A stretch of DNA of 64,000 nt, taken from IMG/VR virus record IMGVR_UViG_3300029258_002750, positions 1 to 64,000 of that record; one strand, given 5' to 3'. Both the position numbers and the translations under genes were made by a program. Below the pieces are notes generated by a model. That model saw only the letters and a list, made by a program, of their open reading frames with translations. It searched no databases and was not told the DNA's origin. Below, piece after piece: positions 1-64,000 of the stretch. Position 1 is the first letter of the stretch. Each line of letters starts with the position of its first letter.

Positions 1-2
1 GC

Positions 3-209
3 GCCCGCACCGAGGAGTCCGGCGTTCCGCTCGACTACCTCCGCCGCATCCACGACAAGCACGAGATGCTCGCGGACGCGATGTCTCGCTACACTCGCGT
101 CCTACGCGTGGACTGGAACGAGTTCGGCGACGTCGAAAACCTCAACGCGGAGATCAACAAGATCGCGGCCGAGGAGCGCCCGTTCATGAAGACGTGGAAT
201 GGATTGTAG
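3..209 (+). CDS. C-terminal fragment of deoxynucleoside kinase-like protein (5'-truncated by window)
   Basis: Frame 3 reads ARTEESGVPLDYLRRIHDKHE...WNGL*, resembling the dNK lid/C-terminal motif R.EE..I.LDYL..LH; lies upstream of thymidine kinase. Confidence 0.55.
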   Translation, partial: ARTEESGVPLDYLRRIHDKHEMLADAMSRYTRVLRVDWNEFGDVENLNAEINKIAAEERPFMKTWNGL

Positions 210-484
210 GGGTGGCGTTCAAGGCGCCTTCCCCAGATCCGAAGGACTACGAGCTACTGTGCAATGATCTTCGCGAGCGCGGATTCGAGTTTGGCGACGA
301 TGCTGTGTGGCGGCACAAGTGCGGTGCGCGGCTCGACGACGGGGCGTGCCGCAACCTGCTCGGGATGTGGGGATCGAGTATCCGGGAGGATGTCCTCGAA
401 ACACTCGCGCCCTACATCCCGGCCCCGCCGAGTGCGATCGAGAAGCTCGGTGACATCGTGAGACTCGCCGCCGTGTGCGGCTAG
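194..484 (+). CDS. hypothetical protein with C-terminal SAIEKLGDIV tag
   Basis: 96-aa ORF overlapping previous stop; ends PSAIEKLGDIVRLAAVCG. Confidence 0.7.
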   Translation: MEWIVGVAFKAPSPDPKDYELLCNDLRERGFEFGDDAVWRHKCGARLDDGACRNLLGMWGSSIREDVLETLAPYIPAPPSAIEKLGDIVRLAAVCG

Positions 485-496
485 AAAGGAGAAGAC

Positions 497-982
497 GTGG
501 AGAACGTCGTGCAAGGCGGGACAGTGCCCATTGTCCTCTCTTATCGCCGCGTCTCGAAGCGGCCAAAGCTGCGCCGGGTCAAGCGGTTCGTCGGCTTCCG
601 CCAGGTAGCCCGGAACCTAGTGGAGAAGGCCATCGACTTCGTGCAGGAGGTCGCCTACGAGACCGACCACGAGGTGCTCGAGTGCGGCAAGACCGAGGTT
701 GTCCACTGGGCCTTGCAGGTCGCTGATCCCTGGAGCAACGACAACGAGGGCGAGCTGGTCGTAACGCGTGTGCCGGACAAGCCCGCATGTGGGGCCAACT
801 TCGAGATCATCACGATCGACGCGAACATGGGCCGCCCGCCAGCTGACCCCGGCAACGGGACCGGCGAAGAGAAGTTCGCAGCCCGGCCTGTCAACCACGA
901 GGTGGCCCGGCAGAGGATGCGAGAGATGCTCGCCCGCGAGGCCCAGCTCGAACAGGATCAGGCCGGTGAGGAGGCCGCGTGA
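497..982 (+). CDS. hypothetical protein
   Basis: 161-aa ORF, GGAGA SD upstream, coupled to next ORF (GTGA). Confidence 0.65.
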   Translation: MENVVQGGTVPIVLSYRRVSKRPKLRRVKRFVGFRQVARNLVEKAIDFVQEVAYETDHEVLECGKTEVVHWALQVADPWSNDNEGELVVTRVPDKPACGANFEIITIDANMGRPPADPGNGTGEEKFAARPVNHEVARQRMREMLAREAQLEQDQAGEEAA

Positions 983-1209
983 CAGCGACACGCACCAAGC
1001 GACAGGTCATCCTTGTACGCGAGAACAACCACGGCCTGCGTGAGGAGCGCCGGGTGAGGATGCGCGACCTGGTGATGGGTGACTTCTTCCGCATCGAGAC
1101 GGACGATCCCGAAGATCACCTGTTCGGATCGCGGGAGGTGTTCGAGGCCCTCTCCGAGCCATACAAGGAGAAGGACGTGTGGGGGATCGACGTGAGGATC
1201 GAGGAATGA
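979..1209 (+). CDS. hypothetical protein
   Basis: 76-aa ORF, overlapping start/stop on both sides. Confidence 0.6.
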   Translation: MTATRTKRQVILVRENNHGLREERRVRMRDLVMGDFFRIETDDPEDHLFGSREVFEALSEPYKEKDVWGIDVRIEE

Positions 1210-1817
1210 AGCTCCTCATCGCGTACATCGGCCCGACCCACGCCGAGAAGTCCACCAAGGCCATTCAGGCGTGCCAGCGGCTCCAGCGCCTCGGCAAACT
1301 CGTCATCCTCATCCGGCCCGTGAAGTCCATCCGGCCCGACCCCGACGATCCCGAGAAAGGCGACCGGCTCGGGATGCTCGTCACGAAGCACGGCGACGAG
1401 TTCCCCAGCCTGGACACAGAGTCGGCCGACGACGTGGAGAGCATCGCCTCGAGCTGCGGCGCGGACGTCGTCTGGATCGATGAGCCCCCGCTCTGGGATG
1501 ACGAGGACATCCTCTGGCCGTCCATCCAGAGGATCCGCCAGTGGGCCGACGTGATCGTGTCCGGGTGCTCCTGCACGTCCGAGGGCGAGCCCTTCGGCGA
1601 GACGATGCCCAAGATCGTGGCCTGCGCCGATCATCGGATCGACTGCAAGGCCGACTGCGACCTGTGCGCCTCCTTCAACACCGCCACCAGGTCGGTCTAC
1701 ATCGGCAAGGAGCCCAAGGTCGGCCAGGTCAAGGTGGGCGGGGCATCGGAGTACGCGGCGGGCTGCCCGACCTGCTGGACCCGCCACATCCAGGCCCTTG
1801 TGGGCGCGGGGGCCTGA
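1206..1817 (+). CDS. tdk: thymidine kinase (type II)
   Basis: Degenerate P-loop YIGPTHAEKST, VVWIDE Walker B, Zn-lasso C.lC...ATR....VKVGG..EY...C..C; ATGA overlap. Confidence 0.85.
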   Translation: MKLLIAYIGPTHAEKSTKAIQACQRLQRLGKLVILIRPVKSIRPDPDDPEKGDRLGMLVTKHGDEFPSLDTESADDVESIASSCGADVVWIDEPPLWDDEDILWPSIQRIRQWADVIVSGCSCTSEGEPFGETMPKIVACADHRIDCKADCDLCASFNTATRSVYIGKEPKVGQVKVGGASEYAAGCPTCWTRHIQALVGAGA

Positions 1818-1925
1818 TTCCGAGAAATCTCGTGAGAATAGAACGCTGAGTTGTTGAGAGGGGTGAGGAGCGAAACGGTTGCTCCTCAGCTCTTTCGGAA
1901 TCTGGCACAGGCGAGCCCGGGACCC

Positions 1926-1934
1926 GGGTAGAAC
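1926..1934 (+). promoter_or_regulatory. phage promoter -10 motif GGGTAGAAC
   Basis: Intergenic copy of a motif that recurs upstream of many operons in this window. Confidence 0.6.
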
Positions 1935-1959
1935 CTGAGCAGGAGAGACAACCAGCGAT

Positions 1960-3102
1960 ATGAACTTCAACGAGATCCTCAACATGGCAGCCGTCTTGCC
2001 GCACGAGGTGCCCCTGTTCTTCCTGGGGCGCCCCGGTATCGGCAAGTCGGCGCTCGCCCAAGCGATCGGTGCGGCCGAGCGGGCTCGTGCCGAGGCGGCC
2101 GGTACAGCCGGTCTCACGGTCAGACGGGAACTCACCGGGCACCTCCCCGAGGATATGTCCGGCGTCCCGTTCATGGTCACCTTCACGTTCGACGGCAGCG
2201 ATCAGCGGTTCACCGACTTCTGTCCGCCCAAGTTCCTCGGCCAGCTCGCCAAGGGTGCCGGGCCGGGCGGTTCCGATCCCTACGGGGTCCTCGTGCTCGA
2301 GGACATCACCCAAGCGCAGCGCGCCGTCCAGACGGCCTGCTTCCAGCTCGTGCAGGAGCGGTCGATGGGCGACCTGGAGCTGTCTCCCAACGTGCGGATC
2401 ATCCTCACAGGGAACCGGGCCAGCGACAAGGCGGGCGCGCGTGAGCTGCCCTCCCCGCTCCGCAACCGGGTCTGCCTGATCAGCCTGGAGCCCGAGCTGG
2501 AGGAGTGGATGTACTGGGCGGCGAGCCAGAGCCTCCCGGCCGTGATCGGCGGTTTCCTCCAGTGGAAGCCCTCCTTCTTCAGCCAGCTCCCGACTCAGCA
2601 GGACAAGGAGAACGGCCAGTTCGCGACTCCGCGCGCCTGGCACAACGTCGGTCTCCTCTACGACGCGTCCGTCGCGTTCGGGAAGGGCGACCTCGGTCCT
2701 CTCTACACCGTCTCGGCCGGGCTGGTCGGCGTCGGCGTCGCGACCGAGTTCGTCGCCTTCGTCCGGCTCCAGAAGGAGCTGCCCAACCCGAAGGCGGTGC
2801 TCGACGATCCCGAGAAGGCCATGCCGAGCCCGCCCGAGGAGCCCGATCGGCTCGCGGCGCTCGTCACGGCGCTCGGCGAGTTCGCGGCCCTCAACCAGAC
2901 CAAGGACAAGAAGATCTACATCAAGCTGCTCCTCGCGCTGGCGCACGTCTCCCAGAAGAGCCGTGAGTGCGTGGCGGCCGGTGTCTCGGTCTTCCAGGCC
3001 AACGGCGGCGACGTGTCCAAGCTGGTCGACGCTGCCGACAAGCACAAGAAGGATCCCAGGGTCCTCGCGGTCCTGAAGTTCTTCGCGGAGAGCACCAAGT
3101 GA
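1960..3102 (+). CDS. MoxR-like AAA+ ATPase
   Basis: GRPGIGKS Walker A, LVLEDI Walker B, TGNR sensor, PLRNR Arg finger, ATPRAW. Confidence 0.85.
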   Translation: MNFNEILNMAAVLPHEVPLFFLGRPGIGKSALAQAIGAAERARAEAAGTAGLTVRRELTGHLPEDMSGVPFMVTFTFDGSDQRFTDFCPPKFLGQLAKGAGPGGSDPYGVLVLEDITQAQRAVQTACFQLVQERSMGDLELSPNVRIILTGNRASDKAGARELPSPLRNRVCLISLEPELEEWMYWAASQSLPAVIGGFLQWKPSFFSQLPTQQDKENGQFATPRAWHNVGLLYDASVAFGKGDLGPLYTVSAGLVGVGVATEFVAFVRLQKELPNPKAVLDDPEKAMPSPPEEPDRLAALVTALGEFAALNQTKDKKIYIKLLLALAHVSQKSRECVAAGVSVFQANGGDVSKLVDAADKHKKDPRVLAVLKFFAESTK

Positions 3103-4367
3103 GCGCGGCCCAGGCTCCCACAGTCGACGTCTCCTACGTGGTCTCGAAGGCGCGCACGAGGCTCGTCGCGCGCCTTCCCTTCCTGGGCCGGATTGCCATG
3201 AACATGGCGCCCCGGGCCGCGAAGCCCGAAGACGGCGTGAAGACGGCAGGGATCGCCCGGGACGGAACGGCGGTCTTCAGCGCTGAGTACCTCGCCACGC
3301 TCTCCGACAAGGAGATCGCGGGCGTGGTCGCTCACGAGGCGCTTCACCCGGCGCTCCAGTTCTGGGCGAGGAAGGGCAACCGGCACCACCTCCTCGCCAA
3401 CATCGCCCACGACCTCTCCTTCAACTTCTGGATCGAGGAGATGGCGTGCGGCGAGATCGAGCTGCCCAAGGGGTCTCTCCTCGATCCCAAGTTCCACGGG
3501 ATGTCGATGGAGGAGATCTACGCCTACCTCCTCAAGGGAGACAACGGCTCGGGCAAGACCACGATCAAGTGCAAGGGTGGTGGCCAGATCGTCGTGGACA
3601 CGAAGGGCGGCGGCGGCGACCAGTACGGCGACTGCCGAGACGACCTGGCCGAGTCGCCGGGCGGCAAGAAGGCGTCGCGCGGCGACCGCTCGGCACAGAA
3701 GAAGCTCGAGAGCGAGTGGAAGATGACGCTGGCCGAGGCCGCGCAGCACCACGAGCAGCGCTCGAAGAGCAAGGGCACGCTCCCGGCCGGGCTGCGCCGC
3801 TACATCGAAGAGCTGCTCCACCCGAAGCTCGACTGGACCGAGCTGCTCAGGAAGTGGTGCGGCGAGAACGGGCGGCGCGAAGACTACTCGTTCCTGCGGC
3901 CGAACCGCCGGTCCTACTCGCTGGGGACGATCCTCCCCTCGCAGTGCGCAGGCGGCTACGCTGATGTGGTCTTCCTGCTCGACTCGTCCGGTTCCATGAG
4001 CCAGCGAGAGATCCGGCGCGGCCTCTCGGAGGCGCAGGGGATTCTGGAGGAGATGGGCTGTGAGATCCGCGTGATCGTCTGCGACGCGGCCGTCCACACG
4101 GACATGAGCGTCGAGGAGGCGTGCGAGATCGAGGTGAAGGGCGGCGGCGGGTCGAACTTCTGCCCGGCGTTCGAGCTGCTCGACGAAGACGGGTTTGACG
4201 GCGCGGTCGTCGCCTTCACGGACGGCATGATCGACGTCCCGACCGAGATGCCCGTCAACATGCAGGGCTGCCTCTGGGTCACCACGGGCGACTACAGGCC
4301 GCCGACCGAGACGTGGGGCGAGCACATCTCGATCCCCGACGACAAGAACGACGAGGAGGAGTACTAG
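3099..4367 (+). CDS. DUF2201-type HExxH metallopeptidase-like + VWA domain protein
   Basis: AHEALH motif; DSSGSM MIDAS, GGGSNF, FTDG; typical partner of the upstream AAA ATPase. Confidence 0.85.
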   Translation: MSAAQAPTVDVSYVVSKARTRLVARLPFLGRIAMNMAPRAAKPEDGVKTAGIARDGTAVFSAEYLATLSDKEIAGVVAHEALHPALQFWARKGNRHHLLANIAHDLSFNFWIEEMACGEIELPKGSLLDPKFHGMSMEEIYAYLLKGDNGSGKTTIKCKGGGQIVVDTKGGGGDQYGDCRDDLAESPGGKKASRGDRSAQKKLESEWKMTLAEAAQHHEQRSKSKGTLPAGLRRYIEELLHPKLDWTELLRKWCGENGRREDYSFLRPNRRSYSLGTILPSQCAGGYADVVFLLDSSGSMSQREIRRGLSEAQGILEEMGCEIRVIVCDAAVHTDMSVEEACEIEVKGGGGSNFCPAFELLDEDGFDGAVVAFTDGMIDVPTEMPVNMQGCLWVTTGDYRPPTETWGEHISIPDDKNDEEEY

Positions 4368-4504
4368 GATGCCTCCCTCGACCTACACGGTTGACCAGCT
4401 CCTCGCCCTGCCCCCGGACGCGGCAGGTCAGCGGGTCGCCGCCTCGGTCGCCAACGCCATGAGGAGTTGGACGACTGCTACATGGCCGCCACCGGGAGGC
4501 GCGG

Positions 4505-5272
4505 ATGACCGAGCAGCGTAGGACGGGGACACGCGAATGGGCAGAGTCGAATCTCAACATTGCGGACGGGTGTAGCCACGGCTGTAGGTACTGCTACGCC
4601 CGGCACAACGCGGTCACCCGGTTCAAGCGTGTCAAGGCCGACGACTGGCCGACCGAGGTTGTGGACCAGAACCGGGTGACCAAGCGCTACGGCCTGCGGG
4701 CGGGGAAGACGATCATGTTCCCCACCGCGCACGACATCACGCCCGCGATCCTCGACGACTGCGTCACCGTGCTCAAGAAGGTGCTCGGTGCTGGGAACCG
4801 CGTGCTCATCGTCACCAAGCCACACCTCGAGTGCGTCCAGCGCATGTGCGCCGAGCTGGAGGAGTGGAAGGACCAGGTGCTCTTCCGCTTCACGATCGGC
4901 GCGACAAACGACGAGGTGCTCTCGTTCTGGGAGCCGAACGCGCCATCGTTCGCGGAACGCATGGACAGTCTCGCGTTCGCGAGCACGCGCGGCTGGCAAA
5001 CGAGCGTCTCGATCGAGCCGATGCTCGACCCGAAGCACATCGACATCCTGGTGCTCGCGGTTCAGCAGTGGGTCACAGATACGATCTGGATCGGCAAGAT
5101 GAACCACATCAGGATGCGCTGTCGCGACGTGGACGACGCGACCCTGGCCGCGCTCGAGGCCGAGATCACCGACGAGAAGATCCTCGCAATGGTCGACCGG
5201 CTCAGCGACAGCCCGAAGATCCGATGGAAGGACTCAATCAAGCTCGTCATCGAGGAGGCGAAGAAGCCGTGA
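4505..5272 (+). CDS. radical SAM protein (DUF5131/SPL-like)
   Basis: GCSHGCRYCYA CxxxCxxC; SIEPML; IWIGKMN. Confidence 0.8.
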   Translation: MTEQRRTGTREWAESNLNIADGCSHGCRYCYARHNAVTRFKRVKADDWPTEVVDQNRVTKRYGLRAGKTIMFPTAHDITPAILDDCVTVLKKVLGAGNRVLIVTKPHLECVQRMCAELEEWKDQVLFRFTIGATNDEVLSFWEPNAPSFAERMDSLAFASTRGWQTSVSIEPMLDPKHIDILVLAVQQWVTDTIWIGKMNHIRMRCRDVDDATLAALEAEITDEKILAMVDRLSDSPKIRWKDSIKLVIEEAKKP

Positions 5273-5706
5273 CCGAGAAGCAAGTACCCACCCCGGCCAA
5301 GTTCATGAAGAAGCCCGACCCAGCTGACCTGGAGGGGGCCAGCGCCGACCAGCTCCACAACCTTGCGGTCGGCCTCGCCCGCCGGGTCTGCAAGCTCGAG
5401 CTGGAGCACCCGGAGGGGGAGGAGCGCCGGGAGCACGTTCGCACGCTGCTGCGCGCGGCGGCGGCCATCGCGAAGCACGATGTCCATCTCTCATGCTCGC
5501 TGATCAACTACCTCCAGAGCGAGAACCAGGTCGAGGGCTTCGTCGCCACGCTGGTGAAGGTCGCCGAGGATTCGAGGGACGACGAGCAGATCGGCGAGTT
5601 CCTCGCGCTCCTCAAGGCGAACCTCATCAACGTCGGCGAGGAGGCGCACACCGCCTTCATGGAGGCGGTCGACGCGAAGAAGGAGGAGGTCTGGTCGTCG
5701 AGCTAG
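5269..5706 (+). CDS. hypothetical protein
   Basis: GTG start overlapping previous stop; helical acidic protein. Confidence 0.6.
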   Translation: MTEKQVPTPAKFMKKPDPADLEGASADQLHNLAVGLARRVCKLELEHPEGEERREHVRTLLRAAAAIAKHDVHLSCSLINYLQSENQVEGFVATLVKVAEDSRDDEQIGEFLALLKANLINVGEEAHTAFMEAVDAKKEEVWSSS

Positions 5707-5731
5707 GGTAGGATCCCCCTGGAGGAGTTCC

Positions 5732-6046
5732 ATGAGCGGGATCCCTGCCCGGTCGGCCGACGCCGACTCCATCGACGACATCGCCTACTTCGCGAAGAAG
5801 ATCGCGCGGTCCCAGCTCCGGCTTGAGACTCAGCTGGCCGCCGGTCTTCCCGATGACCATCCGACCGTGAAGACTGAACGCGGGATCGCCGAGCGCGAGA
5901 CGAAGCGGCTCGCCCTGCTGCTCGAGGCGGTCAGCACGGCCGGGAACCTGCCTGAGCCCGATGCGCTCGCCGCTGCCTGCGAGGACGAGGAGGAGGGCAT
6001 CGGACCCCTGGCCGTGATCGCGATCATGGAGGCGGCCGGGAGCTGA
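5732..6046 (+). CDS. hypothetical protein
   Basis: GGAGGAG SD, 104 aa. Confidence 0.6.
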   Translation: MSGIPARSADADSIDDIAYFAKKIARSQLRLETQLAAGLPDDHPTVKTERGIAERETKRLALLLEAVSTAGNLPEPDALAAACEDEEEGIGPLAVIAIMEAAGS

Positions 6047-6048
6047 GG

Positions 6049-6438
6049 ATGGGCTGGAGCTTCTACGAGGATCACGAGGACCCGGACCACACCGTTTACG
6101 CAGTCTACCGCTACGGCACCGGCAAGGCGCGGACGTGGAAGCTGGGTCGGGGGACCATCGAGGAGATCACCAGCGCGGTCCTGCCTGCGGGAACCGCTCC
6201 CTCGGCCGTGGACTCGCTGGGCGAGCTGGAGCGGCCCGACGCGGGCGGCATCGAGTCCTTCGACGAGAACCCCGCGAACCGGATCATCCAGTTCGAGGGG
6301 ACCATCTACGCCGCGCACGCGAGCCGGGTCTGGCGGCTCGACGAGGGGAACGACGATTGGCGGCCCTCCGAGTTGCCCGATGGCCTGGTACTGACCGAGG
6401 GCGGGGCGCTCCGGGTCGAGTTGCCGGGGGCTCCCTGA
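6049..6438 (+). CDS. hypothetical protein with internal SAVDSLGEL tag
   Basis: 129-aa ORF with GAGG SD. Confidence 0.65.
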   Translation: MGWSFYEDHEDPDHTVYAVYRYGTGKARTWKLGRGTIEEITSAVLPAGTAPSAVDSLGELERPDAGGIESFDENPANRIIQFEGTIYAAHASRVWRLDEGNDDWRPSELPDGLVLTEGGALRVELPGAP

Positions 6439-6524
6439 CGCACACCGGAGCCCGTGGCGGGCCGATCGAGGGGGCTCGCGGCTCCTGATACCTACCCCAG
6501 GGAGAGGGCCTCAGAGGGCCGGGA

Positions 6525-6598
6525 TGGACGTGGTGGGAGTCGAACCCACAACTTCAACCATTTTAAGTGGTTAGCCTCTGCCGTTGGGCTACACGTCC
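6525..6598 (-). tRNA. tRNA-Leu(TAA), short variable loop, canonical elbow
   Basis: GGACGTG/CACGTCC-A; D arm GCCCAACGGCAGAGGC; AACCA-CTTAAAA-TGGTT; T arm GTGGG-TTCGACT-CCCAC. Confidence 0.9.
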
Positions 6599-6603
6599 GC
6601 GCG

Positions 6604-6822
6604 CTAGGCGGCGCCCTGCTGGGCGCCCTTGCAGCACGGGCATAAACCCTTGGCGGAGCAGGATCCGCACGTGAAGATCCACTCGACCTCGGGATCCGAT
6701 GCGAGCGTCGGGTCCTGGGCGAGGATGGCGCGGAGCCGCTCCTCGAACTCCTCTGGGTGGGACTGCCCACATACGGAGCACGTGGCGGCGAGGCTTGCGG
6801 CAACTACATCGGAGCGGCTCAT
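6604..6822 (-). CDS. small Cys-rich hypothetical protein
   Basis: CxxC ... CxxC ... CxCC; ERLRAILAQDPTLASDPEVEW. Confidence 0.45.
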   Translation of the reverse strand: MSRSDVVAASLAATCSVCGQSHPEEFEERLRAILAQDPTLASDPEVEWIFTCGSCSAKGLCPCCKGAQQGAA

Positions 6823-6874
6823 GGGTCAAGCTCTCTACCCAGAGCCTAGCTCGTCCTGTTGGATAAATCTAGGT

Positions 6875-7195
6875 TTATGGAAGAACGCTTGGGGGACCTG
6901 TGTTCCCCGACCCCAGGTCAGCGCTGACCAGGCTCCCCAGGAGCGACACGACGTCGTCCAGCTCGCGGGCGCCGCGCCGCTTCGCTTCGACGAGGGCCTG
7001 CTGCGCCGAGGCCCGCGCCCACCATCGGCCGGTGCAGACGTAGTAGGTCGTCGCGCCATCGAGTCCGAGGATCTTGTGCGGCTCGGATGCGTAGATCACC
7101 CGGTAGCTCCTGCCAATCGGTGGCGCCCAGTTGTTCTTGCGCATCCACCACTCGGCCTCTGATCGCGTACATGCGATGACGAGGATGGTGATCAC
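6875..7195 (-). CDS. hypothetical protein
   Basis: 106 aa, coupled to upstream ORF; DDVVSLLGSLV variant tag. Confidence 0.55.
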   Translation of the reverse strand: MITILVIACTRSEAEWWMRKNNWAPPIGRSYRVIYASEPHKILGLDGATTYYVCTGRWWARASAQQALVEAKRRGARELDDVVSLLGSLVSADLGSGNTGPPSVLP

Positions 7196-7404
7196 ACCAG
7201 CTCCGCCAGCTGATCAACGGCGCTCAGATGCGCCAGGCAGCTCTGCGTGAAGTAGCACGGCGCGCGGCCGTCGTCCCAATTCACGTACACGTCGCTGCCC
7301 ATCATCGTCGCGATGTAGGCAGCTGTCCCCTTCGAGCCGCGCGGGATCTCCGGGTGGATCCCGTTCCTCACCAGCACGACGCGATCGTTCTTCTGAATCC
7401 TCAC
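7192..7404 (-). CDS. small SH3-like hypothetical protein with C-terminal SAVDQLAELV tag
   Basis: GTGA-coupled start; IQKNDRVVLV...GT....YVNWDDG pattern. Confidence 0.6.
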   Translation of the reverse strand: MRIQKNDRVVLVRNGIHPEIPRGSKGTAAYIATMMGSDVYVNWDDGRAPCYFTQSCLAHLSAVDQLAELV

Positions 7405-7796
7405 CGGCCGCGCGTCCGGCGCTTCGCCCACTTCTTCTTGAGCCGCCTGATGTGCCTCGGTTCCCCGTTCGCTCCGCGAGCCTCGTCTGCTCGTCGGGCC
7501 TCGGCCGCCCACTGGCGGTACTCCCACTCGTAAGCCTTCATCAGCTTCGAGACGATATTGTCGGCCGCGCGTTTCGGCCTGGCGCCCGAGTAGCGACGGC
7601 CCTTCAGCACGTTCATCGCCGCATCGTGGATTCGCGAGCGAGCGGTCACAGGGGAGACGTGCGACGTCTGACACCACGCGGCCATCGATTCGGCGGCTTC
7701 GCGCATCAGCTGGCGGATCTCCTCCGGCGTCTTGCCGATCTCTGCCAGGATGTCGATGGCGCTTCGGTTGTTGGTCGTCTTGGGCACGTCAATCAA
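7401..7796 (-). CDS. hypothetical protein
   Basis: 131-aa ORF in minus-strand gene run. Confidence 0.55.
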   Translation of the reverse strand: MIDVPKTTNNRSAIDILAEIGKTPEEIRQLMREAAESMAAWCQTSHVSPVTARSRIHDAAMNVLKGRRYSGARPKRAADNIVSKLMKAYEWEYRQWAAEARRADEARGANGEPRHIRRLKKKWAKRRTRGR

Positions 7797-8352
7797 ACTC
7801 GGCCCACCAGCGCAACGGCATTAGCGGGTTCAGGTGCCGCGCCGGTAGCACGTAAGCTCCGCTGAAGGCCCCGCCGGTGGCAACCTCGTCCGGCAGCATT
7901 CTCGTGCTCGCCCATCCGACCAGCAGGACAGACGCGGCTGCCCTGCTGTACTTCTCCACGAGGAGAAGCATGTAGATCCAGTCGTCGTGGCGTTCCCTGG
8001 GCCGAACGAGCAGGTTGTAGTCGAGCGGCGGCCTGTCGGGGGACCGCATCAGGCTCGTCTTGAAGTCCACGTTGCATCCCGTGACGTCGTAGCCGATGTC
8101 GCCCACGGTCGGATTCCGGTTGGCGTACCAGCGGGTGACCTTGTAGTCGTTGGCGTTGCCGAACATGAAGCGGTGGCCAGCGAGCGTCCCGACCTGGCCG
8201 ACGATCTGGTCTTCGGAGAGACACTCACCGCGCTCCTCGTCCCCACGAACGTGCGAGACTCCGCCGATCTTCGCGGCCTCCGCCATCGCATAGGCGAATT
8301 CCATCTCGTAGCTGCGGATCGTCATGCGAACGATGTCAGGCTTGTCGATCAT
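7789..8352 (-). CDS. hypothetical protein (possible PD-(D/E)xK-like fold)
   Basis: 187 aa; DIGYDVTGCNVDFKTS resembles a D..x(n)..DxK nuclease-type core. Confidence 0.55.
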   Translation of the reverse strand: MIDKPDIVRMTIRSYEMEFAYAMAEAAKIGGVSHVRGDEERGECLSEDQIVGQVGTLAGHRFMFGNANDYKVTRWYANRNPTVGDIGYDVTGCNVDFKTSLMRSPDRPPLDYNLLVRPRERHDDWIYMLLLVEKYSRAAASVLLVGWASTRMLPDEVATGGAFSGAYVLPARHLNPLMPLRWWAEFD

Positions 8353-8375
8353 CGAGTCTCGCGGGGGTGTGTGAG

Positions 8376-8530
8376 CCCACGACGTAAGGGGCGGGGGACT
8401 TCATGGTGTTTCCACCTCTGGCGCGTCTACCATTCCGCCACCGACCACTGAGACGGCCGGGCGGGACTCGAACCCGCACGCTCTATCGAGCACCAGCTTG
8501 CAGGATGTAGTCTCCCAAGGCATTCGTGGG
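8376..8530 (-). ncRNA. YrlA-type Y RNA #1 (circularly permuted tRNA mimic)
   Basis: Order on minus strand: CCCACGA-ATG ... T arm GCGGG-TTCGAGT-CCCGC, acceptor stem closed by a loop (CCGGCCG-TCTCAG-TGGTCGG), D arm GCGGAATGGTAGACGC ... ACG-TCGTGGG closing stem; Ro60 gene in same island. Confidence 0.8.
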
Positions 8531-8540
8531 TTGTTCTAGT

Positions 8541-8610
8541 GGACCGACGTTGTGGGGTCAGCGAGACGAAACAGCTCCAAAAGATGTAGTCCCGCCGGAG
8601 CATTCGGTCC
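8541..8610 (-). ncRNA. short Y-like RNA
   Basis: GGACCGA-ATGC...GGACTACATC...ACAACG-TCGGTCC; same terminal module as the permuted tRNA mimics. Confidence 0.6.
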
Positions 8611-8641
8611 TATGACGACCGTGGGGCTTTCACCCACGGCC

Positions 8642-8771
8642 GCCGGATCGGCGACGCGAGAGCTTGCGTTCACGCCGCCGGGTTGCTGCGGCCCCTCTTG
8701 GCCCTGCCGAGTCCAGGTAACCACCAAGGGGCCTGCCATTCACTGATGTACTCCCGTCAAGTTCATCCGGC
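8642..8771 (-). ncRNA. structured RNA, divergent member of the Y-like family (rod with central bubble)
   Basis: GCCGGAT/ATCCGGC closing stem, GACGGGAG/CTCTCGCGTC, GGGAGTACATC motif, apical GGCCCC/GGGGCC stem. Confidence 0.45.
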
Positions 8772-8802
8772 TGCTGGCCGACGTTGTAGACGACGAGAGG
8801 GA

Positions 8803-8876
8803 TAGCGCGGGCAGGATTTGAACCTGCGATCTCCGGGTTATGAGCCCAGCGTCATACCGAACTAGACTACCGCGCG
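8803..8876 (-). tRNA. tRNA-fMet(CAT), canonical elbow
   Basis: C1/T72 mismatch, GGG/CCC anticodon stem, CTCATAA loop, D-loop GG, T-loop TTCAAAT. Confidence 0.9.
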
Positions 8877-8945
8877 TCGTTGTGCAGGGAGAACAGAGTC
8901 CCTTTGTCCTGGTCGAGCCAGGCTTACGCGACCTGCACCGCGATT

Positions 8946-9300
8946 TGGAGCTGGCGAGAATCGAACTCGCGTCCTGTAACCTATCCACCCGCGCGTCTAC
9001 GTGCGTAGCTCGCTCTCCTTAGTCCCCTCGTCTGAGCGCGAGCGTCTCTGGCGAGCGGGCGCCTCTAGGGAGTGTTCTCGTCCTTCACCGGGCGAGGCCC
9101 CGGATCAGGTACCAGCCCATCTTGTGGCCCAGACCTTTCACCCCATGGGCGGGGGATCCAGCTGGGGGCGGCCTTTTAGGCTGCCAGGCGAACAGGTGCG
9201 TTGGCAACTATTCAGTTTCCAGGTTGTTTATAGAGGCCAACCTGGGACCTCTACACGCAACGCGAGCTTCACCGGCCCAGTCGATACCAGTGTCAGCCCC
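8946..9300 (-). ncRNA. ssrA: tmRNA, tag peptide (A)ANAPVRLAA
   Basis: 5' GGGGCTGACACTGGTATCGAC, 3' GCGAG-TTCGATT-CTCGC-CAGCTCC-A, G3:U70; resume GCC at 9205, TAA at 9176-9178. Confidence 0.95.
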
Positions 9301-9315
9301 GTGTGTTCGTGCCCA

Positions 9316-9329
9316 AGTTGTCAAAGAGC
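9316..9329 (-). promoter_or_regulatory. boxA-like antitermination site GCTCTTTGACAACT in tmRNA leader
   Basis: Resembles rrn boxA; near-identical copy at 16687-16701 before the tRNA array. Confidence 0.5.
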
Positions 9330-9420
9330 GGAGGAACGGACCGGACGCTTCTCATAAGGGGGAAAGTGGGGATTCGATAGGCGCTACCCGGTCCGCTTCT
9401 CCTTCTCACTCGCTGTCTTG

Positions 9421-9429
9421 GTTATACCC
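9421..9429 (-). promoter_or_regulatory. promoter -10 motif GGGTATAAC upstream of tmRNA
   Basis: Variant of the recurring GGGTAGAAC motif. Confidence 0.55.
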
Positions 9430-9457
9430 TGCGGCCGACAGCCGCAAGGAAGTTTCA

Positions 9458-9529
9458 TGGGTCCGCAGGGATTCGCACCCTGACCGCCTCGGGTAAAAGC
9501 CGAGCGTGCTCCTGTTACACCACGAACCC
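9458..9529 (-). tRNA. tRNA-Lys(TTT), A18/G55
   Basis: CTCGG-CTTTTAC-CCGAG; T-loop TGCGAAT. Confidence 0.9.
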
Positions 9530-9530
9530 G

Positions 9531-9600
9531 TGGTACCCCCGCCCGGAGTCGCACCGGGGTCGCCGGGTTTAGAAGACCTGGCCGCCTCTCTGCCGGGGGC
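9531..9600 (-). tRNA. tRNA-Arg(TCT), reduced D arm, encoded CCA
   Basis: Loop CTTCTAA; T-loop TGCGACT; GCCCCCG/CGGGGGT-ACCA. Confidence 0.7.
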
Positions 9601-9603
9601 AAA

Positions 9604-9674
9604 AGCGGGCACCGGGAATTGCACCCGGGTCATCGGGATGGAAGCCCGACGCTCTACTTCTAAGCTATGCCCGC
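9604..9674 (-). tRNA. tRNA-Gly(TCC)
   Basis: TCGGG-CTTCCAT-CCCGA; T-loop TGCAATT; U73. Confidence 0.9.
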
Positions 9675-9678
9675 GAGA

Positions 9679-9750
9679 TGACCCCGGTGGGGATCGCACC
9701 CACACCTTCGGCGTGAAAGACCGACATCCAGACTACTAGACCACGGGGCC
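9679..9750 (-). tRNA. tRNA-Glu(TTC)
   Basis: TCGGT-CTTTCAC-GCCGA; T-loop TGCGATC. Confidence 0.9.
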
Positions 9751-9836
9751 AGGTGGCCGAGCGGGAGGGCTCGGCCGGGGGCGACCGGAAGACCGGACGC
9801 ACTCCACCATCACAGACTCGCTCGCGCGAGTTGCGA

Positions 9837-9908
9837 TGGGCACGGTGAGAATCGCACTCACGACCTCTGCTACGTCAAAGCAGCGCTCTTCTACTGAGCT
9901 ACGCGCCC
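9837..9908 (-). tRNA. tRNA-Val(GAC)
   Basis: CTGCT-TTGACGT-AGCAG; T-loop TGCGATT. Confidence 0.9.
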
Positions 9909-9994
9909 CGGCAACCGCCCGGTCCGTCAGGACCGTATTCCACCTTGGACGGATGGTGCATCCCTTCATCTAAACACGGGTCTAAGAGGCGGCA

Positions 9995-10076
9995 CGGAAG
10001 GCGGAGGAGTTGCACCCCATCCCGAAGGACCATCCGGTTTCAAGCCGGTACTCGGCGCTGGCCGAGATCGCCTTCC
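9995..10076 (-). tRNA. tRNA-Ser(TGA)
   Basis: Loop CTTGAAA, long variable arm, G73; T-loop TGCAACT. Confidence 0.85.
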
Positions 10077-10081
10077 AGACA

Positions 10082-10154
10082 TGGAGCCTACGGGACTCGC
10101 ACCCGTGCCCTCCGACCTGCCAGATCGGCGCTCTCCTAACTGAGCTAAGGCCCC
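10082..10154 (-). tRNA. tRNA-Ala(GGC)
   Basis: G3:U70; CCGAT-CTGGCAG-GTCGG; T-loop TGCGAGT. Confidence 0.9.
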
Positions 10155-10158
10155 TCGA

Positions 10159-10230
10159 TGGAGCAGAAGGGAATTGCACCCTCAACCTCGGCGTTGCGAA
10201 CGCCGCGCTCTCCTATTGAGCTACTGCCCC
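10159..10230 (-). tRNA. tRNA-Ala(CGC)
   Basis: G3:U70; CGGCG-TTCGCAA-CGCCG; T-loop TGCAATT. Confidence 0.9.
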
Positions 10231-10709
10231 GTGTGTTCGTGTTCTCCGCAGTCGCCGCAGTCGTGATCGCAGTGGGGACACTTGCCCTCCTCCGAGCACT
10301 CGCCGCAGACCGTGGTGACGGTCGTCATGTCCGGGTACTCCCTGAGCATCTTCTCGGCTAGCTGCCGGATGGGCAGCCCCGGAACACTCGGGTCCGGCTC
10401 GGCAGCCTTGCCGCAGACCGAACACTTCGTGTTCTCCAGGTGTTTGGCGAGCGCGTCGATCTTCGCTGCGTCGATCTTCGCGAAGGCATCGTGCTCGAAC
10501 TGGAGGACAGCGACCTGCCCGGTTGAGTAGTTCTCGGCGACCGGGTAGTCGGTGCCGCCGCGACCACATCGTGCGCAGGCGCGCATCATCATCGGATCGA
10601 GCGGTCGCTCCGGCTTGACCTCGGTCTGCGTGTGCTGCACGACCACGATCATCCGGCCGACGGATGGCGCGTCCTCACAGAACGCGCACCAGACGGGCTC
10701 ATCAACCAC
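10221..10709 (-). CDS. Cys-rich multi Zn-finger-like protein embedded in tRNA array
   Basis: GGAGG SD + GTG; six CxxC pairs; stop TAG is nt 8-10 of tRNA-Ala(CGC). Confidence 0.7.
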   Translation of the reverse strand: MVDEPVWCAFCEDAPSVGRMIVVVQHTQTEVKPERPLDPMMMRACARCGRGGTDYPVAENYSTGQVAVLQFEHDAFAKIDAAKIDALAKHLENTKCSVCGKAAEPDPSVPGLPIRQLAEKMLREYPDMTTVTTVCGECSEEGKCPHCDHDCGDCGEHEHTGQ

Positions 10710-10722
10710 TACGACCTCCGAA

Positions 10723-10778
10723 TCGGGCACCCGGGATTCGCACCCGGAGTCTCTCCTGATGAGATGAGAGAGACAACC
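10723..10778 (-). pseudogene. tRNA remnant (T arm + 3' acceptor strand only)
   Basis: CCGGG-TGCGAAT-CCCGG-GTGCCCG-A with no matching 5' strand or D arm. Confidence 0.5.
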
Positions 10779-10781
10779 CAA

Positions 10782-10852
10782 TCGGGGAACCCGGAGTTGC
10801 ACCGAGATTACACCGTCCCGAACGGCGCGTGTTGCTGTTACACCATTCCCCG
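10782..10852 (-). tRNA. tRNA-Pro(CGG)
   Basis: CGCCG-TTCGGGA-CGGTG; T-loop TGCAACT. Confidence 0.9.
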
Positions 10853-11458
10853 TAGTTCGTCGATGTCCCGAATCTCGTCCACGACCGCAGCCAACCGCGC
10901 CCGCCGCTTCGCGCCGAACACACCGCGCTTGTCGTTCACGAAGGCGATCTTCCGCCTCGGGTCATCTTGAATGTCCTCGAACCTGACGATCATGTCGTCG
11001 ATTCCTCGTCGGGCGTGCGTCGAGTGCTCGATGATCAGATCATCGTCTGCGAAGTCCACAGCGCGCTCCCCGATCCACTCCTTCCGAAAGGTGCGGCCGA
11101 AGAGGCGCTCTAGCTTCCGCTTCACCGGCAACTCGTCCTGCCGATACGCTAGGCCAGCTTGCTTGAGGTTCGCACGAGTCGCGGTGAGACAGCCCTCGCG
11201 GTTGTTCTCCCACGCGGCTCGACCGCCTTGCTTGCCCCACGCACGGCGCTGCGCTTTGGTTCCGGCGATCTGGCCGGATGTTGGCGACGGCCGACGCACC
11301 GTGATCGCTTCTCGCTGCTTGGCCGAGAGCTTGATGTCTCTGACCATGTAGCGAATCGTGCTCTTGCCAAGCTCAAGTTCCTCGGCAATCTCGGTGAGCG
11401 ACGCGCCGTCCCGTCGAAGGCGTCTCGCTCGATCGCGGATCTCTTTCGGGTAAGCCAT
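10838..11458 (-). CDS. HTH + DUF559/Vsr-like putative homing endonuclease
   Basis: N-terminal HTH (GASLTEIAEELELGKSTI); FRKEWIGERAVDF....IIEH nuclease-like core; own GGGTAAGAT-N6-ATG promoter. Confidence 0.6.
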   Translation of the reverse strand: MAYPKEIRDRARRLRRDGASLTEIAEELELGKSTIRYMVRDIKLSAKQREAITVRRPSPTSGQIAGTKAQRRAWGKQGGRAAWENNREGCLTATRANLKQAGLAYRQDELPVKRKLERLFGRTFRKEWIGERAVDFADDDLIIEHSTHARRGIDDMIVRFEDIQDDPRRKIAFVNDKRGVFGAKRRARLAAVVDEIRDIDELRGMV

Positions 11459-11470
11459 ACGAGCATCTTA

Positions 11471-11525
11471 CCCACGCGACCTCTGCGATTACAAGAGCGC
11501 GCTGACTAGACTGCGCTACAGTCCG
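11471..11525 (-). pseudogene. truncated tRNA-Pro-like 5' half
   Basis: CGGACTG-TA-GCGCAGTCTAGTCAGCGC followed by a distorted anticodon arm; T arm replaced by the promoter of the downstream nuclease gene. Confidence 0.55.
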
Positions 11526-11530
11526 TTGAA

Positions 11531-11615
11531 CGGAACGCGGAGGACTTGCACCCCAGACCTTTCGGCCCCAGCCGGGTTCGAGCCGGTGCCCGCGCGCTTG
11601 TCGGGTTCGCGTTCC
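11531..11615 (-). tRNA. tRNA-Ser(CGA)
   Basis: Loop CTCGAAC, long variable arm, G73; T-loop TGCAAGT. Confidence 0.85.
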
Positions 11616-11703
11616 TTGGAGCAGCGCGCCTGGCGTCTCACCAGGAGACGCCGAAGCGCCCAGGGATACCGTTGCCGTACGACCGGCTCCCACGCCTGCA
11701 AGA

Positions 11704-11772
11704 TCCCGCAGGAGAGGCTTGCACTCTCTTGCTCGTCCTTATGAGAGACGGCCCACTCTACGTGTCTGCGGG
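11704..11772 (-). tRNA. tRNA-Met/Ile2(CAT), elongator type, poor D arm
   Basis: CCCGCAG/CTGCGGG-A; CGTCT-CTCATAA-GGACG; T-loop TGCAAGC. Confidence 0.7.
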
Positions 11773-11776
11773 TTGA

Positions 11777-11847
11777 AGCCCTAGCCCGGAGTCGCACCGG
11801 GGTCTCCTCCGTACCAAGGAGGTGTTCTGCTCTTGGACCACTAGGGC
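11777..11847 (-). tRNA. tRNA-Thr(GGT)
   Basis: CCTCC-TTGGTAC-GGAGG; T-loop TGCGACT. Confidence 0.9.
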
Positions 11848-11851
11848 AAGA

Positions 11852-11925
11852 TCAGGGCGGTGGGATTCGCACCCACGGTCTCGTGTCCCCCAGACACGCG
11901 CCTTACTAGACTAGGCCACGCCCTG
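11852..11925 (-). tRNA. tRNA-Pro(GGG)
   Basis: CGTGT-CTGGGGG-ACACG; T-loop TGCGAAT. Confidence 0.9.
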
Positions 11926-11929
11926 TTGA

Positions 11930-12001
11930 TACTCGCGCCGGGAATCGCACCCGGATCTCCTCTTTCGGAGAGAGGTATCCTATCTTTTGGACGACGCGAG
12001 C
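11930..12001 (-). tRNA. tRNA-Arg(CCG)
   Basis: CCTCT-CTCCGAA-AGAGG; T-loop TGCGATT. Confidence 0.9.
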
Positions 12002-12002
12002 T

Positions 12003-12079
12003 TGGTACTCCCGGCAGGATTCGCACCTGCGAAGACCTCTTTAGGAGAGAGGCGCCTTAGTCTGCTCGGCCACGGGAGC
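12003..12079 (-). tRNA. tRNA-Arg(CCT), encoded CCA
   Basis: CCTCT-CTCCTAA-AGAGG; T-loop TGCGAAT. Confidence 0.9.
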
Positions 12080-12082
12080 GCA

Positions 12083-12154
12083 AGCCCCGACTCGGAGTTG
12101 CACCGAGTTCTCCTCCGTACGAAAGAGGCACATCACTCTTTATGCTTTCGGGGC
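12083..12154 (-). tRNA. tRNA-Thr(CGT)
   Basis: CCTCT-TTCGTAC-GGAGG; T-loop TGCAACT. Confidence 0.85.
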
Positions 12155-12246
12155 AGGATCGGGCATGTCCCAAGAGCACCCGGCCCCTAGAAGGCCGGAC
12201 TCATGGGCGTGCATCGCAGCGCCTAGAACGCCGTGAGTCCCGATCA

Positions 12247-12330
12247 CGGAGGAGGGGGGAGTCGCACCCCAACCTGACGGACCACCCGGATTCCAGCCGG
12301 GGCTCGGAGCTACTCCGAGTTCTCTCCTCC
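12247..12330 (-). tRNA. tRNA-Ser(GGA)
   Basis: CCCGG-CTGGAAT-CCGGG, long variable arm, G73; T-loop TGCGACT. Confidence 0.85.
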
Positions 12331-12356
12331 AGCAGAGCTGGGTCAGCGCAGACCTG

Positions 12357-12926
12357 CTACGCGACCCGCTCCTTCGCCAGGAACGGCTCCCAGCTCGCCA
12401 GGACCACACCGCGCGGGACCCGCAGGCCGGGCTTCCAGCTCGGGGCGGCAGGCTTCTTCCTGGGCCGCATCTTGGCTTCCTTCGGCATCTTGTCGGCCTT
12501 GCGCGCGTTGCAGCTCTCGCAGGCCGCGACGCAGTTCTCCCAGGTCGTCGGCCCGCCCTTGGAGCGGGGCGTGACGTGGTCGATCGTGAGCTTCCTCGGG
12601 GGAAGCTCGGCGCCGCAGTACTGGCAGGTGTGCTCATCGCGCCTGTAGAGGTTCGGCCGGTTGAAGCTGACCCTCTGTGGTGGCCGCTCGCCGTACTTCT
12701 TGCAGACGACCACCTCGGGGGCCGGGATCGGCTGGCCCGCCGTCTTGATCATCCGATCGGTGTCGGCGCGCTCGATCCACTCCTCGAGCGTCATCAGGTA
12801 GAAGCTCGTCGGGCACATGATCGAGGCCATGTCCCTCATCACGTTGCAGAGGGCGACCTTGATCGGCAGGAACGTGACCGGCTGCCAGTTCCTATTCAGC
12901 ACCAGGCAAGGTTCGTCGATGATCAC
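12357..12926 (-). CDS. HNH endonuclease (McrA/HNH_5-like)
   Basis: CLVLNRNWQP N-terminus; RDEHTCQYCG...LTIDHVTPRSKGG...WENCVAACESCNARK. Confidence 0.9.
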   Translation of the reverse strand: MIIDEPCLVLNRNWQPVTFLPIKVALCNVMRDMASIMCPTSFYLMTLEEWIERADTDRMIKTAGQPIPAPEVVVCKKYGERPPQRVSFNRPNLYRRDEHTCQYCGAELPPRKLTIDHVTPRSKGGPTTWENCVAACESCNARKADKMPKEAKMRPRKKPAAPSWKPGLRVPRGVVLASWEPFLAKERVA

Positions 12927-12938
12927 GGCTCTCTCCGA

Positions 12939-13012
12939 TCAGGGAGGCGGGAGTCGCACCCGCATGATGTCCTGGTCCCAAACCAGGCGGCTTACTGTTA
13001 GCCCACTCCCTG
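12939..13012 (-). tRNA. tRNA-Pro(TGG)
   Basis: CCTGG-TTTGGGA-CCAGG; T-loop TGCGACT. Confidence 0.9.
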
Positions 13013-13024
13013 GTGGCTGGTTGG

Positions 13025-13129
13025 TGGCACGCAGACGAGGACTCGAACCCCGCAAAGACCATCGGCCTGGGCCGTTTCCTACGATAACCCGGAGCACCCT
13101 TCCCTCCCTCTCCGTTCCGAGCTTCGCGT
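13025..13129 (-). ncRNA. 105-nt aberrant tRNA-like RNA with encoded CCA
   Basis: 3' CGGGG-TTCGAGT-CCTCG-TCTGCGT-G-CCA pairing partly with 5' ACGCGAA; no normal anticodon loop. Confidence 0.5.
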
Positions 13130-13187
13130 AGGACTCCACTCGACACTGAGTTCGCTCGTGGCGCTCTGCCGATCTGCGCACCGATGA

Positions 13188-13270
13188 CGGAAGGCGGGAG
13201 ACTCGCACTCCAACCCGAAGGACGCACGCCTTAGCAGGGCGGCCCGGCTCGCTTGTCCGGTTCACCTTCC
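13188..13270 (-). tRNA. tRNA-Ser(GCT)
   Basis: Loop CTGCTAA, long variable arm, G73; T-loop TGCGAGT. Confidence 0.85.
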
Positions 13271-13825
13271 AGTGGTCTTGGGGTAGCCGAAGCGATCGAA
13301 GTCGTCGCCCCACTTCTCGACTACCATCCGCTCGATCTCCGGCGTGTACTGGCTCTGCCAGTCGGCCGTGATCGGGCTCTGCGGGACGATGTGCAGCCGC
13401 TCGTTGGCGACGAACGGCAGCTCGCTGAAGCTCGCCTGGAGCTGTTCGTAGCGGATCAGCTGGGCGGGCTCGATCTCTCCCAGCCGAGCTGACTGGGACT
13501 CGAAGCCGGACCCTGCGGTCCTCTCAACGAAGGCCCCGAAGTCGTCCGGCCTCGCGCGGACGAACTCGCCCAGCTCGTTGGGCCACCGGGACACCCAGTT
13601 CCAGCAGGAGACCATTCTGCTGAATGGGTTCCTCACGGTCGCGATCACGAGGTAGCTCTCGCACCCGGTCGGGATCCCGATCCGATGCGTGAGCATCCGA
13701 CCGTCCTGCTCGCCGCCGATGCAGCCGAACCTGTCGCGCAGCGTGTGGAACACGCAGCGGGTGCCGGTCCGCATGTTGGCGAGGAAGACGAAACGGTGCG
13801 CGTGCGAGACGTTCATCTCGCGCAT
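13262..13825 (-). CDS. sulfotransferase family 2-like protein
   Basis: FVFLANMRTGT (5'-PSB loop), ATVRNPFSRMVS (3'-PB), IRYEQL, DFDRFGY. Confidence 0.75.
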   Translation of the reverse strand: MREMNVSHAHRFVFLANMRTGTRCVFHTLRDRFGCIGGEQDGRMLTHRIGIPTGCESYLVIATVRNPFSRMVSCWNWVSRWPNELGEFVRARPDDFGAFVERTAGSGFESQSARLGEIEPAQLIRYEQLQASFSELPFVANERLHIVPQSPITADWQSQYTPEIERMVVEKWGDDFDRFGYPKTTGR

Positions 13826-13832
13826 CGTCGCA

Positions 13833-13906
13833 TAGGGCCACTGGGACTTGCACCCAGCGCCTCCGGCATATCAGACCGGCGCTCTACCTGCATGAGCTAT
13901 GACCCT
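13833..13906 (-). tRNA. tRNA-Ile(GAT)
   Basis: CCGGT-CTGATAT-GCCGG; T-loop TGCAAGT. Confidence 0.9.
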
Positions 13907-13910
13907 GTGA

Positions 13911-13983
13911 TGGTCCCGGTCGGATTTGCACCGACAACCTCTTGGCCCTCGACCAAGCGCCTCTGCTGTTGGGCTACGAGACC
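13911..13983 (-). tRNA. tRNA-Leu(GAG), short variable loop
   Basis: CTTGG-TCGAGGG-CCAAG (C33); D arm GCCCAACAGCAGAGGC; T-loop TGCAAAT. Confidence 0.85.
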
Positions 13984-13987
13984 GGAC

Positions 13988-14052
13988 GCTCGACGTTGTT
14001 GGTGCCGCAGACGTGCATGTGTTCAGGATGTAGTCCACGACGGCATTCGAGC
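13988..14052 (-). ncRNA. short Y-like RNA
   Basis: GCTCGA-ATGCC...GGACTACATC...ACAACG-TCGAGC. Confidence 0.6.
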
Positions 14053-14055
14053 TGA

Positions 14056-14128
14056 TGATCCTGGTCGGATTTGCACCGACAACCTCCGCATCCTGAGTGC
14101 GGCGCCTCTGCTGTTGGGCTACAGGATC
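14056..14128 (-). tRNA. tRNA-Leu(CAG), short variable loop
   Basis: CCGCA-CTCAGGA-TGCGG; T-loop TGCAAAT. Confidence 0.9.
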
Positions 14129-14131
14129 GTA

Positions 14132-14203
14132 TGTCCCGGGAGGGATTTGCACCCTCAACTCTGGTGTTTGAGACCAGCGGCGTTGCTATTAGCCTACCGG
14201 GAC
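14132..14203 (-). tRNA. tRNA-Leu(CAA), short variable loop
   Basis: CTGGT-CTCAAAC-ACCAG; T-loop TGCAAAT. Confidence 0.9.
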
Positions 14204-14224
14204 TCTTCCGATGTTCTTTCCGCA

Positions 14225-14301
14225 GAACGTCGGTGTCTGACTGTTGCAGTTGGGGCAGAGGAAGCACCAGACCAGTGCCTCTGCTGTTGGGCTAGCGGAG
14301 C
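14225..14301 (-). pseudogene. degenerate tRNA (Leu-type 5' half)
   Basis: GCTCCGC-TA-GCCCAACAGCAGAGGC intact; anticodon and T arms decayed. Confidence 0.5.
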
Positions 14302-14378
14302 TGGTAGGGCGCCTGGGAATCGCACCCAGCTTGGAAAGGGTTATAAGCACCTCCGCGACACCTAGCCGCCCGCGCCCC
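14302..14378 (-). tRNA. tRNA-Ile(TAT), encoded CCA
   Basis: GGGGCGC/GCGCCCT-ACCA; loop CTTATAA on a bulged stem; T-loop TGCGATT. Confidence 0.75.
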
Positions 14379-14381
14379 TCA

Positions 14382-14455
14382 TGCCCCCGGTGGGAGTTGC
14401 ACCCACAATCTCTCGGTCCGTAGCCGAGCGCCTTAGTCTGTTTGGCCACGGGGGT
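14382..14455 (-). tRNA. tRNA-Arg(ACG)
   Basis: CTCGG-CTACGGA-CCGAG; T-loop TGCAACT. Confidence 0.9.
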
Positions 14456-14459
14456 TGGA

Positions 14460-14531
14460 TACCCGGACTGCGAGTCGCACGCAGAACTCGAGGTCCACAA
14501 CCTCGCGTGATCACTGTTTCACCATCCGAGC
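14460..14531 (-). tRNA. tRNA-His(GTG), no G-1, A73
   Basis: CGAGG-TTGTGGA-CCTCG; T-loop TGCGACT. Confidence 0.85.
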
Positions 14532-14535
14532 TGGA

Positions 14536-14606
14536 AGCGGCCTGCGGGAGTTGCACCCGCGCGAAGAGCTTGGGAAGCTCTCATGCTGCTGCTACATCAA
14601 GGCCGC
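14536..14606 (-). tRNA. tRNA-Gly(CCC)
   Basis: AGAGC-TTCCCAA-GCTCT; T-loop TGCAACT. Confidence 0.9.
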
Positions 14607-14671
14607 GTGCGCCGGATACCCAGGGGGGCTCCCCAGGCCAGCCGGTCCTTGCCGTGCTGCTTGCGATCCGA

Positions 14672-14754
14672 TCCGCCTGCGTGGATTCGCACCACGTTGC
14701 TCCGAAGAGACCCGGGTTACAGCCGGGCACGACCACTAGGTCGACCCCAGACGG
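14672..14754 (-). tRNA. tRNA-Tyr(GTA), long variable arm, C1:G72
   Basis: CCGTCTG/CAGGCGG-A; CCCGG-CTGTAAC-CCGGG; T-loop TGCGAAT. Confidence 0.85.
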
Positions 14755-14758
14755 TTGA

Positions 14759-14829
14759 AGCGGCCTACGAGAATCGCACTCGTGACTACAGCATGGCAAG
14801 CTGTCGCGTTACTACTACGCCAAGGCCGC
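14759..14829 (-). tRNA. tRNA-Gly(GCC)
   Basis: ACAGC-TTGCCAT-GCTGT; T-loop TGCGATT. Confidence 0.9.
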
Positions 14830-14838
14830 GTTGTAAGG

Positions 14839-15017
14839 GGCTCTCGCTGGGAATTGAACCCAGATCCTCCACACCACGATCGCTTCATAGCCGACCGAAG
14901 CCATCCACGGTCGCGCGGTCTGTGCGGCGTGCTTGCCATCCGACGAGCGTCAGAAACCGGGGCTGCTCGGCCCGGCACTGCGGTAGCTCGTGGACGACCC
15001 CATACACCATCGAGAGC
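14839..15017 (-). ncRNA. about 180-nt tRNA-like RNA with large internal domain
   Basis: Perfect 7-bp acceptor GCTCTCG/CGAGAGC and T arm CTGGG-TTCAATT-CCCAG enclosing about 140 nt of hairpins. Confidence 0.55.
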
Positions 15018-15028
15018 ATGTGTTCAGC

Positions 15029-15099
15029 TGGGCCATGAGGGAGTCGCACCCCCGCCTTCTCGGTGTGAACGAGATGCGCTTCTGTTACACCAATGGCCC
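15029..15099 (-). tRNA. tRNA-Val(CAC)
   Basis: TCTCG-TTCACAC-CGAGA; T-loop TGCGACT. Confidence 0.9.
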
Positions 15100-15104
15100 G
15101 GGTT

Positions 15105-15233
15105 CCGACGACGTGAAGGCGACGAGAGGGTTATCTAGCCACCACGGCCCTCTCCACGAAAGCGGAGAGACTGGGAGTCGAACCCAGATCGATCGAGTTA
15201 CAGTCGATGTACTCCCATCAGGGCATTCGTCGG
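15105..15233 (-). ncRNA. YrlA-type Y RNA #2 (circularly permuted tRNA mimic)
   Basis: CCGACGA-ATG...GATGGGAG; hairpin ATCGA-CTGTAAC-TCGAT; T arm CTGGG-TTCGACT-CCCAG; looped acceptor TCTCTCC-GCTTTCGT-GGAGAGG; CTCTCGTC...ACG-TCGTCGG. Confidence 0.8.
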
Positions 15234-15234
15234 A

Positions 15235-15306
15235 TGGAGTAGGTGGGAGTTGCACCCACGACCCTCGGTTTGCAGGACCGACGCTCTCCTACTGAGCTAC
15301 TACCCC
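15235..15306 (-). tRNA. tRNA-Ala(TGC)
   Basis: G3:U70; TCGGT-CCTGCAA-ACCGA; T-loop TGCAACT. Confidence 0.9.
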
Positions 15307-15310
15307 AAGA

Positions 15311-15382
15311 CGGCCCCCGTGGGATTCGCACCCACAACCTCACGGTCCAAAGCCGCGCGCTCTGCTGTTGAGCTAGGGGGCT
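15311..15382 (-). tRNA. tRNA-Gln(TTG)
   Basis: CGCGG-CTTTGGA-CCGTG; G73; T-loop TGCGAAT. Confidence 0.9.
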
Positions 15383-15624
15383 AGGTTCTTCTCGCGCTCG
15401 CGCGCTCGAATGATCGCAAGCTCGACCTTGCGCTCGCGGGCGGTCTTCTTCCCGCGCTTCTTCGCCAGGCACGTGTAGCAGTGCCTCGGCGGTTGGTGGC
15501 CGCTCCGCGCGGCCCGTTCGATGTGCTTCAGCTTGATCGGCCGATCGCACGCCCTGCATCGTCGGCCGCTCTCTTCAGCGAAGTGCGGCCAGTGGTAGTC
15601 CTTCTCTCGCTTGTTGGTGGCGAT
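15373..15624 (-). CDS. small basic CxxC/CxxC protein with apparent ATC start
   Basis: AGGAGG-act-ATC then ATNKREKDYHWPHF..CRAC..CYTC..; 83 aa; absent from ORF track because of its start codon. Confidence 0.55.
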   Translation of the reverse strand: MATNKREKDYHWPHFAEESGRRCRACDRPIKLKHIERAARSGHQPPRHCYTCLAKKRGKKTARERKVELAIIRAREREKNLAP

Positions 15625-15643
15625 AGTCCTCCTGGCTGGCGGA

Positions 15644-15716
15644 TAGCGTCGCCCGGATTCGAATCGGGATCCTCACAGGTTATGAGCCTGGCGAGCTACC
15701 GTTGCTCTACGACGCG
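15644..15716 (-). tRNA. tRNA-fMet-like(CAT) #2, canonical elbow
   Basis: C1/T72 mismatch, GAGC/GCTC D stem with GG, T-loop TTCGAAT. Confidence 0.85.
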
Positions 15717-15717
15717 A

Positions 15718-15791
15718 CGGCCCCCCTGGGATTTGCACCCAGAAACCTCCGGTTCCAGAGACCGGCGCTCTACTGATTGAGCTAGGGGGCT
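15718..15791 (-). tRNA. tRNA-Gln(CTG)
   Basis: CCGGT-CTCTGGA-ACCGG; T-loop TGCAAAT. Confidence 0.9.
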
Positions 15792-15795
15792 AGGC

Positions 15796-15860
15796 GCCCG
15801 ACGTTGGTGGTTGCCGTGTCGAGCACATGTTGGAGATGTAGACACAGCTGGCATTCGGAC
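15796..15860 (-). ncRNA. short Y-like RNA
   Basis: GTCCGA-ATGCC...CTACATC...CCAACG-TCGGGC. Confidence 0.6.
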
Positions 15861-15862
15861 GA

Positions 15863-15934
15863 CAGGCCGCCTGGGAATCGCACCCAGCAGACGGCAGGTT
15901 TTGGAGACCCGCCCGCGTACCTAGCGCGCGACCT
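15863..15934 (-). tRNA. tRNA-Trp(CCA)
   Basis: Loop CTCCAAA, G73; T-loop TGCGATT. Confidence 0.85.
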
Positions 15935-15937
15935 AGA

Positions 15938-16009
15938 AGTGCCGCCCCGGAGTTGCACCGGGCTCTTCGGTGTTGCAGACCGACGGATGAACTGATCTCC
16001 CTGCGGCAC
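15938..16009 (-). tRNA. tRNA-Cys(GCA)
   Basis: TCGGT-CTGCAAC-ACCGA; U73; T-loop TGCAACT. Confidence 0.85.
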
Positions 16010-16010
16010 G

Positions 16011-16085
16011 TGGCTTACCCCCTGGGATTCGCACCCAGAACATCCTGGTTAACAGCCAGGCACTCTACTATTGAGCTAGGGGTAA
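16011..16085 (-). tRNA. tRNA-Asn(GTT), encoded CCA
   Basis: CCTGG-CTGTTAA-CCAGG; T-loop TGCGAAT. Confidence 0.9.
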
Positions 16086-16157
16086 CTCAGCCCCTCGGAT
16101 TTGCACCGAGACCTCCTCCGGTAACAGCGGAGCGCTCTACTACTAAGCTAGGACTGA
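16086..16157 (-). tRNA. tRNA-Asn(GTT) #2
   Basis: CTCCG-CTGTTAC-CGGAG; G73; T-loop TGCAAAT. Confidence 0.85.
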
Positions 16158-16229
16158 TGACCCGGACGGGAATCGCACCCGCACTCTTCGGCGTGAGAGA
16201 CCGACGTGTTTCTGTTACACCACCGGGCC
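16158..16229 (-). tRNA. tRNA-Glu(CTC)
   Basis: TCGGT-CTCTCAC-GCCGA; T-loop TGCGATT. Confidence 0.9.
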
Positions 16230-16232
16230 AGA

Positions 16233-16304
16233 TGGGCCTGCTCGGATTTGCACCGAGAACATCCTGGTTAAGAGCCAGGCGTGATCCTGTTTCACCACAG
16301 ACCC
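16233..16304 (-). tRNA. tRNA-Lys(CTT)
   Basis: CCTGG-CTCTTAA-CCAGG; T-loop TGCAAAT. Confidence 0.9.
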
Positions 16305-16308
16305 AAGC

Positions 16309-16380
16309 GGGGAGATTCGGGAGTTGCACCCTCATTCACCGGCACGTGCTGCCGCTCGTGACGGATACCTGCTCGGTCCC
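16309..16380 (-). pseudogene. degenerate tRNA remnant
   Basis: T-loop TGCAACT and CGGCA/TGCCG hairpin with 5-nt loop; acceptor stem broken. Confidence 0.4.
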
Positions 16381-16385
16381 CAAGA

Positions 16386-16460
16386 CGGCCGCGACGGGAT
16401 TCGCACCCGCGATCTCCACCGTGACAGGGTGGCATGTTGACTTGGCTACACCACGCGACC
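16386..16460 (-). tRNA. tRNA-Asp(GTC)
   Basis: CCACC-CTGTCAC-GGTGG; G73; T-loop TGCGAAT. Confidence 0.9.
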
Positions 16461-16465
16461 AGGTT

Positions 16466-16603
16466 GACGTCCGAGTGAGGGAACCGCGAGTAGGTGCTCT
16501 TCCACTTGAGCTAGTTCGCCCCGAGTGGCGAACCCTGGAGTCGAACCAGGAACATCCCGCTGATGAAGCGAAAGTGCGTGTAGGATTCTCTCGGCCGGAC
16601 GCC
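16466..16603 (-). ncRNA. YrlA-type Y RNA #3 (circularly permuted tRNA mimic)
   Basis: GGCGTCCG/CGGACGTC closing stem; T arm CCTGG-TTCGACT-CCAGG; looped acceptor GTTCGCC-ACTCGG-GGCGAAC; D arm GCTCAAGTGGAAGAGC. Confidence 0.8.
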
Positions 16604-16605
16604 GA

Positions 16606-16677
16606 TGGGACCCCTCGGAATTGCACCGAGACCTTCCGGTTTTCAGCCGGGTGCTCTACTGGTTGAGCTAAGGCCCC
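16606..16677 (-). tRNA. tRNA-Phe(GAA)
   Basis: Loop CTGAAAA; D arm GCTCAACCAGTAGAGC; T-loop TGCAATT. Confidence 0.9.
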
Positions 16678-16686
16678 AAGACAGCG

Positions 16687-16701
16687 AGTTGTCAATGAGC
16701 A
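16687..16701 (-). promoter_or_regulatory. boxA-like site TGCTCATTGACAACT in tRNA-array leader
   Basis: Matches 9316-9329 copy except for one base. Confidence 0.5.
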
Positions 16702-16811
16702 GTGCGTTGACGCGCCGATCCGACTAGCTAGGTCAGGGGCAACGCCCTCGTCTTGTGCTTCCCTGGACTGAGGAGGCCGCGATTCCTTTCCACGATTCTC
16801 CTTTTGTCCTA

Positions 16812-16879
16812 AGCCCTTGCTCGGAGTCGCACCGAGACTCGCGGAGTACAAGACCGCGATCCGTCTCACGGACAAGGGC
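16812..16879 (-). tRNA. tRNA-Thr(TGT), short D arm
   Basis: GCCCTTG/CAAGGGC-T; loop CTTGTAC; T-loop TGCGACT. Confidence 0.75.
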
Positions 16880-16892
16880 GGGTGTCGGTCCG

Positions 16893-17108
16893 CTACCCGG
16901 CGGGCCGAAGGCGCGCGGTGCGCGACCGAGAACCTCGGTCGGCGCGCCTACGCGCCGCTTGTATTCTCGGGATGATCCGTGTCGAGAAGTTCGTGCGTTC
17001 CTGAAGCGATACGGCCTCCGAGCGCGTCATCGGTGACGTGACGCACTGGATGTTGCCCGCGTCGTCCACGCGGGCCAGACACACGGTCTTCGGCTCGCGG
17101 CGCTTCAT
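16893..17108 (-). CDS. hypothetical protein
   Basis: 71-aa ORF between Ro60 operon and array. Confidence 0.45.
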   Translation of the reverse strand: MKRREPKTVCLARVDDAGNIQCVTSPMTRSEAVSLQERTNFSTRIIPRIQAARRRADRGSRSRTARLRPAG

Positions 17109-17149
17109 CGTTCTCGTTCGTGCTGCGGATGCAGATCACGCCTCTAATC

Positions 17150-17335
17150 CTAGAGCACGTCTTCCGCTTGTCCAGACGTTTCTCGAAGCCCGCGCCTGGC
17201 GGCCCTTCGATCGAGCTTGTGGAACCGACGCCGGGCGGCGCGCTTCGCTCGACGGGTCTCCCGCCGCAGCTCGCGGTCCCTCTCCAGCTGACGCCAGTAG
17301 GGCTTCCACCCTCTGCTGTCCGGCGTCGGTTCCAC
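17150..17335 (-). CDS. small Arg-rich protein
   Basis: 61 aa directly after the Ro60 stop, GGAGG SD. Confidence 0.55.
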   Translation of the reverse strand: MEPTPDSRGWKPYWRQLERDRELRRETRRAKRAARRRFHKLDRRAARRGLRETSGQAEDVL

Positions 17336-17339
17336 TCGC

Positions 17340-19016
17340 TTACGCCTCCGGCTGCTCGAGGCTAATCGCCTCGATCTCTGCGACCCAGGCGTCCACGTCG
17401 TGCGTGTCGCCCCGGGCGAACCGATCGACCGTGCTCCAGATCGCGTCCGAGAACCCGCCGATGTTGAGGATCTCGTCGGGCGCGCTCGGCGCCTGGGTGG
17501 TCGTGTTCGGCGAGATGTCGATGCAGACCATCCGCGCCCCGCCCGCCTTCTTATGGAGCTGGCGGAACTCGGACATGAGCTGGGTCCCTCGCCCGTAGCG
17601 CAGGCTCCCGCGCGAGTCGACCCACGACTCGTTGTCGCTGACGATGACCACGAGCTTGAACTCGTGCGCCCTCTTCAGGCCGTTCAGGTGACGGAGGGCC
17701 AGCGAGAGGTTGGTCCCGCCGCCGCCCATCTGACCCAGCTTGATGGCGTTCGTCATGACCGTGTCGCGGGGGTTGATGAGCCGCGTGCTGTGGACGCTGG
17801 TGTCCACGGGAATCGCGATCGAGCCCTTGTTCCGCCGAAGCACGGTGGCCGCCATGAGACCAGCCACATCCACGCAGCGGACCTTGGTCGTCGAGCCCTT
17901 CCGCACGCCCGTGACCGGGCTGTGCATCGAGCCGCTGACGTCCACGATCACGGCCGTGGGCACACCGAAGCTGGGGACACTCTCGGTCGCGACCTCCATC
18001 GCGTCCTGAAGGGAGTCCCTGACCTCGAAGGGCAGGTCGATGGGCTCCGGCGCGCCGCTCTCCATCGCGTAGCGACGGTAGTACTGCGCGTACCGCTCGT
18101 AGATCGGGTCTGGGTGCTTGCCCGAGTTCAGGTACGCGACGAGCAGCTGGTAGGGGAAGACCCGGGCCTTCGCCAGCTCCTCGCGGTCGGCGATCCGAGC
18201 TGCGACCAGCTCGGCAATGCCGGGCTCGTCGAAGACGCTGTGGCGCGCTGCCGTGTTGAGGTTCTTGATTGTGAACTGGTAGCCGCCGTTGCGGACGATC
18301 TGCGCCCAGTGGTGCGGCTTGAGGGGCAGCGAGGTGAGCTGCCGGAAGTCGACGTCAGGGACCTCGGCCGACTCGCCGCGCTTGAACGCCTCGTAGTGCT
18401 GGACGATGCCGGGGAGCTTCGCCGCGTCGTGCTCGCGACCGAGGATGTAGCCGATGAGGGCCTTCTGCTCCTCGTCGACCGCCTTCGGGTGGGCGAGCCG
18501 GATGACGTCGGCCAGGCTCGGGTTCTTCCCAACCGTCGCGCGGAAGAGCGCGCGGGCCGACCGCTGCCGGATCCACTTGTTGACGAGCCGCTTGAGGCCC
18601 GACCCCATCGACTTCCGGCCGAGGACGCCGGACCGGACCATCTGGACCAGGTTGCGGACCATCTTGCCGTTGTCGATGACGCGGGTGAAGACCAGGTCGC
18701 ACAGGCGCGGGTCGGCCTTCGACAGCATGACCATAAGAGCCGCAGGCATGTCCTTCATCCCGCCCTTCTGGCGCGCGTAGACCGCGCACTTGGCGAGGAA
18801 GACGGGCTCGACCTGGTCGGCCGCCTGGCGAATGCCCTCGAGCTGGTCGACGGGGGAGGTGTAGTAGGTCGGGTTGAACGTGCCGGTGCACGCCAGCTGC
18901 GCGAGCGCGTGCTTCGGCCCAAACTGGTAGGCCGTGCCTCCGGCCTTGTTCGTGGTGTCGGTTGCGGGAACCGAGCGCCCTGCGGACGCACTCTGGAAGA
19001 CGGCCTTGTTCGCCAC
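17340..19016 (-). CDS. Ro60/TROVE-domain RNA-binding protein (Rsr-like)
   Basis: N.AGG.AY...PKHALAQLACTGTF..TYY; SLADVIRLAHPK; ARVFPYQLLVAY; VWA DVSGSM, GGGTNLS, IVSDNESW; LNIGGFSD. Confidence 0.95.
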   Translation of the reverse strand: MANKAVFQSASAGRSVPATDTTNKAGGTAYQFGPKHALAQLACTGTFNPTYYTSPVDQLEGIRQAADQVEPVFLAKCAVYARQKGGMKDMPAALMVMLSKADPRLCDLVFTRVIDNGKMVRNLVQMVRSGVLGRKSMGSGLKRLVNKWIRQRSARALFRATVGKNPSLADVIRLAHPKAVDEEQKALIGYILGREHDAAKLPGIVQHYEAFKRGESAEVPDVDFRQLTSLPLKPHHWAQIVRNGGYQFTIKNLNTAARHSVFDEPGIAELVAARIADREELAKARVFPYQLLVAYLNSGKHPDPIYERYAQYYRRYAMESGAPEPIDLPFEVRDSLQDAMEVATESVPSFGVPTAVIVDVSGSMHSPVTGVRKGSTTKVRCVDVAGLMAATVLRRNKGSIAIPVDTSVHSTRLINPRDTVMTNAIKLGQMGGGGTNLSLALRHLNGLKRAHEFKLVVIVSDNESWVDSRGSLRYGRGTQLMSEFRQLHKKAGGARMVCIDISPNTTTQAPSAPDEILNIGGFSDAIWSTVDRFARGDTHDVDAWVAEIEAISLEQPEA

Positions 19017-19095
19017 GTGACCCCTCCGCGTGGTTCAAGGGTGGTTTGTTCCGGTGACTAGGACGCGGCTCTCCCGCATCGCCTGTCAGCCGAAT

Positions 19096-19407
19096 CTAGG
19101 ATTTCGCGAGTCTCCCCATCTCTGACACAGCGTCGGTGAGTGCAAGCCTCGCCAAGCGGACCGCCTCATCGAGCGTGTCGAACCGACAGCGCTCCAGGAA
19201 GGCGTCGTCGCGGCTCGACGGCATGGGCTCGTACTCCCACTTACCGACGCAGTTCAGGCAGCGTGATCCGCAGATCACCTTCCACTTGATGCTGCCGTCG
19301 ATCTGACCCATGCGATTCACCGTCACGCGGCGAAGCTCGTCGAGCTTGGCGATCTCGTACTCGGTCGCGATCGGCTCGTCGTGGATGGTGATGCCACCGT
19401 GGATCAT
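19096..19407 (-). CDS. hypothetical protein
   Basis: 103 aa; WEYEPMPSSRDDAFLERCRF motif typical of small phage proteins. Confidence 0.65.
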   Translation of the reverse strand: MIHGGITIHDEPIATEYEIAKLDELRRVTVNRMGQIDGSIKWKVICGSRCLNCVGKWEYEPMPSSRDDAFLERCRFDTLDEAVRLARLALTDAVSEMGRLAKS

Positions 19408-19712
19408 GTCCTGGTCTCCTCTTCACGTTTTACCCAGGACTCGTTCGACGTCCTGTGCGCAGAAGACTGGGCAACCACCGGCCACTCGATGTCTTCACTG
19501 ATCGCGTTCGCCAGGAGGGTCACGACGTCGTCGGGCTCCTCGAGATCCGATGCCCAGCACGACCCAGCGTGATTGTCAACCGTCTTCCACTGGTACCGCA
19601 TCACGATCACGTGCTCGTTGAAGAACGGAACCGAGCCGGTGATGCGCACCCGGTGGCGCTCCCGGTGGTGTCGGAGGATGTAGGTACCGCCGATCTTAGG
19701 CTGGATCTTCAT
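19404..19712 (-). CDS. hypothetical protein
   Basis: Coupled ORF; DDVVTLLANAI variant tag. Confidence 0.55.
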   Translation of the reverse strand: MKIQPKIGGTYILRHHRERHRVRITGSVPFFNEHVIVMRYQWKTVDNHAGSCWASDLEEPDDVVTLLANAISEDIEWPVVAQSSAHRTSNESWVKREEETRT

Positions 19713-20004
19713 CGTCCAGCTCCCCCAGCGACACGATGGCCGACCGCTCTTGCACCCACGCGGCGAAAACCACGCTCACCAGTTCGGGGAGGTCGGGGCC
19801 GGTCGCCTGCGCGAAGTAGCCGATGTGATCGATACGCGCGCCTGCGGGAGGTACGGGTTTGTCGCGTATCGACTCCGGTCCCCAGTGGCGTAGTTTGCGG
19901 TGGCCGTCCCCGGTCGAGACAGTCACCACGTAGTCGCCGTCCTCGCGGAAGCAGACGGTCGCGTTCATCCGCTCGAGTCGTCGAATCGTCTTGTCGTCGA
20001 TCAT
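19696..20004 (-). CDS. hypothetical protein with SAIVSLGEL tag
   Basis: ATG at 20004 overlapping upstream stop. Confidence 0.6.
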   Translation of the reverse strand: MIDDKTIRRLERMNATVCFREDGDYVVTVSTGDGHRKLRHWGPESIRDKPVPPAGARIDHIGYFAQATGPDLPELVSVVFAAWVQERSAIVSLGELDDEDPA

Positions 20005-20327
20005 CGCGCCAGGTCTGCCAGCTGATCGATCGCCGAGGGCTCGGTCAGCGCTGACGCCCAGACGCGGACCCGAGCTTCCGTCTGTGCGCCAAACTCGATC
20101 GAGCCGTTGCCAGCGATACCGTTCAGAGTGAGCGTCTCGCCATCTCGGAGGAGGGTCGGTCCCACGCCGCCCTGGCCGCCAATTCTCGCGACAACATCGC
20201 CGCCCTCGGCCGCGAGCATGAGCAGGTCCGTCGAGATGTGGTTCGGGATGCACCGGACGATCGACTGGCACTCCGGTACGACGACCTCCTCGTAGAACTC
20301 GACGCGGATGTGGGGCAGCTCAGGCAC
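20001..20327 (-). CDS. hypothetical protein with C-terminal SAIDQLADLA tag
   Basis: 108 aa, coupled ORF. Confidence 0.65.
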   Translation of the reverse strand: MPELPHIRVEFYEEVVVPECQSIVRCIPNHISTDLLMLAAEGGDVVARIGGQGGVGPTLLRDGETLTLNGIAGNGSIEFGAQTEARVRVWASALTEPSAIDQLADLAR

Positions 20328-20541
20328 GGGGCTTCCCCCACACCGCGATGTCGGCCAGGCGGTCGACCACCGAGGCGGGCCGCAGATCGTAGCCGTCTGG
20401 GGAGACGTAGCGGTTCGGGTGCCCGTGCCAGCAGACCTCGACGACCGGCCGGGGAACCCGGAGGCCGCTGTCGTCCTTCACGAGCCGCCCGACGCGGCGT
20501 TCGCCCTCGACCCTGACCAGAACCCACTCCGGCTGCTCCAT
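20320..20541 (-). CDS. small SH3-like protein with SVVDRLADIA tag; leaderless
   Basis: GGGTAGAAC (20548-20556) then 6 nt then ATG. Confidence 0.6.
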   Translation of the reverse strand: MEQPEWVLVRVEGERRVGRLVKDDSGLRVPRPVVEVCWHGHPNRYVSPDGYDLRPASVVDRLADIAVWGKPRA

Positions 20542-20671
20542 ACCCACGTTCTACCCCGGTTTTTCTCGGGCCGTAACCAGCCGCAACCGGGCTAGTTGCG
20601 ACCGAGTGATGCACATCCCTGTGAGAACGAGAGGCGGTGTTGTTGGGAGAGGCAGAAGGAGTCAACGGAAC

Positions 20672-22105
20672 ATGCAGAAGTCGATCAAGGTCAAGGGAAA
20701 CACGGTCACCCGCTCGGACGTGCTCGCTGCTATGGCGGAGTGCGACGAGATGGGCGAGACCGCGTTCCTGCGCCACTACGGCTTCGGCCGCAGCCAGAAG
20801 TTCTGGCTGCGCGGCAACAAGACTCACCGGCCCTACCCCAGCAAGGCGATCCTGGCGGTGGCCGCGCGCTGCACCAAGGTCCACGGCTACAAGGGCCAGT
20901 TCTTCGGCGGCGTGGCCCACACGGTCGCCCAGCTCCGCCAGCTCGGTTTCGAGTTCAGGATCGGCAGCCAGCCGGTCCGCACGATCGGGATCGACGAGCT
21001 GCGCAAGCAGGCGATCGAACTGGACCCCGAGTTCGCGATCGTACCCGAGTGGGAGAAGCTCTCGACGACCGGCGTAACGCCGGTCGCCGTCTTCGCTTCC
21101 GGCACCAACACCGCCAAGACGATCCGGGGGATGGCCGCCGTTCGGATGGACGTGGGTGTCGCCGCTCCGCATATCAGCCGGGTCTGCGCTGACTGCAAGA
21201 AGCTCAAGGGCAAGAAGAAGGTCGTCGCCTGCTCGCACAGCAACGAGGCCGCCCTCAAGGCGCTCAAGGGCACAGACGTCTGCGTCTTCTGCGACAGCGG
21301 CGCTTTCAGCGAGGTGGTCTTCGAGACGCTCTGCAAGGGCAAGGGCTCGCAGAACCAGACGCCCAAGTGGAAGAAGGGCTCGCACAAGTACCCGAAGGGC
21401 TCGAAGCACTGCAAGTTCTGCGGCAAGCACAAGGACGAGAACGCGAGCGGTCCCCGCGTCGTGAAGCCGATCACGGACGCCAAGTGGCAGGAGATCCTCG
21501 ACCTCTACGAGCGGCTGGGCAACGCGCTCGGCGAGCAGCTCTGGGTGGTCGCGCCGGACCAGGTCGGATCGCAGGAGGTGACCCTGGAGCGGCTGGCTCG
21601 CTACAGCAATCGCCTCCAGACGATCGCCGATACCGGCGCGATCGTGATGGTTGTCGCACAGAAGGGCAAGCTCTCGCAGGCCAAGTTCTTCAAGGCCGCC
21701 CTGAAGGCCGCTGGCCTGAATGGTCGCTCAAACGTCGTCAGCGCCCTCCCCTGCAAGAAGGCCGCGACCTCGGCTGGCGAGCTGAAGACCTTCGTCGAGA
21801 CGCTCAAGCCCGAACACGTCCACTGCCTGGGCCTCGGGCCGACCAACCCGCAGGTCGCCAGCTACCTCGACGCCTTCGAGGGGAAGAGCACCACGGTCAG
21901 CCTCGATTCCTGCTGGATCGCGGCCAACACCGGCAAGCAGGGCAAGGGCCGCCCCTACACCAACGCGCAGGCGGTCGCGGGCGAGGTTCTCGCGCCCCTC
22001 GGCAAGGGCGACGATCTGGAGCTGAAGCTCGAGCTGGCCCTCCTCCTCTGCCTCGGCGCCCCCCTCCCGGTCGTCCAGCACGTCGCCGAGGCGAAGGCCG
22101 CCTAA
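20672..22105 (+). CDS. ScoMcrA-head-like N-terminal domain fused to TGT/DpdA-like TIM-barrel
   Basis: VTRSDVLAAMAECD..G..AFL..YGF....Y.SKAI head; VFCDSGAFS, VAPDQVG, HCLGLG, SLDS motifs; AGGAG SD. Confidence 0.55.
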   Translation: MQKSIKVKGNTVTRSDVLAAMAECDEMGETAFLRHYGFGRSQKFWLRGNKTHRPYPSKAILAVAARCTKVHGYKGQFFGGVAHTVAQLRQLGFEFRIGSQPVRTIGIDELRKQAIELDPEFAIVPEWEKLSTTGVTPVAVFASGTNTAKTIRGMAAVRMDVGVAAPHISRVCADCKKLKGKKKVVACSHSNEAALKALKGTDVCVFCDSGAFSEVVFETLCKGKGSQNQTPKWKKGSHKYPKGSKHCKFCGKHKDENASGPRVVKPITDAKWQEILDLYERLGNALGEQLWVVAPDQVGSQEVTLERLARYSNRLQTIADTGAIVMVVAQKGKLSQAKFFKAALKAAGLNGRSNVVSALPCKKAATSAGELKTFVETLKPEHVHCLGLGPTNPQVASYLDAFEGKSTTVSLDSCWIAANTGKQGKGRPYTNAQAVAGEVLAPLGKGDDLELKLELALLLCLGAPLPVVQHVAEAKAA

Positions 22106-22128
22106 GCGGCAAGGGTAGAATCGAGCCT

Positions 22129-22617
22129 ATGAGCTACTACGACTGGACCACCGGCATGGCGCTTCGCGACGTCATCCGCCGATGGCAGGAAGACGGCGAG
22201 AAGATGTACGATCGGTCGATGCCGGTCATGGTCCCGTTGTCCGACCTGTGGCCTCACAGGGAGTACACGTGGAAGCGCGGGTCGGCTCGTCGCTCGCCGG
22301 AAGAGTGGGACGACCTGGCGGCCTCCATGAAGCGCGGCTGGCAGAAGCGGGAGCCGCTGCACTTCTCGATCGGCCGGAAGGGCGGTGCCAAGGTCGGCGA
22401 GGGGAACCACAGGCTGGCGATTGCCAGGCAGCTCGGGATCAAGCAGATCCCGGTCGAGTTCCATTTTCAGTCGGGCAAGGTGGAGAAGACGCGGCTCCCG
22501 CGACGGCCCCTCAAGACCGTCCGGCGGAAGCCGAAGCCGCGCCCCACAGGACGCACGAAGCCGTCCCCCGGTTCCGAGAAGCACATCGACGACATCCTGA
22601 AGCTGCTCGGAGGCTAG
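22129..22617 (+). CDS. ParB/Srx-like domain protein; leaderless
   Basis: VGEGNHRLAIARQLGIKQIPV; GGGTAGAAT-N7-ATG. Confidence 0.7.
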   Translation: MSYYDWTTGMALRDVIRRWQEDGEKMYDRSMPVMVPLSDLWPHREYTWKRGSARRSPEEWDDLAASMKRGWQKREPLHFSIGRKGGAKVGEGNHRLAIARQLGIKQIPVEFHFQSGKVEKTRLPRRPLKTVRRKPKPRPTGRTKPSPGSEKHIDDILKLLGG

Positions 22618-22717
22618 AAGATCGTGCGCGTCGTCGGATACGACGCTGGCTGCGCCGACAACAGACCTGCCCAAGGTCGGCCAGGCGCCGACACGCCACA
22701 GGCGCCGACACGCCACA

Positions 22718-22741
22718 GGCCCCCGGCTTCGGCTGGGGGCC
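22718..22741. terminator. hairpin between convergent genes, preceded by 2x17-bp tandem repeat (22682-22715)
   Basis: GGCCCCCGGC-TTCG-GCTGGGGGCC; repeat CAGGCGCCGACACGCCA x2. Confidence 0.55.
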
Positions 22742-22817
22742 TTCTGCGTTGGTTAGGACTCCTACTACCTGTGCGGCGAGATCGTCGCTCTGGGAGGCTC
22801 CTGTGGCGCCTGGGAGG

Positions 22818-23372
22818 CTACCAGGGGGCGAGCGCGATCTTCACCCGAGCGACGATGTAGTCCACGACGTTCGCGCCTTCCGGCACCGACGTCCCGTTCC
22901 ACGGCTGTGGGAACAGGACGGCCTTGCCGCCCGCCTTGATGAAGCCCTCGACGTTGTCCGGCGAGTCGTCCACCAGGACGCATCGCGGGTGATGCGCGAG
23001 CAGCTCCTTTCGGTAGGTCGGGATGAAGTTGCGGAAGCCCTTGCCGAACTTCCGATCGAACCACATCTTCTTTCCGGCGATCGTCGTCCAACTCCAACTC
23101 GGCCGGGTGAGGAAGACGACCTCAGCTGGGATGGAGCACAAGGCTGTGTACAGCGCCTCAGCCCACGGGTACTCCGGCAGGTCGCGCCAGAACTCGACCC
23201 CGGCCGCGTCGATCGGCTTCCAGAACTCGGGGCCGGTGATCCCCATGATCGTCGCCATGTCGTAGTAGGTGATGTCCTCGGGGGTCAGCGCTGACCCGTG
23301 GACACGGAGGGCCGCGCCCACGAAATCCACGAAGACGCCGTCGTGGTCGAGGAAGACGACCGGCTCAATCAC
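22818..23372 (-). CDS. 5'(3')-deoxyribonucleotidase, HAD family (NT5C-like)
   Basis: FLDHDGVFVDF, FLTRP, K..WF, LVDDSPDN, LFPQPWN. Confidence 0.85.
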   Translation of the reverse strand: MIEPVVFLDHDGVFVDFVGAALRVHGSALTPEDITYYDMATIMGITGPEFWKPIDAAGVEFWRDLPEYPWAEALYTALCSIPAEVVFLTRPSWSWTTIAGKKMWFDRKFGKGFRNFIPTYRKELLAHHPRCVLVDDSPDNVEGFIKAGGKAVLFPQPWNGTSVPEGANVVDYIVARVKIALAPW

Positions 23373-23623
23373 GGCTCCACGCCTGCTAGCTTGAGCACAC
23401 CGATCAGACGCTTCTGCGTACGCTCCAGCTGGTCGCGGTGCTTGTCGATCTTGCGCTCGACGTCCCGCTTCGACACGATCCACCACGTACCATGCGGCGT
23501 GTGGAAGTTGAGCCCCTCGCCGTTGTCGAACACGAGGATCTTGTTCTCAGGCTCGACCAGAACGCCCTCGACCCTGCGGCCGATGAAGTGCTCGAAGCAC
23601 TCGACCGTATTGGACGCGGGCAT
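23369..23623 (-). CDS. hypothetical protein
   Basis: 84 aa, coupled on both sides. Confidence 0.6.
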   Translation of the reverse strand: MPASNTVECFEHFIGRRVEGVLVEPENKILVFDNGEGLNFHTPHGTWWIVSKRDVERKIDKHRDQLERTQKRLIGVLKLAGVEP

Positions 23624-24039
23624 CAGCGAACCTTCGAGCTGCTGCCCTCGGCCACCCTCCCCAGCAGGCCGTTCTCGTCGAGGAGGTGGTAGTCGAAGCC
23701 GTTGACGGTCAGCTCGACCATCGCCTGGAACTTCTTGAAGACGACCCGGTCGCCGACCTTCACGCGCATCGGGATGCACGACCCGTCGCCCTTCATGGTA
23801 CCGGGGCCGACCGCGATCACGGTACCGACCATCGTGCGAAACTGGCCCTGTCGCGCGGTCTCGGGGAGGATGATCCCGCCCTCGGTCATCTCCTCGACGT
23901 CGTCACGCTTGATCACGATGTTGTTGCCGAACAGGTCGATTGGGAACTGAGTCGTCGTCCAATCAGGCTCCTGCGGCTTCTCGGCCTCTTCCTTCGTCTC
24001 TTCGACCTTTGCTCCGGGGGGCAACTCAAGCTCTGCCAT
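23623..24039 (-). CDS. groES: co-chaperonin GroES
   Basis: T.GGIILPETA, GTVIAVGPG, VKVGDRVVF. Confidence 0.9.
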   Translation of the reverse strand: MAELELPPGAKVEETKEEAEKPQEPDWTTTQFPIDLFGNNIVIKRDDVEEMTEGGIILPETARQGQFRTMVGTVIAVGPGTMKGDGSCIPMRVKVGDRVVFKKFQAMVELTVNGFDYHLLDENGLLGRVAEGSSSKVR

Positions 24040-24086
24040 CTGGTGTTTCCTCCTGGTGGGCGGCAGAATACACGAATGGAGGGACG

Positions 24087-24632
24087 ATGATGACCCGATT
24101 TTCCAGGCTCGCGGTTCTGGCGCTGGCCCTAGTTCTACCCAGCGGATGCGTCATGGTGGACAAGGCGGCGGACGCCATGGGCTACGAGACCTACGATCTC
24201 GAGGAGGAGTGGGCTCCCCTCGTCGTGATGGCCGAGCGGCCAGATATGCTCGGCGGCGAGAACCAGATCACCACAGTCGGCAACCATCTGTATGTCGAGT
24301 CGATCGATAAGTGGCTGACGAAGAATCCGCCCGGCAGCAGCTCCTATCGCGCCAAACTGCGCCACGAACAGGAGCACTCGAAGCGCCAGTTCGCGATGGG
24401 CGTGCTGCTCTGGATCGCTCGCTACAGCACCGATCCGGCATTCATGTGGTTCCAAGAGAGGTGCGGCTGGTACTACGAGATCAAGGGAATGCCGTGGCGT
24501 CGATCCGAGGAGATCGCTCTTATCCTGAAGGGCTACAAGGGTCTGCTCGGCCGCATGATCTCCTACGAGGATGCGCTCGAGTGGGTGAACGAGGTGAAGG
24601 CCGGAACCTGGGAACCGCCTCCGATCGAGTAG
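24087..24632 (+). CDS. putative lipoprotein with HExxH-like motif
   Basis: Signal MTRFSRLAVLALALVLPSGC; LRHEQEHSKRQ. Confidence 0.65.
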   Translation: MMTRFSRLAVLALALVLPSGCVMVDKAADAMGYETYDLEEEWAPLVVMAERPDMLGGENQITTVGNHLYVESIDKWLTKNPPGSSSYRAKLRHEQEHSKRQFAMGVLLWIARYSTDPAFMWFQERCGWYYEIKGMPWRRSEEIALILKGYKGLLGRMISYEDALEWVNEVKAGTWEPPPIE

Positions 24633-24669
24633 CAGACACCGGGGCTGGGGTAGAACGTCTGGTAGCAGG

Positions 24670-25089
24670 ATGACCGTCCGCACACTACCCGTAGCTCCGA
24701 TCAACACCACGGCCAGCGAGCTAACGGCTGCGGTCGCGCGCGTGCAGGAGAAGATCGCGGCCCGGCGCATGATCGGCGAGCTGTGGAGCCCGGAGATGAC
24801 CGGCCGGATCCGACTCACCAGCGCCTCGCACGTCGTCGTCGGCCTGCGCGTGAAGGAGGACGGGTCGCTAGAGGCCGACTTCGAGTTCGTGGACAACGAG
24901 CAGGGGAGGATGGCCGAGAGTTTCGCTGAGATTGGCACCTCCTACCCGGTGCACGGCACACTTCGAGCCTACGGAACGAGTCGCGGTCGCCTGGTCCGCG
25001 ACCTGGAGATCATCACCGTAGACCTGAGCGTCGGCGACTACCCGGACAACCCGTGCGCCATCGATCTCCTCGGGGATGTCGTCCGATGA
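24670..25089 (+). CDS. hypothetical protein with C-terminal CAIDLLGDVV tag
   Basis: Downstream of GGGTAGAAC (24648-24656). Confidence 0.65.
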   Translation: MTVRTLPVAPINTTASELTAAVARVQEKIAARRMIGELWSPEMTGRIRLTSASHVVVGLRVKEDGSLEADFEFVDNEQGRMAESFAEIGTSYPVHGTLRAYGTSRGRLVRDLEIITVDLSVGDYPDNPCAIDLLGDVVR

Positions 25090-25493
25090 GCACCGTAGAG
25101 AGGGCGAAGCGCGAGATCCTCGAACGGTTCGAGCGACGACTACAGAAGGAGATCCGAGCCCAAGGGGGCGGGGATGTTCCGCCGTGGGTGAAAGCTGGCA
25201 TGGCGCTGATCAACCAGTCCCGGCTCCACGATCCGCTGCGCCCGCCGATCGTGTCGGTCCAGCCGATGACCCAGCCGGTTGGCGGCATCACCTTCTACCG
25301 ACCCCGGTACGGCAGCTGGGAGCCCTCGGCCGTCGATCGGCTAGCCGCGCTGGCCGAACCCGATAGCGAGATGGCGAAGAGGATCGCGGAGTACGACGAG
25401 CAGGAACGGCGGCAGGAGGAGTTCTTCCGCAGGCACGCGAGGGCGATTCTGATGCTGGGATCCAAGGACGAGCGAAGGGAGATGTCGTCGTGA
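25086..25493 (+). CDS. small protein with gp23-capsid-like peptide and SAVDRLAAL tag
   Basis: IVSVQPMTQPVGGITFYRPRY; PSAVDRLAALAEPDSE. Confidence 0.65.
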   Translation: MSTVERAKREILERFERRLQKEIRAQGGGDVPPWVKAGMALINQSRLHDPLRPPIVSVQPMTQPVGGITFYRPRYGSWEPSAVDRLAALAEPDSEMAKRIAEYDEQERRQEEFFRRHARAILMLGSKDERREMSS

Positions 25494-25864
25494 GCGCGGC
25501 CGACGACTGGGGCAAGGACGAAGACCGCGATCTCATTGCCGAGCTGGGCGATCTGTCCTGCCCGCCCGAGGAGCAGGTGCTTCGCCGCCGGAAGCGCAGC
25601 TTCAAGCACTGGCTCCACACGTCAGTTGGCGTCGGCATCAGCTCGCGCGGCACCGGAGAGCGGAAGGACGATGTCGAGAAGATCTCCAAGACCTACGACG
25701 AAGGGAACGAGCAGCAGCGGACGATACTCGACACCTTCCGCTTCGTGACCGAAAGCACCAAAACCCACATCGAGCGGCTCGGCGCCGAGTCCTTCATGAC
25801 GACAGCGGATCGATGGGAGAGCGTGAGGAAGCTGGCCGATCGGGCGGCCGAGGATGGCCTGTGA
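25490..25864 (+). CDS. hypothetical protein
   Basis: 124 aa, coupled ORF. Confidence 0.55.
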   Translation: MSAADDWGKDEDRDLIAELGDLSCPPEEQVLRRRKRSFKHWLHTSVGVGISSRGTGERKDDVEKISKTYDEGNEQQRTILDTFRFVTESTKTHIERLGAESFMTTADRWESVRKLADRAAEDGL

Positions 25865-26109
25865 ACGATCCAGACGAACTGCCCGAGGACTGGGACGATC
25901 TGCCCGAGATCGAGCTGAACATCCGCTCCGAGGAGGTCATCGCCAAGCCGAGGAAGCTGCGAATCGCCGGTCTACCAGCCGAGCCCTCTGCCGTCGAGAA
26001 GCTCGGGGCGGTGGTGGATCCTGAGGTGCAGAAGAAGCTGGAGGACTACGACAAGGCGAGGGCTCGTTTCGATGAGATGCTGGCTGATCTGAGAGCGCTG
26101 TGGGGGTAG
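25861..26109 (+). CDS. hypothetical protein with SAVEKLGAVVDPE tag
   Basis: GTGA-coupled. Confidence 0.6.
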   Translation: MNDPDELPEDWDDLPEIELNIRSEEVIAKPRKLRIAGLPAEPSAVEKLGAVVDPEVQKKLEDYDKARARFDEMLADLRALWG

Positions 26110-26369
26110 CTTCTACCAGGCTCAAGTGCTACGGCGAGGTCAACTACAAGACCGGCGAGCTGCTCATGGTCTTCGACAAGCCGCCGCCGAAGGGGGGCTA
26201 CGTCACGGCCGACTACATGATGCTGCCAGATGACGCGGTCACACGACTCGGCGACTTGGTTCGGGATGACAATGAGAAGCGAGCGCCGAGCGTGTTCGCC
26301 GGACCGTTCGTCCAGGGGGAAACGATACGCGGCGACGTATCCGGCATCCGGCCCGGGAAGACTAAGTGA
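26100..26369 (+). CDS. hypothetical protein with DAVTRLGDLV tag
   Basis: 89 aa. Confidence 0.55.
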   Translation: MGVASTRLKCYGEVNYKTGELLMVFDKPPPKGGYVTADYMMLPDDAVTRLGDLVRDDNEKRAPSVFAGPFVQGETIRGDVSGIRPGKTK

Positions 26370-26623
26370 ACACCCAGGGCTCTGGCGGCGGAGGCGGCGC
26401 TTGCACCATCGTCTACGGCGTCGGCACGATCACGATGGGCGGCGTCGCCGGAGCTGATGGAAGCAACGGCAGGCTGACGCCTAGCATCACCGCCGGGGGT
26501 GGCGGGGGAGGCGCGGGCGGCAACGGTGGCGGAGTCATCTTCGTGCACCCTCGGCGTCTTCCACGGAGCGCGGTCGAGCAGATGGGCGACCTGGTGCGGG
26601 ACGATGAAGATCCAGATGCTTGA
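26366..26623 (+). CDS. Gly-rich protein with SAVEQMGDLV tag
   Basis: GGGGG repeats followed by the tag. Confidence 0.55.
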   Translation: MNTQGSGGGGGACTIVYGVGTITMGGVAGADGSNGRLTPSITAGGGGGGAGGNGGGVIFVHPRRLPRSAVEQMGDLVRDDEDPDA

Positions 26624-26936
26624 CGGTGGCGAGGTCGACGTACCGGCCAACGGCTGTATCGACGCGGGCCAGATGCTCTTCGTCCGCATCGACGGGACCG
26701 TGACCGGACATCAGGATGGGAAGTCACCGGCGATCGGCATCGCGGTCGAGTCGAGCGGACCGCTTGAGCCATCGGCGGTCGAGAGGCTCGCGGCGATCGA
26801 GGACCCCGAGATTAAGAAGCGGGTGGACGCTTGGGATCGGCGGAACACACTCCACCTCGCGCCGTTCGACCCGGTGCCCGATCCTTCGGCGCCAGGTGCG
26901 GTGCCGCTTCTAAAGGACGCTCTGCGTTCTTCATGA
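26604..26936 (+). CDS. hypothetical protein with SAVERLAAIEDPE tag
   Basis: ATG 26604; capsid-cement-like G..L.V..DG.V pattern in N-half (weak). Confidence 0.55.
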   Translation: MKIQMLDGGEVDVPANGCIDAGQMLFVRIDGTVTGHQDGKSPAIGIAVESSGPLEPSAVERLAAIEDPEIKKRVDAWDRRNTLHLAPFDPVPDPSAPGAVPLLKDALRSS

Positions 26937-27234
26937 TGTCGGCGTCGATGGCCGCGAAGAGGCTATCCCCTCGGGGAGGTGGGAGCAGCGCCTCTGGTCG
27001 GCTGTCCTCGATCCTCACCATGACTGTGAACGGGTACAGCCGGTAGACGTACTTGCAGCACTCGCCGGTGATGATCCCCATCGGATCGGCGTCGTCCCAC
27101 TGGATGATTCGACCGCACTTCTTGCAGCGGCACCGCAGCGCGTGGGACATGGTGAGGTGCATCTTGTCTTCGAGAGGCACTGACGGCTTCGTCCGACAGG
27201 ACTCCTCTATGGCTCTGCGTCGCGCTGACTCCAT
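26812..27234 (-). CDS. Zn-ribbon-like hypothetical protein; leaderless
   Basis: CRCKKC...CC; TAGAAT-N6-ATG promoter spacing. Confidence 0.5.
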   Translation of the reverse strand: MESARRRAIEESCRTKPSVPLEDKMHLTMSHALRCRCKKCGRIIQWDDADPMGIITGECCKYVYRLYPFTVMVRIEDSRPEALLPPPRGDSLFAAIDADIMKNAERPLEAAPHLAPKDRAPGRTARGGVCSADPKRPPAS

Positions 27235-27259
27235 GCCACGATTCTACGGGATGAGCGCG

Positions 27260-27964
27260 CTACGGCCCGCCATACTCACCTGCGGCGGGATTGAACTTGA
27301 TCGGGATCGCGTCGTCGGTGTGGAACTCGCGCGCCGCGTCCACGAAGAGCTTCTTCGGGCGCGGGTTCGCGGCTACCGCGTTGGACGGGTCGAGGCGCAG
27401 CACAATGTCGGCATAGTCGGCCAGTCCCCTGGGCAGACCGTAGCCGCTTCGGTCGGAGTGTGCCGTCGCGATGATCGGAATGCTGTGGCTGATCGCGAGC
27501 TGCTTTAGCCTGGACGCGTAGTGCGTCTCCCCGCGCCGGGGGTCTCTGGACCGGCCGCCTGAGAACATCATGTCGTCTACGAACAGACCGACAGTAGGAG
27601 AGACCGCGCGTTCGACCAGCGCGTCGAACGTGGGGGAGAGCATGGACGGGTCAAACACCGCGATGCGCTCGTCCCTCTCCCCGATCTCGGCCAGCTGATC
27701 GACAGCGCACCGCCTGACGGTGTTGTAGGACTGCTTCGCGCGGATCGCGTAGAGGCGCATCTGGACCTCGCGTGCGGTGGTGGTGGTCGGAAAGACCAGC
27801 ACCCTCCTGTTTGGAGGAAGGGATCGCGCCGCCTCGTTCGCCATCGTGAGCAGGACCCACGTTCGACCACGCTTCGCCTTGCCGGTTACGAGAATCAGCT
27901 CGCCCGCCCGGAAGCCGAGGGAGAGCGCGTTGAGCTGTGGCCATGGGCTCGGAAGGATTGTCAC
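27260..27964 (-). CDS. degenerate DnaB-like C-terminal domain paralog
   Basis: LNALSLGFRAGELILVTGKAKRGRT (broken Walker A), LKQLA...IPIIATAH, ADYADIVLRL. Confidence 0.65.
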   Translation of the reverse strand: MTILPSPWPQLNALSLGFRAGELILVTGKAKRGRTWVLLTMANEAARSLPPNRRVLVFPTTTTAREVQMRLYAIRAKQSYNTVRRCAVDQLAEIGERDERIAVFDPSMLSPTFDALVERAVSPTVGLFVDDMMFSGGRSRDPRRGETHYASRLKQLAISHSIPIIATAHSDRSGYGLPRGLADYADIVLRLDPSNAVAANPRPKKLFVDAAREFHTDDAIPIKFNPAAGEYGGP

Positions 27965-28221
27965 CAGTATCCGCTCTCTCGCAGGTAGGTCATCATCTCG
28001 TCGTGTGCCTCCATGACCCGCCTGGTCTCAGCTGGCAGTCCTATCTCGTCGGTGGACTGGAGTGCGCGAACACCGTCAGCGACGACCTCGATGTCCCCGT
28101 TCTCCCGGGCCGCCTTCAGGCCACGCTCGCCGTCGCGCAGGCGGCGACGGATGATCGGCGCTAGCCGGTCCCAGGACATCTCGGAGATGTCGAACGGCCG
28201 CTTGGGCACACGCTTGACCAT
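27961..28221 (-). CDS. hypothetical protein
   Basis: 86 aa directly after solitary tRNA. Confidence 0.55.
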   Translation of the reverse strand: MVKRVPKRPFDISEMSWDRLAPIIRRRLRDGERGLKAARENGDIEVVADGVRALQSTDEIGLPAETRRVMEAHDEMMTYLRESGYW

Positions 28222-28222
28222 A

Positions 28223-28297
28223 CACACCCGGAGGGACTCGAACCCCCGACCAGCACGATCTACCGTCGCACCGCTCTACCTTCTGAGCTACGGGTGC
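28223..28297 (-). tRNA. solitary tRNA with Arg-like body and atypical loop CG-GTA-GA
   Basis: GCACCCG/CGGGTGT-G; D arm GCTCAGAAGGTAGAGC; T arm GGGGG-TTCGAGT-CCCTC. Confidence 0.7.
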
Positions 28298-28352
28298 ATG
28301 ACCCCCCGGACCGCCCGGGGGGAGGAACAGAACATGGCAACTGCAACTGCTC

Positions 28353-28889
28353 CTAAGCGACAGTTCTACCCGGCTCGTCCGACAGCTCGTAGCCCTCGGC
28401 TACACCCTCGACCCAGTCGGCCTGGGTTTCCAGGGTGATCGGGAACCCGATGCCAAGATCCTCAGCCGTCGTCCGCTTCGTGCGCGGGCAGAAGTGGAGC
28501 TTCCCGCGCATGTGCGCCCGCAGCGCGCACAGGAGGGTGTAGTCCAGCTCCATCTGCCAGAACGACCAGCGGGTCCGATCGCCGATCTTGCGCGCGTAGC
28601 TCTTCCAGAACTTCGGGTCCTTCGCGACCAGCGTCTCGGGGACCTGTGGCCACGAGACCCAGCGCCGCTCTCGCTGCGCCTGCTTGTGGTCCAGCTTGTA
28701 CTGCCGCAGCGCAGGTGCCAGCAGGTTGATCTCGTGCTTGATCTTCTTCACGTCCAGCTTCGTCATGTCGATCTCCTCATTGTCGTAGTCGTAGTCGTAG
28801 TCGGGGTGCAGCACCACGGGCTCGGCCACCGGCGGCCGGGGCCTCGGGATGCCTAAGGCAAATCGCAACAGCTTCCTGATCACGGTCAC
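28353..28889 (-). CDS. hypothetical protein
   Basis: 178-aa ORF; YTLLCALRAHMRGKLH motif; true start may be internal (MTKLDVKK). Confidence 0.55.
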   Translation of the reverse strand: MTVIRKLLRFALGIPRPRPPVAEPVVLHPDYDYDYDNEEIDMTKLDVKKIKHEINLLAPALRQYKLDHKQAQRERRWVSWPQVPETLVAKDPKFWKSYARKIGDRTRWSFWQMELDYTLLCALRAHMRGKLHFCPRTKRTTAEDLGIGFPITLETQADWVEGVAEGYELSDEPGRTVA

Positions 28890-29284
28890 TCCAGAAGGGA
28901 AAGGCGGCCGAGCACGCGCTGGATGCGGCGCCGGTCGCGGGTGGGAGGGAGCCCAATCGCCATCGCCTGGCCGTGCCAGGGAGGGTCGGGCTCTTGGACC
29001 AGATGGAAGGGAATCCCGGCGCGCTCCAGCCTGTCCGCGATGCGCAGCAGCGCCTCTTCGCCAGGAACGGCGAGGACTACAGCGTGGGTGCCAGGTTGAG
29101 GAAGCGGGTCGGCCGACTCGCCAGCCGCGTGAACGGCCTGTACGACCTGAACAGGAGCCGGAAGATCGTCACGCGCGACGATGTAGTGAGTGACGGGGTT
29201 ATGGTCGTAGTCGGCTCATGCCTCTGTTATACCGGAACCCACCAAAACCGTTAGGCCCAAAAGCGAGGAAGGCGAGGTGAGGCC

Positions 29285-30025
29285 GTGAGTGACGATGTAA
29301 ACGGAAACGAGCCGGTCAACATTACCCCAGGCGACGACGGCGCTCACCCCGCTTCGACCGATCCCGAGGTCTTGCGCGCGCAGGCCGAGCTAGTCCTTGC
29401 CCAGGCACGGCTGAAGGAGGCCGAGGCAAAAGAGCGAGATTCCGAGACGAAGGCGGACAAGGCCCACACTCCGCTGGTCGACCGGATCATCATGCGCGGG
29501 CTCATTCCGATCGCACTGCTCATCGCCACCCCACTCGCGACCTACTACTTCACCGACCGGGCCGAGGAGGGCATCCGCCAGGTCCAGGCGACGAACCAGG
29601 AGGTCGAGGAGGCGGTCGCCGAGCTGGATCAGCTGGGCGGGCTGGTGACCCAACTCGACGGGCTCTTCAAGGGGGCTGACCAGAGGATTCAGGAGATGGA
29701 CCAGGCGCGGGCCGCCGAGCTGACCGCCCTGCGGGTGCTTGTCACCAGGCTGGATGATGCGCTCAAGCTCGTGCTGATCCAGATGACCATTGCCCAGGCC
29801 GCCGAGTCGCACTTCGACGAGCTGCGGGCGAACGGCGGCGCCGGGATGTCGAAGGGAGGGGTACTCGCCTCGTTCCGCGCTCGGCGCGAGAAGGTCGTCA
29901 AGCAGGCGCAGCAGCAGATCCAGACGCAGTGGCCGGGCGACGACGACGAGATCCGGGAGAAGGCCGAGGCCGCGTTCGACCGCTACCTAGAGACCCAGGA
30001 ACAGCTCCAGTACCAGGACGAGTAG
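29285..30025 (+). CDS. single-TM coiled-coil membrane protein
   Basis: Hydrophobic GLIPIALLIATPLATYYF flanked by heptad-rich helices. Confidence 0.7.
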   Translation: MSDDVNGNEPVNITPGDDGAHPASTDPEVLRAQAELVLAQARLKEAEAKERDSETKADKAHTPLVDRIIMRGLIPIALLIATPLATYYFTDRAEEGIRQVQATNQEVEEAVAELDQLGGLVTQLDGLFKGADQRIQEMDQARAAELTALRVLVTRLDDALKLVLIQMTIAQAAESHFDELRANGGAGMSKGGVLASFRARREKVVKQAQQQIQTQWPGDDDEIREKAEAAFDRYLETQEQLQYQDE

Positions 30026-30080
30026 CGCGCCCCAATCAGGGAAGACTCACTAGGCTGCAAGACCTGACGCCTATAGTGCC

Positions 30081-30103
30081 GGTGCCCCCATCGTGGGGGC
30101 ACC
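30081..30103. promoter_or_regulatory. palindromic operator-like site GGTGCCCCCA-TCG-TGGGGGCACC
   Basis: Second copy TGCCCCCA-TGG-TGGGGGCACC at 31886-31906. Confidence 0.5.
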
Positions 30104-30269
30104 AGGTCGCACTATGGTTTCGTTCTCGATGTGCAGCCCGACCACGGGCTACCATAGATGCGCCGAAGCCCGGCCGACCGCCGACCGGGCTCCCAGCATG
30201 TCGCTCTACCAACCCGAGGAGTGGAGGCCAGGCCGCCGCGCCCCGAGAGGCACAAGACCCGGAGGTCCC

Positions 30270-30713
30270 ATGCCCCAATCAGAGTACCATGATGAGCATC
30301 CTGCGCCAAGTGCTGATGCTGTAGGTCTCTGCCGCAGTTCTACCCGGCCTTCACGAACCGTTGACGGTAGAACCTCCGGTGAGAGGTTTCCCGTGGAGGA
30401 CGAAGAGAGCGCCGAGTACGAGATTCGGCTCCCTGAGTGGGACTGGTCGCACGTGCCAGCCGGGCTCCTGGCTGACGCGATCTCGGAGAAGCTAAGCAAC
30501 AACGATGTAGTGGCTTACTGCCTGCTCCAGTCGATCGTCGGCGACCCGCCGAGGACGCGGGGCGAGCTGGCCAAGATGTGGGGCATGAGCAAGCGCACGT
30601 TCCAGAGGCGGATCGCCGCGCTCGAGGGCGCGGGCTGGCTGATCCGCGAGGGAGACGAGGAGAACGGCTACTCGCTTCTCATCCTCCACGAGCGCGAGGA
30701 GGCGGGGCCATGA
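30270..30713 (+). CDS. winged HTH protein
   Basis: TRGELAKMWGMSKRTFQRRIAALEGAGWL; GGAGG SD. Confidence 0.7.
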   Translation: MPQSEYHDEHPAPSADAVGLCRSSTRPSRTVDGRTSGERFPVEDEESAEYEIRLPEWDWSHVPAGLLADAISEKLSNNDVVAYCLLQSIVGDPPRTRGELAKMWGMSKRTFQRRIAALEGAGWLIREGDEENGYSLLILHEREEAGP

Positions 30714-31885
30714 GCAAACTCTCGGACGCCGCCGCCCACCAGGCGAGGCTCAAGAAGTGGCCCAACTCGTGGCTTCCTAACGCCATAGCGTTCGACGACG
30801 ACGTCAACGACTCCGAGGCGCGGATCTTCTGGAAGCTCCAGTTGTGGGGCGGCAAGGACGGCCGGGTCTGGATGAACCGCGCCCGGCTCGCCGAGGAGCT
30901 GAAGGTCAGCAAGCGGACGCTGAAGAGGAGGTTGAACCGGCTGGTGAAGGCCGGGTGGATCGACCGCTCGGTCGAGTCACCTGATGGGAGGTTCGCCTAC
31001 CCGAGGTACGTTCTCCAGCTCCGCAGAACCAAGCGGGGGGTGCCGGAAGTGGCCCCCCATGACAGAGTTGTCACGGGGGAGGGGGTGCCAGATTTGGCCC
31101 CCCCTGGGGTGCCAGATGTGGCACCCCAGAAGGAACAGAAGAAAGGACCAACCCCTTCAGAGAAGGGGGCGCTCCCTTCGGGAGCCCTTGCGTCGGCGGA
31201 GCCGCCGTTGGCCGGAGAAGAGACCAGCGGAGGGGAAGGGGGCGTAAATCAAGAAGTTACGTCGGATACGGAAACGAAAGAAGTTATGTCCACGGCGCCC
31301 GAGGACCCCGTCGAGCGGGCCAAGGCGCGGGCACGCGAGCGGAAGCGCCAGGCCGGGCTCTCACCTGGCGAGGTCGAGGGTCGGCCCGACATCAAGAAGG
31401 CCGCGCCCGAGCCCGCCGAGCCGAAACGCCGGGGCCGGGAGATGGTCTGGCCGCCGCGTGACGGCCGCGATGTCTGCCTCCGCTGGAACCAGGAGATGCA
31501 GGAGCGGGATTCCGGGTTCGCTGGGGTGGACCCGGGCTACGCCAACCAGAAGACCGGGGCCGGGCTGAACCTGCTGAAGGCGTTCCCAGATCATGATCTC
31601 CTGGTCGCGATCATGCGCGTGGCGATCTGGGACTGGCCCGCGATCCGTGGCTCGCTGGAGGCGTGGTACACGAAGGACAAAGAGACCCCGACTCCTGCGG
31701 TGATCTACAAGCTCGCGGAGCAATTGGCGGGCAAGACCAAGACCGGCTACGTGACCGGCAAGTGGCCGTGCTCCGCCTACAAGGCGAAGTGGATCGACCC
31801 TCCCCAGAAGGACTTCACCGACGAGAACGGCCTCAGCCTGGCCGAGCAGGCGCGGGCCGCCCGAGGACTGGCCACCAGGTTCTAA
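30710..31885 (+). CDS. HTH replication-initiator-like protein
   Basis: NRARLAEELKVSKRTLKRRLNRLVKAGWI; low-complexity linker with internal repeats; followed by clamp/loader/helicase/primase. Confidence 0.7.
   Translation: MSKLSDAAAHQARLKKWPNSWLPNAIAFDDDVNDSEARIFWKLQLWGGKDGRVWMNRARLAEELKVSKRTLKRRLNRLVKAGWIDRSVESPDGRFAYPRYVLQLRRTKRGVPEVAPHDRVVTGEGVPDLAPPGVPDVAPQKEQKKGPTPSEKGALPSGALASAEPPLAGEETSGGEGGVNQEVTSDTETKEVMSTAPEDPVERAKARARERKRQAGLSPGEVEGRPDIKKAAPEPAEPKRRGREMVWPPRDGRDVCLRWNQEMQERDSGFAGVDPGYANQKTGAGLNLLKAFPDHDLLVAIMRVAIWDWPAIRGSLEAWYTKDKETPTPAVIYKLAEQLAGKTKTGYVTGKWPCSAYKAKWIDPPQKDFTDENGLSLAEQARAARGLATRF
31036..31128 (+). repeat. three iteron-like direct repeats GGGGTGCC(G/A)GA(A/T)(G/T)TGGC(C/A)CCCC
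   Basis: GGGGTGCCGGAAGTGGCCCCCC, GGGGTGCCAGATTTGGCCCCCC, GGGGTGCCAGATGTGGCACCCC inside the initiator gene. Confidence 0.55.
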
Positions 31886-31906
31886 TGCCCCCATGGTGGG
31901 GGCACC
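31886..31906. promoter_or_regulatory. second copy of palindromic operator-like site
   Basis: Directly upstream of GGGTAGAAC (31939-31947) and dnaN. Confidence 0.5.
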
Positions 31907-31954
31907 GGACGCTCTCGACTTGGTCTCAGCTGGGCGCTGGGTAGAACGAGCTTC

Positions 31955-33067
31955 GTGAGATTCAAGACGCAGGCAGTCCTCCTCAAGCCGTTTGTGGATG
32001 CGACGGCCAGCATCGTTCCCAAGAACAACAAGCGTCCCCAACTCGAATGCACGCGGATCGACGTCGATCGCGGCGTGGTTACCCTGTCGGCGACCAACCT
32101 CAACGAGACGATCCGGCTGGTCTTCTCCGACGAGTGCGAGACCGAGGACGGATCGGTCTTTCTGCCGTCCGTGAACCTCCAGCGCACGATCAAGGAGGCG
32201 GGCAAGAGCGAGCTGGACATCAAGTGGAACGGCAAGACGCAGAAGGCGGCCTGCCGATTCGACAACACCCTGGTGAACCTGCCGGTCGAGCCGCCAGAGG
32301 ATCTGCCCAACATCCCGCGCTTCTCTGAGAAGGGGTCGGCCGTCACGATCCCCGGGCCAGCGCTGACCGCGATCCTGTCCCGGGCGGTGTTCTCGGTCCA
32401 GTCGGACTTCGTCGCGCGCGCGTTGGCGGGCGTGAGCGTGAAGATTCGCAAGGACGAGATAGAGTTGGCCGCGACGAACGGGATGGGGATCGCGGTCGTT
32501 CGGCACAAGGTCGGCAACCCGGACGGGCTCGAGCGGAGCGCGATCTTGCCGCCGGTGCCGCCGAAGATCGTCGCGTGGATCGCGCCCGAGCCGGACGATG
32601 TCGTCGAGTTCCAGTTGGTCGTGAACCAGCTGAGACTGCGAGGGCCGCGCGGCGAGTTGTCATTCCGGCTGATGGCCGGGCAGTTTCCCGACTACGAGGA
32701 CCACGTACCCGAGAAGCTCCCCAAGAGCATGGACATCGAGCGCAAGCCGCTCCTCGAGATGCTCGAACAGAGCAAGCTCCTCAAGGTGGTAGGGCTCACG
32801 CGCTACAAGTTCACCCTGACCACAGACCGGCTGGAGATGGTCGCCGCGTCCGGCGTGGACGGGAAGATCACTGCTGCGCTGGAGGTCCCCTGGTCGTGGG
32901 AGGACACGGCGCTGTCGCTGGACCCGAACCTGATGATCCCGGTGCTCAAGGCCATGAAGGCGACCCACGTCGTCTTCGGCGTGGCCGGGCCAGAGGAGCC
33001 GGTCCTGTTCCGCGAGGTCACCGACAAGTTCTCCAACCGCTACATGCTGAGTCCGAGGTTTGAGTGA
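31955..33067 (+). CDS. dnaN: DNA polymerase sliding clamp (beta subunit-like)
   Basis: ASIVPKNNKRPQLEC, TLSATNL, E.G..LP, ELAATNG, FRLMAGQFPDY, YMLSP. Confidence 0.85.
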   Translation: MRFKTQAVLLKPFVDATASIVPKNNKRPQLECTRIDVDRGVVTLSATNLNETIRLVFSDECETEDGSVFLPSVNLQRTIKEAGKSELDIKWNGKTQKAACRFDNTLVNLPVEPPEDLPNIPRFSEKGSAVTIPGPALTAILSRAVFSVQSDFVARALAGVSVKIRKDEIELAATNGMGIAVVRHKVGNPDGLERSAILPPVPPKIVAWIAPEPDDVVEFQLVVNQLRLRGPRGELSFRLMAGQFPDYEDHVPEKLPKSMDIERKPLLEMLEQSKLLKVVGLTRYKFTLTTDRLEMVAASGVDGKITAALEVPWSWEDTALSLDPNLMIPVLKAMKATHVVFGVAGPEEPVLFREVTDKFSNRYMLSPRFE

Positions 33068-33684
33068 GACCCCGCGAGGTGCTAGATCCTCTGCCGAACC
33101 CGGACATCGTGTGGGGCCGGGCTCGCGCTCACGCTTGTATCCCAGTTCGCGCGTGGGACGCCGACCTGCGCCTGATCCCGGACACGGTTCCCTACAAGAC
33201 CCGAATCTTCGACTACATCGCGAAGATGCACGAACTGGAAAAGGCGGGGTTCGGGCTGATCCTCTACGGCGAGCAAGGTACGGGGAAGACCACCATTGCC
33301 GTGCAGGTCATGAAGGAGGCGATGGCGCGCGGCGCGGTGCGCGGCTACTTCGTGGAGGCGGCCGAGATCCCAAAGCTCGCGATCCGGCGGCCCGACACAG
33401 CGTACGATGAGTCGGTCTGGGACCAGCTCCGTGGCAGCGCCCAGTTCTTGGTGATCGACGATCTCGGGAGCGAGAGCGAGGAGTCGTCCTTCTGGGATGA
33501 CCGCACGATCCGGGAGATCCTCTCCTCTCGGTACAACAACGCGCTGCCCACGCTGATCACCGCGAACCTCTCTCTAGCAACTCTCTATGAGCGAGTGCCG
33601 AGGCTCGGCAAGATCGCTGGCGACTGCTACGCCACGATCGAGGTCTCCGAGCCCAAGTGGCGCGCGCCTGCGCAGGTGGTCTGA
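33064..33684 (+). CDS. DnaC/IstB-like ATPase (helicase loader)
   Basis: GLILYGEQGTGKT, LVIDDLG.E, RYNNALPTLITANL. Confidence 0.85.
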   Translation: MRPREVLDPLPNPDIVWGRARAHACIPVRAWDADLRLIPDTVPYKTRIFDYIAKMHELEKAGFGLILYGEQGTGKTTIAVQVMKEAMARGAVRGYFVEAAEIPKLAIRRPDTAYDESVWDQLRGSAQFLVIDDLGSESEESSFWDDRTIREILSSRYNNALPTLITANLSLATLYERVPRLGKIAGDCYATIEVSEPKWRAPAQVV

Positions 33685-35186
33685 TGGACGAGATCACGCT
33701 CGACCGCGCGATGCTCTACGGCATCCTCCAGAAGAACGACCCCGCCGCATACTTCCGAGCGCGCGAGCACGGCGTCGAGCCGGAACACGTGCTGGACGAG
33801 GACCAGAAGGTCTTCGAGTTCATGGGGAAGTTCATCCGTACCGGCCGCCTTCCGACCACGACCGAGATCAAGGCGCAGACTGGCGTCTCCCTAATCGTCC
33901 CGGACGTCGCAGTTGAACCGTTCGATGTGGACGTCTTCGCTGGGCAGATCCAGAGGCGTGCGCTTCAGAACGCGATGAAGGACCCGTTCGGTGAGATCGC
34001 GACGCTGATCGTGACGGACCCGTTCGAGGCGCGAAAGCGGATGTCTCAGCTGGTTCGTGAGACAGCCTGGAGCCTCGGTAAGCTCACGTCGTACGCCGAC
34101 CCGGCGCTAGCCCAGGAGACGCTCGGCGACTACGAGCGGGCGCGAGATAACGCGGGCGAGCTGCTGGGCCTGTCGTCGCCGTGGGAGGATGTGGACGCGC
34201 ACAGCCTTGGTCTCCAGCCCGGTGAGCTGACGGTGCTCCTCGCCAAGCGCAAGGTCGGCAAAACCTGGCTGATGCTCAAGTGGTTCATGCACATCCTCCG
34301 GTCGAAGAAAGACCTGAGGCCCGGAGAATGTCTGCTAGTCGTCTCGATGGAGATGCCCAAGAAGCAGATCTACCGGCGGCTCGCCGCGATCGATCTGCTG
34401 CTGAACTACCAGGGCTTCCGCTCCGGTCGCCTTACCAGCGAGGAGGAGCGCCGTCTCACCGACCACGTCAAGGCGATGATGACGCCGGACCCGACCCGGA
34501 AGGACATCCACATCGCCTGTGCTGACGTCGTGCGTGACGTGGCCGACATCTGCGACAAGGTGGCCGAGCTGAACCCCAAGGGGGTCGCGATCGACGGTAT
34601 GTACATCCTCGGCCGCGACCGCCGCATGGGCATGTGGGAGCGCACGATCCAGAATTGCGCCGAGATCAAGCTCGACCTCTGCACCGAGATGAACATGCCG
34701 GTCCTGGCGACTACCCAATTCCGTGGGACCAAGAGCAAGCACGCGCTCGAGGCCGACGCCGACGACGCCGCCTACGCGAAGGCGATCGGAGACTGGGCCG
34801 ACGCGATGCGCGGGATCTTCATGGACGAGGAGTACGAGCGGGCGGGCAAGCGCGTGTTCCGCGCTATGGAGTCGCGCGAGTTCCGGGGCGTGGACATCCA
34901 GATCTCGTTCAACCTGAAGTCGATGGACTTCAAGCAGCTCAAGCTCATGGACGAGGACAAGAAGGGTGAAGGCGAAGGGGCGCAGCCTGTGGAAGATGCC
35001 GATCCCGACGCCGACCCGACGCCGATCCTCAGTGGCCTGCCGGACGGGACGGTGCCCGAGGCGATGGTCTCGCCTGTCGCGCCGGAGACGGAGGCGGCGG
35101 ACGACGAGGACGCGGATACCGATCAGCCAGCCGACCCTGACGGTGGTCAGCCGACGCCGTCCGACGAAGAAGGGATCGTCTTCTAG
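33684..35186 (+). CDS. dnaB: replicative DNA helicase
   Basis: GLQPGELTVLLAKRKVGKT, VSMEM, IDGMY, PVLATTQ; acidic tail. Confidence 0.85.
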   Translation: MDEITLDRAMLYGILQKNDPAAYFRAREHGVEPEHVLDEDQKVFEFMGKFIRTGRLPTTTEIKAQTGVSLIVPDVAVEPFDVDVFAGQIQRRALQNAMKDPFGEIATLIVTDPFEARKRMSQLVRETAWSLGKLTSYADPALAQETLGDYERARDNAGELLGLSSPWEDVDAHSLGLQPGELTVLLAKRKVGKTWLMLKWFMHILRSKKDLRPGECLLVVSMEMPKKQIYRRLAAIDLLLNYQGFRSGRLTSEEERRLTDHVKAMMTPDPTRKDIHIACADVVRDVADICDKVAELNPKGVAIDGMYILGRDRRMGMWERTIQNCAEIKLDLCTEMNMPVLATTQFRGTKSKHALEADADDAAYAKAIGDWADAMRGIFMDEEYERAGKRVFRAMESREFRGVDIQISFNLKSMDFKQLKLMDEDKKGEGEGAQPVEDADPDADPTPILSGLPDGTVPEAMVSPVAPETEAADDEDADTDQPADPDGGQPTPSDEEGIVF

Positions 35187-36286
35187 TGGACGCGGACGGG
35201 ATCGTCGGTGTGTGCAACGCGCTGGGCCTGCGCCACGGCCGGGTCCGCGACACCAAGCGCGGGCCGAACATCTCGATGGCCTGCCCGCTTGCCGCGATCA
35301 CACACGGCGATCCCGATGACCGCAACAAGAGCTGCTCGGTCTCCGTCGACCCGGACGGTCTGAGCTACGCCAAGTGCTTCAGCTGGAACTGCGGCTACAA
35401 CGGCACCTTCTTTGGGCTGCTTCAGAAGGCGATCCTCGGGATGCCGACGCCGCCCGAGCATCTGCTGGAGATGCTCGAGCGGATCGCCGAGACCGAGCAG
35501 GACAACCCGGAGTCGCGTGCCAGGCGCATGAGGGAGCAGCTCGAGATTCAGCAGGGCGAGGAGAGCAACCCGAAGCCGCTGCCGCCGCGCGAGGTTGAGC
35601 GGGACGTGCTAGAGGAGGCGGTGTTCGCGCCGTTCTCTCGGAAGATCCCGAAGTACGCGGTCGATCGCGGTGTCGACAAGGAAGCGGCTGCGGCCTGGGA
35701 CCTTGGCTACGACGAGGGCCAGGGTCGGCTCGTCTTCCCGGTGCGCAGGGGCGACGGTGCTCTGGTGGGCATGACCGGCCGGATTACGCCGGAAGCGCAA
35801 TGCCGTGCCGCGAACCGTGGGGTCGAGGTCACCAAGTACCACAACTACTCCGGCCTCAACAAGACGCGCTACCTCTACGGCGTGCACACGTGGACCGACA
35901 AGAAGCTGCCGATCGTTCTGGTCGAGGGACCACTGGACGCGGTGCGTACCTGGATGGCCTTGCGCGATCGAGGGGTCAACGTGGCCGCGACGATGGGCGA
36001 GGGATTCTCGTCGGACCATCGGCGCATCGTGCGCGGGGCCTGGCCGCCGGTCGTCTATATCTTCGCTGACGGGGATTCGGCCGGGCGCCGGATGGCCGAG
36101 AAGATTCACTACCTGCTCGACGACGCGCTCATGCTCAAGCTGATGCGCTGTCCGGTACGCGTGTGGGAGGATGACGAGACCGGCGAGGAGCACAAGGAGT
36201 ACTCCGATCCGGGGAGTATGACCGACGAGGAGATCGTCTACGCCTTCGAGAACGCGGAGGTCATCCTGGGCGAGATCAGGTGGTAG
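35186..36286 (+). CDS. DNA primase (Zn-finger + TOPRIM)
   Basis: CPLA..H..D.N.SCSV..CFS.NC; RLVFPV; VEGPLDA; ADGDSAG. Confidence 0.85.
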   Translation: MDADGIVGVCNALGLRHGRVRDTKRGPNISMACPLAAITHGDPDDRNKSCSVSVDPDGLSYAKCFSWNCGYNGTFFGLLQKAILGMPTPPEHLLEMLERIAETEQDNPESRARRMREQLEIQQGEESNPKPLPPREVERDVLEEAVFAPFSRKIPKYAVDRGVDKEAAAAWDLGYDEGQGRLVFPVRRGDGALVGMTGRITPEAQCRAANRGVEVTKYHNYSGLNKTRYLYGVHTWTDKKLPIVLVEGPLDAVRTWMALRDRGVNVAATMGEGFSSDHRRIVRGAWPPVVYIFADGDSAGRRMAEKIHYLLDDALMLKLMRCPVRVWEDDETGEEHKEYSDPGSMTDEEIVYAFENAEVILGEIRW

Positions 36287-36296
36287 GAGGAATAGG

Positions 36297-37304
36297 ATGG
36301 CCGGTCGAGCCAGTCGAGCCAAAGCCTCGGATGTGATCAGGGCGCTGAAGGGGCGTGGTGGGCTCACGCCCCTGACACCGCCTCCGCCATGTCCGCCCCC
36401 TCCGGTGGCCATCAAGATGCCATCGCCGAAGGTCGCGCCGAAGGCAACCCAGAAGGCGCCGCCGCCGAAGAAGAACGGCAAGGCCGATAAGGACTTCTAC
36501 CTCAGGCCGTCGTGGTACGACGACCTGAAGGCGTTCGTGGACGCAGGCGTGTCGGTGCTCCTGATCGGCCCAGCTGGCTCCGGCAAAAGCCGGGGCGTGA
36601 AGGAGGTCTTCAAGGAGCGGCAGCAGTTCCTCCGCGTCGTCTCGTGTACGCCGAGGCTGAACGCGAACGACCTGGAGGGCGACTTCGATCTGCTCGTCGA
36701 GAACGGCAAGCAGGTCACCAAGTTCTCCCCCGCCGGTCCCGCTCTGGCCAGCCAGCATGGCGATGGGCTTCTGTTCGATGAGGTGGACGCGGCCCCGGCC
36801 GAGGCTATGTACTCGGTCTACCGGCTCCTCGACGGCGAGGAGATGCACATCGTTCGCAAGGGGCAGGACGCGCTCGTCCAGCGGCATCCCGAGCTGCGGA
36901 TCGTCGGGACGCAGAACACCGAGGGGCGCGGCGACGATCGTGGGCTCTACCACGGCCGGTCGCACCAAGACGAGGCGTTCCTCGACAGGTGGGAGAACAC
37001 GATTCGGGTGAGCTATCCCACGCCCGACGACGAGGCGGTCATCCTCTGCGGTCGGACCGGGATTGGCGAGGTCCAGGCGAAGCGGATCGTGGCGGCGGCC
37101 AACGCCTTCCGGGCCGCGCTCGCGAACGGCGACGAGATCATGTTCACATGCTCGTTGCGGCGGACGCTCGCTGTGGCCGCGAACCTCGCGCGCGGTCACA
37201 CGCCCAGGCGCGCCTGGGAGTTCGCGGTGCTCAATCGGGCGACTCCCGAGGACGCGGCCAGGATGCCCGAGACGCTGAACAGGATCTACGGAACGAAGTG
37301 GTAG
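36297..37304 (+). CDS. CobS/CbbQ-like MoxR AAA ATPase
   Basis: LLIGPAGSGKS, LLFDEVDAA, GTQNT, FLDRW. Confidence 0.85.
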   Translation: MAGRASRAKASDVIRALKGRGGLTPLTPPPPCPPPPVAIKMPSPKVAPKATQKAPPPKKNGKADKDFYLRPSWYDDLKAFVDAGVSVLLIGPAGSGKSRGVKEVFKERQQFLRVVSCTPRLNANDLEGDFDLLVENGKQVTKFSPAGPALASQHGDGLLFDEVDAAPAEAMYSVYRLLDGEEMHIVRKGQDALVQRHPELRIVGTQNTEGRGDDRGLYHGRSHQDEAFLDRWENTIRVSYPTPDDEAVILCGRTGIGEVQAKRIVAAANAFRAALANGDEIMFTCSLRRTLAVAANLARGHTPRRAWEFAVLNRATPEDAARMPETLNRIYGTKW

Positions 37305-37318
37305 CTCGCCGTGCGCTG

Positions 37319-38950
37319 ATGGACGCGCAGCAGTCTGTCGTTACTGGGCTGCTGCGAGAGGGGGTGACGGTCGTCTTCGACGCCGAGACTCCCTATGCGG
37401 ACCTTCACGCGCGCGTGATGCACGTGCGCCCGTTGCCGGAGGAGGTTGACGAGACGGCGCTCCTCCATCTGCGGGCCGACTGCGACCACGAGATGTGCCA
37501 TCTCGCTCAGTCCGATCCGAAGGTGCTCGACAAGATCGAGCGGCCGATGCTCAAGCTGGTCCACAACGCGATCGAGGACGGCTTTGTCGAGCTGTGGGGC
37601 TCGTCGATGTGGTTCGGTGTGGCTGAGAATCTACGCCGCTCAAACGCGCTGGTCAGCGCAGACCTGCGAGAGAGGGCGACCGGGGCTCGGTCGTGCACGC
37701 GGGCGCGCGCTGTCAGCGCTCTCCAGTTTCTCGTCATGGGCGAGGACACCAAGGACGTGTGCGATCGGCTCGGCGATGACATTCGCCCGCTGATCGGGGA
37801 GATCGGCGGACTCCTCCCAGAGCTTCGCCAGGTGCGCAGTAGTTCGGCCGGGCGAGTTGTGGCCGAGAAGGTCTGCGACATCTGGCGCTGGGGCAACCGC
37901 TCCGAGCCGAGGAACAAGCCGCTGTGTGCCGATGAGAAGACGCGCGCCCGAGAGGACAAGGTAGCCGTGCAGCTCGAAGCGATGCCCACGCTCGCCAAGG
38001 CCAGGAAGAAGGTCATTCGCACGATCGGGGCCGCGCCCGGTTCCTATCGCGCTTACACCAACCGCGACGTTATCGAGACGGTGCAGGTTACGGCCGATCA
38101 TAGGACCGGGGTGAGCGAGTTCATTCGCTCGGTCCGGCACGTGGTGCCGCCGCTCCGTAGGCGGCTGCTGATGGAGTTCCGGTCGGTCGGTCGGCGCTAC
38201 GAGTACGACCGCAGGAGCGGTCAGCTCGACCGCAGCGCCCTTCACCGTGTTGCGCTCGGCGACGACCGGGTCTTCAGGCGCGAGGTTCCTGTTCCCGTGG
38301 TCGATGCCGATGTGACCCTACTGGTGGACATCTCCGGGTCGATGACGCTCAAGGCGCCGTCCGGCGGCACGCGCATTCAGCTGGCTGCCCAGGCGGCTGG
38401 CGCAACCAGCATGGTGCTGGACCTGATCGGCGTCTCGAACGAGTGCCTGGCGTTCACGACGCGCGACAGCTTCGTTCCGCCCGGTGTGCGCGTGTCCTTC
38501 GATCGCGGCGTCTACCAGCGAGTACGCGCGCTCCGTCACCTGGTGGTCAAGGACGTCCGCCAGAGTTTCCGCCAGGCGCGCGCGGCCTTCGTGTCGATGG
38601 CGGAGTTCATGGGCTGCGACGAGAACATCGACGGCGAGTCCCTGCTCTGGGCGGCTCGCAGGCTCCTCGCGCGCGCGAGACCCGGCGTTGTGCCCATCCT
38701 GATCGTCTACAGCGACGGCGAGCCCGCCAGTTCGCCCGAGGAGGCGCACGTTCTCGCTGACCACCTCAAGCGGTCCGTCGAGCGGATCACCGCCGCTGGC
38801 GTCGTCGTGCTGATGATCGGGATCGGTACCGACTCCGTACGCCGTTTCTGCCGGGACTCAACGGTGATCGGCAACATAAGTGATCTGACGGAAGCGAGTT
38901 ACGAGCTGCTGCGTAGGGTGCTCCGGCGATCTCAGAATCTCCGATTCTGA
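37319..38950 (+). CDS. CobT-like VWA domain protein
   Basis: DHEMCH; G.LDRSALHR; DISGSM; NIDGESL; YSDGEP; IGIG. Confidence 0.8.
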   Translation: MDAQQSVVTGLLREGVTVVFDAETPYADLHARVMHVRPLPEEVDETALLHLRADCDHEMCHLAQSDPKVLDKIERPMLKLVHNAIEDGFVELWGSSMWFGVAENLRRSNALVSADLRERATGARSCTRARAVSALQFLVMGEDTKDVCDRLGDDIRPLIGEIGGLLPELRQVRSSSAGRVVAEKVCDIWRWGNRSEPRNKPLCADEKTRAREDKVAVQLEAMPTLAKARKKVIRTIGAAPGSYRAYTNRDVIETVQVTADHRTGVSEFIRSVRHVVPPLRRRLLMEFRSVGRRYEYDRRSGQLDRSALHRVALGDDRVFRREVPVPVVDADVTLLVDISGSMTLKAPSGGTRIQLAAQAAGATSMVLDLIGVSNECLAFTTRDSFVPPGVRVSFDRGVYQRVRALRHLVVKDVRQSFRQARAAFVSMAEFMGCDENIDGESLLWAARRLLARARPGVVPILIVYSDGEPASSPEEAHVLADHLKRSVERITAAGVVVLMIGIGTDSVRRFCRDSTVIGNISDLTEASYELLRRVLRRSQNLRF

Positions 38951-39022
38951 CGGGCGCCCCGGGTATAACGATGCCACGGCCCAGTCGTGTGAGAGACAAA
39001 AGGGTCGAGAAAGAGGAGTTCT

Positions 39023-39808
39023 ATGGGATACGCAGGAGACGGTGGACCTCCCCCGCCCCCGGGGCAAGGAGGAGGCTTCCGAAGGAACGAGCCGCAGTAC
39101 GGCTTCAGCGAGCAGGTCACCAAGGACGGCAAGACCTTCATGAAGAGGGTCAAGACCTGGTACATGCCGCCCGGGGCGAACGACAAGCCCTGTGTCATGC
39201 TCGACCGGAAGGGTGATCGCTACACCCTCACGGTCCACGAGTTCGTCGGCCCGGACGGCCGGAAGGGCTCGATGGTGCGCTGCATCGCGCGTGCGAACCC
39301 CAAGGAGGGCTGCCCGCTCTGCGAGGCCCTCGGCAAGGAGGGGCGCTGGTACTGGGCGCTCACGTGCATCGACCAGAGTCGGTTCATCCCCAAGGAGGGG
39401 AAGAACGTCGGCAACGTCTACACCAACTTCCGGCGGCTGATCCTGGTCACGTCGAAGCAGTTCGACGACATGAAGGGCATCGAGAACAAGGCGGAGGACG
39501 GCTGGCACGGTCGACGGTTCGACGTCTCGCGTGCCGATGACTCGAAGAGCGCGAAGATCGGCACGTCCTGGTACCCCAAGACGGAGCGGCCGGTGCTCAC
39601 CGACGACGAGATGAAGGCCGAATTCGAGGAGGCGGCGGCCAACTACGGCATCCCCGTCGAGAACTTCATCGAGCCGTTCGACTACGACACCGTGCTGGCT
39701 CTCCCGTCCTATGAGGACGCCAAGCAGATCGCCGCTGCGATCAAGGGCACGGTCGACGGCGGCGGCGACGACTCCCCGGACGGAGATTCAGGGGCAATCA
39801 GCTTCTGA
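39023..39808 (+). CDS. gp32-like single-stranded DNA-binding protein
   Basis: H..C..CPLC Zn site, aromatic OB-type core, acidic C-terminus DDSPDGDSGAISF; upstream GGGTATAAC (38961-38969). Confidence 0.65.
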   Translation: MGYAGDGGPPPPPGQGGGFRRNEPQYGFSEQVTKDGKTFMKRVKTWYMPPGANDKPCVMLDRKGDRYTLTVHEFVGPDGRKGSMVRCIARANPKEGCPLCEALGKEGRWYWALTCIDQSRFIPKEGKNVGNVYTNFRRLILVTSKQFDDMKGIENKAEDGWHGRRFDVSRADDSKSAKIGTSWYPKTERPVLTDDEMKAEFEEAAANYGIPVENFIEPFDYDTVLALPSYEDAKQIAAAIKGTVDGGGDDSPDGDSGAISF

Positions 39809-39828
39809 GCTAGCCTACACACGCTAGT

Positions 39829-39860
39829 GCCGGGACCAGGTCACCACACCTGGTCCCGGC
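39829..39860 (+). terminator. hairpin after SSB gene
   Basis: GCCGGGACCAGGT-CACCAC-ACCTGGTCCCGGC. Confidence 0.5.
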
Positions 39861-39870
39861 CGGAGCTTGC

Positions 39871-40761
39871 ATGAAAAGCCCCTGGCTACAGTCGTTCCGC
39901 GTTGATGTCCAAGACGGCTGCCCAGACATCCCCGACGAGAGCTGTGACGTCGCGATCTTCTCGCCGCCCTACAAGAAGGCGGACGGCTACAGCGACGATC
40001 TGATGTTCGATCTCGGTCAGGTGCTCATCAGGGTGATGAAGTCCGGCGGCCGTGTCTTCCTCAACTTCGGCTTCTTGCGCGAGTCTCTCGGTCGACCCTA
40101 CTGCGCGCTCGGTCAGCTGGTAGCCGGAAGCTGGTGGAACGCCGACGAGACCGGGCACGGTGGACTCGAGTACGGCCAGACGATCGCCTGGGTGAAGAGC
40201 GCCGCCTTCCCGAGCTGGCGCGAGCTGATCCTCGAGTATCTCAAGACGCTCCCGCGCCACGGCCTGGCCGCCCAGAGCGTGATCAGGAAGATCCTCCGCG
40301 AGCCGGGCCGGATGACCCAGCGCGGCCACTACCAACCGATCACTGGCACCCGCAAGGTCTTGAACTACTGCTGGGAGCCGGTCTTCACGCTGTGGAAGCC
40401 CCCCGAGCCCGACTTCGACAGGCTCGCAGTCGGCGTCCCGTTCACGCACAAGAGCAACCGGACGCGCGGGACGCGCGGCCGTCACGGCGATCTCCATTGC
40501 GCGGGCGACGTGTGGTTCATCCCGCACAAGACGACCGGCAAGGAGAAGAAGAAGCTGCACAAGCACGAGTTCCCCGAGGCGCTCGCCGAGCGCGCGCTGA
40601 AGGTGAGCGGCGTGCAGCCCGGCGGGACGGTCTTCGATCCGTTCCTCGGCTCAGGAACCACCGCCGTGGTCGCGAAGCGACTGGGGCTGAACGTCTACGG
40701 AACCGACAGAGACCACCGGGAGCTGCGCGTGGCGCGGACGCGGTGGAGCAAGGAGGGGTAG
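39871..40761 (+). CDS. beta-class amino DNA methyltransferase (SPPY, likely N4-C)
   Basis: IFSPPY, FPEAL, VFDPFLGSGTT. Confidence 0.85.
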   Translation: MKSPWLQSFRVDVQDGCPDIPDESCDVAIFSPPYKKADGYSDDLMFDLGQVLIRVMKSGGRVFLNFGFLRESLGRPYCALGQLVAGSWWNADETGHGGLEYGQTIAWVKSAAFPSWRELILEYLKTLPRHGLAAQSVIRKILREPGRMTQRGHYQPITGTRKVLNYCWEPVFTLWKPPEPDFDRLAVGVPFTHKSNRTRGTRGRHGDLHCAGDVWFIPHKTTGKEKKKLHKHEFPEALAERALKVSGVQPGGTVFDPFLGSGTTAVVAKRLGLNVYGTDRDHRELRVARTRWSKEG

Positions 40762-40879
40762 CCAACCGAACGTCTTCACGGCCCCTCGTATCGGCCCGAT
40801 GTGTCTTCGGGCGACAGAGACCCGGAAACGAGAGGCTCACTTCAGCGTGGCGTGCCGGGCCGCCACTGAGAGAGTTCTC

Positions 40880-43639
40880 ATGCCACAGCTCATCAAAGAC
40901 ATCGACACCGGCGACGTAGAGCCGGAGCGCCTCATCGAGGCCGCGCGAGATCGCGGCGCGTTCGTATTCGATTTGGAAACTACCGGATTGGTGCCCAGGC
41001 GGGATCGTATCGAAGGTATCGCCTTCTACGTTCCGCCAGATCCGGTCACCAGGCTCGGGGACGTCGTTCGCGAACCGCAGCCCGAACTTCGAGCCTGGTA
41101 CCCCTTCATCCCTGACTCATTCCGCACCTGGGTTCAGCCGGACGACGGCAGTAAGCCGATCGTCAGGAACCTCCGGCCCGCGATGCCGCAGGCCGAGACG
41201 ATGAACGCGCTCCGGCCGCTGTTCGAGGACAGCCCGGGGACGATCGCGGTCGCCCACAACGCCAAGTTCGACGTGGCGTTCCTCAAGTATGCGAGCGGGT
41301 GCGCTCGAGGCTTCTGGATGGAGCGCTCGGCCGTCGATCAGCTGGGCGACCTGGTGCGCGGCGAGGACGACGACCCGGCCGTGTGGTGGTGCAACGGCCT
41401 GCTCCTCGCCGACTCGATGCTGGCCGACTTCCTCTGCGACGAGAATCTCTACCAGTACGGCCTGAAGCACCGGGTGAAGGACGTGCTCGGCCACGAGATG
41501 ACGACCTACATGGACGTGGCTCGCACCCGCAAGCAGGGCGTGCTGTCGTTCATGGCCGATGACGTCCAGACGCTCGGCTACTACGCGATGGAGGACTGCT
41601 ACTGGACCTGGATGCTGTTCGAGGACCGGATGAGGGAGCTGGACAGCCAGACGCCCGGCACGCCGATTCCCGAGGACGCGGTGGACGCGCTCGCCTGGCT
41701 CTATGAGGAGGGGCTAAAGCTCAGTCCGTTCGACAAGACCCGGGCGATGGGCAACCTCGAGCGGCTCTTCTGGGGAATCGACATGAGGATCTGCCAGATC
41801 CTCGAAGAGATGGAGAGCACCGGCATCCTCATCGACTGGAAGTGGCTCCGGCAGGTCACCAAGGATCTGGAGGAGAAGAAAGAGAAGATCATCCGCCGGA
41901 TCGAGGAGCGCGTCGGCTGGACGCTCAACCCGAACAGCCAGCCGCAGGTCAGCTCGCTGCTCTTTACCGCGAAGGAGCACGGCGGCCTGGGCCTCTCCTC
42001 CAAGGGGATCAAGCGCGGCAAGAGCGGCGCGATCTCGACCGGGTCGAAGGAGATCGGGCACCTCCGCCAGGCTGATCCGGTCGTGGCCGACATCCTCGAC
42101 TGGCGATCGGCCGACACCGTGCGCGCGAACTTCTCCGAGAAGCTCGCTCGGATCGCTCAGGAGGAGCCCGACTGCCGGGTCTACTCTCACTTCAATCAGA
42201 CCGGCACGGTGATCCATAGGCTCAGTTGCGTCTCCGGTTCTACGAAGCTCTCTATTCGCGTAGGAAACGACGATTCCAAGCGTTCAATCAGAATTTCAGA
42301 CATGCAGCCCGCCGATGGGCCGGTATGGATCGAGACGCACAAGGGGCGGGAGCGCCGGATCACGCACCGGATCAACAAAGGTCCGGGCTTCATGTTCGAC
42401 GTGGAGACCGACGATGGTCGAACGATTCGCTGTACCGAGGATCATATCTTTCTCACTGATCGTGCGTGGCTCCCGCTCAAGGACATTCAAGCGACCGACT
42501 CTCTGGTCGGACCTGATCACCAGCTGGCCGCGATTGCTTCCGTTGTTCCGGCAGGCGTAGAGACCGTCTGGGACATCACCGTCGAGGAAGATGCCAGCTA
42601 CGTCGCGCACGGGTTCCTGAACCACAACAGCTCGGATCCCGTCAACCTCCAGAATCAGCCCCGCGACCGCAACCTGATCCGCAAGGCGTTCTGCGCCTAC
42701 TTCGAGGACGAACTGGAGCCGGACATGCTCCTGTTCGGCGCCGACTACGGGCAGGTCGAGCTGCGCGTGGCCGCGCACCTCTCTGGCGACAAGGGCATGA
42801 CGGAGGTCTACCAGACCGGCAAGCCGTGCACGCGCGGGCCTCGCGGGGGCGCCTGCGAGCGCTACAAATGGTGGGAGTGCGAGAACAAGCACGAGGATGG
42901 CTCCTACTGCGGTCACACGTGGATCCCGAAGCAGTGGGATCCGAAGAAGCCCGGCGCTCCTCTCACATGCCCCAAGTGCGGCGGGCCGGAGATCGGCCAC
43001 CAGAAGCGGTGCCGTCACGTGGACCTGCACCAGCGCACGGCCGAGGACGTCGGTGTCCCCCGCAACCCGCTCGCGAAGAATGCGAATTTCGGATTGCTGT
43101 ACCGGATGGCCGCGCCTCGGTTCTGCCAGTACGCGAACCTCTACGACAAGAACGGTGAGCCGAGGATCGACTACGCGCAGGCGCTGATCGATGGGTGGTT
43201 CAACGCCTACCCGGCGATCCAACCGTTCCACGACCGCACCGAGCGCTGGCTGCGGCAGAACGGCTGGTACGCCTGCACATTGACCGGGCGCCGTCGCCGC
43301 CTCGACCGGGAGCGCTGGAAGAACGAGTACCGCGCGGTCACCCAAGGGATCCAGTTCCGCGTCAGCGGCTCGGCACAGGACATCCTCAAGCGCGCGATGG
43401 TGGACATTGCCGAGGAGCGCGAGCGGAAGATCTTCTGGTCCCGGCCTGCCGAGCGGAAGCTCTGGAAGAAGCTCCGCTACATCATCCAGGTGCACGACGA
43501 GGTCATGCTTCAGGGAGCTGCGGCGCTCAAGGACGAAACGATCGAGCTGATCAACGACAAGATGTGCGGCGCGGCCACGCTGAACGTGCCACTGACGGCG
43601 GACTGTAAGGCGGGGAGGACGTGGGATGACATTCACTGA
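40880..43639 (+). CDS. polA: family A DNA polymerase with 3'-5' exonuclease and intein
   Basis: FDLETTGL, AHNAKFD, YAMED; ADYGQVELR (motif A), DLH, AKNANFGLLY (B), IQVHDEV (C). Confidence 0.95.
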   Translation: MPQLIKDIDTGDVEPERLIEAARDRGAFVFDLETTGLVPRRDRIEGIAFYVPPDPVTRLGDVVREPQPELRAWYPFIPDSFRTWVQPDDGSKPIVRNLRPAMPQAETMNALRPLFEDSPGTIAVAHNAKFDVAFLKYASGCARGFWMERSAVDQLGDLVRGEDDDPAVWWCNGLLLADSMLADFLCDENLYQYGLKHRVKDVLGHEMTTYMDVARTRKQGVLSFMADDVQTLGYYAMEDCYWTWMLFEDRMRELDSQTPGTPIPEDAVDALAWLYEEGLKLSPFDKTRAMGNLERLFWGIDMRICQILEEMESTGILIDWKWLRQVTKDLEEKKEKIIRRIEERVGWTLNPNSQPQVSSLLFTAKEHGGLGLSSKGIKRGKSGAISTGSKEIGHLRQADPVVADILDWRSADTVRANFSEKLARIAQEEPDCRVYSHFNQTGTVIHRLSCVSGSTKLSIRVGNDDSKRSIRISDMQPADGPVWIETHKGRERRITHRINKGPGFMFDVETDDGRTIRCTEDHIFLTDRAWLPLKDIQATDSLVGPDHQLAAIASVVPAGVETVWDITVEEDASYVAHGFLNHNSSDPVNLQNQPRDRNLIRKAFCAYFEDELEPDMLLFGADYGQVELRVAAHLSGDKGMTEVYQTGKPCTRGPRGGACERYKWWECENKHEDGSYCGHTWIPKQWDPKKPGAPLTCPKCGGPEIGHQKRCRHVDLHQRTAEDVGVPRNPLAKNANFGLLYRMAAPRFCQYANLYDKNGEPRIDYAQALIDGWFNAYPAIQPFHDRTERWLRQNGWYACTLTGRRRRLDRERWKNEYRAVTQGIQFRVSGSAQDILKRAMVDIAEERERKIFWSRPAERKLWKKLRYIIQVHDEVMLQGAAALKDETIELINDKMCGAATLNVPLTADCKAGRTWDDIH
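42227..42628 (+). mobile_element. mini-intein (134 aa, no endonuclease) in PolA
   Basis: TVIHRLS|CVSGST ... VWDITVEEDASYVAHGFLNHN|SSDPVNLQN; more AT-rich than flanks. Confidence 0.9.
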
Positions 43640-43661
43640 AGTCTTTATGGTGCAGTAGGTT

Positions 43662-45065
43662 ATGCCCAAGCCGACCGAGTATCCGACTGTAGCTCTCACC
43701 AAGCTGAAGCTCGACAAGAAGATCAAGGCGCTCGTGCCCAGGCCATCGAAGGAGGACCGGGCCTCGCTCAAGGCGGGGCTCAGGGCCGAGGGGCAGAAGA
43801 AGCCTGTCTCGGTTCTCCCAGACTGGACCCTGGTGGACGGCTATACGCGCTACGAGCTGCTGAAGAACGACGGCGCCAAGAAGATCAAGTACGAGGTCGT
43901 GGCCAAGCCTCCGACCGAGGCCGATCTGCATCTCTTCGCGATCTCGGTCAACTTGGAGCGGCGCCAGCTCGATGACTTCCAGCGCGGCGAGCTGATCCTC
44001 TCGCGCAAGGAGATCGTCGAGCGGGTCCAGGCCCAGGCCGAGAAGGCGAGGACAGCTGGACGGCGCAGGGGCGGCGCGGCTGGCAGGGGCAAGCCGAAGC
44101 CGAGGAAGAGCAAGGAGGACTCGGGGGACACTCGTCCCCCAAGCACTCGTAGGGAGAAGGATCGCGGCCCGCGTTCGCGCGATCTCCTCGCCAAGGCCGG
44201 GGGCCTTCGGTCCGGCCGCCAGCTCGAGAAGATCGCCAAGATCAAGGACGTCGGTACGTCCGAGCAGCAGGCGCGGGTCCGAGAGAAGAAGGCCACCATC
44301 AACCAGGTCTACAACGAGATCCGCAAGGCAGAGAAGGCTGAGGAGGCGGCGAAGAAGGCGGCCAAGATCAAGCCCGAGGAACTGGGCGGCAAGGTCGTCC
44401 ATGCCGATGCGTTCGAGATGGAGGTCGAGAACCCTGGCACCGTGGACCTGGTCATTGTCGACCCGCCCTACGGGATCGCGCACGAGGCTAAGGGCATCAA
44501 GCAGGCCGGGGCGATGGTCTCGGTCTCCGAGGCCCTCGTCGAGTGGGGTCTGGAGGACGGCATCGCGATGATGGCCGACAGCCTAGCGCTGATCGACAAG
44601 CTCCTCCGGGCGGGCGGCTCCTACTACCTCTTCCTCGACCGCCTCCTGGTGACGCTCGCCTGGGAGCAGTCCATTCGGCTCGGGCTCAAGCCGCGCAACA
44701 CCGTCTACTGGGGGAAGACGAATCCTACACCGAGCGGCCGGGGCAACTGGTCCTCCGCTGTCGAGGCCATGATCTACGGCGTGAAGCCTGGGAAGAAGCA
44801 CACCTGGAACCTGCCCGGCGATGCGCCAAACCTCATCATGACGCCGGTTGTCGCAGGCAAGGAGCGCACCGACCACCGGACGCAGAAGCCCGAGGCCCTC
44901 TACCAGAAGCTCATGGAGGCCAGCTCCAATCCCGGCGACCTGGTCTGTGACTTCATGGCCGGGTCTGGGACATGCGGCGCAGTTGCGAGGAGGCTCAAGC
45001 GGCGCTTCATCCTGGTGGAGAAGCTCAAGAAGAACGTCAACCTCATCAAGGCGAGGTTGGCCTGA
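43662..45065 (+). CDS. ParB-like domain fused to DNA methyltransferase (DPPY)
   Basis: LVDGYTRY, NLERRQL; IVDPPY, HRTQKPE, DFMAGSGT. Confidence 0.85.
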   Translation: MPKPTEYPTVALTKLKLDKKIKALVPRPSKEDRASLKAGLRAEGQKKPVSVLPDWTLVDGYTRYELLKNDGAKKIKYEVVAKPPTEADLHLFAISVNLERRQLDDFQRGELILSRKEIVERVQAQAEKARTAGRRRGGAAGRGKPKPRKSKEDSGDTRPPSTRREKDRGPRSRDLLAKAGGLRSGRQLEKIAKIKDVGTSEQQARVREKKATINQVYNEIRKAEKAEEAAKKAAKIKPEELGGKVVHADAFEMEVENPGTVDLVIVDPPYGIAHEAKGIKQAGAMVSVSEALVEWGLEDGIAMMADSLALIDKLLRAGGSYYLFLDRLLVTLAWEQSIRLGLKPRNTVYWGKTNPTPSGRGNWSSAVEAMIYGVKPGKKHTWNLPGDAPNLIMTPVVAGKERTDHRTQKPEALYQKLMEASSNPGDLVCDFMAGSGTCGAVARRLKRRFILVEKLKKNVNLIKARLA

Positions 45066-45111
45066 TGATTCACACGTCCAAAGCCCAGGCGAAAAGCAAG
45101 GAGGTGAGGCA

Positions 45112-45297
45112 ATGGCGGGTGGTGCGTACGGTGTTCGCGCGAGCGAACGCGAGATCGGGAGGATCATGAGGCTCCACGACGAGGGGCTGAACTACGAGCA
45201 GATTGCTCGTCGGTTCAACCTGACCGCGCGAACGATCTCTAGGATCGTCAAGCGCGAGAAGGCGAAGCGCGGGCGGGGAGAGAAACAGCTCGCGTGA
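45112..45297 (+). CDS. small HTH protein
   Basis: GLNYEQIARRFNLTARTISRIV; GGAGGTGAGG SD. Confidence 0.7.
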   Translation: MAGGAYGVRASEREIGRIMRLHDEGLNYEQIARRFNLTARTISRIVKREKAKRGRGEKQLA

Positions 45298-45521
45298 TCA
45301 GAGCGACGTGTCAATTCTGTAGGAGGCCGGTCTTCGTGGACGAGAGGGTACGGGCGACGATGGAGTTGCACAAGAACGCGAAGGGCGTGACGTGCGAGGG
45401 GTCAGGTCGCCGGATTGACCGGAGCCTGATCCCCTCCTGGCACCCGATGCACGTATGTGGGATGTTCTGCGATGGCCAAAGACGCACACGCGGCTGCTGC
45501 TCGACCTGCCCGGCGATCTGA
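45294..45521 (+). CDS. small Cys/His-rich protein
   Basis: CQFC...H...C.GSG pattern; GTGA-coupled. Confidence 0.5.
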   Translation: MIRATCQFCRRPVFVDERVRATMELHKNAKGVTCEGSGRRIDRSLIPSWHPMHVCGMFCDGQRRTRGCCSTCPAI

Positions 45522-46072
45522 AGACTGACATCCTGACCGACACGGACCTGCTCTACTACAGTCTCTACGCGTGGGAGAAGCAGACCACTGAGAAGATGTT
45601 CGGCAGCTATCCCTTCCCGCCGAACCTCTACGAACGGAACTACGTCGAGTTCATCCTCGTGTTCGTCAAGCCCGGCAAGCCTCCCAAGTACGACTCGGCG
45701 ATCAAGGAAGCGTCGAAGCTCACGTCCGAGGAGTGGATGGAGTTGACCAAGCAGATCTGGTGGATCTACCCGGCCAACGTGGCCAGGAAAACAGGGCACC
45801 CGGCGCCGTTCCCCGAGGCACTGCCCAACCGGCTGATCAGCATGTACACCTTCGCGCAGACGGACGGGCACCCCGGCGACATCGTCCTCGATCCGTTCGC
45901 TGGCTGGGGGACGACCTGCGTCGCGGCCAAGCGGACCGGCCGGAGGTTCATCGGCATCGATGGTTCGCCGTCGTTCTGTCGAGAGGCGAACCACCTGCTG
46001 GCGGAAACACCGGTGACCGGCCCACGGGTCATGCCAGCCACGCAGCCCTCCAAAGGCGGCCTGGTAGAGTAG
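45455..46072 (+). pseudogene. C-terminal half of a beta-class DNA methyltransferase lacking its N-terminal catalytic motif
   Basis: GSYPFPPN...EFILVF, HPAPFPEALP, VLDPFAGWGTT present; no (S/D)PPY upstream in frame. Confidence 0.6.
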
Positions 46073-46076
46073 GAGT

Positions 46077-46412
46077 ATGACGAATCCGGCTCACGTGCTG
46101 TGGCCGCCGCCAGGCTACTTCTGGTCCAAGAACCCGACCGTCACGACGCGGGACAAGACCGTCGTGATCTACCCGCTCGACGACGACGTTGTGGTAGGCG
46201 GCACGCAGCGCTACCAGCTCCCCGACGCGCCGGTCGAGCCGGGTTCCGTCTTCGTGGACGGCTACCTGTGGTCCCAGCCCACCGGAGAGCTGATCGCGCC
46301 CGATGGGACGCTCGCAGGCGAAGTGGACTTCATCACGGGTCTGCTCTCGATCGACACGACCGTGAGTTCAGGCATCACGTCGCGCCGCGCGCAGTATGTC
46401 GTCGCGGCTTGA
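46077..46412 (+). CDS. hypothetical beta-rich protein
   Basis: PVEPGSV ... GEVDFITG pattern, AGGAG SD. Confidence 0.6.
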   Translation: MTNPAHVLWPPPGYFWSKNPTVTTRDKTVVIYPLDDDVVVGGTQRYQLPDAPVEPGSVFVDGYLWSQPTGELIAPDGTLAGEVDFITGLLSIDTTVSSGITSRRAQYVVAA

Positions 46413-46623
46413 GGTGACCGGCGAGTTCCACCAGGTCGACAGGCCGAACGGGCCGATCTCTAAGCACTACAACGAGGCGATGGAGCCGCTCCGCGTGTTG
46501 TTGAGAGAGCCCTCCGCCGTCGAGCGGCTGGCCGCACTGGAGGATCCCGAGATCGCTGCGCGGGTAGCGAGGTGTGATCGGTTCCGTTCTTACTACGGGA
46601 CGGTCGAGAGCACGAACCTCTAG
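46396..46623 (+). CDS. hypothetical protein with SAVERLAALEDPE tag
   Basis: 75 aa. Confidence 0.6.
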   Translation: MSSRLEVTGEFHQVDRPNGPISKHYNEAMEPLRVLLREPSAVERLAALEDPEIAARVARCDRFRSYYGTVESTNL

Positions 46624-46656
46624 GGTAGAACGATAGCGTCCGAGAGAGGTCGGCCG

Positions 46657-47481
46657 GTGTTCTACTACTACGGGGCGAAGAACCGCTACGCCAAGCGCTA
46701 TCCGGCTCCGCAGCACTCGCTGATCGTGGAGCCGTTCGCGGGCTCTGCCGGATACGCCATGCGTCACCTGGAGCAGGATGGTGGCCTGCGCGCGGTGCTG
46801 GTCGAGAAGGACCCGCGCGTCGCCGAGCTGTGGCGGCGGCTGCTGGGGATGTCCCCCGAGGAGGTCGAGAGCTACCCGCTACCGGACGTCGGTGATCGGA
46901 CCACGGACTACTTCATCATGTGCTCGGCCGCGAGCAACGCTCTGGCGAAGTGCAAGACGTTCAAGGTGACCGAGCGTGCCGCGACTGAGTTCCGCAGGAT
47001 GCGGCGGCGGGTGGCGAGGATCCTGCGAGCTGTACGCGGCCGGGTCGAGGTCATCGAGGGTGACTACACGCGGGCGCCGAACGATGAGGCGACATGGTTC
47101 ATCGATCCGCCCTACCAGGTGCCAGCTGACTCCGCGTCTCGCGCGGCGAACCCGGCGGGCATGGGATACGCGCGCGGTTGTGACGCCTCGTCGATGGACT
47201 ACAGGCGGCTCGCGCGCTGGTGTCGGTCTCGCCGGGGCCAGGTGATCGTGTGCGAGTACGCTTCGGCAACCTGGCTACCGTTCCGACCGCTGGTGAATGC
47301 GCAGAACGCCTCCGGCAAGAAGCACCTGGAGGGGGTGTGGGAAGCGAGCGAGCGGTGTCCAGGGTGCGCTGCGCTCATGCGCCTCAACGGGTCGTCGTGG
47401 GAGTGCTCTTGCGGCTCGCGCGTGCGGTACCTGCCACTGAACGAGGAGACATGCAAGCTCATTACCCGCAATCGATCGTGA
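46657..47481 (+). CDS. Dam-like (D12 class) adenine methyltransferase
   Basis: FYYYGAK, VEPFAGSA, FIDPPY; upstream GGGTAGAAC (46623-46631). Confidence 0.85.
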   Translation: MFYYYGAKNRYAKRYPAPQHSLIVEPFAGSAGYAMRHLEQDGGLRAVLVEKDPRVAELWRRLLGMSPEEVESYPLPDVGDRTTDYFIMCSAASNALAKCKTFKVTERAATEFRRMRRRVARILRAVRGRVEVIEGDYTRAPNDEATWFIDPPYQVPADSASRAANPAGMGYARGCDASSMDYRRLARWCRSRRGQVIVCEYASATWLPFRPLVNAQNASGKKHLEGVWEASERCPGCAALMRLNGSSWECSCGSRVRYLPLNEETCKLITRNRS

Positions 47482-48113
47482 GCGGGGGTCAGACGGGGGC
47501 CGATCGTGGTGGCCTGATCGCTGCCGCGATCCTCGGCTACCTCCACGGTGGCTACTGTACCGACGACCGGAAAGCCGAGGACGGCAAGATCCCCGACTGC
47601 TACCCGATGACGCCGTGCGGGTCGGGCCTCTACCCGGACCGGACGCGCATGAACGTCGAGTGCTCTGACGCGACGATCGTGTTCACGCGGGAGGAGCACG
47701 CGAGCGGGGGGTCGGCGCTGACCCTGAAGCTCGCGAAGCAGTATCACCGCCCGGCGATGCACGTCTGGCTAGAGCCGGACCGCCCGAAGGAGTCCAACGC
47801 CCAGGTCGCGAAGGCGATCCGCGCCTGGCTGGCCCAGGTCCGGCCCCGGGACCTGAACGTCGCTGGCCAGCGCGAGAGCAAGGCGCCTGGGATCCAAGAT
47901 CAGGTCGCAGAGGTGATGCTCCTGGCCCTCCAGAGCCCCTCTCGCTGCGTCTGCGGGCGTGAAATCCCGGATTCGATCTGGGAGTCGGCCCGAGCCCAGG
48001 ACAAGCCTCTCGTGTGCTCCCAGTGCGACCACACGACGTGGTGGAACGACTTCGACCCGGGTGACGTAAGTCTTGAAGAATCGGTGACACCCTCTGTCGA
48101 TCCAAGAGGGTAG
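47451..48113 (+). CDS. SLOG-family (MoCo-carrier-like) protein
   Basis: IVSGGQTGADRGG, Y..RT..NV..SDAT, GGSALT, LNVAGQRES. Confidence 0.8.
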   Translation: MQAHYPQSIVSGGQTGADRGGLIAAAILGYLHGGYCTDDRKAEDGKIPDCYPMTPCGSGLYPDRTRMNVECSDATIVFTREEHASGGSALTLKLAKQYHRPAMHVWLEPDRPKESNAQVAKAIRAWLAQVRPRDLNVAGQRESKAPGIQDQVAEVMLLALQSPSRCVCGREIPDSIWESARAQDKPLVCSQCDHTTWWNDFDPGDVSLEESVTPSVDPRG

Positions 48114-48122
48114 AACGGGGGT

Positions 48123-49613
48123 ATGAGTTCCGCATCTCTTGAGGAGACACTGCCTGCCGCCATCATTCGGGGTGAACTAGGTATTCGTCTCGACGAGCTG
48201 GATGATGACCAGCGGGAGTTCCTCGAGCAGCAACTCACCCTGGTCTCGCGGCCTTGGGGGGACAACCCGCCCAGGACGGTCCGCTGCTACCGGGAGGAGG
48301 ACGGCTACCTCTGGATCCCACGCCACTTCGAGCCGATGTCGATGTGGCAGCTGGTCGAGGAGTGGGCGTGGACCACCGGCCGCCGCTACCAGTTCCGGGT
48401 CAAGGCGACGCTCGATCCCGAGCGCGGCCAGGTCAAGGCCGTACCAGCAATGATCGAGTACCTCAAGCGCCACGGCGCAGGCGTGCTCTGCTCGGGCACG
48501 GGTACCGGGAAGACGGTGTCGGGGCTGGTCATCGGCGCCCAGTTCGAGAGCTTCATCGGTATTCCGGTCTACAACGGACACATGGTCGATCACTGGACCG
48601 AGGACGCGATGAAGGTGCTCGGTCTCTCCGAGGATGACATCGGGATCGTGCAGAGCGACCGATGCGATCTGGGCAGGCCGGTCACGATCATGATGATCCA
48701 GAGCCTCCTCGCTCGCAGGTACCCGGACGAGCTGTACGAGCAGATCGGGTTCCTGATCGGCGACGAGACGCCGCACTTCGGCGCCCCGGAGTGGAAGGAC
48801 ACGGTGGGGCTGTTCCCGGCCCGATACCGACTCGGGCTTACCGCCAATCCGACCAGAAAGGACGGGCTCGACCAGATCATCAACTGGACGTTCGGCGAGG
48901 TCGGCTACACCGCCAAGCGCATCCGTACGGGGGCTGTCCAGGCCCCAACGGTAACGGCGATCTTCTGGAAGAAGACCTACCCGTGGGGCTCCTACTGCAA
49001 GTGGGAGAAGGACTCGTCCGGCCAGTGGGAGATGGGCGATGAGGGGCACCCGTCCAAGTACGACAACGTGCTCGCTGGCGACGAGGACCGTACCGACATG
49101 CTCGTCGAGGAGATCAAGAACGCGGCCGTCAAGCAGCGGTCGATTCTGGTGTTCTCCTCCCGTGTCGACCACCTGGTGGAGATGCGAGAGAAGCTCTCCC
49201 GGCTCCTCGATCCTCTAACAGCGATCGAGCGCCTGGCGCGGCTTCGCGCACCGCCGCCGAACATGCCAGTGACCGGCCACCTGAAGAGGGGGCTGAAGGT
49301 GAACCAGCGCGCGTGGGTGCTCAAGGCGGACATCATCTTCGCGACCTTCGCGATGGCGCGAGACGCCTTCGACGCGCCCAAGCTCGATACCGAGTTCTTC
49401 GGGACGCCGCCGGGCGATCCCGAGCAGCCAGCTGGTCGGTTGCGCGAGAAGGCCGAAGGGCACGACCGCAAGCCGCTGATGATTGTCGAGGTCTACGAGG
49501 ACACGCCGTATGGGCGCGACAAGTGGTGCAAGCGGCGAGACTGGTTCAGGAGGCGAGGGTTCAAGGTTCAGGAAGTTACCCGGGTTCCTCCCCGGGGCAA
49601 GGGGCGCAAGTGA
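48123..49613 (+). CDS. superfamily II helicase; leaderless
   Basis: GTGTGKT, IGDETPH, GLTANP.RKDG, LVFSSRVDH; GGGTAGAAC-N6-ATG. Confidence 0.85.
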   Translation: MSSASLEETLPAAIIRGELGIRLDELDDDQREFLEQQLTLVSRPWGDNPPRTVRCYREEDGYLWIPRHFEPMSMWQLVEEWAWTTGRRYQFRVKATLDPERGQVKAVPAMIEYLKRHGAGVLCSGTGTGKTVSGLVIGAQFESFIGIPVYNGHMVDHWTEDAMKVLGLSEDDIGIVQSDRCDLGRPVTIMMIQSLLARRYPDELYEQIGFLIGDETPHFGAPEWKDTVGLFPARYRLGLTANPTRKDGLDQIINWTFGEVGYTAKRIRTGAVQAPTVTAIFWKKTYPWGSYCKWEKDSSGQWEMGDEGHPSKYDNVLAGDEDRTDMLVEEIKNAAVKQRSILVFSSRVDHLVEMREKLSRLLDPLTAIERLARLRAPPPNMPVTGHLKRGLKVNQRAWVLKADIIFATFAMARDAFDAPKLDTEFFGTPPGDPEQPAGRLREKAEGHDRKPLMIVEVYEDTPYGRDKWCKRRDWFRRRGFKVQEVTRVPPRGKGRK

Positions 49614-50128
49614 CCGGCGGTACCGGCGGCGACTGGGCGCAGTTCATCAGCTACGACTCGGCTGAGGAGCGACAACGGGCGCTCGCGCGAAAGCGCAGGC
49701 GTTACCGGACCGACGATGCTTATCGCAAGGCGAAGCAGGCTGCGTCGCGGGCGCGCTACAAGCCGAAGGGCCGGAAGAAGCGGAGCGGCCGGGGGCGAAA
49801 CAAGCCGCGCCCGTACCCCTACCAGGGTCGGGTGATCCTCCTCGTTGGGCTGGGCCAGTTTTCCGACGAGACGGGCGTCAGCAAGGCGACCCTGCGGCGC
49901 TACGAGGACAAGGGGATTATCCCCATCAACCGGATCATCGACGAGCGCGGGCGGCGCTGGTACCCGAAGGAGTTCGTAAACTGGCTCGCGCCGCTCTTGA
50001 TCGGCCAATCCCAGAAGAGGGAACCGCACTGGAGTCTGAAGGCCCGGGTAGAACGGGAGTGGGGAAAGGCGCTCGCCGAGGGTATGCCCGTCCTGAAGGA
50101 GGAACAAGATGGCCGAGACGACGACTGA
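49610..50128 (+). CDS. MerR-like HTH protein with basic N-terminus
   Basis: LGQFSDETGVSKATLRRYEDKGII...RRWY. Confidence 0.7.
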   Translation: MTGGTGGDWAQFISYDSAEERQRALARKRRRYRTDDAYRKAKQAASRARYKPKGRKKRSGRGRNKPRPYPYQGRVILLVGLGQFSDETGVSKATLRRYEDKGIIPINRIIDERGRRWYPKEFVNWLAPLLIGQSQKREPHWSLKARVEREWGKALAEGMPVLKEEQDGRDDD

Positions 50129-50474
50129 ACCTGTTGCCCCCTCGATTGTTGCAGCGACCACGATCACGGTCCTGCGCACTGTCAAGGTGGGGACCGACGA
50201 CTCGGACGGCGAGTCCGAGCTGACCGAGACCCTCGAGGTCCACAAGTTCGCCGTGCAGCCCGCCATCGCCAAGGCCGGGCTGTCCGTGCGGAAGAGCAAG
50301 CAGACCGTGCGCGGCGACTGGGTTGCCGGTGAGGTCACGCTCGGCGTCGACCGTCCCTGCTACATGGAGGAGCTTCCCCAGGGAGCCGAGGTCGCCTACG
50401 ATCTGGTCAAGGAGCGGATGCAGGTCGAGCTGCCGAAGATGCTCGCGGCGCTGGATCAGCTGGCCAAGTCCTGA
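50109..50474 (+). CDS. hypothetical protein
   Basis: 121 aa, GGAGGAA SD. Confidence 0.65.
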   Translation: MAETTTEPVAPSIVAATTITVLRTVKVGTDDSDGESELTETLEVHKFAVQPAIAKAGLSVRKSKQTVRGDWVAGEVTLGVDRPCYMEELPQGAEVAYDLVKERMQVELPKMLAALDQLAKS

Positions 50475-51733
50475 TGGCGGCTGCCAAGAAGAAGGCCGCC
50501 AAGAAGAAGAAGACTGCGAAGAAGGCCGCCGCTAAGAAGGCGGCTCCCAAGAAGGCGGCCAAGAAGAAGAAGGCCGAGGAAGACGGCTTCGCTGCGTTCA
50601 CGGCCCAAGCCAAGAAGGCGTGGCCGGACACGATCATCGTCGCGTCCGAGGGCGTGCAGGAGATTCCCTGCTTCTCGACGGGCAACATCGGCCTCGACAT
50701 CGCGACGTTCGGCGGCTGGCGGCGTGGGCGCATTCACCGGATCTACGGGCTCGAGAAGGCGGGGAAGACCGGCACGATGCTCAACTCGGTCCTCGCCTGG
50801 CAGAAGCACTGTGCGCTCTGCTACAAGCGGGGTCCGTGCGAGCACGGGGAGGAGTCCGGCGTCGACCGGCCGAAGGCGCCAGCTCTCTACATCGACGCCG
50901 AGCACAGGCTCGCCGATATGTGGAAGCGCGTGGCCGATCACGGTATTGACCTGGACCGGATTCTCGTGCAGCAACCGCCGACCGGACAACACGTCGTCGA
51001 CTTCGTCGACTCGGCGATCCGGGAGAAGGGCGCGAACATCGGTCTCGTGGTCGTCGACTCGGTCGCGCACATCACGTCGAAGGAGGAGATCGATAAGGCG
51101 ACCATGAAGGGCCGGACGATGGCCGTCAACGCGCAGCTCATCAACCGGGCCGTGCGCAAGTGGACGGCGGCGGTCTGCGCGCTGGGCATCTCCAGTGAGA
51201 AGAAGCCGACGATTCTCCTCGTCAACCAGCTGCGACAGTCGCCCGACCAGTTCAAGCCGGAGGTTCAGACCGGCGGCAAGGGGCTCGACTACGCGACCAG
51301 TCTGGACCTGCGCCTGTCGGCTGGGAAGTACCACTACGTGGTCCCCACCAAGGACGGGAAGGGCTGGGAGGACAAGGTCCCCAAGTTCTCGAAGAGCGGC
51401 CAGGGGTGGAAGCCTGACCCTGACGCGGCGCCGGACTACGTGGAGATCAACTACCGCGTGACGAAGTCCGGCGTCTGCCCGAACGGGCGCTACGGTTCGT
51501 TCCAGTACTGGCTGCGGCCGACGCACGGGCGCCGGATCGGCGACCCCGACAACATGGGTCGTCTGTGGGAGTACTCGCGGAAGTACCTCATGGAGAAGGT
51601 CGGGCGGAACTACAGTATCCTCGGTATCGAGGCCAGCACACAGAACGCGCTCAAGAACCAGTTCGTCAACGACCCGGACGCGGTTGAGAAAGCGTGGTCC
51701 ACGCTCGTGTCGGTGCTGTCGGAGCTGTCGTGA
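50474..51733 (+). CDS. recA: RecA/UvsX-like recombinase with Lys/Ala-rich N-terminus
   Basis: FSTGNIGLD, GRIHRIYGLEKAGKT, YIDAEH, VVVDSVA, LVNQLR, TGGKGLDY. Confidence 0.9.
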   Translation: MAAAKKKAAKKKKTAKKAAAKKAAPKKAAKKKKAEEDGFAAFTAQAKKAWPDTIIVASEGVQEIPCFSTGNIGLDIATFGGWRRGRIHRIYGLEKAGKTGTMLNSVLAWQKHCALCYKRGPCEHGEESGVDRPKAPALYIDAEHRLADMWKRVADHGIDLDRILVQQPPTGQHVVDFVDSAIREKGANIGLVVVDSVAHITSKEEIDKATMKGRTMAVNAQLINRAVRKWTAAVCALGISSEKKPTILLVNQLRQSPDQFKPEVQTGGKGLDYATSLDLRLSAGKYHYVVPTKDGKGWEDKVPKFSKSGQGWKPDPDAAPDYVEINYRVTKSGVCPNGRYGSFQYWLRPTHGRRIGDPDNMGRLWEYSRKYLMEKVGRNYSILGIEASTQNALKNQFVNDPDAVEKAWSTLVSVLSELS

Positions 51734-52131
51734 GCGGGCCTCGCTACTTCGATGAGGTTCACCGTGCCGAGGGTCCCGACTACTTCGGCAAGGCGAACAA
51801 GCCGAAGACCGGCGACTGGAAGCAGCACGAGAAGGACATCGCCGAGCGCACCGGCGAGCATCAAGTGCGCGGGTCCGGCAACCAACCGGGCCGCCCCGGC
51901 GATACGATGGGGGCCGACTGCCTCCGCGATGGCAAGCTGTCGCAGGGGGCCGGGATCACGATCAAGGCGAGCTGGCTCAGGAAGCTCATCGACGAGGCTC
52001 TCAACATGGGGAGGCGGCCGGTCCTCGAGGTTCGGCTCGCAAAGGCCGAGACGCCTGTGCCCCGCGATTGGGTCTTCATTCCTGCGGCCGACTACGACGA
52101 CCTACGGGAGCGCGCTGGATGGTCGACATAG
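51730..52131 (+). CDS. PD-(D/E)xK Holliday-junction-resolvase-like nuclease
   Basis: HEKDIA...GSGN..PGD.....DGK...I...WL.K motif. Confidence 0.65.
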   Translation: MSGPRYFDEVHRAEGPDYFGKANKPKTGDWKQHEKDIAERTGEHQVRGSGNQPGRPGDTMGADCLRDGKLSQGAGITIKASWLRKLIDEALNMGRRPVLEVRLAKAETPVPRDWVFIPAADYDDLRERAGWST

Positions 52132-53036
52132 CTGACGTTCTGGCCCTGCTCGATGAGCACGCCATCACTCCGACATCCTCGCTCGTGCGGACGCCCGCGA
52201 CGGACACGGCCAGCGTGTTCTTGGAGGATCTCTACGAGTGGATGGAGACCGACGAACGGAGACGCGAGGCGGATGACCCGAGCTACCTCCGCGCATCGGG
52301 TCTCTACAAGGTCTGCGCCAGGCGAGAGTCGTTCCTCATGGAGCGGCCAGCAATGCGCGTGGTGGAGGCGTTCTCTCCCGGCAGGCGGATGAACTTCGAT
52401 GTCGGCCACGCGCTCCACTGGTGGTGGCAGAACCGATACCTCGGGCCGATGGGTCGGCTGTGGGGCAACTGGTTCTGTGCGCGTTGCGACAAAGTAGTGA
52501 CCCAGGGCCTCATGCCAAAGCGGTGTCCAGGCTGCAACCAGGGCTACAAGAAGGTGCTCACCTACGAGGAGCTGTCCCTGAAGGACGAGCGGCTCAAGTA
52601 CACCGCTCACCCGGACGGGCTCCTGGTCGATGCGCCCGGTCCGCCTCGGCTCCTCTTCGAGCTGAAGACGAAGAAGCCGGAGGGGTTCGAGACGCTCAAG
52701 AAGCCTGACGGCGAGCACAGGATTCAGGTGCACGCGTACATGCGCCCGCTCGGCGTGAGAGAGGCGCTCATCACGTACGTGGACAAGGGCAAGCAGACAT
52801 TGTGGAAGGTGATGGGCGGGCGGATTGTGCCAGTGGGCATTCCGCGCGTGAAGGTCTTCCACGTGCTGTTCGATGACGGGCTGTGGGCAGACATCGAGCG
52901 GCGCATCCTCGATTACTGGCGAGCAAAGGATGGCGCTCCGCCGGAGGATCTGTGTAGGATCTGTCCCTCTCCAACGAGCAGCTTCGCGCGGATCTGTCCG
53001 GCGAGAGATGACTGCTTCTCTCGGAGGGCGCCATGA
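52119..53036 (+). CDS. Cas4-like PD-(D/E)xK exonuclease
   Basis: CARRE, G...H, HPDG, FELKT, QVHAYM, CRIC..C....C Fe-S-type cysteines. Confidence 0.75.
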   Translation: MVDIADVLALLDEHAITPTSSLVRTPATDTASVFLEDLYEWMETDERRREADDPSYLRASGLYKVCARRESFLMERPAMRVVEAFSPGRRMNFDVGHALHWWWQNRYLGPMGRLWGNWFCARCDKVVTQGLMPKRCPGCNQGYKKVLTYEELSLKDERLKYTAHPDGLLVDAPGPPRLLFELKTKKPEGFETLKKPDGEHRIQVHAYMRPLGVREALITYVDKGKQTLWKVMGGRIVPVGIPRVKVFHVLFDDGLWADIERRILDYWRAKDGAPPEDLCRICPSPTSSFARICPARDDCFSRRAP

Positions 53037-53557
53037 CCCCGATCCTCACCCTGGACCTGGGAACATACACAGGGTGGTCGCTCCGTGACTGCAACGGGAC
53101 CGTCACAAGCGGCAGGCAGTCGTTCGAGCTGACCAGGTGGGAGAGCCATGGGATGCGCCAGCTCCGGTTCCGCAAGTGGATCCGCGAGATGCTCGACGAC
53201 CACCTCTTGGCCGATGGCCCGGAGCAGGCGTTCGTGGTCTACGAGCGCCCGATTATCGCGGGCCGGGGGAAGAACCAGCATCGATCGGGCAACGAGGTCG
53301 GGAAGCTCCTGGTGGGCACACTCCTGCCCGAGCTGGAGGAGCGCGAGCTGCTCCACGCTGCGCCAACGCCGGTACAGGTCAAGAAGCACGCGACGGGCAA
53401 GGGGAACGCGAACAAGCACATGATGGTTGAGGCGGCCGAGGAGCGGTGGGACCACTACAGCAGGCCGAAGAAGTACAGCGAGAAGGATGGCGACGACGAG
53501 GCGGATGCGCTGGGCATCATGGGATGGGCAATCGACGAGGTGGGAGAGTCGGACTAG
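53033..53557 (+). CDS. RuvC-like Holliday junction resolvase
   Basis: ILTLDLGTYTGW, VYERP, VKKHATGKGNANK, DDEADA. Confidence 0.8.
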   Translation: MTPILTLDLGTYTGWSLRDCNGTVTSGRQSFELTRWESHGMRQLRFRKWIREMLDDHLLADGPEQAFVVYERPIIAGRGKNQHRSGNEVGKLLVGTLLPELEERELLHAAPTPVQVKKHATGKGNANKHMMVEAAEERWDHYSRPKKYSEKDGDDEADALGIMGWAIDEVGESD

Positions 53558-53585
53558 GCGGGTATAACCCTGCACGGAAACTGTC

Positions 53586-53912
53586 ATGTCACTGCTGAGG
53601 GAGTACCTCGTTGATGGACGAAGCTGTCGAGACCTTGCGGCCGAACACAGAGTCTCTGAGGCTCTTGTCCGGGCTACCCTCGGAGAGAAGGGTCTGCGAG
53701 TCGATTCTGACAGCGTTCGCGATCCCGTCTGCGCTGCTGTCGGGTGGCTTGGTTACGGGTCGTTCTCCAGGTTCGTACACCAGCGTGGTCTGTCGCCTCT
53801 CAACGCTCAGGCTCAAGAGCTGGGGGTCACGAAGGCCCAGCTCAAGCGGGTCTACGAGATCTTCCGACGGCTAGCGGAGGAGGAAGGCGGCGACGATGGC
53901 ACAGGGACGTAG
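53586..53912 (+). CDS. HTH protein
   Basis: SCRDLAAEHRVS; QAQELGVT; upstream GGGTATAAC (53560-53568). Confidence 0.6.
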   Translation: MSLLREYLVDGRSCRDLAAEHRVSEALVRATLGEKGLRVDSDSVRDPVCAAVGWLGYGSFSRFVHQRGLSPLNAQAQELGVTKAQLKRVYEIFRRLAEEEGGDDGTGT

Positions 53913-54705
53913 CAAGGACGAACCAGAGGAGATCAGGAGGCGGCTCAGGGCCAGCAAGAGGGCGATCGACGAGACGTACATCCAGATGGGCCGGGACCTC
54001 TACCTGGTCTACCATCGGCGGCTCTTCGTCCAGTGGGGCCACGACACGTTCGACGACTTCGCTGAGAACGAGATGAAGATCTCGCGGAAGCGGGCCGAGC
54101 GCGTCCGGCTGATCTGGACGCACTTCATCAAGGAGTGCGGGCTGAAGCCGTCCGAGCTGAGTGGTCTCGGCTACACGTGCGCTAACGAGCTGCGCGGCGC
54201 GACCGACTCTAGCAACGTCAAGAGGCGGATCAAGTCGGCGAAGGATCTCAGCTGGCGCGCGCTGCGCCGAAAGATCGCCAAGTGGAAGGAGCCTCCCAAG
54301 GACGTTACCGACGATATGCCGAAGGCGACGGACGACGAGTCGGCTGACGACACGACGCCGCTGACAGCGGCCGATGGGCGCACTGCTCTGGGCTTCAAGC
54401 TCTACCCGTCGCAGCAGAAGGTTGTCCAGGCCGCGCTCGATGAGGTCTCGCGCGGTAAACCGAACGAGATGGCGCCGAACGAGGCGCTTGCCAACATCGC
54501 GACTGAGTTCCTCGCCAGCCGAATGTCCAAGGAGGAAGAGCCGGTCACCAGGTGTCGCTACATGCTCTCTACCCTGGAGAGGGTCTATGGCGGCAAGATC
54601 ATCTGGATTCCGAATGACAAGGCCGCCGAGGCGCTCGCGCAGTACATGGAGAAGCACCCCGATCTGTTCGGGGAACCGACCGAAGAACTGGAGGATGACG
54701 AATGA
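53896..54705 (+). CDS. hypothetical (ParB-C/KorB-like helical) protein
   Basis: Y.QWG..TFD.FAE.E pattern common in phage proteins. Confidence 0.6.
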   Translation: MAQGRSKDEPEEIRRRLRASKRAIDETYIQMGRDLYLVYHRRLFVQWGHDTFDDFAENEMKISRKRAERVRLIWTHFIKECGLKPSELSGLGYTCANELRGATDSSNVKRRIKSAKDLSWRALRRKIAKWKEPPKDVTDDMPKATDDESADDTTPLTAADGRTALGFKLYPSQQKVVQAALDEVSRGKPNEMAPNEALANIATEFLASRMSKEEEPVTRCRYMLSTLERVYGGKIIWIPNDKAAEALAQYMEKHPDLFGEPTEELEDDE

Positions 54706-55016
54706 GCGAAGCTGCGACGAAGAAGACAAGGAGCGTCACGCCGCTGCACTACCGGCTGGTGTCCGTCTCGCTGGGCGAGGGCGGGGAGCCGACGCACTTC
54801 GATGTGCTGCCGGTACCGGATGGCGTGAAGGACCCGAAGAGGCGGGATCAGTACAAGCGAGCCGTGCGGGCCGTGCTCGAGGCGGCCGAGGACGGCGAGA
54901 GGGTCAAGCTCTACAACGGGCGCCAGCTCACCGTCGTGTCTTATCCCGATCCGTTCATGTTCCGGGCCGAGATCAAGGAAGAGACCATTCGCACGGTCCA
55001 GATCACCGAGGGCTAG
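54702..55016 (+). CDS. hypothetical protein
   Basis: 104 aa, coupled ORF. Confidence 0.6.
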   Translation: MSEAATKKTRSVTPLHYRLVSVSLGEGGEPTHFDVLPVPDGVKDPKRRDQYKRAVRAVLEAAEDGERVKLYNGRQLTVVSYPDPFMFRAEIKEETIRTVQITEG

Positions 55017-55747
55017 TGACCGGCGCTGACGCGGATCCGCTCTTCGAGCTGCGGCTCGAGATCAAAGCCTGCACGGGCTGCCATCTGCGGCACACGAGCA
55101 AGCAGCGCGTGCCTGGGGACGGGAGCAGATCCGCGCCGATCATGCTAGTCGGAGAGGCGCCGGGCTACTACGAGGACAGAGACGGTGCTCCGTTCATCGG
55201 GAAGGCGGGAAAGCGGCTCGACGCGTGGTTGGATCGTGTCGGCCTCGATCGTCACAAGCACCTGTTCATCACCAATTGCTTGAAATGCAGACCGCCGAAC
55301 AACCGCTTTCCCGATTACGAGCGCGGCGGGCCAACCGATTGCTGTATGCCGTGGCTCGTGCGCCAGCTGGAGCTGGTCAACCCGTGGGCGGTGATCCTCG
55401 CGGGAAAGCGCGCGCTTCACCACGTTCTGCTCGACGGGTCGGTCGAGATGGCCGACCCGTTTCGGCCGTGGGTCGGCCGCGTCTGTCGGCGGCGCGATCT
55501 CTACGGCGAGGTCCGCTTCTACCCAATCTGGCACCCGGCCTACATCCTGCGGAACAAGAACCCCTACGAGGAGGAGCGGTGCATGGTCGCTATCGAAAGC
55601 GCCTTCGAGTACGTCGCCTCCAAGCAAGGCGGCGGCGGGGCGCCGGTGGAGGATCTCTACGAGGTCCGACCCGTTGGTTTTGTCCAGCACCAGCAGCGGT
55701 TCCGCTTGTTCGGTGCACCGAAGCCGATCCCGGAGCCAGAGGCATGA
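55016..55747 (+). CDS. uracil-DNA glycosylase family 4
   Basis: CTGCHL, LVGEAPG..ED, FIGKAG, TNCLKCRPP.NR, WHPAYIL. Confidence 0.9.
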   Translation: MTGADADPLFELRLEIKACTGCHLRHTSKQRVPGDGSRSAPIMLVGEAPGYYEDRDGAPFIGKAGKRLDAWLDRVGLDRHKHLFITNCLKCRPPNNRFPDYERGGPTDCCMPWLVRQLELVNPWAVILAGKRALHHVLLDGSVEMADPFRPWVGRVCRRRDLYGEVRFYPIWHPAYILRNKNPYEEERCMVAIESAFEYVASKQGGGGAPVEDLYEVRPVGFVQHQQRFRLFGAPKPIPEPEA

Positions 55748-56007
55748 CGCCAGCCGAGAAGCGCGCACACGCGGAGGAGCTGGCGAAGCTCAACGACCTG
55801 CTGCTCGATGCGGCGGGACCCGAAGGCGCGGGCGTGGAAACGAAGCTGGACATGCTATGCTACGCGCTCGCTGGCCTGCTCCGGTTCGAGGGGGATCGCC
55901 TTGCGGCCGAGCTGCGGGACTGCGACGAGGCGGCACCAGATGACCTGGACCAGCTTGAATTGTTCCCCGATTTGCCGCCCCCAACTCCTGATGTGACCGA
56001 TAGTTAG
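55744..56007 (+). CDS. hypothetical protein
   Basis: ATGA-coupled, 87 aa. Confidence 0.5.
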   Translation: MTPAEKRAHAEELAKLNDLLLDAAGPEGAGVETKLDMLCYALAGLLRFEGDRLAAELRDCDEAAPDDLDQLELFPDLPPPTPDVTDS

Positions 56008-56036
56008 GCCACTCAGGAGAAAAACCCTAAATAGGT

Positions 56037-57413
56037 GTGACAGGCCGGAGCCGTTTCGGTATTCTAAGGGGTAGCTCTAACCACCCCGAGGAGGAACGCC
56101 GAACCGTGCTAGCTGTCGCATACCGGGCTCCTCAGCCTACGGGCCGAGTCCCATCTACTCACAAGCCGTGCTCCGAGTGTGGGCGCGTGTTACCCCGATC
56201 AACCCACTATCGCCTCCGCTACGCCGACGATCCCTACGGTATCGCGCGGGGGCTCACCAAGAAGAAGCGCGCAGCCGTGCTCCAGGCTGCTGCGCCGAAC
56301 GACCGTGTACTCTGCGTGCAGCCTCGTTGCATCCAGTGCGACAACCTGCGCCGGGGGCGGCGCCGTGCGGTGACCGAGCTGCGAAGGAAGCTCAAGCCGC
56401 ACAGCTCGGCGGTCGTCAAGCACGACTCGCTCTTCCACACCGTCGAGATTCGCGGCCGGGTGCCGCGCGAGGTCCGGGAGCTGCTGCTCGAGCCCGCCGC
56501 GCGCGCCGGTCTGGTTGTCGTGGACAAGAAGGGTGCGCCCGTGCTCCCCAGAGAGCCCGAGGCCGCGCTTCGCGTCTGCTACGCGGGGGTGCTTCCGATC
56601 AAGGTGGTCAAAGAGGGCGCGAACCGGAAGATCAAGCCGTCGCGCCTCGGTCACTTCGGAGGCGAACAGATCGCGATGCTGAATGCGATCCCCAAGCTCG
56701 TCGCCAACCTGCCCAAGAGTCCTCTCGCTCGCCTCGCCCGAGACGTGATCGACGTTGCCCTCGTCCGGGAGTGGGGCGAGCACTCCGAGGAGGCGATGGC
56801 ATCGATCCTCGATCGCGTGCGCGTCCGCATGTGGAAGTTCGCGAGGAAGATGATCGCGGCGGGGCTGCTCGACACCGAGGAGGCCGAGGCGCGGCTCCTG
56901 AATGGGATCTACGATGGTGTGAGGACGTGGGACCCGCTGCATCCTTCGCACGCCGCGCTGGTTACCCACTGCGGTCACCGGGTCAAGCGGTCGCTACAGC
57001 TTCGCGGCCGGAAGGACCACAGGATTGCCGCTCGGAAGGGATCGGACGGTCGGTTCCACGGCGGCGCGGTATCGCTCGATGTCCTCGTTCCACCCACGGT
57101 CGCGGATGAAGGTGTGTTCGTGCCCCACGCCCAGAGCTACTCGACCGGGGCGGGCGCGGTCCCCCGCTCCTCGACGGAGCGGCGGGAGGGCAGCCGTCAG
57201 CTCTCTGTGCGGTCGGACGTTACAACGGCGCTATCCGGGCTGGACGAGGTCGACAGACGGATCGCCGAGGGGCTCTTCATGTCCGACGTATCGACGACCC
57301 GGCTGGCGCAGGAGCTGGGTATGACTGTTGGTGACCTGCGCAAGCGCGCCAACGCGATCAGGGAGACGCTCCAGGCTGCGCTCGCGCCGTACCAGCAGGA
57401 GGTGCTTTCGTGA
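56037..57413 (+). CDS. sigma-70-like factor with N-terminal Zn-finger
   Basis: CSEC...CIQC; region-2-like GIYDGVRTWDP; SLD; region-4 HTH LDEVDRRI...TRLAQELGMT. Confidence 0.6.
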   Translation: MTGRSRFGILRGSSNHPEEERRTVLAVAYRAPQPTGRVPSTHKPCSECGRVLPRSTHYRLRYADDPYGIARGLTKKKRAAVLQAAAPNDRVLCVQPRCIQCDNLRRGRRRAVTELRRKLKPHSSAVVKHDSLFHTVEIRGRVPREVRELLLEPAARAGLVVVDKKGAPVLPREPEAALRVCYAGVLPIKVVKEGANRKIKPSRLGHFGGEQIAMLNAIPKLVANLPKSPLARLARDVIDVALVREWGEHSEEAMASILDRVRVRMWKFARKMIAAGLLDTEEAEARLLNGIYDGVRTWDPLHPSHAALVTHCGHRVKRSLQLRGRKDHRIAARKGSDGRFHGGAVSLDVLVPPTVADEGVFVPHAQSYSTGAGAVPRSSTERREGSRQLSVRSDVTTALSGLDEVDRRIAEGLFMSDVSTTRLAQELGMTVGDLRKRANAIRETLQAALAPYQQEVLS

Positions 57414-57868
57414 GCGACAACATACAGGCCGCACTGGACGCGCTCGGCGGCGCGCGGCAGCAGAAGACGGGCACTGGTCCCGTCGAGCCCACGCTCGTAT
57501 CGAGCGGCGACGCAATCGAGGATCTGGGCAAGCTCGTCGAGCGGAACGCGGGCGTTCCCCAGGGCGTGCTGGCGCTCGCTTCGCGTGCGGCGCAGGCGGC
57601 CGATGAGTCGCGCGAAGCCGCCGCGAAGGCCAAGATGCTCAAGGCCGAGCTGTCCGAGGCGATGAAGTCGGCCGAGGTCGACCGGATCGAGATGGAAGAT
57701 CGGCAGCCGATCAAGTGGAAGACGAAGAACGACCGCCAGGTGTCCCGCAAGGCGATCATCGGCGTGATCGGGGAGGATGCGGGGCAGAAGCTCTGGGGCA
57801 GACTGCCTTCGCCGCCCAAGACCTATCTCGACATCCCCGCCCGGGAGATCCCCGATCCCGAGCAGTGA
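57410..57868 (+). CDS. hypothetical protein
   Basis: 152 aa, coupled. Confidence 0.6.
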   Translation: MSDNIQAALDALGGARQQKTGTGPVEPTLVSSGDAIEDLGKLVERNAGVPQGVLALASRAAQAADESREAAAKAKMLKAELSEAMKSAEVDRIEMEDRQPIKWKTKNDRQVSRKAIIGVIGEDAGQKLWGRLPSPPKTYLDIPAREIPDPEQ

Positions 57869-58221
57869 GCAACTCGTTCGTCGCTGCCAAGCCGTTCTTC
57901 AAGCCGCCGCCCGACGAGAAGCCGAAGGTCATCATCCTCGACTCAGCTGGTCAGCCGCCGTTCTTCCACCACTACTGGCCCTGCCCGTGGAAGCGCGGCG
58001 ATCTGGTGACCTGGTGGTCCGTGGACTACGGCAACCGCCTGGCCAGGGTGTCGCGCCCCGAAGGCCCCGGCCCCTGGGACTCGGTTCACATCCGGCTTCT
58101 ACGCCCGGTCGAGGTGCCCAACGAGCGCGGATCGTTCGATCGGCGCTGGGCGTTCACAGCCGATCGGTGCGATCTGGCCGAACCCAGTGCGATAGACCTA
58201 CTTGCGGACCTGGCCGGGTGA
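57865..58221 (+). CDS. hypothetical protein with C-terminal SAIDLLADLA tag
   Basis: GTGA-coupled, SH3-like core. Confidence 0.6.
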   Translation: MSNSFVAAKPFFKPPPDEKPKVIILDSAGQPPFFHHYWPCPWKRGDLVTWWSVDYGNRLARVSRPEGPGPWDSVHIRLLRPVEVPNERGSFDRRWAFTADRCDLAEPSAIDLLADLAG

Positions 58222-58255
58222 TCTGGTAGCCTTTAGGGACAACCCTGGAGGCGCG

Positions 58256-59179
58256 ATGTCCGAGGCCGCCCTGAGCGAGGTCCAGCAACAGGCCATCGAC
58301 GATTTCAACAAGTTCCCGGTCTGGTGCGACGCGCGGGTGATCCCCATCGACGCCCTCGAGTTCACGGACTGGAACGTGAACGAGATGTCGGATACCGAGT
58401 TCAGCGAGCTGGTGGCCGAGGTCGATGAGAGCGGGTTCGACGAGCCGCTCGGCGTCATCCCGATTCCCGCCGAGGCTGGTAAGTACCTCGTGCCGTCCGG
58501 CGAGCACCGAGCCCGAGCCGCCATCGCTCTGGAGATGACGCACGTGCCCGCCGTGCTGAAGGTGCACCTCACCGAGAAGGAGGAGCACGAGGTCAAGCTC
58601 TGGTCGGTGAAGCGGAACAATCTCCGGGGGAAGGTCAACGAGCAGAAGTGGCGGAAGCTCGAGGCCGACATCTCCACCAAGACCCAGACGCGCGCAGAGA
58701 TCGTGCGCCAGCGCGCCCTACTGCGCGAGGAGACGCTGCGGAACCTGGAGAAGGGCAAGGGCGACCGGGACGAGCGGAGGCGATCTGCGGCCAACAGGAA
58801 GCGGGGCAGCGCTGACCAAGCTTCCCCGTCCGATGATCAGGGGTCGCAGACGCCGCAGACGCCGCAGCCGCCATCCGGTCCGGCGAAGGACAGCGACCAG
58901 GACAAGGCCGATGCCTATCGCGCTCGCGAGAGCCTCGGTCGGGCGTTCAAAGCCGCCTGGGAAGAGGTGCTCGTGCAGAGCGCTGACACAGTGGAGAATG
59001 GCTACCTCGTCCTCGCCGATGGGAGGGACGAGAGGTGTCATGTGGTTGTGGACACGAGTCAGTATCTCGCGCCGCTCGTCAAGCGGATGGTGGCCGCCTG
59101 TAAGGGCAACTCGGCGCACATTGACGAGTTCCTCGTGACAGCCATAACGCGGGAGCTGAAGGAGTGGGAGGACAAGTGA
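58256..59179 (+). CDS. ParB-like domain protein
   Basis: WNVNEM...GFDEPL...SGEHRARAA..L....VP; NNLRG. Confidence 0.8.
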   Translation: MSEAALSEVQQQAIDDFNKFPVWCDARVIPIDALEFTDWNVNEMSDTEFSELVAEVDESGFDEPLGVIPIPAEAGKYLVPSGEHRARAAIALEMTHVPAVLKVHLTEKEEHEVKLWSVKRNNLRGKVNEQKWRKLEADISTKTQTRAEIVRQRALLREETLRNLEKGKGDRDERRRSAANRKRGSADQASPSDDQGSQTPQTPQPPSGPAKDSDQDKADAYRARESLGRAFKAAWEEVLVQSADTVENGYLVLADGRDERCHVVVDTSQYLAPLVKRMVAACKGNSAHIDEFLVTAITRELKEWEDK

Positions 59180-60063
59180 ACACTCTCGCCGAGAACGCGA
59201 TCGATGCGCATCTCTTCTTCTCTCGTTATCCCCTCGTGGAGGGCTCCGGTGTGATCGAGAAGCTGGCCAAGAGGGCCATCGCCGGGGACATGAGCGCGCT
59301 TGGCGATCTTGTGACGAAGCTCGACAAGAACCTCAAGGCGACGGCTCGCGCGCGCGGCCGGGGCTCGCTCTCGAACGAAGATGTCGAAGATGTCGTGCAG
59401 GATGCGCTGACCAAGCTCCTCGAGCCGGGTCAGCTGGCGAAGTTCGAGAAGGACCCCGGCGGCATCGTCCCCTGGCTGCACCGGACCGTGATCAATGCGA
59501 CGATCAACTTGCGGAAGAGCAAGGGCAGGCGGGGGATGACCGGCATCTCTGTGGACGTGGCGCCTGGTGGGAGGGGGGTCGCCTCCGGCCTCACCCGGAA
59601 GAAGATGTCCACTACCAAGCGCGAGGTCGTGCGAGGGGCCGTCGCGCGCGCGATGACCGGCCACTTCACCAAGGCCGAGAAGGCGTTCATCATGTCGCTG
59701 TTCGGCGGCGACGACGAGTTCAAGATGCCCAGCAAAGGCGACGCTGAGGGCGCGGCCAAGGCCGCAGGCCGTAAGGGAACGAAGCGCGCGATCGAGGCGT
59801 GGTCCTCGCGGGTGAAGAAGAAGTTCCTGAAGGCGCTCTGCACCGATCGCCAGCTCTGCGACCTGCTCCCGTCGCACCAGGGCGTCACAGGCCGGGTCCG
59901 CAAGAACGTCAAGTACGCTTGCCAGGGCGTCGCCGGTTCGTGCGTCGAGTCCGAGATCGTCGAGTTTGCGTCGGCGCTGACAGAGGACGGTGGAAACTTA
60001 GATGAGGGCGCGGCTTGCGAGCTGGTGCTATCCTGGTTGCAGGAGGTTCTCGCCGAGGAGTGA
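59176..60063 (+). CDS. ECF-like sigma factor region 2 protein
   Basis: DVEDVVQDAL.KL...F.......WL..TVIN..IN..R. Confidence 0.6.
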   Translation: MNTLAENAIDAHLFFSRYPLVEGSGVIEKLAKRAIAGDMSALGDLVTKLDKNLKATARARGRGSLSNEDVEDVVQDALTKLLEPGQLAKFEKDPGGIVPWLHRTVINATINLRKSKGRRGMTGISVDVAPGGRGVASGLTRKKMSTTKREVVRGAVARAMTGHFTKAEKAFIMSLFGGDDEFKMPSKGDAEGAAKAAGRKGTKRAIEAWSSRVKKKFLKALCTDRQLCDLLPSHQGVTGRVRKNVKYACQGVAGSCVESEIVEFASALTEDGGNLDEGAACELVLSWLQEVLAEE

Positions 60064-60752
60064 GCAACTCGGGCAACAACTCGGGCAACAACTCGGGCAA
60101 CAACCCGCAGCGATCTCTGTTGACTCCGAAGCAGCAGGCCGCGATCAGCAAGAACAAGAGGCGCTATCGCTCGCTGGTCGAGAAGCGGCGGCTCGCGGTC
60201 TGGGAGTCCCACTGCGCGGGCGTCCCGAACTACCAGATGGCCCAGGACCACGGAGTCACCGAGCGGACCATCGAGCGTGACATCAAGTGGTGGAAGGACC
60301 GGCTCGGCTATCGTACCGACGAGCTGAAGGATCCGAAGAACGCAGCGATCGACGTCGGCATGACGGCGGCCAAGCTCGAGAAGGTCGCCGAGGACGCTTA
60401 CGTCGAGTACATGGGCGCTACGAACGGCCATCTCAAGGCCAAGTTCCTGATGGTGATGAACAACGCGCTCGTCAACCGCCACAAGATCCTCGCCGATGCG
60501 GGCTACCTGCCGAAGGTCGGCCAGGACCACGAGTGGAAGGAAGAAGTCAAGGTCACCTTCACCCAGCGGTTCGGCAAGGATGCGCCACAGGCTGTGTTCG
60601 ATGACGACAAGAAGCGGCGTCGGGTGCTTGAGGCGACCGAGGCCATCCTCAAGGAGAGCGCGCGGTCCGGTGTTCCGGTCAAGGCGCTCCTCGAACAGGC
60701 GGCGGCCAAGCCCGTGGAGGGCCAGGTCGTTGACGCTGACGATGCGGCGTAG
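60060..60752 (+). CDS. terminase small subunit-like HTH protein
   Basis: NYQMAQDHGVTERTIERDI; immediately before TerL; N-terminal 12-bp repeat x3 (NSGN). Confidence 0.65.
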   Translation: MSNSGNNSGNNSGNNPQRSLLTPKQQAAISKNKRRYRSLVEKRRLAVWESHCAGVPNYQMAQDHGVTERTIERDIKWWKDRLGYRTDELKDPKNAAIDVGMTAAKLEKVAEDAYVEYMGATNGHLKAKFLMVMNNALVNRHKILADAGYLPKVGQDHEWKEEVKVTFTQRFGKDAPQAVFDDDKKRRRVLEATEAILKESARSGVPVKALLEQAAAKPVEGQVVDADDAA

Positions 60753-62785
60753 TGATCAGCTACGAGCACGGTCGCTGGCGGTCATCTCGCACTAACACCG
60801 AGAAGCTGAACGCGGCACTCGAGGCCGTCCGTCAGCTGACTGACGAGGAGCGCGCCGCGTTAGGGCTCGTCCTCGGTGAGTTCGAGGGCACCGGCCATAG
60901 CGAGACCGCCGACGAGGCGGCCGAGTTCGAGTGGGAGGAGACGCCGCTTCCGATCGATGAGTGGCTCCAGAGTGAGTACCACATCGGCGAGACCGGCAAG
61001 GATCTCTACCCGATCCTCCGCGAGGATATGTGCGAGCTGTTCCACGCGGGCGCGCTCAAGAAGGGCGGCTACGCGGAGGCCGTACTCACGGGAGCTATTG
61101 GGTGGGGTAAGGATTACTTCGCAACCACGGCCACGATGCGGGTGCTCTACGAGGTGCTCTGCCTGAAGAATCCGCAGCACACGTTAGGGCTGGGCGCGGG
61201 CGAGCCGATTCACATTGTCCCGATCTCGCGAACAGTTGCCCAAGCCAAGAGAGTGGTTTTCGGCGGCCTCTGCAAGAAGCTCAACCTCGCCGACTGGTTC
61301 CGGGGCAAGTTCGTCGAGACGATGGAGGAGGTCCGGTTCCGAGACAAGGGCGTCTACATCGTCGGCGGCGCGTCACAGGATGCAAGCGCACTCGGGTTGA
61401 ACGTAATTTGTGCGTTGGTTGATGAATCGAACTTCATGGGGGAAGGCAAAGTTGCTACAGGAAGCGCCAGTGGTGAGGCGTATGATAAAGCAACAATGAT
61501 CTACAACGCGCTCGCCCGGCGCGTGAAGTCGCGATACGAGCGCCACGGCGTCTCCGGCCTGGTCTTCCTCATCTCGTCCAAGAGGTCTACTGAAGATTTC
61601 ACCGAGCGTCATCTGAAGCAGGCGATGAAGGACGACGATCCCACGGTCTTCGCCCGCGACTACGCCACCTGGCATGTGCATCCTGAGCCCTTCAAGGACC
61701 AGAAGTGGCACAAGGTCATGGTGTCGCCGAAGAGCGGCAAGAGCCGGTTGCTCGAGGAAGATGAGGACGTTGAGGAAGACGAGAACACGATCGTCTTCGA
61801 GTATCCCGACGACTACCACGAGGAGTTCGTCAACGACACGGACGGCGCGGTCCGAGACTTCGGCGGTATCGCGACCGACTTCGCGGGCAAGTTGTGGATC
61901 ACCCGGCGCCAGGCGATCGACGAGATGTTCGATCACGGTCGGCCGCAGTGGTTCGGTACCTCTGAGTGGAGGACCGACCGGATGCTGCGGTTCAACTGGA
62001 AGCTCTTCATGGGCGAGAGTGCGGACAAGGAACCTTGCCCTGCCTGCTGCCCTGGCGCAGTTCGACACGTTCACATCGACCTGAGCACGAACCAGTGCGC
62101 GACTGGCTTCTGTATGGGGCACGTGGCGGGTTCTGTCGAGGTGACCCGGCGCGACCCGGAGACGAACGAGCAGCGGCGGGAGGATGCCGTCGTTATCCAC
62201 ATCGACTGCATCCTGCGGATCGTGGCGCCGGACGGCGGCGATGTGGATCACGGCGAGGTTCGCGGCCTGGTCTACAAGCTGATGAAGGGCGGGGTCCCGA
62301 TCCGGTCGGTCTCGATGGACCAGTACCTAGCTCCCTCCAACCTCCAGATGTTCAAGCGCAAGGGACTCAGGACTGAGGAGATCGGCGAGCGGCGCTTCAA
62401 GCTCAAGCCTTACATCACGACCAGGCAGGCTCTCTACGAGGGGCGCGTGATGTCCCCTGTGTCCGAGAATCTGTCGAACGAGCTGAAGTCGCTCGAGTTG
62501 CACCCGTCCGGCAAGAAGGTGATCGTTCCCGCGAAGGGGTCGAAGGATCTGGCGGATGCGCTATGCGGCGTGGTCTACTACATCTCGGAGAACATGCGGG
62601 CCGGGGTTGTCCTCGCGCCATCGCTGGGGGTATCCGGGAGCGCGAGACCAAGCGGTCCGCAGTGGAGTTCCGGCGGGAATATCGACTGGGGCGACGACGA
62701 TGAGTACGATTATGCGCCTCCGCCTACGTCCGATGGCCCCGGCGGTGATGGTGGAGGGTTCTCGTCGTGGATCATTCTCGGCTGA
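60752..62785 (+). CDS. terminase large subunit
   Basis: TGAIGWGKD Walker A, LVDES Walker B, LISS motif III; nuclease HIDLS, MDQY, KDLADA. Confidence 0.9.
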   Translation: MISYEHGRWRSSRTNTEKLNAALEAVRQLTDEERAALGLVLGEFEGTGHSETADEAAEFEWEETPLPIDEWLQSEYHIGETGKDLYPILREDMCELFHAGALKKGGYAEAVLTGAIGWGKDYFATTATMRVLYEVLCLKNPQHTLGLGAGEPIHIVPISRTVAQAKRVVFGGLCKKLNLADWFRGKFVETMEEVRFRDKGVYIVGGASQDASALGLNVICALVDESNFMGEGKVATGSASGEAYDKATMIYNALARRVKSRYERHGVSGLVFLISSKRSTEDFTERHLKQAMKDDDPTVFARDYATWHVHPEPFKDQKWHKVMVSPKSGKSRLLEEDEDVEEDENTIVFEYPDDYHEEFVNDTDGAVRDFGGIATDFAGKLWITRRQAIDEMFDHGRPQWFGTSEWRTDRMLRFNWKLFMGESADKEPCPACCPGAVRHVHIDLSTNQCATGFCMGHVAGSVEVTRRDPETNEQRREDAVVIHIDCILRIVAPDGGDVDHGEVRGLVYKLMKGGVPIRSVSMDQYLAPSNLQMFKRKGLRTEEIGERRFKLKPYITTRQALYEGRVMSPVSENLSNELKSLELHPSGKKVIVPAKGSKDLADALCGVVYYISENMRAGVVLAPSLGVSGSARPSGPQWSSGGNIDWGDDDEYDYAPPPTSDGPGGDGGGFSSWIILG

Positions 62786-63057
62786 CTCGTAGGCCGCTCA
62801 AGACCCTGAGCGAGGTCGCGACGGGCCGCGAGCCCCACAAGGCCGACCGTCTGACCAACCGAGTTCGACGGCTCGTGGACAAGTTTGCCTCCAGGCGGTT
62901 CAACCGAGCTGGCTACAACCGCAAGGAGCGGGAGAACTACCACAAGCGGATCCCTCAGTCGCAGGACAAGCGTCGGCTCCACCCAGCTGACACCTCCGGC
63001 AAGAAGCGGGTCGCGCCCGAGAAGCGCGTCGGCGCGGGCAGGCTCCGCCGTCGATGA
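62767..63057 (+). CDS. small basic hypothetical protein
   Basis: Fills the gap between TerL and next gene; start uncertain. Confidence 0.4.
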   Translation: MDHSRLTRRPLKTLSEVATGREPHKADRLTNRVRRLVDKFASRRFNRAGYNRKERENYHKRIPQSQDKRRLHPADTSGKKRVAPEKRVGAGRLRRR

Positions 63058-63305
63058 GATGCCCTCGTTGCAAGCACCACGGCTCGAAGGTGACGAAGAC
63101 GACGCGCCCGATCGATGAGGGCATGTTCGAGTTCGGCACCCTGAAGAAGCGCGAGCGCCGGTGCGACGAGTGCAAGGGCCGGTTCTTTACCTACGAGATC
63201 CATGAGGATGCGTTTCGTAGAATGCTCACCCTTACTGAGGGTAAGCCTGTCCGCCGGTCGCTCCGAACGGGGGGCACGCCGAAGTACCGCAAGTCGCACG
63301 TGTAG
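63054..63305 (+). CDS. NrdR N-terminal-like Zn-ribbon protein (no ATP cone)
   Basis: MRCPRC...SKV..TR.....RERRCDECKGRFFTYE. Confidence 0.75.
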   Translation: MRCPRCKHHGSKVTKTTRPIDEGMFEFGTLKKRERRCDECKGRFFTYEIHEDAFRRMLTLTEGKPVRRSLRTGGTPKYRKSHV

Positions 63306-63312
63306 GGGCAGC

Positions 63313-64000
63313 ATGAACTGGGCAACCCTGATCGAGGTCGAATGCGACAAGGACATCAAGATCAAGGATCCGACGCCCAAGCCCGAGGTGCAGGCGTCGC
63401 CGATCATCCTGGGTCGGGTCACGGCCGCGATCGAGCGCGGTCGTCAGCGGGTCGATGCTCAGGCCGCGAAGCTCGCTAAGGCCAAGGCGAAGGTAGGCAA
63501 AGCGAAGACGGACAAGGCGAAGCACAAGGCCGAGGTCTCGGCGGCCTGCGAAGCGCTCCGCGTGAAGGCGCGAGAGGCCGACCTGGAGTTCTCCCTCAAC
63601 AGGTGGAAGAACCTGGAGGTGATGGCGAAGGAGAACCTGGCGAAGGAGAAGGAGACGCGGGCCAACCTCATCGCCAAGGGCAAGCCCACGGACCACGTGG
63701 ACGAGACCATCGCGAAGATCGAGGCGTGGCTGCATTTCGGCGGTAGTGCGTCGAGCCACGGCCAGGATCACCTGGCCAACCACGGGAACGAGGACTTCAA
63801 GCCTGGGCCGATGCTCGGCATCTCCTACAACTACGGCAAGAGCAAACTGCTCGGGCCGGACGGCAACGAGTTCGACCCTATCTCGTGTTTCGAGACTGAG
63901 AAGGAGAAAGCAAAGACCGATGCGGTGATGACGGCCCTCGCGCCTGAGCCATCGCTCGAGCCCGCGACCGAGCCGGTCGTGGCTGGACCGAAGTCGGTCG
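63313..64000 (+). CDS. coiled-coil hypothetical protein (3'-truncated)
   Basis: Open frame from ATG 63313 to window end. Confidence 0.6.
   Translation, partial: MNWATLIEVECDKDIKIKDPTPKPEVQASPIILGRVTAAIERGRQRVDAQAAKLAKAKAKVGKAKTDKAKHKAEVSAACEALRVKAREADLEFSLNRWKNLEVMAKENLAKEKETRANLIAKGKPTDHVDETIAKIEAWLHFGGSASSHGQDHLANHGNEDFKPGPMLGISYNYGKSKLLGPDGNEFDPISCFETEKEKAKTDAVMTALAPEPSLEPATEPVVAGPKSV

Follow-up and report, generated by a model that had tools for sequence, protein, structure and literature searches.

A phage-encoded tRNA set with a rebuilt elbow, in which G18 and U55 are replaced together by A18 and G55

A 275-kb uncultured phage carries a nearly complete set of 42 tRNAs in which two interacting and supposedly universal bases of the tRNA elbow, G18 and U55, are replaced together by A18 and G55. 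The same swap was identified in many other phage tRNA arrays and in a few essential cellular tRNAs, and it seems not to have been described, as no prior description was found. Although the reason why an entire phage set has switched is unresolved, the change is believed, with high confidence, to preserve the shape of the elbow while removing the bases read by TruB, TrmH or a T-loop nuclease; that it reflects escape from an activity reading U55/G18 is proposed only tentatively.

Identification and composition of the tRNA array

The analyzed window comprises positions 1 to 64,000 (64 kb) of IMG/VR record IMGVR_UViG_3300029258_002750. ARAGORN, Rfam and our own T-arm and cloverleaf scans were in agreement in identifying 43 T-arms with the loop T-G-C-R-A on the minus strand between positions 9458 and 16879. 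Of these, 39 possess perfect 5-bp stems, compared to a single such match on the plus strand of the whole 64 kb. Forty-two belong to tRNAs with an anticodon arm, representing elongators for all 20 amino acids, in agreement with the count of the first-pass annotation, while the remaining T-arm belongs to a minihelix-like element which lacks D and anticodon arms. Rfam scores for the tRNAs ranged from 45 to 67 bits (gathering score 29). The array and its associated features are as follows:

6525-6598 (-), solitary tRNA-Leu(TAA) with a short variable loop and canonical GG/TTC
8803-8876 (-), initiator-type tRNA-Met (C1/A72 mismatch, GGG/CCC anticodon stem) with a canonical elbow
8943-9300 (-), tmRNA, tag ANAPVRLAA, with a canonical TTCGA T-loop
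9458-10230 (-), eight tRNAs with A18/G55: Lys-TTT 9458-9529, Arg-TCT 9534-9600 (odd D region, CCA encoded), Gly-TCC 9604-9674, Glu-TTC 9679-9750, Val-GAC 9837-9908, Ser-TGA 9995-10076, Ala-GGC 10082-10154, Ala-CGC 10159-10230
10723-10852 (-), minihelix-like element 10723-10780 (acceptor-like stem, one hairpin, TGC T-arm) and tRNA-Pro-CGG 10782-10852
10838-11458 (-), variable ORF with weak N-terminal HTH hits only
11531-12330 (-), eight tRNAs with A18/G55: Ser-CGA 11531-11615, CAT 11704-11772 (short D-arm), Thr-GGT 11777-11847, Pro-GGG 11852-11925, Arg-CCG 11930-12001, Arg-CCT 12006-12079, Thr-CGT 12083-12154, Ser-GGA 12247-12330
12357-12926 (-), HNH endonuclease inside the array
12939-13270 (-), Pro-TGG 12939-13012 and Ser-GCT 13188-13270 (both A18/G55) and, between them, an unassigned tRNA-like T-arm with a TTC loop (3' end near 13028)
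13262-13825 (-), sulfotransferase-like ORF inside the array, 75% identical in L022 (a syntenic relative)
13833-14829 (-), ten tRNAs with A18/G55: Ile-GAT, Leu-GAG, Leu-CAG, Leu-CAA (all three Leu with short variable loops), 14305-14378 (anticodon TAT or TTA, CCA encoded), Arg-ACG, His-GTG, Gly-CCC, Tyr-GTA (long variable arm), Gly-GCC
15029-15383 (-), Val-CAC 15029-15099, Ala-TGC 15235-15306 and Gln-TTG 15311-15382 (all A18/G55), with an unassigned TTC tRNA-like element at about 15163-15228
15644-15716 (-), tRNA-Met(CAT) inside the array that keeps GG and TTCGA (1-72 mismatch, initiator-like)
15718-16460 (-), eight tRNAs with A18/G55: Gln-CTG, Trp-CCA 15863-15934 (3-bp D-stem), Cys-GCA, Asn-GTT twice, Glu-CTC, Lys-CTT, Asp-GTC
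16493-16557 (-), YrlA-like tRNA-mimic module with a canonical T-loop and GG D-loop (below the Rfam threshold)
16606-16879 (-), Phe-GAA 16606-16677 and Thr-TGT 16812-16879 (68 nt, 3-nt D-loop), both with TGC T-loops
17340-19016 (-), Ro60/Rsr orthologue (TROVE plus vWA) just upstream of the array, homologues of which lie next to tRNA arrays in 8 of 49 loci

Thirty-seven of the tRNAs display a regular D-arm with A-G exactly where G18-G19 is located in canonical tRNAs. A further four (CAT 11704, Trp 15863, Thr-TGT 16812 and 14305) have short or odd D-arms that still contain AG, while one (Arg-TCT 9534) has no definable D-arm. None has GG at positions 18-19, any GG present being A18-G19-G20 or located elsewhere in the loop. 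The tRNA-Leu genes provide an exact internal control, as the solitary tRNA at 6525 has the D-loop AACGGCAG with TTCGACT, while those at 13911 and 14056 have AACAGCAG with TGCAAAT on the same D-stem. The canonical GG/TTC pattern is also retained by the two initiator-like tRNA-Met genes, the tmRNA and the YrlA-like element. Of the three YrlA mimics proposed in the first-pass annotation, only the latter is supported by Rfam, at 29.4 bits (below the gathering score of 69), and the other TTC tRNA-like elements (8453, 13028, 14839 and 15163) remain unassigned. The observation is not an assembly artefact, since an independent JGI assembly is 100% identical over window positions 1-13102.

Coupled change at positions 18 and 55 and its distribution

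Comparison of 265 strictly parsed tRNAs from 66+ sources revealed that G18/U55 and A18/G55 are almost mutually exclusive, with counts of 131 for G18/U55 (plus three ambiguous A-G-G, read as canonical), 129 for A18/G55 and no mixed states (Fisher 5.5e-73; 66 sources and 32 anticodons for the rewired class). AG occupies the same D-loop indexes as GG does in canonical tRNAs and, on supported branches, 11 of 11 phylogenetically independent pairs change position 18 together with position 55. The proposal that the D-loop A is position 18 and covaries with G55 is thus supported. Other elbow pairs also covary in array tRNAs, namely C19 with G56 in either 18/55 background and an A54/U58 swap. The window tRNAs are orthologues of the ordinary amino acid families rather than recent paralogues; many separate coupled changes are therefore implied, which fits selection.

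The swap is not, however, a one-off system. It dominates whole arrays in other IMG/VR contigs and in Verrucomicrobiota MAG arrays, and occurs in single chromosomal tRNAs of SAR11 (Phe, 39 loci), CPR (Thr-GGU, Phe and Tyr), DPANN (Ala) and Elusimicrobia. These frequencies are biased, as the loci were retrieved with TGC-containing patterns. Initiator-like tRNAs with A18/G55 exist elsewhere, and the split between canonical initiators and rewired elongators is therefore specific to this genome.

The array is a nearly complete set of structurally sound tRNAs in which the tertiary pair G18-U55 (pseudouridine 55 in mature tRNA) has been replaced gene by gene, while every other elbow and core position (U8, A14, R15:Y48, G19:C56, A21, G53:C61, U54, R57 and A58) is unchanged. 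That these represent working genes is further indicated by the retention of the elbow state among orthologues in the syntenic relatives L022, L062 and L058, and by compensatory stem changes in tRNA(CAT) relative to L022.

Proposed structural consequence and possible causes of the switch

The swap converts the tRNA-specific T-loop U-U-C-R-A, with an intercalating G, into the U-G-N-R-A loop with an intercalating adenosine that nearly all non-tRNA T-loops use; non-tRNA T-loops are UGNRA (88.7%) or CGNRA with an almost universal intercalating adenosine, tRNA-type UUCRA being the outlier (bioRxiv 10.1101/2022.12.26.521914). It is, therefore, inferred that A18 would still stack between R57 and A58 and contact base 55, and that the L-shape and the flat G19:C56 face would be kept. 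Shape-reading partners such as RNase P, the CCA-adding enzyme, EF-Tu and the ribosome should still accept these tRNAs, and compatibility with ordinary translation is suggested by the chromosomal tRNA-Phe of SAR11 genomes, which carries the same elbow. What is lost is U55 and G18 themselves, such that these tRNAs cannot receive pseudouridine 55 (TruB) or Gm18 (TrmH) and differ from host tRNAs for any factor that reads those bases. We hold this structural and functional reading with high confidence, although the three-dimensional geometry, expression, charging and modification state are not shown. The state is inherited within a lineage of phage tRNA arrays that often carry an HNH endonuclease and a Ro60 gene and, once established, is locked by epistasis, because no mixed intermediates are seen.

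The most likely reason that all elongators of the array switched is selection to escape an activity, be it a host defence or a weapon of a competitor or a phage, which inactivates or sequesters canonical tRNAs through the U55/G18 T-loop-elbow signature during infection. This step, and with it the explanation as a whole, is tentative. Phage tRNAs are known to evade tRNA nucleases by changing the recognized site (PMC10264068, PMC11464382, PMC11555353), and a tRNase that cuts inside the T-loop at the conserved T and pseudouridine exists (PMC9086364). Furthermore, normally invariant elbow bases are diversified in these arrays while the structure is kept, and the distribution is patchy and close to all-or-little per genome. 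Conversely, no anti-phage nuclease or sensor that reads the T-loop or elbow is known, described systems being those that cut the anticodon arm (PMC13056530), and no candidate enzyme was found in the window or in about 30 kb of flanks. The phage's own initiator-like tRNAs, tmRNA and Leu(TAA) keep the canonical elbow and would stay exposed, the same elbow occurs in cellular tRNAs where no conflict is evident, most phage tRNA arrays checked, including large ones, are canonical, and the host is unknown. While the self/non-self function suggested in the first-pass annotation remains possible, the nucleases that it implicated are not supported. The HNH protein (12357-12926) is an ordinary HNH endonuclease with homologues in 18 of 49 array loci, including arrays with canonical elbows, and the product of the ORF at 10838-11458, annotated as DUF559- or Vsr-like, has no DUF559/Vsr match and is absent from the closest relative.

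An alternative which is doubtful, yet only slightly less favored, is that UGCRA plus A18 forms a self-sufficient elbow, folding stably without pseudouridine 55, m5U54 or Gm18 and without the chaperone action of TruB and TrmA. Such an elbow would be selected where many tRNAs are made fast or where modification capacity is limiting, as in a phage burst or in reduced genomes. UGNRA with an intercalating A is what unmodified natural RNAs use, tRNA-like UUCRA loops performed worse in a riboswitch screen (bioRxiv 10.1101/2022.12.26.521914), and TrmA acts as a folding chaperone (PMC7641329). The single cellular cases found are mostly in the streamlined lineages SAR11, CPR and DPANN, the switch always proceeds to the same state, which fits an optimum, and canonical initiators and tmRNA in the same phage present no difficulty. 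However, most phage arrays, including jumbo-phage arrays, stay canonical, only one or two tRNAs are switched in the cellular lineages, and isosteric variants which do not obviously improve folding (C19:G56 and A54/U58) occur in the same arrays, while no stability data exist.

Neutral lock-in and hitch-hiking appears unlikely. In this scenario, A18/G55 is a near-neutral isostere that arose rarely, cannot revert because single changes are deleterious, and spread because whole arrays or array segments move between phages, helped by the array-borne HNH endonuclease. The absence of intermediates among the 265 tRNAs, the clustering of the elbow state on the tree (61 changes against 89 in shuffles), its inheritance in syntenic relatives, the frequency of HNH homologues in array loci and the isolated neutral-looking cases in cells are in agreement with this view. 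Yet the window tRNAs group with their own amino acid families, including canonical ones, rather than with each other, and about 20 or more separate crossings of a fitness valley are therefore needed. Arrays also start from canonical tRNAs, so drift alone should leave them mostly canonical; per-array fractions cluster at 0.75 or above, or at 0.3 or below.

Host mimicry is very unlikely: although related arrays with the same elbow and the same short tRNA-Leu are located in Verrucomicrobiota MAGs, one of them on a 3.4-Mb contig, those loci are themselves arrays with HNH and Ro60 genes, which makes them look like mobile elements, and the canonical tRNAs of the window (initiators and Leu-TAA) and canonical neighbours in all cellular loci argue, for a phage of unknown host, that canonical is the cellular norm. 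It is equally improbable that the genes are decaying copies or tRNAs diverted from translation, as, despite the aberrant D-arms of several members and the precedent of elbow-less tRNAs excluded from the ribosome (PMC13443448, PMC4574755), all 20 amino acids are represented by about 40 anticodons, identity elements such as G3:U70 in Ala and the G19:C56 pair are kept, compensatory changes and conservation are seen across relatives, and SAR11 genomes carry this elbow in their chromosomal tRNA-Phe.

Comparison with known elbows, T-loops and phage tRNAs

Relative to the canonical tRNA elbow (G18-pseudouridine 55 and G19:C56; PMC4810234), the cloverleaf, 7-nt T-loop, U54/A58, G19:C56, R57 and D-loop spacing are shared and position 18 occupies the same D-loop index, while A replaces G at 18 and G replaces U at 55, always together. 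With the generic T-loop and receptor motif of riboswitches, RNase P and rRNA (bioRxiv 10.1101/2022.12.26.521914), the array tRNAs share the loop sequence U-G-N-R-A and an adenosine supplied by a distant loop, the minor C54 variant paralleling CGNRA; here, however, the motif sits inside a tRNA, position 3 still makes the G19:C56 pair, and the geometry is inferred from covariation.

Phage tRNAs that escape anticodon nucleases (PMC10264068), including T5 tRNAs against PARIS and retron effectors (PMC11464382, PMC11555353), similarly differ from canonical tRNAs at otherwise conserved nucleotides, and a large set could replace host tRNAs. The known cases change the anticodon loop of a few tRNAs and have a demonstrated nuclease, whereas here the elbow of every elongator of the array is changed and no nuclease is known. 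The Staphylococcus non-proteogenic tRNA-Gly (PMC13443448, PMC4574755) are natural bacterial tRNAs that lack G18 and U55 and are hypomodified, but they also lose G19, have weak EF-Tu determinants, are only tRNA-Gly and are kept out of translation, while in the phage array G19:C56 is kept and all amino acids are covered. Finally, the large tRNA arrays of jumbo phages and mobile tRNA array units, for example those of Tunturiibacter phage Tunturi_5 and Virus Rctr197k, likewise comprise 30 or more clustered tRNAs with an embedded HNH endonuclease and often tmRNA or RNA-repair genes nearby, yet those arrays have canonical elbows.

Content and genomic setting of the tRNA array

The window represents the first 64 kb of the IMG/VR contig IMGVR_UViG_3300029258_002750, which is 275,101 bp in length. 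The same genome of about 275 kb was assembled independently, in circularly permuted form, in an ENA metagenome and in JGI sample 3300017989, the JGI copy being 100% identical over window positions 1 to 13102. The window encodes a DNA polymerase, a DnaB-like helicase, a primase, a sliding clamp, a RecA-like protein, a thymidine kinase, methyltransferases, a sigma factor, and ParB-like proteins, and its G+C content is 62 to 68%. A phage origin is likely, and the contig is treated here as that of an uncultured jumbo phage of unknown host. Megablast analysis of the array and tblastn analysis of the DNA polymerase against GenBank phages revealed no close relative, while more distant blastn searches identified only canonical arrays, in addition to the single rewired tRNA-Cys genes described below.

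ARAGORN, Rfam, and our own T-arm and cloverleaf scans agree on the tRNA content of the minus strand between positions 9458 and 16879, where 42 tRNAs with the T-loop T-G-C-R-A are present together with one minihelix-like element harboring the same T-arm. The anticodons, of which there are about 40, cover all 20 amino acids, and only Val-TAC, Leu-TAG, and a few others are missing. Thirty-seven genes possess a regular D-arm with A-G exactly where G18-G19 is located, four possess short or unusual D-arms which still contain AG, and Arg-TCT has no definable D-arm. Of the 42 rewired tRNAs, 32, plus the canonical Met, reach 45 to 67 bits on the Rfam tRNA model RF00005 (gathering score, 29), whereas the four Ser tRNAs, the Tyr tRNA, and the members with aberrant D-arms were found by ARAGORN (some only at relaxed settings) or by our own parse. 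Most genes lack an encoded CCA. The canonical GG/TTC pattern is retained by tRNA-Leu(TAA) at position 6525, the initiator-type Met at position 8803, a second Met(CAT) at position 15644, the transfer-messenger RNA (tmRNA), and one YrlA-like element. These results confirm the first-pass annotation with regard to the altered elbow, the count of 42, and the use of tRNA-Leu as an internal control. The members and neighboring elements with unusual features are as follows:

6525-6598, 13911-13983, 14056-14128, and 14132-14203, minus strand: the four tRNA-Leu genes, all with short (4- to 6-nt) variable loops instead of the long arm typical of bacterial and phage tRNA-Leu, while Ser and Tyr retain long arms
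11704-11772, minus strand: CAT tRNA with a 3-bp D-stem and 5-nt loop
16812-16879, minus strand: Thr-TGT with a 3-nt D-loop
9534-9600, minus strand: Arg-TCT with an 11-nt D region
15863-15934, minus strand: Trp with one spacer base
10723-10780, minus strand: 58-nt minihelix-like element
14305-14378, minus strand: tRNA with an encoded CCA, whose anticodon reads TAT (Ile) or, in an alternative register, TTA (which would read the stop codon UAA), the register being ambiguous
16493-16557, minus strand: YrlA-like RNA with a canonical elbow
17340-19016, minus strand: divergent Ro60/Rsr orthologue
13262-13825, minus strand: sulfotransferase-like open reading frame (ORF) embedded in the array, 75% identical in the relative L022, an IMG/VR contig (positions 893-1495)
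8453-8546, 13028-13122, 14839-14900, 15163-15228, and 28222-28298, minus strand: further tRNA-like elements with canonical TTC T-arms but no normal cloverleaf

Among the last group, two elements (8453 and 15163) share a 5′ motif, and none is assigned by Rfam. Although the first-pass annotation had proposed three YrlA mimics, the YrlA identity of these other TTC elements was not supported. A promoter and terminator scan identified one promoter-like site upstream of the array, at 17174-17147, which is no more than expected by chance.

With loops masked, each window tRNA is closest to the tRNA of the same amino acid in the syntenic relatives L022, L062, and L058 (all IMG/VR contigs) or, in some cases (for example, Gly-CCC, Ala-CGC, Pro-CGG, and His), to canonical tRNAs of the same anticodon in unrelated arrays, and not to other window tRNAs. 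The set is, therefore, not a recent burst of paralogues, and concerted evolution within the array was rejected because orthologues across genomes are closer than paralogues within the window. Each of the roughly 20 amino acid families carries the change, which has been retained through considerable divergence. The CAT tRNA at position 11704 differs from its L022 orthologue by compensatory changes in the anticodon and T stems, while its unusual D region is fully conserved.

Coupling of positions 18 and 55 and occurrence of the A18/G55 elbow

To establish whether the D-loop adenosine represents position 18 and covaries with G55, further loci were retrieved by means of a 17-nt T-arm pattern applied to IMG/VR, a pattern joining a D-arm to the T-loop applied to one genome per GTDB species, and BLAST analysis against GenBank phages. 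A strict cloverleaf parser, independent of ARAGORN, yielded 265 unique tRNAs with short variable loops, of which 134 possessed TTC and 131 possessed TGC. In the TTC tRNAs, GG starts at D-loop index 3 (7-nt loops), 3 to 4 (8-nt loops), or 3 to 5 (9-nt loops), and AG starts at the same indexes in the TGC tRNAs, with GG never located there in the TGC class and AG never located there in the TTC class. The combination G18/U55 was observed 131 times (plus 3 ambiguous A-G-G cases, which read as canonical) and A18/G55 was observed 129 times, while G18/G55 and A18/U55 were each observed 0 times and two TGC tRNAs possessed C at position 18 (Fisher's exact test, 5.5e-73). The TGC class alone spans 66 sources and 32 anticodons. 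All other tertiary positions have the same composition in both classes, as do the conserved core positions U8, A14, A21, U33, G53:C61, U54, C56, and A58. On a tree built from the remaining columns, position 18 changes together with position 55 in 11 of 11 independent pairs on supported branches (56 pairs on all branches; sign test, about 0.001), and the state changes about 61 times, against 89 in shuffles. The coupling is, therefore, not an artifact of shared ancestry.

The arrays also harbor other coupled rewirings of normally invariant elbow bases, namely, G18-C19 with U55-G56 (7 tRNAs), A18-C19 with G55-G56 (5 tRNAs), A54 with U58, together with G55 (14 tRNAs), and C54 with G55 (9 tRNAs); G54 variants were also noted. 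Such changes are what the three-dimensional elbow predicts, and they argue that the molecules fold as ordinary L-shaped tRNAs.

The A18/G55 elbow is widespread but usually rare. Whole arrays are dominated by it in other IMG/VR contigs, including L062 (27 of 27), L026 (15 of 18, plus 3 with another base at position 54), L058 (13 of 14), and L022 (16 of 18), as well as L078, L079, L042, and L102. The same is true of arrays on Verrucomicrobiota metagenome-assembled genome (MAG) contigs (L123, L149, L161, L172, L174, L177, L204, L225, L227, and L233), one of which is 3.4 Mb in length; the short tRNA-Leu type of the window recurs in Verrucomicrobiota MAG arrays, with either elbow. Myxococcota and Gemmatimonadota arrays possess the altered elbow in a minority of tRNAs (Pro, Ile, Gly-TCC, and Cys). 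Single chromosomal genes with this elbow include tRNA-Phe in 39 Pelagibacterales (SAR11) genome loci, tRNA-Thr(GGU), Phe, and Tyr in CPR bacteria, tRNA-Ala in DPANN archaea, and tRNA-Thr(GGU) in Elusimicrobia, all of which have canonical neighboring tRNAs. Streptomyces tRNA-Gly(TCC), with the D-loop AGTAGTA and located next to a canonical tRNA-Gly(GCC), matched the search pattern but was not counted, as its GTGCRA-containing T-arm is irregular.

Among five GenBank phages, with 100 tRNAs in the stretches examined (61 tRNAs in one set, none of which was rewired, and 39 in the other), only two rewired tRNAs were found, both tRNA-Cys, in Pseudoalteromonas phage J2-1 and Xanthomonas phage Xoo-sp13. 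In Tunturiibacter phage Tunturi_5 (PP885688.1, 228401-252524), at least 31 tRNAs were detected by ARAGORN in gaps where the table of annotated features lists no tRNA, one of which, a tRNA-Phe, has the T-loop TTGAA, that is, G at position 56. Per-array fractions of rewired tRNAs cluster at 0.75 or above (19 loci) or at 0.3 or below (25 loci), with few between, although this sample is biased because the search patterns contained TGC. It is probable that tRNA finders and annotation pipelines which penalize non-TTC loops under-call such genes.

Possible functions of the altered elbow and candidate associated genes

In the canonical elbow, G18 stacks between residues 57 and 58 and makes a single hydrogen bond to the “universally conserved” pseudouridine 55 (PMC4810234, a review which also lists the partners that use the elbow). 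A survey and genetic screen of T-loops outside tRNA reported that those loops are UGNRA (88.7%) or CGNRA, that the intercalating base is almost always adenosine, and that tRNA-type UUCRA is the exception and a weaker performer in that context (bioRxiv 10.1101/2022.12.26.521914). The phage elbow, U54-G55-C56-R57-A58 with A18, is, therefore, proposed to represent the general T-loop and receptor solution placed into a tRNA, a reading in which stacking of A18 within the loop is supported only indirectly, by its strict covariation with G55. This would explain why the two changes go together and why no intermediates are seen, and it predicts an unchanged outer face (G19:C56) for RNase P, the ribosome, and the other shape readers. 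The presence of the same elbow in the chromosomal tRNA-Phe of SAR11 genomes argues that it is compatible with normal translation. What is lost is the identity of U55 and G18, such that there can be no pseudouridine 55 and no Gm18, and the T-loop looks different to any base-specific reader.

Why a whole phage set switched is a matter of inference. Our tentative preference is for escape from an activity which recognizes canonical tRNAs through U55/G18. Phage tRNAs are known to evade tRNases through changes at the recognized site (PMC10264068, PMC11464382, and PMC11555353), and a toxin which cuts within the T-loop at the conserved T and pseudouridine has been described (PMC9086364). The nearly complete set, the diversification of elbow bases with retention of structure, and the patchy distribution are also consistent with this reading. 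However, no such defense is known, no candidate gene was found in the window or the flanks examined, and the phage's own initiators, tmRNA, and Leu(TAA) remain canonical. In a more specific form, which we consider unlikely but not excluded, the elbow would itself serve as a self/non-self mark (as the first-pass annotation had suggested) in phage-host or phage-phage conflict. An as yet unknown activity would inactivate canonical tRNAs through the U54-U55/G18 signature, possibly only elongators delivered by EF-Tu, which would explain why the initiators are left canonical, and lineages of large phages would answer with complete tRNA sets rebuilt on the riboswitch-type A18/G55 elbow and, occasionally, on further isosteres (C19:G56 and A54/U58). 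If the escape reading is correct, it points to a class of tRNA-directed conflict aimed at the elbow rather than the anticodon.

A self-sufficient elbow, which folds without TruB, TrmA, or TrmH, is a doubtful alternative, though one only slightly less favored than escape. It draws support from the riboswitch data (bioRxiv 10.1101/2022.12.26.521914), the chaperone role of TrmA (PMC7641329), and the occurrence of the elbow in streamlined cellular lineages, yet most phage arrays checked are canonical, and only one or two tRNAs per cellular genome are switched. Neutral lock-in with spread of mobile arrays appears less likely still; while the epistatic lock, the phylogenetic clustering, and the array-associated HNH endonuclease are in its favor, about 20 or more separate valley crossings would be needed, and the fractions per array are close to all-or-little. 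An absolute constraint on initiators was rejected, because rewired initiator-like tRNAs exist elsewhere, as was avoidance of the restriction site TCGA inside TTCGA, because A57 alone would remove the site and the genome keeps six TTCGA T-loops. Host mimicry and nontranslational use are both very unlikely.

The first-pass annotation had put forward two array-encoded proteins, of the HNH and the Vsr- or DUF559-like type, as possible nucleases. The HNH protein is a standard HNH endonuclease, homologues of which are present in 18 of 49 array loci and also accompany canonical arrays, including that of the cultured phage Tunturi_5; it is, therefore, most simply a homing-type enzyme. The ORF at 10838-11458 has no DUF559/Vsr hit and is replaced by an unrelated ORF in L022. 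The Ro60 orthologue passes the cutoffs of the Pfam TROVE and vWA_Ro60 models but scores 55.7 bits against a cutoff of 900 on NCBIfam Rsr, and the associated YrlA-like RNA scores 29.4 bits against a gathering score of 69. Ro60 homologues lie beside tRNA arrays in 8 of 49 loci, with both elbow types represented. Clustering of the ORFs of the 49 array loci, which was undertaken to find a gene specific to rewired arrays, recovered only HNH and Ro60, both of which also occur with canonical arrays. Similarly, Pfam, PHROGs, and NCBIfam searches of the array-embedded and flanking ORFs yielded nothing related to tRNA apart from HNH and Ro60. Extension by about 20 kb beyond each end of the window through independent assemblies revealed replication, nucleotide metabolism, and probable structural genes but no tRNA enzyme; outside the window, the same genome encodes an ADP-ribosylglycohydrolase, a deoxynucleoside kinase with intein-type (Hom_end) hits, and a 2086-amino-acid ORF without Pfam hits (assembled loci L247, 857-1921 and 6478-8250, and L244, 12562-18822).

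Relationship to described tRNAs and T-loops

Although G18 and pseudouridine 55 are taught as invariant, the data presented here reveal a natural, strictly coupled alternative, present across nearly complete phage tRNA sets and in single cellular tRNAs, which is probably functional. Full-text searches found no paper mentioning A18 and G55 in a tRNA context, and no mention was found in the elbow review, in the T-loop modification review, or in the paper on phage tRNA evasion. The question of whether the universal U55/G18 is kept for structure or for the enzymes that read it becomes testable with this alternative, and the rewired tRNAs, which should be blind to TruB and TrmH, could be useful as orthogonal or modification-free tRNAs.

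Compared with the canonical tRNA elbow, G18 and U55 are replaced by A18 and G55, a substitution seen in 129 of 131 members of the wider TGC class. The five-nucleotide loop sequence U-G-N-R-A of the generic T-loop motif is present, as T-G-C-R-A, in all 43 T-arms of the array. The nearest described case is that of the Staphylococcus nonproteogenic tRNA-Gly, which lose G18, G19, and U55, have weak EF-Tu determinants (a property not analyzed for the window tRNAs), and are excluded from translation, whereas the window set retains G19:C56 and covers all 20 amino acids.

What the first reader, a model, noticed from the sequence alone, without database searches (positions are those of the whole stretch)
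14839..15017. About 180-nt tRNA-like RNA: perfect acceptor and T arm around a 140-nt unknown domain
Seen: 5' GCUCUCG pairs perfectly with 3' CGAGAGC-C; canonical T arm CUGGG-UUCAAUU-CCCAG; a stemless D-like loop (AUGGUGUAUGGGGUCG) as in the tmRNA tRNA-like domain; interior hairpins CCACGAGC/GCUCGUCGG and GACCG/CGGUC. It is too short for tmRNA (already present at 8946), lacks G3:U70 and has no anticodon arm. Inference: a new tRNA-like ncRNA, or an intron-containing tRNA.
Basis: partly seen in the sequence, partly recalled or inferred. Interest (0 to 1): 0.6.

Follow-up and report, generated by a model that had tools for sequence, protein, structure and literature searches.

The report
Orphan oversized tRNA-like RNA in phage
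A 179-base gene inside a giant phage's tRNA cluster has genuine tRNA ends and elbow but about 140 unrelated structured bases where the anticodon arm should be, so it is most likely a non-decoding tRNA mimic whose partner and function remain unknown.

Summary
On the minus strand, 15017..14839 has a perfect 7-bp acceptor stem, a canonical T arm (CUGGG-UUCAAUU-CCCAG) and a G-rich D-like loop. It sits 11 nt after tRNA-Val and 9 nt before tRNA-Gly in a roughly 45-gene tRNA array of a 275-kb phage.

It is not tmRNA, not a standard tRNA, and fails Rfam. An ARAGORN call of "tRNA-Thr(CGU) with a 108-nt intron" is weak: 7.7% of interior-shuffled controls get a similar call, and the phage already has tRNA-Thr(CGU).

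The array starts about 460 nt downstream of a Ro60/Rsr gene, with el1 2.3 kb from it, and also holds at least six Y RNAs. Three of these are tRNA-like YrlA types, one only 5 nt upstream of the neighbouring tRNA-Val. However, el1 lacks the Y-RNA signature (GAAU...UACA) in three model tests.

No homologue was found anywhere. The closest relatives lack it at the same tRNA junction, and all recovered copies are identical, so conservation cannot be tested.

Other Rsr phages carry oversized tRNA-like genes. At least five are tRNA/YrlA hybrids that score as both tRNA and YrlA. These are the closest analogues.

Best reading (about 0.45): a tRNA-processed, non-decoding tRNA mimic. Rivals are an insert-bearing tRNA (pseudo)gene, or a remnant.

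The parts
15011..15017 (-). Acceptor-stem 5' strand GCUCUCG; predicted RNase P cleavage 5' of G15017
   Evidence: Starts 11 nt after the 3' end of tRNA-Val(CAC).
14839..14846 (-). Acceptor-stem 3' strand CGAGAGC (14846-14840) plus discriminator C (14839). Followed by CCU, so CCA is not fully encoded.
   Evidence: Ends 9 nt before tRNA-Gly(GCC).
14847..14863 (-). T arm CUGGG-UUCAAUU-CCCAG, with the canonical U54 U55 C56 A57 A58 loop
   Evidence: The R2 model matches only this part (13.5 bits).
14993..15010 (-). A8 U9 connector and D-like segment GGUG-UAUGGGGU-CGUC, with GG at the register of G18 G19
   Evidence: In this genome GG-containing D loops go with UUC T loops.
14926..14930 (-). ACGCC, 3' strand of the long-range D-like stem with GGUGU (15008-15004)
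   Evidence: MFE and pair probabilities 0.82-0.89.
14935..14998 (-). 64-nt hairpin (13-bp stem with a bulged C, apical CCGGG/CCCGG hairpin) emerging from the D-like loop
   Evidence: z = -3.7, 0 of 200 shuffles, for 14934-14998; helix map.
14870..14922 (-). Branched second domain at the anticodon-arm position (8-bp stem with a G.G mismatch, then hairpins GACCG../..CGGUC and GCU-AUGA-AGC). No anticodon loop.
   Evidence: MFE. Its stability is not significant on its own (z = -1.4).
14864..14869 (-). Variable-loop-like linker GAGGAU. Its last U could form the 15:48 tertiary (Levitt) pair with A15.
   Evidence: Sequence reading; inference only.
15104..15231 (-). Context: canonical YrlA-type Y RNA (GACGAAUG motif, T arm, closed 7-bp acceptor-like hairpin, D region), one gene upstream
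   Evidence: 62.1 bits, full length, with R2, which was built from other phages only; HMM hit; fold.
17340..19016 (-). Context: Ro60/Rsr orthologue (TROVE and vWA_Ro60 domains), same strand, upstream of the array
   Evidence: thousands of Ro60 homologues.

Best explanation
el1 is a phage gene for a non-decoding tRNA mimic. It is transcribed with the Rsr-proximal tRNA/Y-RNA array. It is cut out like a tRNA: RNase P cleaves 5' of G15017, 3' trimming stops after C14839, and the CCA end is then completed. This works because it keeps the 12-bp acceptor/T-arm coaxial helix and a canonical T loop that can dock on a GG-containing D-like loop.

The anticodon arm is replaced by about 140 nt of extra helices: a stable 64-nt hairpin growing out of the D-like loop, and a branched arm. 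It therefore cannot read codons. Instead it presents a tRNA elbow and acceptor end to tRNA-binding proteins while carrying a lineage-specific extra module.

By analogy with the YrlA Y RNAs beside it, the likeliest partner is the phage Rsr/Ro60 system or another tRNA-recognising factor, with el1 acting as scaffold or decoy.

Shown: the shell, its placement, the stable hairpin and the genomic context. Inferred: transcription, processing, the elbow contact and any partner.
For: - **Shell.** A perfect acceptor stem and T arm with pair probabilities >=0.94. Chance of the acceptor pairing is 0.17-1.7%.
- **Placement.** Spaced like a gene in the array: 11 nt and 9 nt from the flanking tRNAs. No terminator-like site on that strand between rsr and the element.
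- **Fold.** The MFE fold is a four-way cloverleaf with a 2-nt 8/9 connector and the T arm stacked directly on the acceptor. The 65-nt hairpin has z = -3.7.
- **Elbow.** Array tRNAs in this genome have T loop UGC and mostly 'AG' D loops, while both UUC-loop tRNAs in that tally have GG. The tmRNA and YrlA-type RNAs also carry UUC. el1 has UUC plus GGGG, consistent with a canonical elbow.
- **Context.** Rsr lies 2.3 kb upstream on the same strand. Five Y RNAs in the window are detected by a motif HMM built only from other phages; R2, also built only from other phages, matches two of them and a sixth, YrlA-type RNA at 16462-16606.
- **Analogues.** Oversized tRNA-like genes with open acceptor ends recur on the rsr strand in other Rsr phages. 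Five score both as tRNA (44-55 bits with a ~60-nt insert) and/or as YrlA 5' module plus T arm (33-48 bits, full length).
- **Precedent.** M. smegmatis YrlA is cut by RNase P and receives CCA in vivo (PMC4201824).
Against: - No homologue exists in any collection searched, so there is no covariation or conservation evidence.
- The nearest relatives (85% and 61% Rsr identity) have tRNA-Val directly abutting tRNA-Gly.
- el1 lacks the Y-RNA signature in every test.
- Rfam's tRNA model does not accept it even with a local insert, unlike the hybrids.
- Whole-molecule fold z is only -1.8.
- There are no expression data.
Confidence: 0.45

Rival explanations
1. An insert-bearing tRNA gene. A tRNA (Thr-CGU-like) carries a ~108-nt insertion at the 5' side of the anticodon loop. 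Either the insert is removed to give a working tRNA, or, more likely, the gene is a disabled paralogue (pseudogene) that is still processed at its ends.
For: The acceptor begins GCUC...GAGC, like the tRNA-Thr(CGU) of relative L002. In the tRNA/YrlA hybrids of other phages the insert sits at the same place, inside the anticodon arm.
Against: 7.7% of interior-shuffled controls are called too, and with strict spacers the real sequence is not called. The model has no nucleotide 26, a D stem with one G-C pair, and G37 where ANN-reading tRNAs have A37. It is 19.8 kcal/mol worse than the MFE. A normal tRNA-Thr(CGU) is already present at 12083-12154. No Rfam tRNA or group I intron hit. No known bacterial or phage mechanism removes a 108-nt non-group-I insert.
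Confidence: 0.22
2. A non-functional remnant. An orphan tRNA 3' end (T arm plus acceptor strand) was left by rearrangement of the array, and the upstream 7-mer and interior hairpins carry no function.
For: The element is lineage-specific and absent from all relatives. Partial tRNA pieces do occur in these arrays, for example a stray T arm plus acceptor strand at L005:3923-3958 and a tRNA 5' half at window 14204-14301. Whole-fold z is only -1.8.
Against: The perfect acceptor partner sits exactly at the 5' edge of the gap (0.17% by chance). The hairpin is significantly stable. GG/UUC co-occur, against the genome's usual AG/UGC. A second RNA of similar build (13025-13179, with an encoded GCCA end) lies in the same array and is kept in a 98%-identical strain, with its only difference in a hairpin loop.
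Confidence: 0.15
3. A divergent Y RNA proper: a circularly permuted YrlA whose Rsr-binding site lies in one of the interior helices, so that it binds phage Rsr directly.
For: Genomic context. The architecture is identical in outline to the tRNA/YrlA hybrids. Approximate look-alikes of the motif exist by eye: GUCGGAUGG with CACA 13 nt later, and GACCGUGGAUGGC with CUAU 9 nt later.
Against: The two invariant blocks GAAU and UACA are both mutated. R2 aligns only the T arm. The motif HMM gives nothing at E<=1000 while recovering five true Y RNAs. Lineage-specific HMMs of Y-RNA ends give nothing. The short-Y model R1 gives <=2.4 bits. The shared 8-12-mers with the neighbouring YrlA are within chance expectation.
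Confidence: 0.12

Closest known systems
YrlA-type bacterial/phage Y RNAs (Chen et al. 2014, PMC4201824; Wang et al. 2018, bioRxiv 10.1101/312249)
   Same: Non-decoding tRNA mimics with T arm, D region and acceptor-like stem, encoded next to Ro60/Rsr, including in phages. M. smegmatis YrlA is cut by RNase P and gains CCA. Three canonical YrlA genes lie in the same array as el1.
   Different: YrlA has its ends in the Rsr-binding stem and a closed acceptor-like hairpin, whereas el1 has open tRNA-type ends. el1 lacks the GNCGAAN0-1G/GAAU...UACA signature in all model tests. el1 is larger and carries unrelated helices.
tRNA/YrlA hybrid genes found here in other Rsr phages (L061:13340-13472, L057:9822-9951, L092:7469-7592, L036:11870-11998 and 12168-12335)
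   Same: Open 7-bp acceptor, T arm, length 124-168 nt, a large insert replacing or interrupting the anticodon arm, on the rsr strand among tRNAs and Y RNAs.
   Different: The hybrids have a D arm and an anticodon stem and (except L036:12168-12335) pass Rfam's tRNA threshold, and their insert carries the YrlA signature. el1 passes neither test.
tmRNA tRNA-like domain
   Same: Acceptor stem plus T arm closing a large interior; A at position 8; G-rich D-like loop.
   Different: No G3:U70, no tag frame recognised, no Rfam or ARAGORN tmRNA hit. It is half the size, and the phage has its own complete tmRNA at 8943-9300.
Stable RNAs of unknown function in phage tRNA clusters (T4 species 1 and 2 RNAs; recalled from memory, not tested)
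   Same: Non-tRNA RNAs of 120-140 nt encoded inside a phage tRNA cluster and matured by the tRNA-processing enzymes.
   Different: No sequence relation was tested or expected. The T4 context has no Rsr.

Membership tests
tRNA (Rfam RF00005 / ARAGORN) | 7-bp acceptor stem with the T arm stacked on it, and a T loop of the form UUCRANN | tested here: met
tRNA (Rfam RF00005 / ARAGORN) | Local 3-4-bp D arm and a 5-bp anticodon stem with a 7-nt loop at standard spacing; model score above threshold | tested here: not met
   Not called by ARAGORN at default settings. No RF00005 hit even at E<=10 over 461 nt, whereas the hybrids score 44-55 bits.
Intron-containing tRNA | A credible tRNA once a defined intron is removed, and a known intron type | tested here: inconclusive
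Not called with strict spacers. No group I intron hit. Fold is +19.8 kcal/mol.
tmRNA | G3:U70 in the acceptor, a tag reading frame, pseudoknots; RF00023 or ARAGORN tmRNA call | tested here: not met
   U3-A70. No RF00023 hit on the element. ARAGORN tmRNA mode at 80% threshold finds nothing.
YrlA / bacterial Y RNA | Encoded near a Ro60/Rsr gene | tested here: met
   Rsr at 17340-19016, same strand, 2.3 kb upstream, with tRNAs and Y RNAs in between.
YrlA / bacterial Y RNA | Rsr-recognition motif GNCGAAN0-1G followed by YUAY (here invariant GAAU...UACA) upstream of the T arm | tested here: not met
   R2 aligns only the T arm, 13.5 bits. The motif HMM finds nothing at E<=1000. R1 gives <=2.4 bits.
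YrlA / bacterial Y RNA | Topology: RNA ends in the Rsr-binding stem, with the acceptor-like stem closed by a loop | tested here: not met
   el1 has open acceptor ends, in contrast with the neighbouring YrlA.
YrlA / bacterial Y RNA | Physical binding to Rsr | not testable with these tools
   Needs co-immunoprecipitation or a gel-shift assay.

The most novel reading that the evidence does not exclude
el1, its sibling at 13025-13179, and the oversized tRNA-like genes of other Rsr phages are members of an undescribed class. These are tRNA-topology mimics: open, RNase P/CCA-competent acceptor ends, an intact elbow, and a large module grafted into the D loop or anticodon arm. Phages would make them from their tRNA arrays to recruit or decoy tRNA-binding machinery, such as Rsr/PNPase-type RNPs, or host tRNA-targeting nucleases and modification enzymes. 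The tRNA/YrlA hybrids are the motif-bearing end of that class, and el1 is a motif-less variant with a different cargo.
Probability: 0.3. Interest if true: 0.7.

Novelty: new variant of a known kind. Interest (0 to 1): 0.5.

Why it matters
Y RNAs that mimic tRNA are known, but what their tRNA-like domain is for is still open. Large phages that combine big tRNA arrays, Rsr and several Y RNAs are a natural test bed.

An end-matured tRNA mimic with an open, possibly CCA-tailed acceptor and a foreign cargo would show that phages diversify the tRNA scaffold beyond decoding. The tRNA/YrlA hybrids seen in passing suggest how YrlA could arise from tRNA genes by insertion and permutation.

If el1 is only a decayed tRNA, it is a caution about orphan single-genome RNA calls.

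Tried and rejected
**Known families and near relatives**
- Rfam at gathering and E<=10 thresholds: nothing beyond a chance-level mascRNA-like hit on the T arm.
- tmRNA reading rejected: no G3:U70 and no ARAGORN tmRNA call. An in-frame GCA...UGA 15-codon string seen by eye has no tag-like end.
- The argument that tRNA-Thr(CGU) is 'missing' is void: it is at 12083-12154.

**Homologue searches (all negative)**
- BLAST of the region against 50,697 phage records, near and distant modes: no match.
- Exact-pattern scans of IMG/VR with three el1 segments: self only.
- Genome contigs pattern scan: two chance hits that are not tRNAs.
- BLAST against all fetched loci: none.
- Other assemblies of the same phage are 100% identical, so uninformative.
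- The sister-strain contigs stop short of el1 (L012/L013, L016).

**Y-RNA module inside el1**
- The idea came from shared strings: UCC(G)ACGA / ACG(C)UCGUCGGA with the neighbouring YrlA, and GUCGUCC with a short Y RNA.
- It was rejected by the short-Y model R1, the YrlA model R2, the motif HMM and the end HMMs. The number of shared 8-mers expected by chance is about 0.3-0.7.

**Other**
- Archaeal bulge-helix-bulge intron motif at the ARAGORN junctions: none seen by inspection.
- MAFFT alignment of the oversized tRNA-like genes (A4) misaligned the 5' ends, so it was not used for pair counts.
- Pfam scan of neighbouring ORFs found no RNA ligase, CCA-adding enzyme or RtcB near the array.

Full report
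**Where it is.** The window is part of IMGVR_UViG_3300029258_002750, a 275-kb phage contig. Its closest cultured relative by the Rsr protein is Myxococcus phage Mx1, at 43% identity. The minus strand between about 16880 and 6525 carries a tRNA array. ARAGORN finds 36 tRNAs plus a tmRNA there. Rfam adds tRNA-Thr(CGU) at 12083-12154, and a lower threshold or inspection adds Trp, Ile(UAU), Arg(UCU) and several Ser genes. The finding lies between tRNA-Val(CAC) (15099-15029) and tRNA-Gly(GCC) (14829-14759).

**The observation.** Read on the minus strand, 15017..14839 is a 179-nt RNA.
- Its first seven bases, GCUCUCG, pair perfectly with CGAGAGC at 14846-14840, followed by C.
- Directly upstream of that 3' strand is CUGGG-UUCAAUU-CCCAG, a textbook T arm.
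- In the Boltzmann ensemble these twelve pairs have probabilities of 0.94-1.00.
- Shuffling the 165-nt gap gives a perfect partner somewhere in 1.7% of trials, and at the very start of the gap (where it is) in 0.17%.
- The spacers to the neighbouring tRNAs are 11 and 9 nt.
- No terminator-like site lies on this strand between rsr and the element. One promoter-like site lies just downstream of rsr.

The shell is therefore real and is placed like a gene of the array.

**Interior.** The MFE fold (-82.5 kcal/mol) is a four-way cloverleaf.
- The acceptor is followed by a 2-nt connector (A8 U9).
- A 5-bp stem GGUGU/ACGCC (probability 0.82-0.89) encloses a loop that reads AUGGG ... AAGC.
- From that loop a 64-nt hairpin emerges, with a 13-bp stem, one bulged C and an apical CCGGG/CCCGG hairpin.
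- Next comes a branched 53-nt arm at the anticodon position, then the linker GAGGAU, then the T arm.
- The 65-nt hairpin is significantly stable (z = -3.7, 0 of 200 shuffles). The second arm (z = -1.4) and the whole molecule (z = -1.8) are not.
- A local D arm (GGUG-UAUGGGGU-CGUC, with G18 G19 in register) costs +13.6 kcal/mol.

A genome-internal observation supports a real elbow. Almost all array tRNAs here have the unusual T loop UGCRANN (G at position 55) together with 'AG' rather than 'GG' in the D loop. The tmRNA, the YrlA-type RNAs and the few UUC tRNAs keep a canonical T loop, and both UUC tRNAs tallied have GG. el1 has UUC and GGGG.

**What it is not.**
- *tmRNA.* The pair is U3-A70, there is no tmRNA call, and the phage has a complete tmRNA of its own.
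- *Standard tRNA.* There is no ARAGORN call at default settings and no RF00005 hit even at E<=10.
- *Intron-containing tRNA.* ARAGORN with introns allowed reports tRNA-Thr(CGU) with a 108-nt insert at the 5' side of the anticodon loop. However:
  - 77 of 1000 controls with a shuffled interior are called as well;
  - with strict spacers the real sequence is not called;
  - the model lacks nucleotide 26, has G37, and is 19.8 kcal/mol worse than the MFE;
  - the phage already has tRNA-Thr(CGU) at the position syntenic with its relative;
  - 108 nt is too short for a group I intron, and none is detected.

The ORF 17340-19016 on the same strand is a Ro60/Rsr orthologue with TROVE and vWA_Ro60 domains, and has thousands of Ro60 homologues. 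Bacterial and phage Rsr genes are accompanied by Y RNAs. The YrlA class contains a tRNA-like domain (T arm, closed acceptor-like hairpin, D arm) and a 5' motif GNCGAAN0-1G followed by YUAY (PMC4201824).

The segment 15231-15104, one gene upstream of el1, is such a YrlA:
- it reads GACGAAUG ... GUACAUC ... an anticodon-arm-like hairpin, a T arm, UCUCUCC-loop-GGAGAGG, then a D region;
- it scores 62 bits, full length, with a model (R2) built from 34 YrlA 5' halves of other phages only.

Further Y RNAs lie at 8372-8536 and 16462-16606 (YrlA type) and at 15791-15867, 13983-14060 and 8537-8617 (short type). The short type has covariation in its terminal stem across three phage lineages. An HMM of the motif alone recovers five of these at E 0.003-0.014.

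**Is el1 a Y RNA?** By eye it shares short strings with its neighbours. Every objective test was negative:
- R1 gives <=2.4 bits;
- R2 aligns only the T arm, 13.5 bits, like ordinary tRNAs;
- the motif HMM finds nothing at E<=1000;
- lineage-specific HMMs of Y-RNA ends find nothing.

The invariant GAAU and UACA blocks are absent. Membership in YrlA is therefore not established, and I do not file el1 there.

**Relatives.** The same phage assembled from at least four other samples is 100% identical over 10 kb. The next relative (85% Rsr identity; L002/L100/L101) has Ala-Val-Gly tRNAs abutting, with neither el1 nor the neighbouring YrlA. A 61% relative (L005) also has Val abutting Gly. Contigs of a sister strain 93-98% identical end before el1. 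No similar sequence exists in the phage records, IMG/VR, the species-representative genomes, or about 100 Rsr neighbourhoods. Conservation and covariation therefore cannot be assessed. The element is a recent, lineage-specific gain.

**Analogues elsewhere.** I scanned 1.7 Mb of Rsr neighbourhoods for orphan T arms whose following 7 nt pair with a 7-mer 90-320 nt upstream. This gave 25 hits, all on the rsr strand.
- *Hybrids.* Several are unmistakable oversized tRNA-like genes with textbook D arms. L061:13340-13472, L057:9822-9951, L092:7469-7592 and L036:11870-11998 pass Rfam's tRNA threshold (44-55 bits) with an insert of roughly 60 nt in the anticodon arm (65 nt in L061). Their insert plus T arm matches the YrlA model full length at 33-48 bits; L036:12168-12335 does too (42 bits). 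These are tRNA/YrlA hybrids, in effect circularly permuted YrlAs with open acceptor ends. I found no description of them.
- *Motif-less forms.* L024:16886-17002 and L027:16328-16463 carry a hairpin inside the D loop. L043:3441-3579 has a GNRA-capped 'anticodon' stem. These have no Y motif.
- *Sibling.* Within the window, 13025-13179 is a second RNA of similar outline (acceptor, UUC T arm, encoded GCCA). It is kept in the sister strain with one change, in a hairpin loop.

el1 shares the outline of this group but passes neither the tRNA nor the YrlA model.

**Most likely mechanism.** el1 is excised from the array transcript by the tRNA-end enzymes, because the acceptor/T-arm minihelix is the shared substrate determinant of RNase P, RNase Z and the CCA-adding enzyme (established knowledge; precedent for a Y RNA in PMC4201824). 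It folds with a tRNA-type elbow and carries a non-tRNA cargo of two helical domains instead of an anticodon arm. It therefore acts as a tRNA mimic (scaffold or decoy), not as a decoder. The partner is unknown. Rsr or another tRNA-recognising factor is the best guess from context.

My probabilities are:
- about 0.45 for a functional tRNA mimic;
- 0.22 for an insert-bearing tRNA (pseudo)gene;
- 0.15 for a remnant;

**Verdict.** The feature is real and well delimited, the tRNA-like reading is right, and the intron reading is weak. It is a new variant within the known theme of tRNA mimics in Rsr loci, but it is an orphan without comparative support. Interest is moderate, and is raised by the recurrent oversized tRNA-like genes and tRNA/YrlA hybrids found along the way.

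Noticed in passing
window 17340-19016 (-); 15104-15231, 8372-8536, 16462-16606 (-); 15791-15867, 13983-14060, 8537-8617 (-): The tRNA array is headed by a Ro60/Rsr gene and holds at least six Y RNAs: three YrlA-type with tRNA-like domains and three short ~76-nt ones. The short ones are conserved, with compensatory changes in the terminal stem, in relatives L002 and L006, and in L016.
   Followed up: yes
L061:13340-13472; L057:9822-9951; L092:7469-7592; L036:11870-11998 and 12168-12335: tRNA/YrlA hybrid genes in other Rsr phages. All have open 7-bp acceptor ends, a D arm and a T arm (textbook UAGCUC...GAGC D arms in L061, L057 and L092). Four pass Rfam's tRNA threshold with an insert of roughly 60 nt, and all five match the YrlA 5'-module model full length. 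In effect they are circularly permuted YrlA. I found no description in the literature searched.
   Followed up: partly
window 13025-13179 (-): A second oversized tRNA-like RNA (155 nt): acceptor GCGCAGA/UCUGCGU, U8, T arm CGGGG-UUCGAGU-CCUCG, and an encoded GCCA end. It is kept in a 98%-identical strain (L016), with its only change in a hairpin loop, and is absent from L002's contig.
   Followed up: partly
window 6500-16900 (-), all array tRNAs; also L002, L005, L036: Nearly all tRNAs of the array have T loop UGCRANN (G instead of the universal U55) together with 'AG' instead of 'GG' in the D loop, suggesting an A18:G55 elbow pair. The tmRNA, the YrlA-type Y RNAs, el1, el3 and three tRNAs (Leu-UAA, Met at 8803-8876, Tyr at 28222-28298) keep UUC, and the two UUC tRNAs tallied also have GG. 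Mx1 tRNAs appear to use UUC, judging from the few T loops seen there.
   Followed up: partly
L024:16886-17002; L027:16328-16463; L031:20724-20858; L043:3441-3579; L032:9394-9513 = L041:7637-7756; L067:3260-3375: More oversized tRNA-like genes without the Y motif. L024 and L027 carry a hairpin inserted in the D loop, with similar flanks (AAGUA...GAAGG) and different stem sequences. L027 and L031 have 6-nt 'anticodon' loops. L043 has a GNRA-capped stem.
   Followed up: no
window 12083-12154, 15863-15934, 14302-14378, 9531-9610, 11531-11615 (-); by eye about 9994-10077, 13189-13277, 11700-11776, 16810-16880 (-): tRNA genes missed by ARAGORN at default settings. Called by Rfam or at a lower threshold: Thr(CGU), Trp(CCA), Ile(UAU), Arg(UCU) and Ser(CGA). 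By inspection only: Ser(UGA), Ser(GCU), a CAU tRNA and Thr(UGU). Coordinates of the last four are approximate.
   Followed up: partly
L005:3923-3958; window 14204-14301 (-): Stray tRNA pieces in these arrays: an isolated T arm plus Leu-type acceptor 3' strand after tRNA-Leu(UAA) in L005, and what looks like a tRNA 5' half after tRNA-Leu(CAA) in the window.
   Followed up: no
window 40799-43639 (+): The family A DNA polymerase gene has a weak (below-threshold) intein splicing-domain match around residues 496-571.
   Followed up: no
window 9085-9550 (-): ARAGORN's second, 'permuted' tmRNA call overlaps the true tmRNA and tRNA-Lys. It looks like an artefact of the adjacent tRNA.
   Followed up: no
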